A stretch of 32,000 nt of DNA from assembly GCF_023169545.1 (NCBI RefSeq), contig NZ_AP019769.1, positions 480,001 to 512,000 of the forward strand, in the 5' to 3' direction. Positions within the stretch are counted from its first letter, which is position 1. Every line of letters starts with the position of its first letter. The translations under genes were made by a program, and so were the position numbers. The DNA is from Nanobdella aerobiophila (lineage in GTDB: Archaea; Nanobdellota; Nanobdellia; Nanobdellales; Nanobdellaceae). Under the pieces are notes generated by a model, which was not told the origin of the DNA, made no database searches, and worked only from the letters and a program-made list of their open reading frames with translations. This document shows positions 1 to 32,000 of this stretch, piece by piece.

Positions 1-490
1 GCCATTCTATAAATTTATTATACCAAGGATTTATTCTAGAAGTATAAAATTCCCTCCTCCAATCTATCGAAAAACCCATCTTTTTCATGGTCTCTTCAGC
101 ATATCTTATAAAATATAATGCCCAACCTTCGGAAGTCTTCAATCTATCAAAATCTTCTTCAGGTATGCCATCTTGTTTTAGATCATTAATTATTTTTTGA
201 TTTCCTTCTTTTAGTTGCATGGACTTAGATACTATTGGTGAACCAGTTATATGGAACCCCATCGGAAACAAAACATTATATCCTTTTAATCTCTTATATC
301 TTGCATAGAAATCAATCCTTGATTCTGTTAAACCATGACCCAGGTGTAATAACCCACTCATATAAGGATATGGAGATGTAACAAAAACTTTTTCTTTTGA
401 AGGATCTGGATTTGCTTCAAAAACTTTTTTTTCCTCCCAAATTTTTCTCCATTTTTCTTCTACACTTTTAAAATCTATACTTATTTCCAT
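1..490 (-). CDS. leuS: Leucyl-tRNA synthetase, N-terminal fragment (gene continues past window start)
   Basis: Manual minus-strand translation from ATG (cat at 488-490): MEISIDFKSVEEKWRKIWEEKKVFEANPD...SPYPYMSGLLHLGHGLTESRIDFYARYKRLKGYNVLFPMGFHITG. Class I aaRS HIGH-type motif (HLGH) and LeuRS-like N-terminus. Absent from the ORF track because the window edge truncates it. Confidence 0.8.
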   Translation of the reverse strand, partial: MEISIDFKSVEEKWRKIWEEKKVFEANPDPSKEKVFVTSPYPYMSGLLHLGHGLTESRIDFYARYKRLKGYNVLFPMGFHITGSPIVSKSMQLKEGNQKIINDLKQDGIPEEDFDRLKTSEGWALYFIRYAEETMKKMGFSIDWRREFYTSRINPWYNKFIEW

Positions 491-542
491 GATATTATAA
501 AAGGCGTAAAAATTTAAAAGATATTTTAATATTTAATTAAAA

Positions 543-1145
543 ATGGCTTATAATAAAAAATATGCAGACTGGGGAAAGAAGGTATGGATAGATATAATTG
601 CACCTTCAAATATATTTAACGAAATTAAGCTTGGTGAAACACCCATAAACAAAGATAACATAGAAAATGTAGTTGGTAGAAAGTTAGATCTAAACTTAGC
701 CTTTATATTAAATAATTTTAGATATCAGAATTTTAAGGCTATATTTAAAATAAATAAGATATCTGGAACAAAAGCGTATTCAGATTTAGTTGACATAATG
801 CTATACCCAGCTTATATAAGAAGGGTAAGTAGAAAAGGAACCTCAAAGATAGAAGAATCTTTTGAAGCAAATACAAAAGATAATTATCTTATAAAGGTCA
901 AACCACTTATAATAACAAAATATAAAGCACATAGAGAACAAAAAAATGAATTAAGGAAATCATTCAGAAAGTATCTTGAAGAAAAGATACCAACCCTAAA
1001 TTATTATGAATTAATAGAAAAGATGATAAATTACGACCTACAAAATGAAGTAAAGCAAGTTCTAAATAAAATATTTCCAGTAAATAATATAGAGATACGA
1101 AGGATTACATACATTAAACAGGTTCAATTGGCAGAAAATAAATAG
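543..1145 (+). CDS. rps3ae: 30S ribosomal protein S3Ae (eS1)
   Basis: 200 aa. N-terminus KKVWIDIIAPSNIFNEIKLGETPI...VVGRKLDLNL matches the archaeal S3Ae pattern (W-x-I-x-AP...GET...GR). Length is typical. Confidence 0.85.
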   Translation: MAYNKKYADWGKKVWIDIIAPSNIFNEIKLGETPINKDNIENVVGRKLDLNLAFILNNFRYQNFKAIFKINKISGTKAYSDLVDIMLYPAYIRRVSRKGTSKIEESFEANTKDNYLIKVKPLIITKYKAHREQKNELRKSFRKYLEEKIPTLNYYELIEKMINYDLQNEVKQVLNKIFPVNNIEIRRITYIKQVQLAENK

Positions 1146-2294
1146 CTATTTTTTAATTTCTATTAAGAATCCTGTTAAATATTTTAATTCTTGGTGAGGG
1201 AATATAACCTTATGATCTAGAGCCTGCTGGAATCTATATAGTACTTCAAATCTCTTATTTTTTCTTCTAATTATTGTTCTTAATAAAGAATAAAACTTTT
1301 CTTCTTTCATATCCTGAGAGCATGAGAAAGTTATTAAATATCCTTCATCTATTAAATCTAAGGCTATAGAATTAATTAATATAGTACTTTTTATCCCCTT
1401 TATATAATTATCTGCTAATAGGTCCGGCGGATCCAATATTACTATATCAAATTTCTTATTTTCTCTATAAAATTCCTGTAAAACTTTATATGCATTTTCA
1501 TTTATTATCTTATAATTATCTATACCATTTATTTTAATATTTTTTGATAGCAATTTAATAGAATTCTTATTTTTCTCTACAAAATATCTATATCCGGCAT
1601 TTATTATTATACCAAAAGAACCAAGATAAGAAAATGCATCTAAAACCTCATCTCCATATATATTATTTATTATTTTCCTATTCTCTCTCTGGTCTAAAAA
1701 CCAACCCGTCTTTTGACCACTTATAATATCTATATCAAAATTTTTACCTACCTCTTCTATTGTAGTTCTACTTTTATTATTATATAAAAATCTTTCAACA
1801 GGCATTAAAAAAGCCCTTTCTCTTTGCTTACCTACACTTTTCTCGTATATAGTAATATTCTTTCCAAATATTTCAATTAATACTTCTTTTATTATATTAA
1901 TATTTTTGTCTAAAAAGGCATTGGAATTCTGTAAAACAAATATATCATTAAATTTATCAATAATTAAACCTGATATAAAATCAGATTCTGAATATATCAA
2001 TCTATAATGATCTTTATAATTTATTACATTTTCTCTATACTCCCTTGCTTTCTCTATTTTATCTTTTAATTCAGAATATAAATCAAAATCCTCATTATAA
2101 GACATTATTCTTAAATAATTATAATAATCTTTTGGATTAATAGCTCCCCATGCAACAAAATTATTATTATATTTTATCTTTACTAGTTCTCCAGGATTTA
2201 CATCTATATTTTTTACCAAATTAGAAGAAAAGGTCTGTCTTCCTTTTTTTATTTCTCTATATATATAATTATTTATATTCAATTCATATTGCAT
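1146..2294 (-). CDS. PUA-domain class I SAM-dependent RNA methyltransferase (COG1092, RlmI-like)
   Basis: 382 aa. Motifs TGWFLDQRENR, LDAFSYLGSFG (SAM motif I-like) and ILDPPDL (DPP motif), with an N-terminal PUA-like segment. ATG start at 2292-2294. Confidence 0.8.
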   Translation of the reverse strand: MQYELNINNYIYREIKKGRQTFSSNLVKNIDVNPGELVKIKYNNNFVAWGAINPKDYYNYLRIMSYNEDFDLYSELKDKIEKAREYRENVINYKDHYRLIYSESDFISGLIIDKFNDIFVLQNSNAFLDKNINIIKEVLIEIFGKNITIYEKSVGKQRERAFLMPVERFLYNNKSRTTIEEVGKNFDIDIISGQKTGWFLDQRENRKIINNIYGDEVLDAFSYLGSFGIIINAGYRYFVEKNKNSIKLLSKNIKINGIDNYKIINENAYKVLQEFYRENKKFDIVILDPPDLLADNYIKGIKSTILINSIALDLIDEGYLITFSCSQDMKEEKFYSLLRTIIRRKNKRFEVLYRFQQALDHKVIFPHQELKYLTGFLIEIKK

Positions 2295-3615
2295 ATTCTA
2301 TTGATAATATTAGATAATAGAAACCTGACTCTGTTTGGTTCATTTCTATAAGATCTTTACCAAATTGCAAATAATTATATGAAGTTATTGAGAATCCATA
2401 TTTATTATAATAATAATAATCTAAATATTCTATATTATTAGCTGTATTAATATTCATATAATTAGTATCATTTGCTATATAAAGATAGTATATATTTGCT
2501 AAGAAATTCATCTCATCAAAACAAGATAAATTTTGTGGTAATTGTCCTTGGTAAGTATACTGCATTAATTGGTATTCTTGATTTATTAAATTACATTCAT
2601 TATTTTTATTTATATTCTGCGTAATTGGTAAAAATTCTGACCAGCCCAATGCAGAATAATATCTCCAGTAAGAATAAGATATATTATTCAAGGATGAATT
2701 TGCAGCCTCCAATCTTGATATAACTTGATATTTAATTTCTTTACATTCATAATTACCATAACAACTATAACTAGTAACATTATTGTACAAAGAGTTTATA
2801 TCATTAATTACTTGAGCTTCCGATATATTTATATTATTGCTAGAAACATGACTTTCAAAACACAAACTAGCCGCAGTGTAATAGTCGCCTCTAGATATAT
2901 AATAACTGACATTTGTATCATTTATACCCGAACATATTTGGGACTCTATATTTTTTATCGTACTAGTATAAGATGCGGGAGGAGAATAGGTTTCATTTAT
3001 AGTATAATTAAAGTATACATTTTCTAGATCCAATATAGTACTTATTGGTATTATATTACTATTATTATAATATGGAGCTACTAGATAAGGAAAGTACTGC
3101 AAGGTTGCATTTAATTTATAGCTAATCCCTGCCACAGGTGCTATTAGACCATTTGGCAACATAAAACCTGTTACAGGATAGTTGACTATAGGAGTTTCAT
3201 TATTTAATGCTTCTAGAACCAATAATGTTAATCCCGCAGTTCCAGAAAAACCATCTGCAAATAAAACATCATTAGATGAGAAATAATAATTATAATTATT
3301 ACAATTAATTGGATCTATGGAACAGTATGCATCTTTTGCATATAAATACGCTAAATTATATGGTTGTTGAAATATAGGAGGCACTGATTCATATACAGTA
3401 CCATCTCCATTGGACACATATAAACTAAATTGAGTAATTTCACCAGACAAATTATTTGAATTATTTAGTACTGCAGGGATATAAACAGAATATATAGAAC
3501 TAGAATTATAGTAAATATATCTGAAGCTTACTATATATACTAGTAAAGACAATATCACCAATAATCCTATGACCGCTATAATTATCTTGGATATATAACC
3601 AAATTTAAATTTCAT
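2284..3615 (-). CDS. Hypothetical membrane-anchored, N/Y/S-rich extracellular protein
   Basis: 443 aa. N-terminal hydrophobic helix IIIAVIGLLVILSLLVYIVSF followed by a low-complexity N/Y/S-rich region with many N-x-S/T sequons. No recognisable catalytic motif. Confidence 0.5.
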   Translation of the reverse strand: MKFKFGYISKIIIAVIGLLVILSLLVYIVSFRYIYYNSSSIYSVYIPAVLNNSNNLSGEITQFSLYVSNGDGTVYESVPPIFQQPYNLAYLYAKDAYCSIDPINCNNYNYYFSSNDVLFADGFSGTAGLTLLVLEALNNETPIVNYPVTGFMLPNGLIAPVAGISYKLNATLQYFPYLVAPYYNNSNIIPISTILDLENVYFNYTINETYSPPASYTSTIKNIESQICSGINDTNVSYYISRGDYYTAASLCFESHVSSNNINISEAQVINDINSLYNNVTSYSCYGNYECKEIKYQVISRLEAANSSLNNISYSYWRYYSALGWSEFLPITQNINKNNECNLINQEYQLMQYTYQGQLPQNLSCFDEMNFLANIYYLYIANDTNYMNINTANNIEYLDYYYYNKYGFSITSYNYLQFGKDLIEMNQTESGFYYLILSIEYAI

Positions 3616-3637
3616 TTATGAGATGTATCAAAAAAAT

Positions 3638-4492
3638 TTATAAAGCATTCCAATACCTTAATATTTCTTTTTCTGATTTTTCTATCATACCTTCAATTTT
3701 CTTAAATTCTTCTTTAGAATATGATATCTGTTTTTTGAGGAAGAAATAATAATATTCTCCATTGTCAATTTTCAAGGTTTGATATCGAGAATTATTTGTA
3801 GGCGAATTTAAAATCTTCAAACCATTCTTATGATTTTTAATTATTTTATTAAGTACCAGTCCTAGTTGGTATTCAAATCTACTATATAAAGCTAAAACTA
3901 TATATCCATTAGTACATTCTTTCTCAATTATTTTATTATCCATCATTTTTTCGGCCAAGTATAGATATATTAATACTTGATTTGATGCACTTTCAATTAC
4001 TTCATTCAATTTTTCTATTATTGGTTTATCTTTATCTACATACAAGCTCTTTAACTCGTATAATTCAATACACTTATCAAAGGATATTATATCTGGTTTT
4101 CCTACTATTAGAGAGTATTTAACTGATCTAGCATCATAATAAGGTTTATAATATGCTAAATATATATTACCTACCCAATTTTTTAAATACCTAGCTTTAT
4201 AAGTATTAAGAAGATAGTCATGAAACGTCTTATTTGAATCTACTATAAATACAGGCTTTCCTTTTAATAGATAATTAACTGGTATTGAAATATAAACTTT
4301 TTTACCATTTAATAAAATACTAGGCGACTTTTCCTTATTTGATTTAATATAATTGATCATATGATGATTATATTCAACAAATATTTTTTCTAAGTTTTTA
4401 GAACCGTCTCCAGTGGATACATCAAGAGGTTGACTTCCTATTTTATCTAATATATCATCGATCGTCTTTATAGACCACTGGTAATTATGCAT
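3638..4492 (-). CDS. Hypothetical protein with PD-(D/E)xK-like motif
   Basis: Start re-set to the ATG at 4490-4492 (MHNYQWSIK...) because the tracked ORF 3638..4612 reads through the tRNA gene. Contains GKPDIISFDKCIELYELKS, a P-D ... E-L-K spacing typical of restriction-endonuclease-fold proteins. Assignment is motif-only. Confidence 0.45.
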   Translation of the reverse strand: MHNYQWSIKTIDDILDKIGSQPLDVSTGDGSKNLEKIFVEYNHHMINYIKSNKEKSPSILLNGKKVYISIPVNYLLKGKPVFIVDSNKTFHDYLLNTYKARYLKNWVGNIYLAYYKPYYDARSVKYSLIVGKPDIISFDKCIELYELKSLYVDKDKPIIEKLNEVIESASNQVLIYLYLAEKMMDNKIIEKECTNGYIVLALYSRFEYQLGLVLNKIIKNHKNGLKILNSPTNNSRYQTLKIDNGEYYYFFLKKQISYSKEEFKKIEGMIEKSEKEILRYWNAL

Positions 4493-4523
4493 TAATAGTA
4501 AATAGTAATAAAGGATATAAACC

Positions 4524-4607
4524 CGCCGTGGGTGGGATTTGAACCCACGTCCCCTTTCGGGGATATGGTCTCCAGCCATACCCCTTGGACCGCTCGGGCA
4601 CCACGGC
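4524..4607 (-). tRNA. tRNA-Ser (anticodon GGA), class II with long variable arm
   Basis: Reverse complement reads GCCGUGGUGCCCGAGCGGUCCAAGGGGUAUGGCUGGAGACCAUAUCCCCGAAAGGGGACGUGGGUUCAAAUCCCACCCACGGCG. It has a 7-bp acceptor stem, anticodon stem UAUGG/CCAUA with loop CUGGAGA (anticodon GGA), variable arm CCCCGAAAGGGG and T-arm GUGGG-UUCAAAU-CCCAC. It is a GC-rich island in AT-rich DNA. Confidence 0.9.
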
Positions 4608-4608
4608 A

Positions 4609-5052
4609 TCAATTATATTTTAATTCAATATCATATAATACATTAGAATATTTATATAAAAGTTGTATGAGATCATTGCTAGTTAAATTTACATTATTAG
4701 AATAGCATCTTGTACTTTGGTTAATATATAATATAGATTGATTACAAGATAGATTATATCTAACTCCAGATATATTCAATATAAATTGATTTGTGTATAT
4801 TTCTGGTAATTGTATATCATTTAAATACAAATATAATGTATTGTTTGAATAATTTACTGTATAGTTATATGGGTTTGTATAAAAATTAAAATTCATAGAA
4901 CCATATAATACCTTATGTAAATAATTATAATAATAATATAGTATTAATATAGTAGCTATTATGGCAAAAATTAGGATAATCCCATAGTATTTTTTCATAC
5001 CTTTTTTATATCTAAAATTCTTTTTAAATTTTTTATGATAAAATAAATTCAT
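4609..5052 (-). CDS. Hypothetical small membrane-anchored protein
   Basis: 147 aa. N-terminal helix YYGIILIFAIIATILILYYYY, then an N/Y-rich region with several N-x-S/T sequons. ATG at 5050-5052. Confidence 0.4.
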   Translation of the reverse strand: MNLFYHKKFKKNFRYKKGMKKYYGIILIFAIIATILILYYYYNYLHKVLYGSMNFNFYTNPYNYTVNYSNNTLYLYLNDIQLPEIYTNQFILNISGVRYNLSCNQSILYINQSTRCYSNNVNLTSNDLIQLLYKYSNVLYDIELKYN

Positions 5053-5257
5053 GAAAAAAATAAAGGTATTTATAGAAAAATATAATCTTGAAAAAGAGAT
5101 AGACTTTAATGGTAATAATATAAAAGAATTATTAAATATGCTAAATCTAGACCCATCAAGATTTTTAGTATTAAAAAATAATGAAATAGTAACTGAAGAG
5201 GATAATATAAATGAAGGAGATTATATAAAAATTCTAGATTCCGTATCGGGGGGATAA
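5051..5257 (+). CDS. ThiS/MoaD-family ubiquitin-like small protein (SAMP-like), C-terminal GG
   Basis: 68 aa ending ...ILDSVSGG. Size, beta-grasp-like pattern (VLKNNEIV...EGDYIKIL) and the terminal Gly-Gly fit ThiS/MoaD/SAMP. Confidence 0.7.
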   Translation: MKKIKVFIEKYNLEKEIDFNGNNIKELLNMLNLDPSRFLVLKNNEIVTEEDNINEGDYIKILDSVSGG

Positions 5258-5291
5258 AATTTATATATAATAGAGGATTTATCATAACCTT

Positions 5292-6209
5292 ATGTATGAC
5301 CCTTATTATATAGATTATTATAATATTATAAAAAAATATGAAAATTTAGAAACAAAAGACTATAAAAAAATATTAATATCTGGAATGGGCGGTTCTGGAA
5401 TAAATGGCGATTATATTATACCAATATTAAATAATAGAGAAGTATATGTACTAAAAGATTATTTTTTACCAGAATTTGTAGATGATGAATGGTTAAATAT
5501 ATTTATTTCTTACTCCGGGGATACAGAAGAAACTATAAGTTCTATGAATGATTCAATAAATAATAAATTTAATACTATAGCAATTTCTGCTGGAGGGGAG
5601 ATGGAGAGGATAGCAAAAGAAAAAAATTTATATTATATCAAAATAGATAAAAATTTTCCAGCTACAAGATACACTTTTCCAATAATATTAGGAATTTTAT
5701 TGTCAATATTAGATAAAAACAAATATTATGAATTACTAGATATATTAAAGGATTATAAAGAAAAATTGAGGGACCTATCTTTATATGTAGATGATATAAA
5801 AAATCCTATAATGATATATACTGATAAAAAACATGAATCTTTAGCTTTAGGATTGAAAATGCATTTAAATGAGGAGGCAAAATGGTTTACTCAATATGGA
5901 ATCATATCTGAATATAATCATCATGATTTAGAAAGTATTAGTAAATTAAATATAGATTTTATATTATTAAAATTCAATTATTATCAGAGAATTGAATATA
6001 GAATAAATTATTTAAAAGATTTATTAGAACAATATGGAAATAATGTCTTATTATTTGATTTAAAATATAGAAATTTATTAGAAGAAATCGTATTAGGTAC
6101 ATTATCATTTAGAACATTTACATTAAAACTAGCAGAAAAATTAAATGTAGATCCATATCATAGTAAAAATATTGCTGGTTTAAAGGCATTTCTGAAAAAT
6201 ATTAAATAG
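5292..6209 (+). CDS. Bifunctional phosphoglucose/phosphomannose isomerase family protein (SIS domain)
   Basis: 305 aa. Motifs ILISGMGGSGINGD and ISYSGDTEET are typical of the archaeal PGI/PMI SIS family. Its last ~255 nt are partly duplicated at 13646-13775. Confidence 0.75.
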   Translation: MYDPYYIDYYNIIKKYENLETKDYKKILISGMGGSGINGDYIIPILNNREVYVLKDYFLPEFVDDEWLNIFISYSGDTEETISSMNDSINNKFNTIAISAGGEMERIAKEKNLYYIKIDKNFPATRYTFPIILGILLSILDKNKYYELLDILKDYKEKLRDLSLYVDDIKNPIMIYTDKKHESLALGLKMHLNEEAKWFTQYGIISEYNHHDLESISKLNIDFILLKFNYYQRIEYRINYLKDLLEQYGNNVLLFDLKYRNLLEEIVLGTLSFRTFTLKLAEKLNVDPYHSKNIAGLKAFLKNIK

Positions 6210-6240
6210 TTTTTATTTTATATTGGTTTTCATATCTAAA

Positions 6241-6296
6241 GAATTATTAAATAGATAATATTAAACTTATACCTTTATATAAGTAGTTAATTAAAT
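6241..6296 (+). pseudogene. Degenerate relic of the 3' end of the ATPase constant module (a lost 'copy 0')
   Basis: gaattattaaatagataatattaaacttatacctttatataagtagttaattaaat aligns, with internal deletions, to ...ccagaattattaata...aatagataatattaatattaaatttatacctttatataagtggttattaaat, which ends each of the five ATPase genes. Confidence 0.55.
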
Positions 6297-6583
6297 GTTG
6301 ATTAATTTTTTATCAAAAAATTTTTATTATTCTTTACTATCTCTTAATAATATGAAATTATTAAATACTCATAATAATCTATAAATCGCGTTTAATTGAA
6401 TATGAAATAAAAATACCTTTTATAAATTTTAGTAAATAGTTTTTATTAAACATAAAGTATAATTTATCTGCAAAAATATTATTGATACTTAATTTATTAT
6501 ATATATAATTTTTGTCTTTATATTAAAAATTTCCCTATAAGAAAGAAAATTTTTATAAAAAATTTCCTCATTGTAAATAAAAT

Positions 6584-7846
6584 ATGAATGCAAAAAATAT
6601 AATGGATTTCTTCGAAGAGTATAATAATTTTAATCCTGAAATTATTGAAAGAGAATTAAAAATTGAAATAAATAGCAACTTTATAACTACAATAATAGGT
6701 CCAAGAAGGTCTGGTAAAACATATTATTTATTATATTTAAGAAAATTATTAAGAGATCCTTTATATTTAAATTTTGAAGATTCTAGATTAATAGATATAG
6801 ATTATAAAGATTTAAGAAATGTAATAAGATTATTCAAAGAAAATTATTATGAACCGCATACATTGTTATTAGATGAAATACAGAATTTAAAAGGGTGGGA
6901 AATTATTATTAGAGAATTACATGATTTAAAAAAATATAATATTATTATTACAGGTTCTTCTTCTAAATTATTATCGAAAGAAGTTGCAACACAATTAAGA
7001 GGAAGAACTATAACTTATTTATTATTACCTTTTTCTTTTAGGGAATATATAAAGATAAAAAATATTGAAATAAATTTAAGGTCTTTAGAAAATATTTCTG
7101 ATATAAAAAAATTATTGAAAGAATATTTAGAATATGGTGGATTTCCTGATGTAACATTTTCGGATAATAAAACAAAAATATTGAAAGAATATTCAGATTT
7201 AATATTATTTAGAGATTTTATAGAAAGATATAAAATAAAAAATTTAGAATTAGCCCGATTTTTACATAACTTTTTATTATCAAATTTTTCTGAAGAAATT
7301 TCAATAAATTCTATATACAATAAAATAAAAAGCATGAATATAATGTTATCAAAAAATACAATATATAACTATATAACAAAAATGGAAGATACAATTTATT
7401 TTTTCTTATTAGATAAATATTCAAATAAAATACATATTAGAAAAACTTGGCCAAAGAAAATATATATTTGTGATACAGGTTTATCAAAAACAATTAGATT
7501 TTCTGAAGATATTGGTAAATTAATGGAAAATATTATTTATTTAGAATTATTAAGAAAAACAAATATTAATCCATTATTAGAAATATATTATTTTAAAGAT
7601 TATCAACAACATGAAATAGACTTTTTAGTTAAAGAAGGAAATAATATTAAACAATTAATACAAGTATCATATATTAATAATTATGATGAAATAGATAAAA
7701 GAGAAATAAGATCATTATTAAAAGGATATAATTTATTTAATAAACCAGAATTATTAATAATTACATGGGATTATGAGGATAATAAAATAATAGATAATAT
7801 TAATATTAAATTTATACCTTTATATAAGTGGTTATTAAATATATGA
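6584..7846 (+). CDS. AAA+ ATPase, COG1373-like (AAA_14 + DUF4143-like), paralog 1
   Basis: 420 aa. Walker A GPRRSGKTY, Walker B LLLDEIQ, ITGSSSKLLSKEVATQLRGR, GGFPD, RDFIERYKI, CDTGL, ENIIYLEL, then the constant tail EIDFLVKEGNNIKQLIQVSYINNYDEIDKREIRSLLKGYNLFNKPELLIITWDYEDNKIIDNINIKFIPLYKWLLNI. Confidence 0.8.
   Translation: MNAKNIMDFFEEYNNFNPEIIERELKIEINSNFITTIIGPRRSGKTYYLLYLRKLLRDPLYLNFEDSRLIDIDYKDLRNVIRLFKENYYEPHTLLLDEIQNLKGWEIIIRELHDLKKYNIIITGSSSKLLSKEVATQLRGRTITYLLLPFSFREYIKIKNIEINLRSLENISDIKKLLKEYLEYGGFPDVTFSDNKTKILKEYSDLILFRDFIERYKIKNLELARFLHNFLLSNFSEEISINSIYNKIKSMNIMLSKNTIYNYITKMEDTIYFFLLDKYSNKIHIRKTWPKKIYICDTGLSKTIRFSEDIGKLMENIIYLELLRKTNINPLLEIYYFKDYQQHEIDFLVKEGNNIKQLIQVSYINNYDEIDKREIRSLLKGYNLFNKPELLIITWDYEDNKIIDNINIKFIPLYKWLLNI
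7613..7846 (+). repeat. Constant 3' module, copy 1 (234 nt)
   Basis: From gaaatagactttttag... to the stop. Near-identical at nucleotide level to 8952-9185, 10293-10526, 11622-11864 and 13287-13526. Identity with copy 4 extends upstream to 7523. Confidence 0.9.
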
Positions 7847-7859
7847 TTTTTTATAAATG

Positions 7860-7900
7860 CTTACCCCTTTAGGGGTAAGGATTTAATAAAATTTTTACCC
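7860..7900 (+). promoter_or_regulatory. Inverted/triple TTACCC(C) half-sites around the paralog-2 TATA-like box
   Basis: cttacccc-ttta-ggggtaag is a perfect 8-bp hairpin/palindrome (7860-7879). A third half-site ttaccc lies at 7895-7900. The AT box atttaataaaattttt sits between them, about 25 nt upstream of the ATG at 7911. Confidence 0.5.
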
Positions 7901-7910
7901 ATATAGTATT

Positions 7911-9185
7911 ATGGATATTAAAGATTATTTTATAAATAAAAAGGAATATATAAAGAGATTAAAAATATATCCAAGAGAACTTAGTATAAATATAAATAAG
8001 GAATTTGTTTTTTCGATAATAGGTCCAAGAAGATCTGGTAAAACATATTTCCTATATGATTTGATATTAAATAAATTAAAATTAAGAGATGAAGATTACA
8101 TTTTTATAAATTTTGAAGAAGAGGGGTTAGATTTTGATAAGGATAGAATTTATAATATAATAAAAAGTCACATTGAAATATATGAAAAAGAACCAGAATA
8201 TTTATTTTTTGATGAAATACAAAATCTAAAAGATTGGGAAAAATTTATTTATACATTATATGAACAAAAGAAATATTATATATTTATTACAGGTTCTTCA
8301 TCAAAATTATTATCAAAGGAAATTGCAACGCAATTTAGAGGAAGGAGTATAAGTTATATTATATTACCATTTAATTTTAAAGAAATATTATATATAAAGG
8401 GATTTGAAATAAAAAAATATTATACAATTAGTGAAAAAGGAAAAATTTTAAATATATTAAATAAATATTTACAATCTGGTGGATATCCGCAATTAATTTT
8501 AACAGATATAGATGAACAGGAATTTTTTAAATCATTAATAGATTCTATATTTTATAGAGATATCATAGAAAGATACAAGATAAAACAACAATATTTATTA
8601 GAACTAATTATAAAAATACTATCTTCTTCATTTTCTTCTCAATATTCGATAAATAAAATATACAATAGTTTAAAGTCATCCGGATTAAAAGTATCTAAAA
8701 AAACAGTATATAACTATATAAGATATTTGGAAAATGTTTTTCTAATTTTTTCTTTGAGACATTTTGATTTTTCAATCAAGAAAATGGAATTAGCAAATAA
8801 AAAATTATATTTTATTGATAATGGGATAATAAATTATTTATTAAATAATAGAATACCAAATAATATAGGAAGACTAATGGAAAATACTGTTTTTATTGAA
8901 TTATATAAAAAATATAAAGAAAATGTTTATTATTTATATGGAAATAATTATGAAATAGACTTTTTAATTAAAGAAGGAAATAATATAAAACAATTAATAC
9001 AAGTATCATATATTAATAATTATGATGAAATAGATAAAAGAGAAATAAGATCATTATTAAAAGGATATAAATTATTTAATAAACCAGAATTATTAATAAT
9101 TACTTGGGATTATGAAGATACAAAAATTATAGACAATATTAATATTAAGTTTATACCTTTATATAAATGGTTATTAAATATATAA
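7911..9185 (+). CDS. AAA+ ATPase, COG1373-like, paralog 2
   Basis: 424 aa. GPRRSGKTY, LFFDEIQ, ITGSSSKLLSKEIATQFRGR, GGYPQ, RDIIERYKI, IDNGI, ENTVFIEL, and the constant tail from EIDFLIKEG to LLNI. Confidence 0.8.
   Translation: MDIKDYFINKKEYIKRLKIYPRELSININKEFVFSIIGPRRSGKTYFLYDLILNKLKLRDEDYIFINFEEEGLDFDKDRIYNIIKSHIEIYEKEPEYLFFDEIQNLKDWEKFIYTLYEQKKYYIFITGSSSKLLSKEIATQFRGRSISYIILPFNFKEILYIKGFEIKKYYTISEKGKILNILNKYLQSGGYPQLILTDIDEQEFFKSLIDSIFYRDIIERYKIKQQYLLELIIKILSSSFSSQYSINKIYNSLKSSGLKVSKKTVYNYIRYLENVFLIFSLRHFDFSIKKMELANKKLYFIDNGIINYLLNNRIPNNIGRLMENTVFIELYKKYKENVYYLYGNNYEIDFLIKEGNNIKQLIQVSYINNYDEIDKREIRSLLKGYKLFNKPELLIITWDYEDTKIIDNINIKFIPLYKWLLNI
8952..9185 (+). repeat. Constant 3' module, copy 2 (234 nt)
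   Basis: Same block. Identity with copy 5 extends upstream to about 8877 (atggaaaatactgtttttattgaattatataaaaaatataaagaaaat...). Confidence 0.9.
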
Positions 9186-9238
9186 TTTCTATTTGTTCAT
9201 AACATCCTTTTATTATATATTGTAATATTTTATTTATC

Positions 9239-9268
9239 AGTGCGAAAATTTAATAAAAAGTTCGCACT
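9239..9268 (+). promoter_or_regulatory. 8-bp inverted repeat bracketing the paralog-3 TATA-like box
   Basis: agtgcgaa (9239-9246) and ttcgcact (9261-9268) flank aatttaataaaaag. The box centre is about 26 nt upstream of the ATG at 9279. Confidence 0.5.
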
Positions 9269-9278
9269 AATAGATAAT

Positions 9279-10544
9279 ATGATTGCAGATATATTATTAA
9301 GTCAAAAATATTATATGGATAAAGTTATTAATAGTTCTAAATTCATCGAAAGAGAATTAAAATTAATAAATACAAAATTAGTAAAGGTAATAACTGGTAT
9401 TAGAAGATCTGGAAAATCTTTATTTATTTATAATTATTTAAAAGATAAAAAATTTGCATATGTAAATTTTGATGATGATAGAATATTAAAATATAGTGCA
9501 GAAGAAATATATAAAGGACTATTACAAGCATATAATTTATTTGATATAATTTTATTTGATGAAATACAAAATTTAGAAAATTGGGAAATATTTGTTAATA
9601 GATTATATAATCAAGATTATGATATCTATATTACAGGTTCAAATTCAAAATTATTATCAAAAGAATTATCTACACATTTAACTGGTAGGGCAATTTCTTT
9701 TACATTATTTCCTTTTTCTTTTAGAGAATTTCTTAAGGCAAAAGAATTTAAAATAAATACCTATGAAGATTATGAAAGAATAAAAGGATTATTAAGAGAA
9801 TATTTAGAATATGGAGGATTTCCAGAAATAGTTGTAAATAATGAAGATCCTCATATATATTTAAAGGAATTATATGATCGTATAATAAATGTTGACATAA
9901 TATATAGGTATAAAATAAAATATTCTAAGACATTTAAAGATATTTCATATTATCTATTATCAAATATTTCAAATAATATAACTTATAATTCAATAAAAAA
10001 GAATTTTAATTTAGGTAGTGATCATACTGCCTCAAAATATTTATATTATTTGGAAGAATCATTTTTATTCATATTTTTAAATAATTTTTCATTTAAATTA
10101 AAAGAAATAAATAAATCTCCTAAAAAAGTATATACAATTGATACAGGTTTTTATACATCATTAGGATATAAAGTATTACCAGATAATATTGGAAAACTAA
10201 TGGAGAATATTGTTGCAATTGAATTATTTAGAAGAAAAAGTTATTATAATAAAAATCTAGAAATATATTATTTTAAAGATTATCAACAACATGAAATAGA
10301 CTTTTTAATTAAAGAAGGAAATAATATAAAACAATTAATACAAGTATCATATATTAATAATTATGATGAAATAGATAAAAGAGAAATAAGATCATTATTA
10401 AAAGGATATAATTTATTTAATAAACCTGAATTATTAATAATTACTTGGGATTATGAAGATACAAAAATTATAGATAATATTAATATTAAATTTATACCTT
10501 TATATAAATGGTTATTAAATAATTCTTACATAAAAATTATATAA
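9279..10544 (+). CDS. AAA+ ATPase, COG1373-like, paralog 3
   Basis: The tracked ORF starts at GTG 9240, inside the inverted repeat. The ATG at 9279 (MIADILLSQ...) is preferred. GIRRSGKSL, ILFDEIQ, ITGSNSKLLSKELSTHLTGR, GGFPE, IDTGF, ENIVAIEL, constant tail. The C-terminus is extended (LLNNSYIKII) by a change at the usual stop. Confidence 0.75.
   Translation: MIADILLSQKYYMDKVINSSKFIERELKLINTKLVKVITGIRRSGKSLFIYNYLKDKKFAYVNFDDDRILKYSAEEIYKGLLQAYNLFDIILFDEIQNLENWEIFVNRLYNQDYDIYITGSNSKLLSKELSTHLTGRAISFTLFPFSFREFLKAKEFKINTYEDYERIKGLLREYLEYGGFPEIVVNNEDPHIYLKELYDRIINVDIIYRYKIKYSKTFKDISYYLLSNISNNITYNSIKKNFNLGSDHTASKYLYYLEESFLFIFLNNFSFKLKEINKSPKKVYTIDTGFYTSLGYKVLPDNIGKLMENIVAIELFRRKSYYNKNLEIYYFKDYQQHEIDFLIKEGNNIKQLIQVSYINNYDEIDKREIRSLLKGYNLFNKPELLIITWDYEDTKIIDNINIKFIPLYKWLLNNSYIKII
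10293..10526 (+). repeat. Constant 3' module, copy 3 (234 nt)
   Basis: Same block. Identity with copies 1 and 4 extends upstream to about 10258 (ctagaaatatattattttaaagattatcaacaacat). Confidence 0.9.
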
Positions 10545-10547
10545 TAC

Positions 10548-10579
10548 AATATACCAACTTTTATAAAAACTGGTATATT
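10548..10579 (+). promoter_or_regulatory. 9-bp inverted repeat bracketing the paralog-4 TATA-like box
   Basis: aatatacca (10548-10556) and tggtatatt (10571-10579) flank acttttataaaaac. The box centre is about 27 nt upstream of the ATG at 10590. Confidence 0.5.
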
Positions 10580-10589
10580 ATAATATACT

Positions 10590-11864
10590 ATGATTGATAA
10601 AGAGTTGGTGAAGAGATATATACTAGAATTCCAAAGTAAACCACCATCTAATATTAAAAAAAGAGAATTAAATATAACACCAATTAAAGGAAAAGCTATA
10701 AGTATAATAGGACCAAGAAGAGTTGGAAAAACATACTTCTTATTCTCATTAATTGATAATCCAGAAAGATATGTATATATAGATTTTGAAAATCCTATAT
10801 TTGCAAATTTCAAGCCTGAAGATATAATAAATATAGCTGATATCTTTAAAGAATTATATCCAGATAAAGAACCCATATTTCTTTTAGATGAAGTACAGGT
10901 AATAGAAGATTGGGAAAGAGTAGTTAGATATTTATTATCTAAGAATTATTATGTATATATTACAGGTTCTTCATCAAAATTATTATCAAAGGAAATTGCA
11001 ACACATTTAAGAGGTAGAACTATAACTTATAATATATTTAATTTAAGCTTTAGAGAATTCTTAAGATTTAAAGATATAAATTTTGAAGGTAAAGATTTTT
11101 ATCTAAATTATAATAAAATAAAATCTCTATTAAATGAATATATAAAATATGGAGGATATCCTGAAATAGTATTAAACGAAGATAAACTAAAACTATTACA
11201 AGATTATTTAACTACGGTAGTAAGTAGGGATATTATTGATAGATATATGATAAAAAATGAAAAAATTATAAATGAAATTTTATATTTTGCTATTAATAAT
11301 TATTCAAAATACATTTCATACAATTCTTTACACAAACTATTCAAACAATATGGCAAAAGTATTCATAAAATAACAATTATTAAATATTTATCATATTTCG
11401 AAGATTCTTTATTATTATTTTTACTAAAGAAATATTCTAAATCTATAAAAGAGATAATAGTATCACCTAAAAAAGTATATTTAATAGATACAGGATATGG
11501 AATATTTGGAAATAAAGATATCAGCAGGGATATGGAAAATATTATTTATTTAGAATTATTGAGAAAAACAAATATTAATCCATTATTAGAAATATATTAT
11601 TTCAAAGATTATCAACAACATGAAATAGACTTTTTAGTAAAAGAAGGAAATAATATAAAACAATTAATACAAGTATCATATATAAATAATTATGATGAAA
11701 TAGATAAAAGAGAAATAAGATCATTATTAAAAGGATATAATTTATTTAAAGAATATAATCCTGAATTATTAATAATTACTTGGGATTATGAAGATAATAA
11801 AATAATAGATAATATTAATATTAAGTTTATACCTTTATATAGGTGGTTATTAAATAATGATTAG
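10590..11864 (+). CDS. AAA+ ATPase, COG1373-like, paralog 4
   Basis: 424 aa. GPRRVGKTY, FLLDEVQ, ITGSSSKLLSKEIATHLRGR, GGYPE, RDIIDRYMI, IDTGY, ENIIYLEL, and the constant tail with the KEYNPELL variant. Confidence 0.8.
   Translation: MIDKELVKRYILEFQSKPPSNIKKRELNITPIKGKAISIIGPRRVGKTYFLFSLIDNPERYVYIDFENPIFANFKPEDIINIADIFKELYPDKEPIFLLDEVQVIEDWERVVRYLLSKNYYVYITGSSSKLLSKEIATHLRGRTITYNIFNLSFREFLRFKDINFEGKDFYLNYNKIKSLLNEYIKYGGYPEIVLNEDKLKLLQDYLTTVVSRDIIDRYMIKNEKIINEILYFAINNYSKYISYNSLHKLFKQYGKSIHKITIIKYLSYFEDSLLLFLLKKYSKSIKEIIVSPKKVYLIDTGYGIFGNKDISRDMENIIYLELLRKTNINPLLEIYYFKDYQQHEIDFLVKEGNNIKQLIQVSYINNYDEIDKREIRSLLKGYNLFKEYNPELLIITWDYEDNKIIDNINIKFIPLYRWLLNND
11622..11864 (+). repeat. Constant 3' module, copy 4 (243 nt)
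   Basis: Same block, with a 6-nt insertion (aaagaatataatcct versus aataaacca) shared with copy 5 and one extra codon before the stop. Confidence 0.9.
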
Positions 11865-12240
11865 TTTTTTAATAACTCTTATTTGTTATATTTTATAATA
11901 AAGATATTAAAAATTTTCTAAATCTATTATAATTGAGTATAAATGATTATTTTCCATTAAAAAATAAATTTTCTCCCGAGATCTCCATATTTTATGCTAT
12001 AAGTAAATGAATAGCATCTTCTAAATTTATTCTATGATATAAAAATCTATATTTTTATAGGCATTAATTAATAATACAGATATATTATAGAAATATAAAA
12101 TAAAAATGCTTAATATAAAAAATATTATAATATAAATAATTTAATATTTTATATTTAATAACTCTAAAGTTATTTAATTAAATTTTTATTGATTATATTT
12201 ATAATTATAATACTACTAAAAATATATATTATTATTGTAC

Positions 12241-12280
12241 AATATAGTGAACAAAATTTATATTTTTTGTACACTATAAT
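12241..12280 (+). promoter_or_regulatory. Imperfect 12-bp inverted repeat bracketing the paralog-5 TATA-like box
   Basis: aatatagtgaac (12241-12252) and gtacactataat (12269-12280) are complementary at 10 of 12 positions and flank aaaatttatatttttt. The box centre is about 27 nt upstream of the ATG at 12288. Confidence 0.45.
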
Positions 12281-12287
12281 ATATATA

Positions 12288-13526
12288 ATGAATATAAGTG
12301 AAGTATTGATAAGACAAAAGAATGAATTAAATTATATTTATTCACAAGAATTATTAGATAGAGAATATCATATTGATATAAATACAGATATTATAAAAGT
12401 AATAACTGGTATTAGAAGATCTGGTAAAAGTACTTTAGCATTATTATCATTAAAAGATAAAAATTTTGGATATGTAAATTTTGATGAAAGAGAATTAATT
12501 AATTTTAATTCAACAGATATAGAAAAAGGGATAAAAGAAATATATGGAGATACAAATATTTTATTTTTAGACGAGATACAAAATTATGATAAATGGGAAC
12601 TATGGGTAAATTCTTTATATAGAAGAGGATATAATATAACTATTACAGGATCTAATTCAAAATTATTATCAAAAGAATTATCTACACATTTAACTGGTAG
12701 ATATGTATCAATTGAGATTTTTCCATTTTCTTTTAAGGAAATATTAAATTATAAAAAAATTAATTTAAAAGATATAGAAATTGATAAAGAAAAAAAGGGA
12801 AAAATATTAAATATATTAAGAAATTATTTAGATACTGGAGGATTTCCTGAAGTAATTGTAAAAAATTTTGGAAAAGATTATATTAAAACATTATTTGATA
12901 GCATAATATATAAAGACGTTTTATATAGATATAAAATAAGAAATATTGAAAAATTACATGATTTAGCAAGATATTTAATATTTATATCATCTAATAGATT
13001 TACAATAAACAAATTATATAATATATTAAATTTTAATAGTAAAGTAACAGTAGAAAGATACATAGAATACTTAAAAGAAGCATACTTGATCTTTACACTA
13101 AGATATTTTTCATATAAAGAAAAAGAAAGAGTAAAATATCCTAAAAAAATATATATAATAGATAATGGATTTATAACAGCATTATCAGATAATTATTCAA
13201 TAAGTAGATTAATGGAAAATACTGTTTTTATTGAATTATATAAAAAATATAAAGAAAATTTTTATTATTTATATGGAAATAATTATGAAATAGACTTTTT
13301 AATTAAAGAAGGAAATAATATAAAACAATTAATACAAGTATCATATATTAATAATTATGATGAAATAGATAAAAGAGAAATAAGATCATTAATTAAAGGA
13401 TATAATTTATTTAAAGAATATAATCCTGAATTATTAATAATTACTTGGGATTATGAGGATACAAAAATTATAGATAATGTAAATATTAAATTTATACCTT
13501 TATATAAATGGTTATTAAATATATAA
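12288..13526 (+). CDS. AAA+ ATPase, COG1373-like, paralog 5
   Basis: The tracked ORF starts at TTG 12189 with a low-complexity I/L/Y leader. The ATG at 12288 (MNISEVLIRQ...) is preferred. GIRRSGKST, LFLDEIQ, ITGSNSKLLSKELSTHLTGR, GGFPE, IDNGF, ENTVFIEL, and the constant tail with the KEYNPELL variant. Confidence 0.75.
   Translation: MNISEVLIRQKNELNYIYSQELLDREYHIDINTDIIKVITGIRRSGKSTLALLSLKDKNFGYVNFDERELINFNSTDIEKGIKEIYGDTNILFLDEIQNYDKWELWVNSLYRRGYNITITGSNSKLLSKELSTHLTGRYVSIEIFPFSFKEILNYKKINLKDIEIDKEKKGKILNILRNYLDTGGFPEVIVKNFGKDYIKTLFDSIIYKDVLYRYKIRNIEKLHDLARYLIFISSNRFTINKLYNILNFNSKVTVERYIEYLKEAYLIFTLRYFSYKEKERVKYPKKIYIIDNGFITALSDNYSISRLMENTVFIELYKKYKENFYYLYGNNYEIDFLIKEGNNIKQLIQVSYINNYDEIDKREIRSLIKGYNLFKEYNPELLIITWDYEDTKIIDNVNIKFIPLYKWLLNI
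13287..13526 (+). repeat. Constant 3' module, copy 5 (240 nt)
   Basis: Same block, with the 6-nt insertion shared with copy 4. Confidence 0.9.
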
Positions 13527-13645
13527 AAATAATAAATTCCCAATAAATAAATTTTTTATTATTTTATATATAGAACAAATTACAATTGTTATTGTAAATG
13601 ATATCTATAATAGGACCTGAAAACATATTGTTTATATAAAAAACA

Positions 13646-13775
13646 AGATTTTATATTATTAAAATTCAATTATTATCAGAGAATTGAATATAGAATAAAT
13701 TATTTAAAAGATTTATTAGAACAATATGGAAATATATTTCTGTTTAAAGGCATTTTTGAAAAATATTAAATAGTT
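13646..13775 (+). pseudogene. Truncated duplicate of the 3' end of the PGI/PMI gene (direct repeat of 5954-6211)
   Basis: 13646-13734 is identical by eye to 5954-6042 (89 nt). 13735-13775 matches 6169-6211 with 2 substitutions and a 1-nt deletion, and about 126 nt in between are deleted. It ends with the same TAG+tt and directly abuts the stop codon of the convergent thioesterase gene. Confidence 0.85.
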
Positions 13776-14192
13776 CTAGAAAATCTTCCATATCCCATTC
13801 GCTTTTGCGAATATTTTTTCGCCATTATATAAATTCCCTTCCACAAATACAATTGAACTACCTTTTCTAATTATTCTTCCATTTATATAAAATTTATTGC
13901 CTTTTGCTTCTTCTAAAAAATCTATATTCAGATTTACTGTTACCTGATTAGCTTTATCATTAAATATTCTTACTAATAAACCAAGAAAAGCGTCGAATAA
14001 TAATTCTACAAAACCCCCAAACAAAAAGCCACCCTTCCTATAAAAATAATCTTTACCATCAAAAGATATTATTATTTCATTTTCTTTAAGTTCTTCTAAA
14101 TTAAATTCTAAACCTAATTTTTTTAATATTGGTATTTCTTCATATATTCTATTTATTTTAGTTCTAACTATACTAATATCCATATAATTCAT
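13776..14192 (-). CDS. PaaI-family hotdog-fold thioesterase
   Basis: 138 aa. The pattern GGFLFGGFVELLFDAFLG and the length are typical of the PaaI/YbgC-like 4HBT family. Confidence 0.65.
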   Translation of the reverse strand: MNYMDISIVRTKINRIYEEIPILKKLGLEFNLEELKENEIIISFDGKDYFYRKGGFLFGGFVELLFDAFLGLLVRIFNDKANQVTVNLNIDFLEEAKGNKFYINGRIIRKGSSIVFVEGNLYNGEKIFAKANGIWKIF

Positions 14193-14267
14193 CTAAATTC
14201 TATAAAATATATAAATCTAATGTTCATAGGTTTATAGAGGAATTTAAACTAGATTTTTAATAAAAAA

Positions 14268-15215
14268 TTATTCTACTAAATTCATTAACTTATCATATAA
14301 TTTCTTGGTATCTACTTCTCCTATTTTTCTTTTACTTAAATCAATGTTATAATATTTAATTGCATCATTAACAACACTATTTAAATCATTTACCAATCCT
14401 TTAATTCTTTCTGTAGCATTTTCTAGCGAATTTTTTAAGAATCTATCAAAATATATTGGTGCCAAACTCAAACCAATTAAATAACAAATATCTTTTGTCT
14501 TTATTTTTATATTTTCTAACAAATATTCTACTAAAAATTTATTATCATCAAAATTATTGAACATATTTTCTTTATTAAATATATATCTGTGACTAATTAA
14601 TATATTTTCTATTTCATCAATTCGAAATTCATTAATTAATAATAATACAATACTAGTCAATATACTAAAGAAATCTGTAATAGTTTCTCTATTGAAATAT
14701 CCATAATATTTTTCTAATTCATTTAATTTTCCATAATCAATATCTTTAAATCCAAATATTTTCCTAAAGAATAATTCATTTACTATTGGTAAATAATTTA
14801 TATCTAATAGATTTAAGTATTCTGATAAAAGATTATGGAACATTTCATGTATAAATACATGAATATATCTATTAATTAGATGGTAAACTTGTTCTTTTAT
14901 TCTTATAATATTATTGAAAAATGGATTTTTTGATATGTATATAACATATATCTTTAAATCATTATCTATATATCTCAAAGCTGATCCGCCTTCATAATAC
15001 ATTCCCTTAGATCTTCTATCATAATATATCTCCTTCAAATATTTTTTTATAAAAAAGGAATCGGTATTATTTATTATAAATATATATTCGTTATTTTCTA
15101 AATTTCTTGTAGCTGATCTTGTTATTTCTATGCTCTTTCTTATCAAAAATATTTCCTTTTCATCAAATGTATTTGAAACAAAAATATTTTTGTATATAGG
15201 AAAGAAGAGCTTCAT
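14268..15215 (-). CDS. Hypothetical protein with HExxH zinc-metallopeptidase motif
   Basis: The tracked ORF begins at TTG 15308. The ATG at 15213-15215 (MKLFFPIYKNIF...) is preferred. Contains HVFIHEMFHNLL (HEMFH). I recognise no other family signature. Confidence 0.45.
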   Translation of the reverse strand: MKLFFPIYKNIFVSNTFDEKEIFLIRKSIEITRSATRNLENNEYIFIINNTDSFFIKKYLKEIYYDRRSKGMYYEGGSALRYIDNDLKIYVIYISKNPFFNNIIRIKEQVYHLINRYIHVFIHEMFHNLLSEYLNLLDINYLPIVNELFFRKIFGFKDIDYGKLNELEKYYGYFNRETITDFFSILTSIVLLLINEFRIDEIENILISHRYIFNKENMFNNFDDNKFLVEYLLENIKIKTKDICYLIGLSLAPIYFDRFLKNSLENATERIKGLVNDLNSVVNDAIKYYNIDLSKRKIGEVDTKKLYDKLMNLVE

Positions 15216-15385
15216 AAAATAATAATTATCATAAAAAGTTAAAGATTTTTTAGAAAAATTGAAGTTAAATTTTAATTTATATCTTACAAATATATTATAT
15301 ATAAACAAAAGAGTGCTATCAAAAAATAATTTTTGTATATTTTGAAAAATTTACTAAATATAAAATTTATTTAAAATATTTTAAT

Positions 15386-16264
15386 ATGAGAATATTACTA
15401 AAATTTATATCATTACAAGATGCTAAATATGAAATAATTAATAATTATATTATTCAAGGTTTTATATATAATTTACTAAAAGATACTGAATTTGCATGGG
15501 TACATTCATATAAGGGATATAAATATTTTAATTTTTCAAATATATTTCCTGTAGAAGATCTAAAAATAGATAAAAAATATAATTTAATTATTTCTTCACC
15601 AAATAAAAAAATAATAAATGTAATGTATGAAAAATTAAAGGAAATAGATGAATTTAAACTAGGGATTTTAGATTTTAAAATAATTGAATTAAAAAAATTT
15701 GAATTAGAACTAAGATTTCCATGGGAAACTGCTACTCCAATTATATTAAAGAAAGGATATAATGGATATTTATCGGATGGTTTTAATTTATATAAAGTAT
15801 TCACAAAAGATAAAAATATATTTAAAGAATTCAAAAAAGAAAAAATAAGGATTAATAAAGATATTAAAGATATAAAAGTAAAAGATATAGATTATCTTGA
15901 TAAAAATAAATTTAGAATTATTAGAATAGATGATGTTTATTATAGCTTCGAAAAAGATTTAGATAATTTTTTTGATTGGTTAGAAGATTTAAAGAAAAAT
16001 TCTTTATTAAAATATAATTCTTATACAGGTTCTGAATTTACTTTTGATGAACCATTATTCGATGAATTTGAATATAGAAGAGAAATACCTGTAAAGGCAA
16101 GGGTAAAAAATAGAGGAGATGTTACATATATTGGAACTTTATGGAGAAAATTAAATGTTATAAGAAATTTAGATAGAGAAGAAAAAAGATTTTATAAATT
16201 TTTATTTGATACTGGTTTAGGATTACTTAATTCTATGGGATTTGGATTCATTAATTTGAAATAA
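15386..16264 (+). CDS. cas6: CRISPR-associated endoribonuclease Cas6
   Basis: 292 aa. The C-terminal glycine-rich loop GLGLLNSMGFGFINLK is typical of Cas6. It lies at the edge of the cas cluster. Confidence 0.75.
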   Translation: MRILLKFISLQDAKYEIINNYIIQGFIYNLLKDTEFAWVHSYKGYKYFNFSNIFPVEDLKIDKKYNLIISSPNKKIINVMYEKLKEIDEFKLGILDFKIIELKKFELELRFPWETATPIILKKGYNGYLSDGFNLYKVFTKDKNIFKEFKKEKIRINKDIKDIKVKDIDYLDKNKFRIIRIDDVYYSFEKDLDNFFDWLEDLKKNSLLKYNSYTGSEFTFDEPLFDEFEYRREIPVKARVKNRGDVTYIGTLWRKLNVIRNLDREEKRFYKFLFDTGLGLLNSMGFGFINLK

Positions 16265-16765
16265 TTATATTTCATCACTCCAGCATATCATTCTGTAGGA
16301 ACAATATTTACAATATTGTTTTTTTATTACTTTTGGTGGTTTATCGGATTTTAATATTTCTTTAATGTTCTTAACCATCTCTTCTATTTTCTTTTCATCT
16401 TCTTTAGATAATTCTATATATTCTTCTTTGCTTTCTTCAGGTATTATTAATTTTCCTTTTACATTCAAGCCCTTTCTATTTAAATAATATAAGTAATATT
16501 TTAATTGCCATAATGATGCTTCTTTAAATGAGGAAGACTTTTTAATTTCATAGATTAATACAAAATCTCTATATCTTTTCATAATATCTGGAGATATATC
16601 TTCAATTATTAATTTCTTTTGATATTTATATTTTTCTTTATAAAATAATTCTATATATTTTCCGATTAGCACCAGATCTGATTCATGTTCCATAGTTATT
16701 TTATGATGATAAAACCATAATTTCCTAGGACAAATAATAAAATAATAAATATAATTACCTTTCAT
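16265..16765 (-). CDS. cas4: CRISPR-associated exonuclease Cas4 (RecB-like, 4-Cys cluster)
   Basis: 166 aa. N-terminal Cys (ICPRKLWFYHH) plus C-terminal CKYCSYRMIC, and a central nuclease-like IYEIKKS. Its stop abuts the cas6 stop with zero spacer. Its ATG overlaps the upstream gene's stop by 1 nt (TAATG). Confidence 0.85.
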   Translation of the reverse strand: MKGNYIYYFIICPRKLWFYHHKITMEHESDLVLIGKYIELFYKEKYKYQKKLIIEDISPDIMKRYRDFVLIYEIKKSSSFKEASLWQLKYYLYYLNRKGLNVKGKLIIPEESKEEYIELSKEDEKKIEEMVKNIKEILKSDKPPKVIKKQYCKYCSYRMICWSDEI

Positions 16766-17385
16766 TAATACATTCTTAATAAATATCTTTCCAATTCTTC
16801 TGTACCAATTATAGACTTTTTTCCTAATATAACAGTTCTTTCTTCTAATTCTATTTCAATATTCTTAGTTTTAATAAAAGCTGTCAGATTTCTTTTGAAT
16901 ATTTCGGAATATTCTATGGGAACTCTAATTATAAAAGGATTCCTTCTTATTAATTCAGCATGAGTCTCTTCTAATAAACCTTTTTTATTTCTATCCTTTC
17001 TTCCATAAATAAAGAAATGAAAAGATACCTTCTTGCTATTTTTATTTTCCCCATAAATTATTTTTCTAAATATATATTCTTTAAATGATTTAAATGCCAA
17101 AATTTCTCTAATTGGTCTTTTATATTTTACAGACCAACCTTCTGATAATATTTCTATCAATAATGTTCCTAAAGAAAATAATTTATCAGATTCTATAATA
17201 TTTATATGATATATTTCTGGTAAATTTAGTTTTTTATATACATCATATGTGATTTTCTTGAATATAACTAATATATCAATATCTTTTGGATTTTCTTTTC
17301 CTCTAGTTATAGATCCGAATATTATAATATCTTCTATATTTTCATCTAATATTTTATGTAACTCTTCTATAATTTTATTTATCAT
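16765..17385 (-). CDS. Nucleotidyltransferase-domain protein (MNT-like) with ~100-aa C-terminal extension
   Basis: 206 aa. Minimal-NTase signature IIIFGSITRGKENPKDIDILVIF (G-S ... D-x-D). Overlaps the upstream HEPN-like ORF by 11 nt and cas4 by 1 nt. Confidence 0.7.
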   Translation of the reverse strand: MINKIIEELHKILDENIEDIIIFGSITRGKENPKDIDILVIFKKITYDVYKKLNLPEIYHINIIESDKLFSLGTLLIEILSEGWSVKYKRPIREILAFKSFKEYIFRKIIYGENKNSKKVSFHFFIYGRKDRNKKGLLEETHAELIRRNPFIIRVPIEYSEIFKRNLTAFIKTKNIEIELEERTVILGKKSIIGTEELERYLLRMY

Positions 17386-17713
17386 CTTTTATCATATCCT
17401 TTATTTTTGTAGCCCATTCTTTTAATGAACTTGCTTCTGAAGGTGTAATATTCCTATAATAAGCGCTAATGTATATTTCATATATACTTTGGTATATATC
17501 TGAAAGTTCTTTACAAACTTTGTCTATTATTTTTTTAGAATTTAAATATATTTTTCTTTCATCATGGTTTTTTACTGTTATATTATATTTTTTATATAAA
17601 TAATAATCTATCATTCTGAATATTGCTTTAGCATATAATACAGCAGATGCTGTATACCAACCTTTCTGATAATCGAACTCTGCAGGTTCTAATAATTCTT
17701 CCCATGGTTCCAT
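17375..17713 (-). CDS. Small helical HEPN-like protein (partner of the NTase)
   Basis: 112 aa. All-helical pattern with GWYTASAVLYAKAIFRMIDYYLYKK...KNHDER resembles COG2250-type HEPN proteins. A canonical R-x4-6-H motif is not evident (K-N-H instead). The call rests mainly on gene order with the NTase. Confidence 0.4.
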   Translation of the reverse strand: MEPWEELLEPAEFDYQKGWYTASAVLYAKAIFRMIDYYLYKKYNITVKNHDERKIYLNSKKIIDKVCKELSDIYQSIYEIYISAYYRNITPSEASSLKEWATKIKDMIKDDK

Positions 17714-17847
17714 GAATATATTATAAAATTTAAATTATATAAGAATATCCATGGTTACAATAGTTAACGAAATTATATATTTAATTTCAACATGGTTAAT
17801 TATTATACCAAAGAAACATTTATAATCTTTTAAATCTATAATATAAA

Positions 17848-19203
17848 ATGTCCATTTCTCAAAATATTGATTTAAGTAACTTAAACGATTCTTACTATTA
17901 TAGATTATTATATAATTTATTAGGCCATATGCTACAAAATAAAAAAATTAAAGATGTTGATAGATTATTAGAAATATTAAAAGATGAAATAGAGAAAACT
18001 ATTAAGGAAGATTTTAGAGCATCCATATTAGTTACTTCTGTTTCAAAAGAAGAAGGTAGAAATTTTTATTTACCAGGAGAATCATTGTTATCTGAGGATG
18101 AAGTAAAAGAAATAATAGATGATTTAGATGGAATTTATATATATAACAATAAAAGAATATTTTTATTCAAAATAAAAAATAGTAGAGTATTTGAAAATTA
18201 TAAAAAAGAAATTATAGCTACTATGAAAAAAATTTATAATGAAAAGAAAAATCAAATTGATGAAGGAATAGATTTTAAAAGATTATTGGAAAAAGTAAAT
18301 GCTCAAAAGATAAAAAAATTATATTTATCAAGTAGTGACCGTAATAATAAAAAAAGTAGTGGTAAGGCTTATTCAAATATAGCGCTCTTCTTAATATTAA
18401 ATGATTTTATCTTATATATTTTAAAATATATCAACAAATATTCTAATGTAAAAAGTGATGATGAATTATTAATTCAGCTATTAAATAGAGATGAAAATAT
18501 ATTATATGTACCAGCAGTTTTTACTGTTTTAGGAAGTGAAAAAAAGAGAAAATATTATATTAATAACTTAGTAGATTTTATTTTTAAATTCTATCCAGAA
18601 GAAAAAACAAAAGTAAGCGAATATTCAATTATCGGAAGTTTTTTATTTTCTTTTTATATAATAGATAAAGATTTTAGAGATAAAGTTCTAGGATTATTAG
18701 ATAAATTCTTATATTATTTAATTTTTAAAGAATATATAAATTGGGCTATTTTATCTCAAATGATCTCTATATTTTATGATTATAATTCTAAGAAATTTAT
18801 AAGAAATAATAAAAAACCTATCTCAATAAAGGGAATAAAGTTCTTCATCATGATGGATTTAAAAAAATATTTCCATTGGGCATATGAAACTGGAAAAACA
18901 ATAATAAAAGAAAGTCCTACAAACGGAAAAGATTATATAGAAGAAATAATAAAAAATATAAGAAAAGAAGAATTACCAGGTAGATTTAAAGATGAACTAT
19001 ATAATTCTTTATATAAAATAACTGAAAAAATAAAGAAAGAAAAAGGAAATCCTAACTTTAATTTAGAAATAGATAAAGATATAATTGAAAAAAATCATTA
19101 TGGAGACGAATTTTATAAATTGAAATCAGCTATTATGGCTGGATTTATTAATTCATTAAGTTATAAATCTGAAGAGGCCAATACAAATAATAATATATCA
19201 TGA
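17848..19203 (+). CDS. cas8b: Type I-B large subunit candidate (Cas8b-like)
   Basis: 451 aa, first gene of a cas8-cas7-cas5-cas3 operon with ATGA overlaps. No motif-level identification, so the call is positional. Confidence 0.6.
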   Translation: MSISQNIDLSNLNDSYYYRLLYNLLGHMLQNKKIKDVDRLLEILKDEIEKTIKEDFRASILVTSVSKEEGRNFYLPGESLLSEDEVKEIIDDLDGIYIYNNKRIFLFKIKNSRVFENYKKEIIATMKKIYNEKKNQIDEGIDFKRLLEKVNAQKIKKLYLSSSDRNNKKSSGKAYSNIALFLILNDFILYILKYINKYSNVKSDDELLIQLLNRDENILYVPAVFTVLGSEKKRKYYINNLVDFIFKFYPEEKTKVSEYSIIGSFLFSFYIIDKDFRDKVLGLLDKFLYYLIFKEYINWAILSQMISIFYDYNSKKFIRNNKKPISIKGIKFFIMMDLKKYFHWAYETGKTIIKESPTNGKDYIEEIIKNIRKEELPGRFKDELYNSLYKITEKIKKEKGNPNFNLEIDKDIIEKNHYGDEFYKLKSAIMAGFINSLSYKSEEANTNNNIS

Positions 19204-20111
19204 TGAAGACAGTACAAATATCTATATTGGCTAGAGTATACGGAAATGTAAATGCGGATGAGAATATAGGAAATAGAATAACATTAAAGAAATTTTATAG
19301 TTCAGAAGGAGAAGTATTGCCATTTGTTTCAGCTAGAGCGATAAAATATTCAATAAGAGAAGCATTAAAAAACTCTGAATTTAAGACAGATCCATTTGTA
19401 AATGAAAGAACAGTGCTTGCAGATTCTGGAGATCCTATAACTTATGTAGATAATGATTTGTTTGGATTTATGGTTCCAGTTAAGAGAGAAAAAAGTGGAA
19501 AGGGAGAATCTATTAAGAGACAAGCACCAGTAGCCATATCATATTTTAAAGCATTAAAAAATACACCTATTAGTACAGAATTTGGTGCTAAATTTCCTAA
19601 AGAGGGGGATTCGAATCCAACACCATTTGAAGTAGAAGTTTCTGACTTTATAGGAAAATTAAACGTGTTAATATATGATTATATTGGAAAATTTAAAGAA
19701 CAAGAATTAAAAAATGTAAAAAATAAAGAAAATTTAGAAAAAAATGGAGATTTTTATGTATTAAAAAAAGAGGAAAGAGAAAAAAGATTAGGAAAATTCT
19801 TAGAAATATTATTGACTCCCAAATATGTTTTACCAAGAAGGTCGAATTCATTAAATATACCAGAATATATAATAGCCATTATAGTATTAAATAAGAAAGG
19901 TGTATTACCCATATACCAGTATTTAGATTATGTTATTAAAGATGGTAAAATTGAGATAAATAAGGAAAAATTTGAAAAATTAGAGTCTCTATGTAAAAAT
20001 AGTGAAAGTGAATTATATATAATAGATTATGAAAACATATTAAATGAAAATATAGAGAATAAAATAGACGTAAATACTGTAATTCAAAAAATAAAAGAAC
20101 ATTTACTATGA
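19200..20111 (+). CDS. cas7: Cas7 (type I-B backbone subunit, Csh2/DevR-like)
   Basis: 303 aa. N-terminal ISILARVYGNVNADENIGN and LPFVSARAIKYSIREAL are typical of the Cas7 family. Confidence 0.8.
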   Translation: MMKTVQISILARVYGNVNADENIGNRITLKKFYSSEGEVLPFVSARAIKYSIREALKNSEFKTDPFVNERTVLADSGDPITYVDNDLFGFMVPVKREKSGKGESIKRQAPVAISYFKALKNTPISTEFGAKFPKEGDSNPTPFEVEVSDFIGKLNVLIYDYIGKFKEQELKNVKNKENLEKNGDFYVLKKEEREKRLGKFLEILLTPKYVLPRRSNSLNIPEYIIAIIVLNKKGVLPIYQYLDYVIKDGKIEINKEKFEKLESLCKNSESELYIIDYENILNENIENKIDVNTVIQKIKEHLL

Positions 20112-20836
20112 AAGCTCTTGCTTTTAGGATTTCTTTTTTTGAATCTTTATTTACAGTTCATTATACTAAAGCATTTAAATTATCTTATCCAACACTTTTA
20201 CCCATTACTGTTTTTGGTCTTTTAGGAAATATATGTGGATATGATAGGGGAGAAATAGTTGAAAAACTTGGAAATTTTTATTTTGGATCTACATTTATAA
20301 AAGGAGATCCTACAGAAGAAAATATAACTTTTATACAATTTAAGAATGAAGGAAAAGGTAAATATAGAAGTGGAGTTGTAAAAACTCAAGTATACAGTAA
20401 TTCTGAACATATAATCGTAGTAGCTGGGGAAGAAAATGAACTAAGAAGGAAGATAATAGATAAAATAAGAAAAATAGATTTAGATACTATAAAAGATGAA
20501 TATGGAGAATGGAAGATAATAAGAACTATTAGATATCCATACGGTGGACAAAATGATTTTTTTGCAAAAGATATACGAATTTTAGATAAACTTTTAGAAG
20601 TAGAAAAAGATAATATAGTCAGAGGTTACGTCGTTTCTTCATTAATCAAATCGATAAATAAAGATACAAATATAGAAATATTACCTGCAAGATACAAAAA
20701 TAGGTTAGAATATTTTATATTTGTTAAAAAGGGATATGTAGAATTGAAAGAACCTATAGATTCTGTATTAAAGATTCCTTTATATAAAATAAAAGACTTT
20801 GCCATATACAAGAATGTGCAAATCCCATCCTTATAA
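20108..20836 (+). CDS. cas5: Cas5 (type I-B)
   Basis: 242 aa. N-terminus KALAFRISFFESLFTVHYTKAFKLSYPTLLPITVFGLLGNICG matches the Cas5 N-terminal pattern (xYP-xPxxSxxxGLLGxIxG). Confidence 0.8.
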   Translation: MKALAFRISFFESLFTVHYTKAFKLSYPTLLPITVFGLLGNICGYDRGEIVEKLGNFYFGSTFIKGDPTEENITFIQFKNEGKGKYRSGVVKTQVYSNSEHIIVVAGEENELRRKIIDKIRKIDLDTIKDEYGEWKIIRTIRYPYGGQNDFFAKDIRILDKLLEVEKDNIVRGYVVSSLIKSINKDTNIEILPARYKNRLEYFIFVKKGYVELKEPIDSVLKIPLYKIKDFAIYKNVQIPSL

Positions 20837-23129
20837 ATATTTATCTCAACATATTCAAGAGATAAATTATATTTTTTATAAATTATTAGATTTTTATGAT
20901 ATAAAAATAAATGAAAAAGAAAAGAAGCTTTTTGAATATGTCATAAAGTATCATGATATAGGAAAATGTAGAGAAGAATTTCAAGAATATATAAAAAATA
21001 TTGAAGAAAATAAAAAAGTATCTTCTCCGGGTAGTCATTCTTTATGGTCTATAGAAAAAATAGAAGAATTACTTAAGAAAAATAGTTTCTGGAATAAAGA
21101 TAAAGAATTTGTTAAAGAATATGATATATTGATATCTTATCTAATTGCGAAACATCATTCTAATTTAACATTAGAGTTTCCAAAAAATATAAAGAAGCAA
21201 TTAGCAAAGCTAATATTAATAATGAAGAATACAAATAAAGTTGATGAAAAAACTATAACAATTCTATATGATCATATTGAATTGTACTATAAGTTATATT
21301 TTATACGCAATTTTTCAAGTATGGATGATATAATAAAAATTGCAGATTTATATGGTATATTTAAGATAGCCGATGTATTATCTGCAAAAAATGGACTTAA
21401 TGATATCGATAAATTAACTAAAAGAATAGAAATAAAAAGAGAAGATATAAAAAAGATTATTAAACATAAATTAGACGAAAAAAGATGGCTAGTTCAAAAT
21501 AAGTTGTCAGAATATGATTATTTATTTTTGAGAGCTCCAACAGGATGGGGGAAAACAACAACTTCATTATTTTTTGCAATGAATAAAAATTATAGAAAGA
21601 TATTCATAACTTTACCTACAATTACATCTATTAAAAAATTTTATGATAGTTTGACAAAAATATTCAATAAAGATGAAGTAGGCATGTATTTTTATTTCTA
21701 TGACGCATTATTAAATATTAATGATGAAATTGATGAAAGAATAAATTCATTATTTTATATTCAAAATTTATATTCTCCAATTAATATAACTACTGTTGAT
21801 CAAATATTGTTATCCTTCCTACAAGCAGGAAAATACTTTTTAAAAAGATTAAATTTAAGGAAATCCATGTTAATTATTGATGAAGTACACTTATTAACTC
21901 CACAAATGATCTTTTTATTAAAAAAATTTATACAATATTTAGTACCAATTTACGATATAAAATTATTATTAATGTCTGCTACATTTCCCAGGGGTTTAAA
22001 AGAATATCTGCTTGAAGGTTTGCCTAATAATAATGTAAAATTTGGTGCAATAGATATATATGGTATATGGGATAAAGGATATTATGATGAGTATTATTAT
22101 AATAGAAAAAGATTCGAATTATTTATTGAAGATAATGATATATTAGAAAATATTGATTTTATTATTAAAGAAAATAAAGATAATAAAAGTATCTTGGTAA
22201 TTACTAATACTGTAGAAAAAGCTGTAGCTATATATAAAAAATTAAGGGATGATTATAATACAAAAAATATATTATTATTGCATTCTAGATATATGTTTAA
22301 AGATAGAGAAGATAAAGAAAATAAAATAGATAAAATAATAAATAAGAAAGGAATATTAATTTCTACTCAAATTTCGGAAGTTTCTTTAGATATAGATTTC
22401 GATATATTATTTACAGAAATGGCCCCTATATCTTCATTAGTCCAAAGGTTTGGAAGAGTAAATAGATATGGACTGAAAACAGATGCAAAAGTATATGTAT
22501 TTTATCCTTTAGAGATAAAGGAGATGAAAGGAGATGAGAGAAAAATATATCCATATAATATAGAAGAAATAAAAAAATCTAAGGAAATATTAAAAAAATT
22601 AATGGATGAAAGAAATTTAAGTGAAGGAAATTTGATAAATATAATAGATAGAGAATATAATATAAACTTTTATAAAGATTTAATTAATAATGAAGGAATA
22701 GAAAAATTATATAGAGACCTTTTTGAGATTAGAAATGAAAAGTCTACATTATGGTTCTTCTCTAGTATATATGAAGAAGATGGCAGAAAATTATTAGAAT
22801 TTAGGGATAATATTACAACTTTAATTATACCTTATGGCGAGCTATTATTTAATAAAGAGAAAGATCTATATAACAAAATAATAAATAATTTAATAAATAA
22901 ATATGAATCATTAAGAAATACAGGTTCTTATGAAGACTGGGTTAAATTTTTTGCGAAAGCAAAATTATATTCTGTACCAGTACCAATTTGGGTATTTGTC
23001 AATAGTAAAGAAAATGATGAAAAATACGGATTTCCAATAATAGAAGAACTACCAGAAGGAATAAATTATAAGTATTCTTCAGAATATGGTTTTATAAACT
23101 TAGATAAATTAAAAAAGTATGGGATTTAA
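20814..23129 (+). CDS. cas3: Cas3, fused HD nuclease + SF2 helicase
   Basis: The tracked ORF starts at TTG 20799. The ATG at 20814 (MCKSHPYKYLSQH...) is preferred. HD domain (KYHDIGK, AKHHSN), Walker A LRAPTGWGKTT, DEAH-like IIDEVH, and SAT-like motif MSATFP. Confidence 0.85.
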   Translation: MCKSHPYKYLSQHIQEINYIFYKLLDFYDIKINEKEKKLFEYVIKYHDIGKCREEFQEYIKNIEENKKVSSPGSHSLWSIEKIEELLKKNSFWNKDKEFVKEYDILISYLIAKHHSNLTLEFPKNIKKQLAKLILIMKNTNKVDEKTITILYDHIELYYKLYFIRNFSSMDDIIKIADLYGIFKIADVLSAKNGLNDIDKLTKRIEIKREDIKKIIKHKLDEKRWLVQNKLSEYDYLFLRAPTGWGKTTTSLFFAMNKNYRKIFITLPTITSIKKFYDSLTKIFNKDEVGMYFYFYDALLNINDEIDERINSLFYIQNLYSPINITTVDQILLSFLQAGKYFLKRLNLRKSMLIIDEVHLLTPQMIFLLKKFIQYLVPIYDIKLLLMSATFPRGLKEYLLEGLPNNNVKFGAIDIYGIWDKGYYDEYYYNRKRFELFIEDNDILENIDFIIKENKDNKSILVITNTVEKAVAIYKKLRDDYNTKNILLLHSRYMFKDREDKENKIDKIINKKGILISTQISEVSLDIDFDILFTEMAPISSLVQRFGRVNRYGLKTDAKVYVFYPLEIKEMKGDERKIYPYNIEEIKKSKEILKKLMDERNLSEGNLINIIDREYNINFYKDLINNEGIEKLYRDLFEIRNEKSTLWFFSSIYEEDGRKLLEFRDNITTLIIPYGELLFNKEKDLYNKIINNLINKYESLRNTGSYEDWVKFFAKAKLYSVPVPIWVFVNSKENDEKYGFPIIEELPEGINYKYSSEYGFINLDKLKKYGI

Positions 23130-23149
23130 ATCGATAAAGATAATAATAT

Positions 23150-24160
23150 CTAGTATCTTAACCTAAAAGCTTCAAAAGGATATTCTTCTATTAGATATCT
23201 TTCTAAATTATAGCATTGTTTTCTAATAAATGTTTTTATACTCTTTCTACCTTTACCTTTTATTTTTATTGTCTCATCTATCCTTTTATCAAATTCTTTT
23301 ATAACTAATTTCCTTCCGTATTCATTTAATAATATACTATCTAATCCCTTCACAAAATGCTCCGATTTTATCATATCTTGATTTATTAACCATATTAATA
23401 TTCTAAAGGTAATTATTGGTTTAAATGGTTCTGCAAAATCTAGTGCTAGAGAAAATCTTCTTTCAAATGGTTCATGTAAAAAAGATATTGTAGGATCTAA
23501 GTGAGTTTTATAAATTTCAGATAATACTTGAGAATATAATAACATATTTGAAAAGCTAACTATTGCGTTTGCTTCATTTCTTGGAGGTCTTCTTGTTCTT
23601 TTTTCTAACTTATATGTTTTTAATACTTTATCTAACGCGTCATAAAATATTTGCCATATATTACTCTCTATACCTAATATAATATTTATAGAATTTTTCC
23701 AATCATTAAAATTCCTTTTAAATTCTTCTTTTACATTATAAGATCTTAATCTTTGTACATAATCTTTTATTTCACTGTATTTTTCCAATACTTTTATCAT
23801 ATTATATCTTGTAGCATCTACAATTTCTAATGCTATTTCAGATCTTTTCTGTATATCATTATATGCTAGTGCTTGTTTTATATGAATTATCCCCGCCGGA
23901 TTCTTATGTTTAGGAACAAAAGATCCTAGATGATAAAATATTCCTTTTTCTCTATTTTCATAGAAGAAATGCAAAAATATATTTCTATCAGCAATTAATT
24001 TTAACGCATTATATGTTATGGAAACTTTATTTAATATAAAAATATTTGATATGTTTTCTAATGGTATAGCCCTCTTCTTTTTATCTTTATCAATAAAATA
24101 CAAATTATTATATTTTCTAAATAATTTTCCTATTGAAATAATGTATATATTCTTGCTCAT
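23150..24160 (-). CDS. cas1: Cas1 integrase
   Basis: 336 aa. RRPPRNEANAIVSFSNMLLY and HEPFERRFSLALDFAEPFKP are typical Cas1 motifs. It is on the opposite strand to cas2. Confidence 0.9.
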   Translation of the reverse strand: MSKNIYIISIGKLFRKYNNLYFIDKDKKKRAIPLENISNIFILNKVSITYNALKLIADRNIFLHFFYENREKGIFYHLGSFVPKHKNPAGIIHIKQALAYNDIQKRSEIALEIVDATRYNMIKVLEKYSEIKDYVQRLRSYNVKEEFKRNFNDWKNSINIILGIESNIWQIFYDALDKVLKTYKLEKRTRRPPRNEANAIVSFSNMLLYSQVLSEIYKTHLDPTISFLHEPFERRFSLALDFAEPFKPIITFRILIWLINQDMIKSEHFVKGLDSILLNEYGRKLVIKEFDKRIDETIKIKGKGRKSIKTFIRKQCYNLERYLIEEYPFEAFRLRY

Positions 24161-24173
24161 ATATTAATATATT

Positions 24174-24437
24174 ATGGTTTACGTTATTATAGTTTATGAT
24201 ATAAATATTGAAAGACAAAACAAAGTCAGGGAGTTTTTAAAGATGCATCTAAATCATGTTCAAAATTCTGTTTTTGAAGGAGAAATTTTAGAAAGTAGTT
24301 TATTCTTTATAAAAAAGAGATTAGAAAAAATTATTAACAAAGAAGAAGATTCCGTGTTAATATATGTTCTGCCAGGTAGAGGTTACATAAAAGAAAGAAT
24401 AGAATTAGGGAAAAATAAAGAGTACGAATTTCTCTAA
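24174..24437 (+). CDS. cas2: Cas2
   Basis: 87 aa. MVYVIIVYDI...VQNSVFEGEI...DSVLIYVL is the classic Cas2 pattern. Confidence 0.9.
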   Translation: MVYVIIVYDINIERQNKVREFLKMHLNHVQNSVFEGEILESSLFFIKKRLEKIINKEEDSVLIYVLPGRGYIKERIELGKNKEYEFL

Positions 24438-24725
24438 TTATATTATAAAAGTTGCAGTAATCTATTTATTATAAAATAATATTTTTTATAATGTTTTATT
24501 TAATATTATTGTAGGCATAAATAAATGTGATATAAAAATAAAAGTATTAGTAATTCTCAAAAAATTTAATAAAATAGTTAATGGAAAGTTTTTACGTCAT
24601 CAAAAATATATTACAACCTATGCGAGGTTTTGTAGGAGTTTTCTTTAATGAACCTTGCAGAATTATAAAAGTTTTATAAGATTTTAGTATTAAATATCTT
24701 AGATAAAGAAGTTGATTATCTTATA
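24438..24725 (+). promoter_or_regulatory. CRISPR leader
   Basis: AT-rich 288 nt between cas2 and the first repeat. TATA-like runs lie at about 24661-24680. A small hairpin aacct-atgcg-aggtt lies at 24615-24629, with a second aacct-tgc motif at 24651. Orientation is inferred from the repeat 3' end ATTGAAAG and from repeat decay at the far end. Confidence 0.65.
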
Positions 24726-26596
24726 GTTTAAATTAAATTAGAAATATTGAAAGGAAAAAATAGAATTTCATATTTTCAAATTAAAAGATGATAGTTTAAA
24801 TTAAATTAGAAATATTGAAAGAATTGATTTTTTAAAGATTGTTGTAAATTGTAGCCAATATTATTTGGTTTAAATTAAATTAGAAATATTGAAAGGAAAA
24901 AGTATTAAACTCTTTGATAACTAGAGGATACTTAAGTTTAAATTAAATTAGAAATATTGAAAGTCTTAAGATATTGTATGTGAAACAACTGTTACATTGC
25001 CTGTTTAAATTAAATTAGAAATATTGAAAGGTATATTTTATTTTCAATAGCCCACTGCAGTAGTTTGGGTGTTTAAATTAAATTAGAAATATTGAAAGAT
25101 TGTTTTTTATCTGAATTTTTTAATATATAATCAACATTGTTTAAATTAAATTAGAAATATTGAAAGTCTTCTTATTGTAGGGCTTTTAACTTCAGCTTTT
25201 ATTTCTGTTTAAATTAAATTAGAAATATTGAAAGATATTAGAATCATCCACCATGGGAAATTAGTCTGTTTTTGTCTTAGGTTTAAATTAAATTAGAAAT
25301 ATTGAAAGTTATCTTGCGTTATGTTCTCTAAAGTATTAGCTTTATTTTGTTTAAATTAAATTAGAAATATTGAAAGATATTTACTAATCTACAATTTATA
25401 AAACAATATATAGTTGTTTAAATTAAATTAGAAATATTGAAAGAAATCTATAGTTAATGTGTCTAAAATTTCACTATAATCGTTTAAATTAAATTAGAAA
25501 TATTGAAAGTACATATTATTAAAGTTAACTGTAACTGTGCTACCAAACTGATTTTGTTTAAATTAAATTAGAAATATTGAAAGTGCTTCTATCTTTTGTA
25601 AATGGATGGGGATTTTAAAATAGAAAATATGTTTAAATTAAATTAGAAATATTGAAAGGCATGGTTCTTTGATGTATATTACAAGGGCAAAAGGGTAAAG
25701 TTTAAATTAAATTAGAAATATTGAAAGTTCTTTTATCCAAATGCTTTAACTTCTTCAGGAACATATAATGTTTAAATTAAATTAGAAATATTGAAAGATG
25801 AAAATTTTTATGTTATAAACTTTCAATAAATCTAAAAAATAGTTTAAATTAAATTAGAAATATTGAAAGGACACATATTGAGTAACTATTGGAGTGAAAT
25901 ATGCTATTAGTTTAAATTAAATTAGAAATATTGAAAGTATACTTTTGTTGGAAATTCATATAGTGATGTAGGGAGCTTTGTTTAAATTAAATTAGAAATA
26001 TTGAAAGCTATTGGGAGTATTTATCTTCTCTACTTTCCCAAGCAGGGCTAAATTAGTTTATAAGTTTAAATTAAAATAGAAATATTGAAAGATTTGATTT
26101 TGAAATTCGGTAGAATATGCGTAGACATATATCAATGTTTAAATTAAATTAGAAATATTGAAAGGCAACGTCTAATAATGCTTTTACTTGTGGGTTCTTA
26201 ATATAATTAGCAAGTTTAAATTAAATTAGAAATATTGAAAGGTTCTAGATATTTCTTATATCCATCTTGGTCATATTTAGTAGTTTAAATTAAATTAGAA
26301 ATATTGAAAGATTAGCGATGCTTGTAAAGTAAATGTATATGTACCTGATGAGTTTAAATTAAATTAGAAATATTGAAAGTTTATATATGCTAAACAAATA
26401 CTTAATAAAGATGTAGATGTAATATGTTTAAATTAAATTAGAAATATTGAAAGTAACTATCCAAAATTTCTCTTACTTTTTTATTAAATTCTTCTAAGTT
26501 TAAATTAAATTAGAAATATTTAAATATTGAGCTTTTAGACTACTACGAACCTTTTTTATTAATCTTTTGTTTAAACGAAATTATAAATATTTAGGT
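24726..26596 (+). CRISPR. CRISPR array, 27 repeats of 28 nt (GTTTAAATTAAATTAGAAATATTGAAAG), 26 spacers
   Basis: Repeat starts: 24726, 24794, 24868, 24936, 25003, 25071, 25139, 25207, 25281, 25349, 25416, 25482, 25556, 25631, 25700, 25770, 25842, 25910, 25980, 26064 (one T-to-A variant), 26137, 26214, 26283, 26352, 26426, 26498 (3' end decayed to ATTTAAAT), 26569 (7 mismatches). Spacers are 38-56 nt. Confidence 0.97.
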
Positions 26597-27087
26597 CATG
26601 ATAATTCGACTTGAATTTTTCAATTTCCTCTGCTAAAGGTGCTTCTATAATTCTTATATTTTTTAAATCTTTCGTAATCGTATTTGTTTATTACTCTCCT
26701 TTTGATACTAGGAATCGAATAAGCTAAAGAAAACAATGACCTATAAATTCCAGAGTTACTAGGATGATCTTCTGAATGTAAGATCATTCTGTATTGAAAT
26801 TTTGCATTTATATATAGAGATAAAAATTAAACTCTTCAAGGCACAAATATAACTCTTATTATATTATATTACATTTTTTATATTAGTTGTTAAAAAGAAC
26901 TTTTACTTTTTCTAAATCTTCTATATCTGTCGTGTAATCTGTTCTTCTGATTCTTAACTCATAATAATCTAAATCTTTTAAATTAAGCATATTTTAATTT
27001 TAAATTTATAATTATTTTTAACTATATATAAAACTTTAAGTAAAGTAAAATCTTAAACAAAGGATTATTTAACAATAGATTTAAACT

Positions 27088-28113
27088 TTATATAGATAAT
27101 TTAATACTAGATATTTTATTTCCTTTATATGTTATTAATGTGTATCTTTTAATGTTATTATCCAATGCTAGAGACCATATTGTTTTAGTTCCGTATTTTA
27201 ACTTAGATCTTTGCATTACTCTCTTGTCTGTTAAAAGTTTTATTATGTCAGAATATTGAAATGTATCTCTATTTTTAAACAAATCTGTTAAAATAGTATA
27301 ATACCTTCTAAAACTATTGCTACTTGGATACATTTTGATTATCATATCCTCATTCTGTAATTCTCTATCTATATAATGGTTTGTTTTTACTAATATGTTA
27401 TTTTCTGGATATATTATTTTGAATCTTTCTGTTGTATGTTCTATTACCACGAAGTTATTTTTATCTGCTATAAAGAAATTCATAGGTATGCATATCTTTA
27501 TACTTTTAAAAAGTTCAATAGCTTCTTCCACGTTCTTGCATTTTTCAGCTACTAATTTAACTGCATGTGTTGTATTAATTCCGTATCTATATTTATCATT
27601 ATATGCTGCTATTATACCTATATATAAACCATATTTATTTATGGCATCAGAAGGACTATGAAATCTCATTTTTATATATTTATATCGATCAATACCCATA
27701 TCAGTTACAAAAATAAAAGGATATGCATCTTTATTATAAACTTTTACATACTCAATAAAATCTTCTGCTATGGGGATCCAATCATAGTTCTTTCCAACAA
27801 AAATACCTTTATTATTTTTAACGCCAAATACAGTACATTTTTCTCTTATCTTCTTTACTACGTAATTTAAATATGAAACTAATTCATTACTAATAAGCCA
27901 ATATGTAATTTTATCTTTGTCAATTTTACTGGCATCTATTATGCCTTTTAATTCTTCTAGAAATTCTGGATAATATTTTTTATACATAAGTAACTGATTC
28001 TTATATATTTCTGGATCTATCTTTAAAGTATGTAGATCCATGTATCTTTTATATATATTTCCTTCTTCATATCCAATTTCGTAATAATCGCCAGATAATC
28101 TTCTTAAAATCAT
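27088..28113 (-). CDS. Peptidase C45 / acyl-CoA:6-APA acyltransferase-like Ntn hydrolase
   Basis: 341 aa. Candidate nucleophile context REKCTVFGV and GKNYDW are typical of the C45/choloylglycine-hydrolase-like Ntn family. Confidence 0.55.
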   Translation of the reverse strand: MILRRLSGDYYEIGYEEGNIYKRYMDLHTLKIDPEIYKNQLLMYKKYYPEFLEELKGIIDASKIDKDKITYWLISNELVSYLNYVVKKIREKCTVFGVKNNKGIFVGKNYDWIPIAEDFIEYVKVYNKDAYPFIFVTDMGIDRYKYIKMRFHSPSDAINKYGLYIGIIAAYNDKYRYGINTTHAVKLVAEKCKNVEEAIELFKSIKICIPMNFFIADKNNFVVIEHTTERFKIIYPENNILVKTNHYIDRELQNEDMIIKMYPSSNSFRRYYTILTDLFKNRDTFQYSDIIKLLTDKRVMQRSKLKYGTKTIWSLALDNNIKRYTLITYKGNKISSIKLSI

Positions 28114-28340
28114 AGTAATAATTTATTCACTCTTTTTTTAAATATATGTTTTTCCTTTTCGATCTTATATATGATATGATAATCCTCGAAAGCTAAAACC
28201 TTCATTCCATAATGCCAAAAGTATAATGCTGTATTGTCAATATTTGCTCCCATATCGACAAGGTAATTGTCCGAATTAACAAAGGATTTATATTCTATAT
28301 TTGGAGATCCAAAAGCAAGAGCTTTCAGATAAAAAAACAT
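28110..28340 (-). pseudogene. FkbM-like methyltransferase stub (76 aa), probably a gene remnant
   Basis: YLVDMGANIDNTALYFWHYGMKVLAFE resembles SAM motif I of FkbM-family methyltransferases (DxGANxG...xxxAFEP), but the ORF is only 76 aa. There is an in-frame stop just upstream and an ATGA overlap with the C45 gene. Confidence 0.35.
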
Positions 28341-29080
28341 CGAAATAAGTTATGATTTGCCGCTTAGAATAGCAATATGGACAAAGGATAATAAAACATA
28401 CATAGGCCTATAAGTTACCTAGCGATATAGCTAAAGATTACTAAATTCAATCTTAGTCTAAAAATGCATACAATGAGTCTCTAAAATACTCTTATAACTG
28501 AAAAGGGTATTCTTTTTCCTTTTATTGATATTAAACAAAATATAAACAGATTTTCTAAGATTAGCAAAATTCTTTAAATTAATTAGAAAAATTTTAGACA
28601 TAAAATAATTAAATCATAAATTTAAAGAAAAACTAATAATAATCATCATATAGGGGAGATCTTTTATACTATTTGCTTTTTACCAATTTCCTATAAAAAA
28701 TTAAATAATATAAATAAAATATAGCATAATAATATAAAATTTAATTAAAAATTTTAGACTATTTTTATATACTTAATTTCTTCCTGAGGTGTTTGTTTAA
28801 TATAAGCAATTTTTATATTTTTTATTGATATTCTTACTTTTTCAGAATTTTTATTATCGAACGTTATGTAAACATAATCGAAGTCTATAAAGATTACTTT
28901 ATTAATTAAATTTAAAAAATTAAAAAACTTAAAAGAAAAATGAATAAATCAGATTGATTATAATATTTTTTAAAAAATGTCACAAGTTTTATGGTTTATA
29001 AAGATATTACTAATTAGTATTAATTTACTTTGTGTACATAAAGAATTACCAAAAATTATAAATTAGCTACTTTTAAATAG

Positions 29081-29095
29081 AGAAATTTTTATATA
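29081..29095 (+). promoter_or_regulatory. BRE/TATA promoter for the GC-rich RNA
   Basis: agaaa + tttttatata ends 24 nt upstream of G29119. This is the canonical archaeal spacing and composition. Confidence 0.6.
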
Positions 29096-29118
29096 GATTA
29101 ATGTAAAAATAAATAAAA

Positions 29119-29247
29119 GCGGGCCCTAGTGTAGTTGGCAGTCGGGGGATGAAGGGTTGAAATATCCTCGAGCCCGGTTCTGGTCGTCTAGCCGCACCAA
29201 ACCTGTCGATCCAGGTTCAATCGAAAGGTTGAACCGTATGGGCCCGC
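29119..29247 (+). ncRNA. Unidentified GC-rich structured RNA (129 nt)
   Basis: A sharp GC-rich island in AT-rich DNA. The 5' GCGGGCCC pairs with the 3' GGGCCCGC (8 bp). Internal helices include GGUUCAA/UUGAACC (29214-29235), CGGG/CCCG plus GGAU/AUCC (29143-29176), and GUGU/GCAC (29129-32 with 29194-97). A promoter lies upstream and a T8 run downstream. The + strand is favoured but not proven. Confidence 0.6.
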
Positions 29248-29257
29248 TATTTTTTTT
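29248..29257 (+). terminator. Oligo-T terminator
   Basis: ta + tttttttt (eight Ts at 29250-29257) immediately after the terminal stem. This is the archaeal intrinsic termination signal. Confidence 0.55.
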
Positions 29258-29730
29258 GTTAAATTAGGAAATTTATTCTCAGAAAACCCTTTGTTAATCA
29301 GAGTTTATATATGATATCTAAATTATAATACAATAATTAACAGAGTCTTCATTTTATATTTATACATGTACTTTCCGGTAACTTTATTTAAGTTAAAAAT
29401 TTATTGTCTATCTTTACAGATTAACATACTGTTATTATTTCAGTTTTGTATTTAATTATATCTTTACTTTCATAAATAGATAACATCTTAGAAAAAATTT
29501 ACCGACATGATAATTTGATAAAGTATCATTATCTAATTATTGAATAAATATTTATTTATAACAATCAAATCATTTTTCTATTATAACTGGATATTTTTCT
29601 AATTTTTTGATTTTTATGTTAATATAATCAATATTTATTATATTTTTTCTTTATAATTTTTTCTTCTTTTAATTTTTGTTTTCTCATAAATCTATATATA
29701 AAACTTTTAAATTTTATATATTTTATACTT

Positions 29731-30417
29731 TCACAAATCAAATAGATCTCTAATTAATTCATTATAAAAAATTATAAAAGACCATCTTTTTAATTCACTC
29801 TCTAATTCTCTCGATTCCCTAAATTTCTTCTTTATTATATTTTTAAATATTTTTTCATGATCATATATATAGTAATGAACTAATTCATGAAAAATTATAA
29901 AATTTATTAATTTTCTTGGAAGAACAATGGATAAGGAATTAATGGTAATTTTGTTATCCTTTATATTATAATATCCATATCTCGTTTTCATAGTTTTTAT
30001 TTCTATAGAAGGTATATTAATTATATTCAATTCCTTAGAATATTTATTTATTATATTTTTGGTATATTTATATAGAGTTTTATTTAAATAATTACAAAAA
30101 TCTTTCTTATTTTCAAAATTTACAATTATTATTTTTCTGGCACCATTTATTAAATATTTTCTCCTTATATTTTTTATTATTAATTTATATGGAACGCCAA
30201 ATATTGATAATTTTTCTATATAATCTTTATTTATTTCTGTAATTTTATATTTATCTAAAATATCAATAACTTTTTCTTTTATTTTATTAATATCTAATAA
30301 GTTTGTTTTTATTATAATTCTATCTCCTTTTATTTCTACATATAGATTTTTAGATTTTACTTTTTTTATTTCTAAATTAAATTCCAAATTATTTAACTTA
30401 ATAACTTCTCTCGACAT
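29731..30417 (-). CDS. DUF45 / YgjP-like HExxH metal-dependent hydrolase (COG1451-like)
   Basis: 228 aa. C-terminal FIIFHELVHYYIYDHEKIFKNII matches the DUF45 pattern (HEL-x-H...H...F). It overlaps the 3' end of hsdR by 25 nt, and the family is commonly linked to type I R-M operons. Confidence 0.65.
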   Translation of the reverse strand: MSREVIKLNNLEFNLEIKKVKSKNLYVEIKGDRIIIKTNLLDINKIKEKVIDILDKYKITEINKDYIEKLSIFGVPYKLIIKNIRRKYLINGARKIIIVNFENKKDFCNYLNKTLYKYTKNIINKYSKELNIINIPSIEIKTMKTRYGYYNIKDNKITINSLSIVLPRKLINFIIFHELVHYYIYDHEKIFKNIIKKKFRESRELESELKRWSFIIFYNELIRDLFDL

Positions 30418-32000
30418 TCTGGATAAATATTAGCATAATATTCTTTTAATTTCTTTATTATTTCTTCTCTTTTATTACTTTCTAGTTTATTTAGATTTAA
30501 AACTATATTTTCTCGGATATTACGTACCAATTTATCGCAGAAGTCATTTTTATTTTTATTCTCTTCAATTACTTCTCTTATATTTCCAATTATATCTTTT
30601 ACGATATTTATATCTTTTATTTTTTGATCTAAATTTAGATCATCTAATATCTTATATAAATATAATTCTTCATCAGATAACTTAGATTCTTTTCTAGTTT
30701 TTTCATATTCATATATTTTATTTATATAGGTTTTCAAGGTTTCTAATGTTTTATAACCATTCAATTTCCCCTCATTATATTTTCTTATAGTATCGAATAT
30801 CTTTTCTATTATATCCCTATATGTTATTTTTTTGTCTTCTTCATTTTCAAGTACAGCTACAGATTTAGATATCTTACTTATTACCATATTAACACGATCC
30901 TTATTTTGTCCTATTTCATTATAATTATCAATCAAAGAACTCAAAATTATGAATTCATTATTTTCTCCCATATTATTTAAAGATTTTCTTATATTTTCTA
31001 TATCTTCTTCTTCTAGAGTTAAAAATTTCTCTATGTTTATCTTCTCTTTAAATTCTTCTATTATTTGTTCTATTTTTCCCTCTAATATTCCAATTTCTTG
31101 GCTTCCATCCTTTCTATTTTCTTTTATTTTCTTCAAACTCAAACAAATTAAATATAAAAACATAAATTTGTCTTTATATTTTTCTCTAAGGTTTAAAGGT
31201 ATTGCTGGCGAAATATATATTTTTTCAAATTCTTTAAATAAAGAAAAGAAAGTATTCATCAATTCTCCAGAAATTATCTTTCCAACTATATTATCAATTC
31301 TATTTTTTATTTCCTCAGGCTCATTTTTATTTTTTTGATAATATCCTATATAATCTGATAAATTTATTTGTATCTTTTTAAATATATTATCATCAATTAA
31401 ATTTAAGATATTCTCTATATCTTTCTCAATATTATCTATATCCTTTATTAAATATTTTGATATTTCCTGATAGTGTCCCTGTATATTTATATAAAGTTCA
31501 AAAGCTCTTCTTAATACATCTATTATACCTACAAAATCTACAACCAATCCATATTTCTTATTAGAATATCTTCTATTACATCTTCCTATTATCTGTAATA
31601 ATGTATGATATGTCATAACAGGTCTGTCTAAATATATTGTTTGTATTTTATCAAGATCAAAGCCTGTAGTTAATTTATTTACTACAACTAAAATTTTAGG
31701 ATTTTCGTCTTCTTTGAATCTATTTTTTATTTCTTCATTTATTTGATTATAATCTCTAATGCTTCCTTTTGTATACCTTTCCTGCAAATCTCTCAAATAT
31801 TCAAGTATTTCAACATCATCCTCATGTTCATTATAAGTTATTAAAGCTTCTACAGAATCTTTACCCAATTTTTCCTTTAATTTTTTAGCATATATAACTG
31901 CTATTTTTCTAGATGGTGCTATTATCAATCCTTTAAATCCCAAAGGTTCTACTTCTTTTTTGAAATGATCTGCAATCTTATCAGTAACTTTATTTATCCT
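30393..32000 (-). CDS. hsdR: Type I restriction enzyme R subunit, C-terminal part (gene continues past window end)
   Basis: The frame stays open to nt 32000 (...RINKVTDKIADHFKKEVEPLGFKGLIIAPSRKIAVIYAKKL...). Helicase motif V NKLTTGFDL and motif VI LLQIIGRCNRRY are followed by a long helical C-terminal region typical of HsdR. Confidence 0.8.
   Translation of the reverse strand, partial: RINKVTDKIADHFKKEVEPLGFKGLIIAPSRKIAVIYAKKLKEKLGKDSVEALITYNEHEDDVEILEYLRDLQERYTKGSIRDYNQINEEIKNRFKEDENPKILVVVNKLTTGFDLDKIQTIYLDRPVMTYHTLLQIIGRCNRRYSNKKYGLVVDFVGIIDVLRRAFELYINIQGHYQEISKYLIKDIDNIEKDIENILNLIDDNIFKKIQINLSDYIGYYQKNKNEPEEIKNRIDNIVGKIISGELMNTFFSLFKEFEKIYISPAIPLNLREKYKDKFMFLYLICLSLKKIKENRKDGSQEIGILEGKIEQIIEEFKEKINIEKFLTLEEEDIENIRKSLNNMGENNEFIILSSLIDNYNEIGQNKDRVNMVISKISKSVAVLENEEDKKITYRDIIEKIFDTIRKYNEGKLNGYKTLETLKTYINKIYEYEKTRKESKLSDEELYLYKILDDLNLDQKIKDINIVKDIIGNIREVIEENKNKNDFCDKLVRNIRENIVLNLNKLESNKREEIIKKLKEYYANIYPECREKLLS

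Follow-up and report, generated by a model that had tools for sequence, protein, structure and literature searches.

Insertion of candidate defence ATPase genes behind the PGI/PMI gene of Nanobdella aerobiophila, marked by a decayed second copy of the PGI tail

In Escherichia coli K-12, the element e14 is inserted in the 3' end of icd (icd 1195123-1196373, e14 from 1196209, icdC 1211413-1211577). As with phage 21, the host gene is intact on one side, its last part being supplied by the inserted DNA. A non-functional, directly oriented copy of the tail (icdC) lies at the far end of e14; it is identical to the host tail at 153 of 165 positions, with the 12 differences scattered, and the element encodes intE/xisE together with phage genes. 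Archaeal integrative elements of the SSV and pNOB8 types are also flanked by direct repeats from the 3' part of a host gene; they almost always target tRNA genes, their cores measure ~40-100 nt, and their integrase gene is carried on the element or split. Campbell-type single crossovers (pop-in constructs, Hfr/F' formation) produce a direct duplication of hundreds of nucleotides on either side of the insert and require no element-encoded enzyme. Their duplicates are identical when formed and normally unstable unless one copy decays. Finally, variable defence hotspots between core genes usually retain no molecular footprint of insertion.

Nanobdella aerobiophila is a tiny symbiotic archaeon. 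In a window of 32,000 nt from its genome (contig NZ_AP019769.1, positions 480,001 to 512,000), a block of ~7.4 kb lies between a bifunctional PGI/PMI gene (PGI hereafter) and a convergent thioesterase gene, bracketed by two copies of the PGI tail. As at icd, the gene is intact on one side and a non-functional, directly oriented tail copy stands at the far end, but the block carries no recombinase and its cargo consists of ATPase genes only. It shares with SSV-type and pNOB8-type elements the flanking repeats of a host gene's 3' part, without their tRNA target and integrase. In contrast to the scattered differences of e14, 88-89 nt of the PGI tails are identical and every difference reflects decay of the right copy. 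One copy has decayed here, the condition under which a Campbell-type duplication can last; a natural circular donor bearing the PGI tail and the array would be hypothetical. As in defence islands and hotspots (archaeal survey PMC12988326), defence-type genes stand in a row here (five PDC-S01 genes in the block itself, type I CRISPR-Cas, HEPN/NTase, an HsdR fragment), and the junction behind PGI bears different cargo in different relatives. Unlike at the usual hotspots, an explicit insertion footprint, the gene-tail duplication, has survived.

The intact PGI gene (5292-6209, plus strand, 305 aa; Pfam bact-PGI_C) matches NCBIfam TIGR02128/NF006423 below cutoff, and is colinear over its full length with its orthologues in 54 nanoarchaeal loci, at 77-81% identity. 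It had originally been predicted that its last 258 nt recur at 13646-13775, with the first 89 nt identical, and both alignment and blastn bear this out. The left, functional copy extends from codon 222 through the stop codon and the TT after it (5954-6211, plus strand, 258 nt), whereas the right copy is a pseudogene fragment of 130 nt (13646-13775, plus strand). Positions 5954-6042 and 13646-13734 share 88-89 nt at 100% identity (blastn E = 1.6e-41). By global alignment, 127 nt (6042-6168) are then missing from the right copy, essentially the ~126-nt internal deletion predicted. Beyond it, 6169-6211 and 13734-13775 match over 43 nt, close to the ~41 nt first given, with the three small differences foreseen (G6174T, loss of one G at 6177, C6192T). 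At the protein level, PGI residues 222-250 are retained at 100% identity and residues 296-305 persist in a shifted reading frame, which identifies the right copy as a frameshifted pseudogene fragment. The left edge of identity is abrupt, with a mismatch between 5953 and 13645. Past 6211, the left copy is followed by a linker of ~20-27 nt and an ATPase-tail remnant; past 13775, the right copy leads directly into CTA (13776-13778), the reverse complement of the TAG stop of a 4HBT/PaaI-type thioesterase (Pfam 4HBT; 13776-14192, minus strand), the distance of 0 nt being as predicted. Similarity does not extend past the PGI tail in either direction, identity ending at 5953/5954 and 6211/6212. These sharp ends indicate that the repeat does not belong to a longer segmental duplication, and an origin of that kind, segmental or tandem, was rejected.

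We compared 54 related PGI loci (13 from GTDB and 41 from metagenomes). Gene order upstream of PGI is kept in every locus that reaches that far. The region behind PGI has at least six different neighbours across the family, including a TnpB-like gene in two loci (L020 and L026), and is a rearrangement-prone junction. In Nanopusillaceae KM4331-08 (L011), PGI and the thioesterase are directly convergent with overlapping stop codons. This is the empty site that had been predicted, and exactly the tail-to-tail arrangement proposed as ancestral. ATPases follow PGI in none of the 54 loci, so that an array lacking the duplication was not seen among them either, and a second PGI tail is present in 0 of 50 (flanks of at most 10 kb). 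The right copy retains the tight ancestral junction with the thioesterase, which supports insertion between the two genes. The insertion and the ancestral PGI-thioesterase adjacency are thus well supported, and so is the proposal that 6212-13645, flanked by the tail copies, arrived between them. At each of the three sites of difference, the left copy agrees with the outgroup L011 and the right one is derived, the frameshift included. However, the closest relatives are only ~77-81% identical, which leaves the event poorly dated and polarised. The insertion footprint is real and clear, although the rearrangement is of an ordinary kind: the arrival of five candidate antiviral ATPase genes between housekeeping genes left a decaying second PGI tail.

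Apart from AT-rich spacers, the block contains only five AAA_14/DUF4143 ATPase genes and an orphan ATPase 3' tail. The genes, all on the plus strand, are A1 (6584-7846), A2 (7911-9185), A3 (9279-10544), A4 (10590-11864) and A5 (12288-13526). The A3 reading frame opens with GTG at 9240, paralogue homology beginning near ATG 9279, and that of A5 opens with TTG at 12189, ATG 12288 being the likely start. Pfam AAA_14 and DUF4143 score above the gathering cutoff in all five, and each matches the PADLOC profile PDLC04787 over its full length (E = 2e-94 to 1.5e-101, with 6e-95 for A1; ~400 of 412 profile positions), which marks them by sequence as candidate defence genes of the PDC-S01 type. PDC-S01 is a PADLOC candidate single-gene defence system, an AAA ATPase fused to a PD-(D/E)xK domain, for which experimental validation is pending (PMC12988326); here, by contrast, there are five divergent tandem paralogues with homogenised 3' ends. 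A sequence search found no solved structure for ATPases of this type. In a collection of 5.8 billion proteins that includes this genome, A1 forms a cluster of one, the next match being at 67%.

At the left end of the block, the linker after the PGI stop (6212-6231, novel joint J1) is not homologous to PGI, the ATPases or the post-PGI sequence of relatives. It leads into the orphan tail (~6232-6300, plus strand), ~65 nt from the very end of an ATPase gene whose body is missing, coding for a sequence like ...NIKLIPLYK. This tail is 84-90% identical to those of A1-A5, with a local alignment score of 68 against a shuffle maximum of 51, and its truncation means that the left boundary either was remodelled or is an illegitimate joint. 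The original prediction had missed both this truncated tail and the mirror scenario considered below. An AT-rich spacer without any ORF above 47 aa follows upstream of A1 (6301-6583). At the right end, a 119-nt spacer (13527-13645) separates the A5 stop from the PGI fragment; it shows no PGI homology, and its right-hand boundary (13645/13646, novel joint J2) is sharp.

The five ATPase genes share homogenised 3' blocks of ~290 nt (repeat family D1, plus strand: 7552-7841, 8891-9180, 10232-10521, 11561-11850 and 13226-13515). Sliding-window identity is mostly 40-70% before alignment column ~950 (reaching 79% in columns 300-450) and 86-100% thereafter, with 95-100% around columns 1100-1200. At the protein level the bodies are 40-49% identical as against 80-97% for the tails, with mosaic breakpoints, and homologous recombination has thus demonstrably been active in the region. 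This comparison of the aligned genes shows that the bodies are old and divergent, and that the 3' ends evolve in concert, with gene conversion homogenising them.

We tentatively favour, with slightly less than even confidence, a one-off recombination with DNA bearing a PGI tail of its own (Campbell-type homologous, or one-ended), followed by decay of the redundant copy. The ~7.4-kb block would have been inserted once between PGI and the thioesterase, in the lineage of N. aerobiophila, by DNA that brought along a second version of the final ~258 nt of PGI. After recombination inside the tail, PGI would be intact on the left, and the original tail, made redundant, would lie on the right beside the thioesterase. 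The most likely route would be a Campbell-type single crossover of circular DNA, or an equivalent ends-in event, carried out by host homologous recombination on DNA from the same strain, or from a very close relative of it, with the array already standing behind PGI. The right copy would then have decayed through the 127-nt deletion, the 1-nt frameshift and two substitutions, its first 88-89 nt staying identical to the live gene or being re-converted to it. As expected of a Campbell-type event, a 258-nt homologous segment is duplicated and 88-89 nt of it are still identical. That all three differences are derived in the right copy fits tails that were identical at origin, one of which then decayed as a pseudogene. 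The kind of event (circular or homologous), the source of the incoming DNA and the date of its arrival are inferred, the circular intermediate purely so. Some observations fit less easily. The donor arrangement, PGI directly followed by the ATPases, was not found in genome, metagenome or viral collections. The identity of the tails is also uneven (0 differences in 88 nt against 3 in 43; p about 0.03), which calls for an additional assumption: either the 89-nt block was gene-converted, or the mutations were associated with the deletion. Recombination across the 89-nt repeat would presumably now fuse PGI to a deleted, frameshifted tail, and loss of the block by this path would therefore inactivate PGI.

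The geometry of the locus had originally been read as attL/attR. Under this explanation, which we regard as possible but doubtful, a tyrosine or SSV-type integrase brought an island with a replacement tail into the 3' end of PGI, the tail copies being attL and attR and the integrase having later been deleted or acting in trans. Part of this reading stands, as the arrangement is that of e14 in icd/icdC, host-gene direct repeats flank the block, and the unoccupied site exists in L011; the cargo also belongs to a defence-type family widely transferred between lineages (PMC12988326). Moreover, the orphan tail ~20-27 nt past the PGI stop is compatible with the loss of an integrase together with the 5' portion of a sixth ATPase gene, and such a deletion would rescue the attL/attR reading. 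Yet, as already stated in the original prediction, no integrase, transposase or terminal inverted repeat was found in the block: its reading frames other than the five ATPases are short and AT-rich (none above 47 aa, with no integrase-like remnant, in the spacers of ~372, 423 and 119 nt), and these spacers offer no space for an integrase. An excisionase is likewise absent, no inverted repeats occur at 6212 or 13645, and a Pfam scan of 20 ORFs spanning 543-20836 gave no recombinase match (those past 20836 were identified through homology or in other ways). Reuse of the site was seen neither in the 50 relatives nor in IMG/VR, which contained no relative of the block, viral or proviral, and no PGI-tail core; no CRISPR spacer matched the block. 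In addition, the differences between the tails are derived decay of the right copy rather than the scattered synonymous divergence of an element-borne tail, and 258 nt is long for an att core. Site-specific integration is thus not demonstrated, and we consider a self-encoded integrase less likely than homologous recombination. Nothing in the block points to an active mobile element. A transposon or insertion sequence was rejected as its source, the duplication being 258 nt rather than a short target-site duplication, with neither transposase nor inverted repeats.

It is also conceivable, though improbable, that the mirror event took place. Here PGI and the array would be ancestral, and the thioesterase/CRISPR-Cas side, coming from a strain whose PGI converged on the thioesterase, would have joined later by one-ended homologous and illegitimate recombination, the incoming left end lying at PGI codon 222 and the PGI fragment being a hitch-hiker on the right flank. 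The novel joints (~6212-6231 and 13645/13646) bear no signature of which side moved, the right flank is of a mobile type (type I CRISPR-Cas, HEPN/NTase, HsdR fragment), and the thioesterase adjoins PGI in just one of the three relatives that possess it. Against this, two strains would be needed that were near-identical in PGI (88-89 of 89 nt) yet differed in arrangement, the illegitimate joint would have to fall within the PGI copy by chance, and PGI followed by the array is seen in no relative.

Still less probable, in our view, is replication-based template switching (FoSTeS/MMBIR-like), in which synthesis ran past the PGI stop, switched to the tail of an ATPase gene in an array located elsewhere, copied ~7.4 kb and returned to PGI codon 222. 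A single event of this kind would yield the 258-nt duplication, the truncated left ATPase tail and the two sharp joints, but the joints show no clear microhomology, and the source must be lost or foreign given that the 5.8-billion-protein collection holds no second A1.

It is tempting, if quite speculative, to see the shared ~290-nt ATPase tail as the docking sequence of an integrase-free, recombination-driven cassette system, in which host homologous recombination would capture, exchange or loop out divergent PDC-S01 bodies. Such a system would account for six tails in the presence of five genes, the sixth being the orphan beside PGI, and for a single tail shared by bodies that lie as far apart as homologues from different phyla; the duplicated PGI tail would in that case mark where the first such circle was captured.

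A mis-join during assembly is very hard to sustain even though mis-assembly is typical of repeats and five near-identical 290-nt blocks stand within the array, because all orthologues are colinear with the left copy, itself an intact gene, the right copy bears a deletion joint and substitutions found in it alone, and an independent short-read assembly (Logan, run DRR287719) reproduces the thioesterase, the right PGI fragment and the deletion joint. The Logan contig (L001) stops exactly 30 nt inside the 89-nt repeat, which we take for the break that a de Bruijn assembler makes at a real repeat, k being assumed to be 31.

In the wider locus, the type I CRISPR-Cas system of the right flank has an array of 26 repeats, and a tRNA-Ser gene (4523-4608) is uninvolved in the insertion.

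In Nanobdella aerobiophila, the 3′-terminal 258 nt of PGI/PMI (5954-6211, from codon 222 to the TAG stop codon and a following TT) have a second copy at 13646-13775, on the far side of an array of ATPase genes. Alignment of the two segments bears out the original observation of such a repeat and places it far beyond chance. The first 88-89 nt are identical (blastn E = 1.6e-41), 127 nt (6042-6168) are missing from the right copy in a global alignment, and its final 43 nt differ from the left copy at three places (G6174T, one G lost at 6177, and C6192T). A 5-nt AAATA microhomology at the deletion was considered and dropped, as the global alignment favours the 127-nt gap with at most 1 nt of microhomology as more parsimonious. 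The right copy is a pseudogene fragment, because its two halves sit in different reading frames. Both edges of the repeat are sharp: on the left, positions 5953 and 13645 mismatch; on the right, a short linker follows the left copy, and the right copy is followed directly by CTA, the stop codon of a 4HBT thioesterase gene (13776-14192, minus strand) convergent with PGI. The fragment and this stop codon are thus flush, as had been claimed, and the repeat is not part of a longer segmental duplication.

An assembly artefact is a very unlikely origin of the duplicated PGI tail. The succession of thioesterase, PGI fragment and deletion joint is independently present in L001, a contig of a short-read assembly (Logan, run DRR287719). 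L001 stops 30 nt into the PGI repeat, which, assuming k = 31, we read as the assembler breaking at a real repeat. For the left joint, exact-protein look-ups in Logan contigs with PGI and with the upstream gene g4609 returned no match, and a Logan contig recovered via the methyltransferase stops short of PGI and gives this joint no independent support.

The genes of the window are archaeal (ribosomal protein S3Ae), with a G+C content of 16-28%. Full-length PGI orthologues, 70-81% identical, were found in GTDB genome and JGI metagenome scans only in Nanopusillus, Nanobsidianus, other Nanopusillaceae and Nanobdellota archaeon YN1. Neither scan returned an orthologue closer than 81% identity or, with PGI as query, a donor-like arrangement of PGI followed by ATPases. 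The gene order upstream of PGI (S3Ae, methyltransferase, two unknown genes, g4609, a ThiS-like small ORF, PGI) is kept in the GTDB loci that reach that far, and the ThiS-PGI adjacency is kept in the metagenome loci containing the PGI 5′ end. Downstream of PGI the order breaks down, with at least six different neighbours across relatives (L002-L054), including a TnpB/IS605-like gene directly after PGI in L020 and L026. Synteny in Nanopusillaceae breaks at the junction behind PGI. No ATPase gene follows PGI in any of the 54 related PGI loci (13 from genomes, 41 from metagenomes), and the array was accordingly never seen at this position in a relative without the duplication. A second PGI tail is likewise absent from the 50 related loci containing the PGI end, within flanks of at most 10 kb; a 33-nt second match in locus L003 did not score above shuffles when tested against 10 kb. 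Several metagenome contigs (L048-L051) start inside the PGI tail (residues 201-215), near the start of the duplication at codon 222, and these starts could reflect strain-level assembly branching at the conserved tail.

Between the PGI-tail copies lie five co-oriented genes (A1-A5; 6584-13526, plus strand) encoding proteins of 420-434 aa with AAA_14 and DUF4143 domains (Pfam). All five match the PADLOC model PDC-S01 full length (E = about 1e-94 to 1e-101) and, judged by sequence, belong to this candidate defence family. PDC-S01, an ATPase fused to a PD-(D/E)xK domain, ranks fourth in frequency among prokaryotic defence candidates, awaits validation and is enriched in Archaea and DPANN (PMC12988326); DUF4143 is listed among PD-(D/E)xK (PMC3424549). 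Non-ATPase DNA in the block amounts to three long spacers, one of ~372 nt before A1 and two that flank A5 (~423 nt on its 5′ side, 119 nt on its 3′ side), with short gaps of 45-93 nt separating A1-A2, A2-A3 and A3-A4. The block contains no integrase, transposase or excisionase gene, and its three long spacers, where integrase remnants were sought, yielded only AT-rich peptides of at most 47 aa. Its boundaries carry neither terminal inverted repeats nor any match to a tRNA gene or another Rfam family. In IMG/VR, neither A1 nor a 40-nt segment of the repeat found a relative. The nearest foreign ATPase homologues are single genes amid toxin-antitoxin and CRISPR genes, and are uninformative on the insertion mechanism here. 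Just 3′ of the A1 stop codon, a G+C-rich hairpin (CTTACCCCTTTAGGGGTAAG; 7846-7905), possibly a terminator or a structured element of another kind, stands out from surrounding DNA of ~18% G+C.

The original description of the block as an insert between PGI-tail copies stands, and two features that it left unreported can be added to it: an orphan ATPase tail and homogenised 3′ ends. Some 20-27 nt past the PGI stop codon, ~6232-6300 holds what is left of the 3′ end of an ATPase gene (its final ~65 nt), without a gene body. This remnant scores 68 in alignment, where shuffled sequences reached at most 51, and shares 84-90% identity with the A1-A5 tails. The block thus holds six ATPase tails but five genes, and its left boundary is therefore a truncated gene. 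Either DNA was joined illegitimately here, or whatever once separated PGI from the orphan tail was later deleted.

The bodies of A1-A5 are 40-49% identical among themselves, and the five genes are not recent duplicates; the A1 body is nearer to foreign homologues of metagenome origin (59-70% identical) than to its neighbours. Their last 95 residues are 80-97% identical. On the plus strand, homogenised 3′ blocks of ~290 nt (7552-7841, 8891-9180, 10232-10521, 11561-11850 and 13226-13515) are 80-100% identical; along the aligned genes, nucleotide identity is mostly 40-70% (up to 79% at columns ~300-450) and then rises to 95-100% at columns ~1100-1200. The breakpoints are mosaic: from column ~960, A1 equals A4 and A2 equals A5, and a 6-nt insertion is common to A4 and A5. 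These patterns point to concerted evolution of the nuclease-side tails through repeated gene conversion and show homologous recombination at work in precisely this stretch. A docking role for the shared tail, by which defence gene bodies would be captured and exchanged with no integrase, seems to us very improbable. In Yellowstone-type Nanopusillus contigs (L063-L066), 99-aa ORFs (gene at L063:10001-10300) correspond to the C-terminal part only of the A1-A5 family; they are 75% identical to the shared tail and lie at another locus, beside a MazE/PIN pair. The PDC-S01-type family appears to have been repeatedly gained and degraded in Nanopusillus-type genomes.

The locus has the geometry of an intact gene, then an insert, then a redundant gene tail. 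Element e14 in E. coli icd/icdC, which we checked directly, is alike in this respect: it starts within icd, 165 nt short of the gene's end, and the 165-nt tail that it displaced is icdC. However, e14 encodes intE and xisE, whereas the block encodes no recombinase. The two e14 tails are identical at 153/165 positions with 12 scattered differences, as expected of an element-borne tail with a separate evolution. Here, in contrast, all three differences, one of them a frameshift, are derived states of the right copy, since the left copy and the outgroup Nanopusillaceae KM4331-08 (L011) agree on G at 6174, GG at 6177-6178 and C at 6192. This fits PGI tails that were identical at formation, the right copy having then decayed as a pseudogene. 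The differences are unevenly distributed (0/88 against 3/43; p about 0.03, calculated from the global alignment). Either the live gene may still be converting the 89-nt block, with the 43-nt block too short for this, or the changes may have arisen along with the nearby deletion. In either case, tail identity cannot serve to claim a recent event.

Site-specific integration between attL and attR, as first proposed, retains the likeness to integration into the 3′ end of a gene but failed the tests for an integrase and for recurrence. An integrase-mediated event, its integrase lost in the same deletion that left the orphan tail, is to us less likely. No recombinase was found in the block, the site is not reused in relatives and the cargo is not virus-like, and for these reasons we favour a one-off recombination. 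The incoming DNA would have carried a PGI tail already joined to the ATPase array, and most likely entered through a single crossover of Campbell type by the host's own recombination system, after which the right tail would have decayed through the 127-nt deletion and the frameshift. The tested features of the insertion fit such a homologous single crossover with a postulated donor. The predicted empty site, with PGI directly convergent with the thioesterase, was found in KM4331-08, the one relative with a thioesterase behind PGI, where the stop codons overlap. Thioesterase homologues number just three in a collection of 5.8 billion proteins, and in YN1 and one ENA contig they lie away from PGI. 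The mirror scenario, in which the array was already behind PGI and the thioesterase/CRISPR side came in with an illegitimate joint at PGI codon 222, we consider unlikely. Replication template switching is improbable and is weakened by the absence of a second A1 copy from a protein collection covering this genome.

Once inserted, the block may have become difficult to lose. A crossover within the 89-nt repeat would remove it and also truncate PGI, because the right tail carries the 127-nt deletion and the frameshift; an intact PGI would be restored only by a crossover in the last ~34 nt. The block would therefore be effectively fixed and, if the host's recombination system made the insertion, decay of a redundant gene tail can lock cargo in.

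Very small host-dependent genomes are usually discussed as cases of gene loss. The present locus offers a clean footprint, datable in principle, of such an archaeal genome (~669 kb) gaining a 7.4-kb candidate defence block; the genome of N. aerobiophila MJ1 is complete at 669 kb (bioRxiv 10.64898/2026.05.13.725050). Should host recombination, and not an integrase, have made the insertion, nanoarchaeal chromosomes can acquire defence cargo with no dedicated mobile-element machinery. With their divergent bodies and homogenised nuclease-side tails, the tandem paralogues of this candidate defence family are also a natural case for asking which part carries specificity. Of modest general interest, the locus shows a minimal archaeal genome with an insertion footprint that is well preserved and can be verified; it introduces no new principle, and current views stand.

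As a whole, the locus behaves like a variable defence hotspot beside a conserved core gene. Its surroundings are of defence type: cas6, cas4, HEPN/NTase, cas8-7-5-3, cas1-cas2, a CRISPR array and an HsdR fragment. The CRISPR array (24726-26525; 26 repeats, GTTTAAATTAAATTAGAAATATTGAAAG) adjoins a type I cas locus (15386-24437). The names cas8, cas5, cas3, cas1 and cas2 derive from gene order and from precomputed Pfam labels of the identical L001 genes; cas8 and cas5 had no family match. Spacers of the 26-repeat array gave only chance matches to the window (at most 18 nt). CRISPR-Cas is reported to be under-represented in DPANN (PMC12988326). The HEPN/nucleotidyltransferase pair lies inside the cas locus between cas4 and cas8 (16765-17713, minus strand). 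YN1, a genome without CRISPR-Cas, encodes a pair 47-54% identical to it (L056:18533-19439), 8 kb from its thioesterase homologue.

Upstream of PGI, the only RNA gene found, a tRNA-Ser(GGA) (4523-4608, minus strand), is not involved in the insertion. The ORF listed mechanically at 3638-4612 overlaps it and must therefore in reality start further downstream. A supposed ATPase remnant at 5090-5140, suggested by five weak tblastn matches and a repeat family, was rejected (score 35 against shuffles with a mean of 33 and a maximum of 57). This stretch is part of a ThiS/SAMP-like ORF of 67 aa (5051-5251, plus strand), below the 80-aa ORF cut-off, which is also ThiS/MoaD-like, has a weak NCBIfam ThiS match, ends in Gly-Gly and is kept in all relatives at 68-84% identity.

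Follow-up and report, generated by a model that had tools for sequence, protein, structure and literature searches.

The window analysed here is a stretch of 32,000 nucleotides from the 669-kb genome of Nanobdella aerobiophila, with a G+C content of about 18%. Five intact and consecutive paralogous genes (g1-g5) lie on its + strand at 6584-13526, in tandem and with a regular period of about 1.33 kb. Their products have 413-434 aa, in agreement with the initial annotation, which had described five consecutive same-strand genes for P-loop ATPases of about 420 aa. The genes and their upstream boxes are as follows.

6584..7846, + strand: g1, 420 aa, AAA_14 + DUF4143 (PDC-S01) paralog, Walker A at aa 39 and Walker B at aa 94
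7911..9185, + strand: g2, 424 aa paralog, 100% identical to an NCBI Nanobdella aerobiophila protein, source of the structure model
9240..10544, + strand: g3, 434 aa paralog, GTG start
10590..11864, + strand: g4, 424 aa paralog
12285..13526, + strand: g5, 413 aa paralog, counted from the ATG at 12285
6551..6558 (g1, 33 nt 5' of the start), 7882..7889 (g2), 9208..9215 (g3) and 10559..10566 (g4), + strand: TATA-like box TTTWATWA

The mechanically called reading frame of g5 begins with TTG at 12189 and encodes 445 aa, while the NCBI protein (P0028) has 413 aa; the 445-aa form is probably too long. The TTTWATWA boxes lie 29-33 nt upstream of the starts of g1-g4, a pattern that was defined after seeing the sequences and that occurs by chance in about 4% of random 20-nt zones. 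Judged from the sequence, the five paralogs are probably transcribed separately. A promoter-like element had originally been assigned to every gene; separate promoters are plausible, and the box is reported for g1-g4.

All five proteins scored above the Pfam gathering thresholds for AAA_14 (E = 1e-32 to 1e-35; 111-121 bits, cut-off 27) and DUF4143 (E = 6e-15 to 3e-24; 56-86 bits, cut-off 28.1), in this N-to-C order, which confirms the COG1373-like architecture named in the initial annotation. The PADLOC HMM PDLC04787 (PDC-S01) matched all five over the full length (E from about 1e-94 to 1.5e-101; about 400 of 412 profile positions). The motifs G[PI]RR[SV]GK[TS], hhhDE[IV]Q, ITGS[SN]SKLL, GG[FY]P and EIDFL are present in five of five proteins as had been stated, while RD[IF]I[ED]RY, also listed as shared, is found in g1, g2 and g4 and differs in g3 and g5. 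Among the motifs, GPRRSGKT, DE[IV]Q and ITGSSSKLL are AAA+ signatures (Walker A, Walker B and the sensor-1 region). An IstB-like helper ATPase of insertion sequences, the identity that the initial annotation had put up for checking, was rejected, with no IstB match at E <= 0.01 in the Pfam search of the five proteins and no transposase domain among the neighbouring ORFs with Pfam matches.

PDC-S01 is described as an unvalidated phage-defence candidate of PADLOC and, with COG1373, is reported to be the fourth most common defence-system candidate in prokaryotes, being especially abundant in Archaea (PMC12988326). The family was nominated by PADLOC for the embedding of members in R-M, BREX or DISARM loci. 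The single PDC-S01 representative tested did not figure among the candidates giving E. coli protection against T4, T5 or T7 (PMC12881386). As far as these two sources go, the absence of an experimentally established function, noted from the beginning, still holds (PMC12988326, PMC12881386).

The AlphaFold2 model of g2 is of high confidence (pLDDT 91.5). With the whole-protein model as a query, the best Foldseek matches were the archaeal AAA+ protein 2fna, 2qby (Orc1/Cdc6) and RFC; because the Pfam Cdc6/Orc families had no match in the five proteins, we do not call them Orc1/Cdc6. A STAND NTPase (Avs/NLR-like) was rejected as well, since there is only a weak structural likeness (NRC2 and Avs4, E about 1e-4), no repeat domain and a length of only 420 aa. 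The C-terminal part of the model contains a helix (316-338), three strands (339-344, 347-355 and 358-365), a helix (376-388) and a further strand (393-398), which is the alpha-beta-beta-beta-alpha-beta core of the PD-(D/E)XK fold. A structure search with this domain returned McrC chains first (probability 1.0, TM 0.45-0.55), then Card1, DdmD, EndoMS and the Avs4 nuclease, all modest matches with a best E of 1e-3. DUF4143 is placed in the PD-(D/E)XK superfamily in PMC3424549. On the model, each protein consists of an Orc1/Cdc6-like AAA+ ATPase, a helical lid, a winged helix and a McrC-like PD-(D/E)XK domain. Residues E315, E344 and D346 (g1 numbering) are invariant, and nuclease motif III has the form Q-V-S/T-Y in this clade; in tails of the type found in archaeon YN1 it is N-V-S/T-Y, most often N-V-S-Y. 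Since the canonical Lys is missing from motif III, the active site may be variant or inactive and its catalytic competence is uncertain.

The five genes share a homogenised 3' tract, the last 77 codons (234-252 nt), which we call the tail, and differ in the remaining part, the body. The tails and the related tracts are located as follows.

7613..7846, + strand: constant tail of g1, from E-I-D-F-L to the stop, covering beta2-beta4, the hairpin and the C-terminal helix of the PD-(D/E)XK domain
8952..9185, + strand: constant tail of g2
10293..10544, + strand: constant tail of g3, whose match to the other tails stops at about 10523 and is followed by six private codons
11622..11864, + strand: constant tail of g4, with a 6-nt KEYN indel common to g5
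13287..13526, + strand: constant tail of g5
7523..7612 (g1) and 11532..11621 (g4), + strand: extended exchange tract type A, helix alpha1/beta1 from M-E-N to E-I-D-F, 96-98% identical between g1 and g4 and partly common to g3
8877..8951 (g2) and 13212..13286 (g5), + strand: extended exchange tract type B, common to g2 and g5
6256..6289, + strand: relic of a sixth tail upstream of g1, its last ~11 codons, 32/34 nt identical, TGG changed to TAG, E = 2e-11

Compared as nucleotides, the five genes have identities of 0.58-0.67 over their bodies and of 0.93-0.97 over the last 75 codons; compared as proteins, the values are 0.30-0.47 for the bodies and 0.91-0.97 for the tails. Where two copies agree in the amino acid, they also agree in the codon at a frequency of 0.72 in the bodies, a baseline that is high because of the G+C content of about 18%, and of 0.94 in the tails. 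The first description, diverged bodies with tails of 78-81 codons nearly identical even at synonymous sites, is thus borne out. In each of the five genes, identity sets in abruptly at the GAAATAGACTTTTTA (E-I-D-F-L) codons and stops within one or two codons of the stop codon, and the intergenic DNA is unrelated. The mean pairwise protein identity is 0.29 in the winged helix, 0.36 in the lid, 0.43 in the AAA+ core and 0.92 in the tail; the block from Walker B to sensor 1 is well conserved (about 81% nt) yet not homogenised. Beyond the tail, about 90 nt more of upstream sequence are common to g1/g4 and to g2/g5. The tails are not clones. All four combinations of two tail markers occur (the 6-nt indel in g4/g5; DN in g1/g4 vs DT in g2/g3/g5), and several short exchange tracts are indicated by this.

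The boundary of the tract cuts through the PD-(D/E)XK fold, with helix alpha1 and strand beta1 variable and with beta2-beta4, the C-terminal hairpin and the last helix constant. In the model, the constant tail is the C-terminal two-thirds of a McrC-like PD-(D/E)XK domain and not a separate module. The discrete effector or partner-binding module that the tail had been taken for is contradicted by this bisected domain (model pLDDT 91.5).

The bodies and the tails have different relatives. The closest relative of the g1 body is L002_+8953 of archaeon YN1 (70% aa), g3 has an ortholog in YN1 (L001_+8911; body 79% aa, tail 87% nt), and the g4 body is closest to a homolog in L007 (67% aa), followed by L002_+12435 of YN1 (65% aa). 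For the bodies of g2 and g5, relatives in other genomes are only marginally closer (53-54% aa). Because g1, g3 and g4 are closer to genes of other genomes (65-79% aa), the paralogs are older than the split between Nanobdella and YN1. Whereas the nearest relative of a body is in another genome, that of every tail is in its own genome. The mean tail identity is 0.805 within genomes vs 0.612 between genomes (bodies, 0.556 vs 0.510), and in protein the same tail segment is 91-97% identical within the window vs 72-78% between genomes (84-86% for the g3 ortholog). In YN1, a genome-specific tail with an insertion of 4 aa is common to 7-8 paralogs with bodies 33-48% identical; the YN1 orthologs of g1 and g4 have this tail, and the ortholog of g3 retains the Nanobdella-type tail. 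Dispersed YN1 copies are homogenised too (L003 vs L002, 96% nt, more than 100 kb apart), while L002_+11086 (mid-array) and L004_-923 of YN1 have escaped homogenisation. The tails are also more alike than the bodies in the L020, L016, L013, L010 and L011 arrays, and arrays in Aenigmatarchaeota MAGs show the same pattern of diverse bodies and homogenised tails; tail homogenisation is absent in L024 and L028.

One unit was found relocated between the arrays of two related MAGs. In L013, positions 6938-8134 (intergenic DNA and body) are 98-100% identical to a unit in a different array slot of L020, and identity falls to 66-92% exactly at the body/tail junction, where the tails differ. L013, L016 and L020 are MAG assemblies, in which repeat mis-joins are possible, although the differences among their tails speak against a simple collapse of repeats. 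Tail relics are present upstream of the first gene in the Nanobdella stretch, L020 and L013, and there is an orphan tail ORF in L038. An exact search of metagenomes with the tail DNA gave 0 matches, and no second Nanobdella strain was obtained.

The block is bracketed by two copies of the 3' end of the phosphoglucose isomerase (PGI) gene.

5954..6211, + strand: left direct repeat, the intact 3' end of the PGI gene (5292-6209)
13646..13775, + strand: right direct repeat, adjoining the stop codon of a convergent thioesterase gene

Compared with the left copy, the right copy has 89 nt at 100% and 34 nt at 97% identity, and 135 nt at 6043-6177 are swapped for 7 nt. Synteny with YN1 breaks exactly at PGI, and an insertion between housekeeping genes, as first proposed, agrees with the repeat and the break. 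Two neighbours named at that stage were also recovered: cas6 starts 1.86 kb past g5 (CRISPR-Cas had been placed 1.9 kb away), and the type I R-M gene at the end of the window is an HsdR fragment (30393-31943). The locus is at the margin of a region with CRISPR-Cas, HEPN-MNT and type I R-M genes, and the array itself, with hsdR about 17 kb away, is not located within a defence system. In other genomes most arrays lie among housekeeping genes; the suggested association with defence loci is mixed, being seen in one array region with HEPN and AAA_21/SMC-like genes and in the L007 homolog, which adjoins a type I cas operon. Homologs were found on 242 plasmid records and on a few phage records. Of the flanking ORFs scanned, a few of them without any Pfam match, none matched a Pfam integrase, transposase, Rep or relaxase domain. 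The window ORFs scanned, each of 110 aa or more and four of them without a Pfam match, revealed no recombinase domain, and Rfam families gave no match in the array region. An integron or other site-specific cassette system was rejected, as recombinase domains in the scanned ORFs and Rfam matches were not found and the repeats are coding tails.

Building on the family membership, the fold, the tract boundaries, the body/tail incongruence and the cassette relocation in related genomes established above, we consider it likely that this is a tandem PDC-S01/COG1373 array with a 3' tail homogenised by recurrent recombination, with cassette turnover and with a role in conflict or defence. The 3' ~234 nt would be kept alike by recurrent intragenomic homologous recombination (gene conversion and crossing-over), with exchange seeded at the invariant E-[IV]-D-F codons; no recombination event was directly observed in Nanobdella itself, where the tail of the g3 lineage, the inferred donor, would have overwritten the tails of the other four genes. 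Tail-to-tail recombination would insert, excise and reorder units of intergenic DNA and body as cassettes and would leave the tail relics at array edges, and the block may have entered beside PGI through a Campbell-type single crossover that duplicated the PGI 3' end. We infer that the diversity of the bodies is maintained by selection and that tail homogenisation is tolerated or favoured; because the winged helix and the lid diverge most, their sequences suggest different recognition specificities. The proteins would be NTP-dependent nucleic-acid-targeting conflict or defence factors. Tail sharing by conversion or cassette recombination neither requires nor excludes a functional reason, and a defence role is plausible. 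The multi-allelic sensor battery with a shared module, as hypothesised initially, is supported in part, but the tail is no discrete module and defence is only plausible.

A bolder extension is that the tail is a functional recombination handle for exchanging immune-sensor cassettes. Circles of promoter and body would pop out and re-insert in any tail of the same array, of other loci or of other cells, so that DPANN archaea reshuffle and share recognition modules and keep a genome-matched nuclease half-domain; the encoded nuclease could stimulate the exchange by acting on tail DNA in a homing-like manner. The relocated cassette with breakpoints inside tails and the genome-specific tails on bodies found in other genomes bear on this extension, which we regard as unlikely; programmed, frequent or adaptive exchange goes beyond what the evidence shows.

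The persistence of the pattern might also be due to selection for a common C-terminal surface, either for mixed nuclease dimers or oligomers or for one genome-specific partner or regulator, with homogenising conversions sweeping because they restore compatibility. This explanation accommodates the conversion mechanism, departs from the main one only in the reason for the pattern's persistence, and refines the shared-module idea. PD-(D/E)XK nucleases are often dimeric, genome-specific tail types exist, and dispersed, non-adjacent YN1 copies (L003 vs L002) are homogenised. The tract ends precisely at the stop and has one onset point in all five genes, and other conserved blocks, such as Walker B to sensor 1, are not homogenised. 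However, the tract boundary bisects the nuclease fold and delimits no domain, no small partner gene was found in or beside the array, and some same-genome paralogs retain divergent tails; we hold selection for a common surface to be possible rather than probable.

A lower probability is given to selfish cargo of mobile elements (plasmid maintenance, partition-like ATPase-nucleases or addiction modules), the arrays being decaying remnants of integrated elements. The plasmid and phage records, the target-gene duplication typical of an integrated circle, the housekeeping contexts elsewhere and the lack of phage protection by the tested PDC-S01 representative are in line with this origin. Against this origin, all five genes and their Walker A/B motifs are intact and C-terminal residues are conserved; the flanking ORFs scanned gave no Pfam match to integrase, transposase, Rep or relaxase. 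Moreover, the locus edges the region of CRISPR-Cas, HEPN-MNT and type I R-M genes, the L007 homolog adjoins a cas operon, and the PADLOC nomination rests on members within R-M, BREX or DISARM loci.

Purifying selection and extreme A+T codon bias without recombination would account for the many family-wide conserved residues in the tail and for the same-codon baseline of the bodies, but not for the rise of synonymous identity from 0.72 to 0.94 at the tail or for the lower tail protein identity between genomes than within. Orthologous bodies with different genome-specific tails (including the 4-aa indel of the YN1 tails) and the L013/L020 cassette, with identical bodies and different tails, already contradict this explanation, which is very improbable. 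Least credible of all is a recent whole-gene tandem duplication followed by accelerated body divergence, which the tandem same-strand order and regular spacing would fit but which is contradicted by bodies only 30-47% identical in protein and by body relatives in other genomes (marginal for g2 and g5); the initial annotation had likewise set it aside. Because the bodies have relatives in other genomes and the tails in their own, together with the YN1 and Aenigmatarchaeota MAG patterns and the relocated cassette, the tail pattern is, on sequence comparison, one of concerted evolution and not of recent duplication or plain purifying selection.

The opposite regimes, in which recognition-side domains keep ancient lineages and the nuclease-side tract is homogenised within each genome, are what one would expect from a diverse set of sensors feeding into one output, and they make the contrast between the tail and the winged helix and lid of interest for experiments. 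Serving as sites of crossover through which entire genes are moved, the tails would offer a simple, recombinase-free path to cassette turnover. Should tail homogeneity turn out to serve a function, through mixed oligomers or a shared partner, immune-type genes of prokaryotes would have a new organisational principle; as a neutral by-product, it would still be a clean case of domain-restricted concerted evolution in archaea.

The five proteins resemble PDC-S01 in the full-length HMM match and in the ATPase fused to a PD-(D/E)XK-superfamily domain (PMC12988326, PMC3424549), but PDC-S01 is a single-gene candidate in the literature as available, whereas here five genes stand in tandem, share a homogenised 3' tract and show cassette-like turnover. 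In the available portions of the literature on DUF4143, COG1373 and PDC-S01, the array and homogenised-tail organisation is apparently not addressed; the candidate family is known, and its recombination-driven cassette organisation is undescribed there. As in McrC, Card1, DdmD and the Avs4 nuclease, an NTPase is coupled to a PD-(D/E)XK domain. Unlike McrBC-type systems, ATPase and nuclease are in one polypeptide, the ATPase is Orc1/Cdc6/2fna-like and not McrB-like, and motif III has no Lys.

Plant NLR clusters and other immune multigene families are shaped by unequal crossing-over and gene conversion. By analogy, NLR clusters may be likened to the present array in having tandem NTPase paralogs with one part homogenised and another diverse, but they belong to another protein family and domain of life, and here the 234-nt 3' tract has a fixed boundary and the immune role is putative. 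With pilE/pilS, vlsE and Rhs/CDI the array shares a constant segment as a recombination handle and the relics or orphans left behind (6256-6289; L038). In contrast to those systems, the cassettes here are complete, promoter-bearing genes and not silent donors, the constant part is C-terminal, and there is no evidence for programmed or high-frequency switching. Integrons likewise have same-strand arrays with units apparently excised and reinserted, but here no integrase was found among the ORFs scanned and there is no attC-like structured site; the recombination site is coding sequence, presumably used by general homologous recombination. DPANN archaea have the PDC-S01 family in multi-paralog arrays, and even in this 669-kb symbiont genome the array takes up about 1% of the DNA.

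In the window, which comes from Nanobdella aerobiophila, a cultivated DPANN ectosymbiont, positions 6584-13526 carry five successive open reading frames on the + strand, each encoding 413-434 aa, which together make up ~1% of the genome (668,961 bp):

6584-7846, + strand, g1
7911-9185, + strand, g2
9240-10544, + strand, g3
10590-11864, + strand, g4
12285-13526, + strand, g5

All five proteins score above the Pfam gathering thresholds for both AAA_14 and DUF4143, as the initial annotation had proposed for their architecture, and the motifs it listed recur across the five proteins, g3 and g5 deviating slightly. The products of g2 and of the phosphoglucose isomerase gene upstream of the array agree at 100% with N. 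aerobiophila entries among the NCBI proteins. All five also match the PADLOC model of the phage-defence candidate PDC-S01 over the full length (E-values 1e-94 to 1e-101), while the NCBIfam search gave no curated family and the PDB sequence search nothing relevant for these proteins. An identity as IstB-like helper ATPases was rejected: no protein had an IstB match at E <= 0.01, and the neighbouring ORFs with Pfam matches include no transposase domain. PDC systems owe their nomination as candidates to members that lie within known defence loci. PDC-S01, described as a fusion of an ATPase and a PD-(D/E)XK domain, is reported to rank fourth among defence candidates by abundance, to be enriched in Archaea and to lack validation (PMC12988326).

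Nucleotide alignment of g1-g5 revealed 45-70% identity along most of the length, with a local peak at the Walker B/sensor-1 block, and a leap to 90-100% in all pairs over the final ~230 nt. The divergent part is called the body and the near-identical 3' part the tail.

Similarity among g1-g5 in the codon alignment
Nucleotide identity: bodies 58-67%, last 75 codons 93-97%
Protein identity: bodies 30-47%, last 75 codons 91-97%
Same codon at positions with the same amino acid: bodies 0.72, last 75 codons 0.94

Codon sharing has a high baseline in the bodies because the G+C content is ~18%. In each of the five genes the identity begins at the E-I-D-F-L codons and ends within 1-2 codons of the stop; the spacers between the genes (64, 54, 45 and 420 nt) are mutually unrelated. 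The contrast is real and far beyond chance, and the initial annotation was right that the near-identity of the tails extends to synonymous positions. Domain by domain, mean pairwise protein identity among the five rises from 0.15 (N-terminal helix), 0.29 (winged helix) and 0.36 (lid) to 0.43 (AAA+ core) and 0.92 (tail). The sequence upstream of the tail boundary falls into two sub-types, one shared by g1 and g4 and in part by g3, the other by g2 and g5. Within the tails, an indel is shared by g4 and g5 and a DN/DT site separates g1 and g4 from g2, g3 and g5, so that all four combinations of the two markers occur, which indicates several short exchanges. A run-length (Sawyer-type) permutation test gave mixed P-values; since the tail has few variable sites and the test is ill-suited to it, incongruence between body and tail was chosen as the evidence for conversion.

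A scan with the tail sequence, using one genome per species, returned 37 loci. Among them, Nanobdellota archaeon YN1 contributes 10 paralogs, and Aenigmatarchaeota MAGs contribute tandem arrays, each with 2-6 genes. Over all sequences, mean nucleotide identity of tails is 80.5% within genomes vs 61.2% between genomes, and mean identity of bodies is 55.6% vs 51.0%. The nearest relatives of the bodies lie in other genomes: that of g1 is the YN1 gene L002_+8953 (70% aa), that of g3 lies in YN1 locus L001 (79% aa), and those of g4 are YN1 L002_+12435 and a gene in the hot-spring MAG locus L007 (65-67% aa). For every Nanobdella array gene, however, the nearest tail is in the same genome (95-97% nt). 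Similarly, YN1 has a specific tail type, marked by a 4-aa insertion, on 7-8 paralogs that share only 33-48% identity in their bodies; among these are the genes orthologous to g1 and g4. In YN1 the g3 ortholog, by contrast, has kept the Nanobdella-type tail (87% nt), from which we infer that the tail of the g3 lineage spread over the other four Nanobdella genes after the split from YN1.

Judged from these comparisons, we regard the tail identity as concerted evolution. Pure purifying selection was rejected on account of the genome-specific tails on orthologous bodies and the codon sharing in tails relative to bodies. Recent whole-gene duplication, already doubted in the initial annotation, was rejected because the bodies are so divergent in protein sequence and their nearest relatives lie in other genomes. 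The body/tail contrast is repeated in five related loci (L020, L016, L013, L010 and L011) and absent in two (L024 and L028). Two YN1 paralogs (L002 11087-12385 and L004 17998-19326) have divergent tails, 75-78% and 61-66% identical in nucleotides to the YN1 consensus type; one of them lies in the middle of a four-gene array, so proximity alone does not determine homogenisation. An exact search of metagenome contigs with 38 nt of tail DNA gave no match, and so no second Nanobdella strain.

Cassette relocation is seen in two related MAGs. Loci L013 and L020 share a unit that is 98-100% identical and occupies a different array slot in each; it begins within the tail of the preceding gene, ~85 nt inside, and takes in the spacer and the whole body up to the body/tail junction, beyond which tail identity drops to 66-92%. 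Additionally, a tail relic of ~100 nt ahead of the first gene of L020 corresponds to the 3' half of the tail of that unit in L013. In the Nanobdella window, tblastn of the gaps detected a tail relic only:

6256-6289, tail relic, 34 nt, E-value 2e-11

The shared unit, the tail relics and the orphan tail ORFs described below fit insertion and excision of 'intergenic + body' segments through homologous recombination between tails. Reading the array as an integron was rejected, because the repeats are coding tails and no recombinase gene was found among the window ORFs scanned for Pfam domains. A protein search with the tail only, in which all matches are short tail-only fragments (70-129 aa), revealed orphan tail-only ORFs of 99 aa in hot-spring metagenomes. 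One such stand-alone ORF, 74% identical, is in L038 10001-10300 (JGI 3300005856) and also in L039, and is an orphan remnant of the PDC-S01/COG1373 family; it adjoins a MazE-PIN pair and is flanked by a topoisomerase gene and a gene of the PAP2 family.

The array itself is bounded by an insertion scar. The upstream genes are syntenic with YN1 (rpS3Ae, a methyltransferase, two unknown ORFs, a ThiS-like ORF and the phosphoglucose isomerase gene, PGI), and synteny stops directly after PGI, the 3' end of which is repeated directly on both sides of the array (5954-6211 and 13646-13775):

5954-6042 and 13646-13734, long segment of the PGI repeat, 89 nt, 100% identical
6178-6211 and 13742-13775, short segment of the PGI repeat, 34 nt, 97% identical

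An internal deletion marks the right copy, which adjoins the stop codon of a thioesterase gene. Such a repeat is the expected trace of a single-crossover (Campbell-type) insertion of a circle with that homology, which is how it may be read here; recombination between the copies would excise a circle of ~7.7 kb. The ThiS/SAMP-like ORF upstream of PGI (~5080-5290, +), which ends in VSGG, is shorter than the ORF-length cut-off and matches a ThiS gene at the same position in YN1 (L040).

Downstream of the array follow the thioesterase gene, a CRISPR-Cas locus of type I (cas6, cas4, cas7, cas5, cas3 and cas1, with a HEPN-MNT pair embedded after cas4) and an HsdR fragment at the window end:

16765-17713, - strand, MNT (nucleotidyltransferase) and HEPN pair inside the cas locus, between cas4 and putative cas8
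17848-19203, putative Cas8, no Pfam match
20108-20836, putative Cas5, no Pfam match
24727-26525, CRISPR array, 26 repeats (TTTAAATTAAATTAGAAATATTGAAAG core) and 25 spacers of 39-57 nt

The 25 spacers gave only short chance matches against the window and the related loci. The MNT and HEPN pair has the architecture given for candidate PDC-M05 in PMC12988326. In L007 (1329-10252), from a MAG labelled Aenigmatarchaeota, a family member adjoins a type I cas operon related to that of the window; its body shares 86% amino acid identity with a YN1 paralog and 67% with g4, which suggests horizontal transfer, or else a fault in binning or taxonomy.

The AlphaFold2 model of g2 is confident (pLDDT 91.5); among solved structures it comes closest to 2fna (an archaeal AAA+ protein), Orc1/Cdc6 and RFC. 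Residues 288-424, modelled separately, match McrC best, followed by Card1, Cdn1, DdmD, EndoMS and the Avs4 nuclease, all of them PD-(D/E)XK domains at modest scores. In g1 numbering, E315, E344, D346, R373 and E374 show little or no variation. Motif III in this clade is Q/N-V-S/T-Y without the canonical Lys, so catalytic competence is putative. In the model, the constant tract (g2 residues 348-424) spans strands beta2 to beta4, a helix, the C-terminal hairpin and another, short helix, with helix alpha1, which carries the conserved Glu, and strand beta1 upstream of the boundary; the tract therefore cuts through the nuclease domain and, in contrast to the shared effector or partner-binding module of the initial annotation, is not a self-contained unit.

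Alongside the observed architecture, tract boundaries, incongruent body and tail histories, cassette relocation in the MAGs and insertion scars, we propose that the tails are homogenised and the units shuffled by general homologous recombination that would start at the invariant E-[IV]-D-F codons, and that selection may maintain body diversity, greatest in the winged helix, lid and N-terminal helix. Each gene would be read from its own predicted TATA-like box ~30 nt upstream. The proteins are putative NTP-dependent, nucleic-acid-directed conflict factors, and the paralogs might differ in recognition specificity with a common nuclease half-domain. Tail uniformity may be a tolerated by-product or may itself be selected through mixed oligomers or a shared partner; no small ORF in the gaps 6212-6583 and 11866-12284 is credible, so no partner gene lies there. 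It is also possible that the genes are mobile-element or selfish cargo: homologs occur on 242 plasmid records, arrays in other genomes lie mostly in housekeeping contexts, and in the one published phage assay the single PDC-S01 representative was not among the candidates protecting E. coli from T4, T5 or T7 (PMC12881386), an assay that may say little about archaeal proteins. On the other hand, all five array genes are intact, no mobility genes were found among the Pfam-scanned window ORFs, the locus borders the CRISPR/HEPN-MNT/R-M region and the L007 homolog adjoins a cas operon. The suggested association with defence loci is mixed. The family is already known as a candidate; the text screened from the literature on DUF4143, COG1373 and PDC-S01 does not describe gene arrays in tandem, concerted evolution confined to one domain or turnover of cassettes, which would be its new aspects.

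The Rfam scan found only tRNA-Ser, and the array has no RNA family match. The g4-g5 gap (11865-12284; 420 nt vs 45-64 nt for the other spacers) has no tail relic and lies in a stretch whose G+C content (0.157 for the bin 11501-12500) ranks among the lowest in the window. A perfect G+C-rich hairpin (7860-7879, CTTACCCCT-TT-AGGGGTAAG) lies 14 nt past the stop codon of g1, where the surrounding G+C content is ~18%. It has no counterpart in the other intergenic spacers of the array and may act as a terminator or as a palindrome bound by a protein. In L011 (11425-13146), a HerA-like ATPase gene beside a four-gene array is split by an intein with a LAGLIDADG domain.
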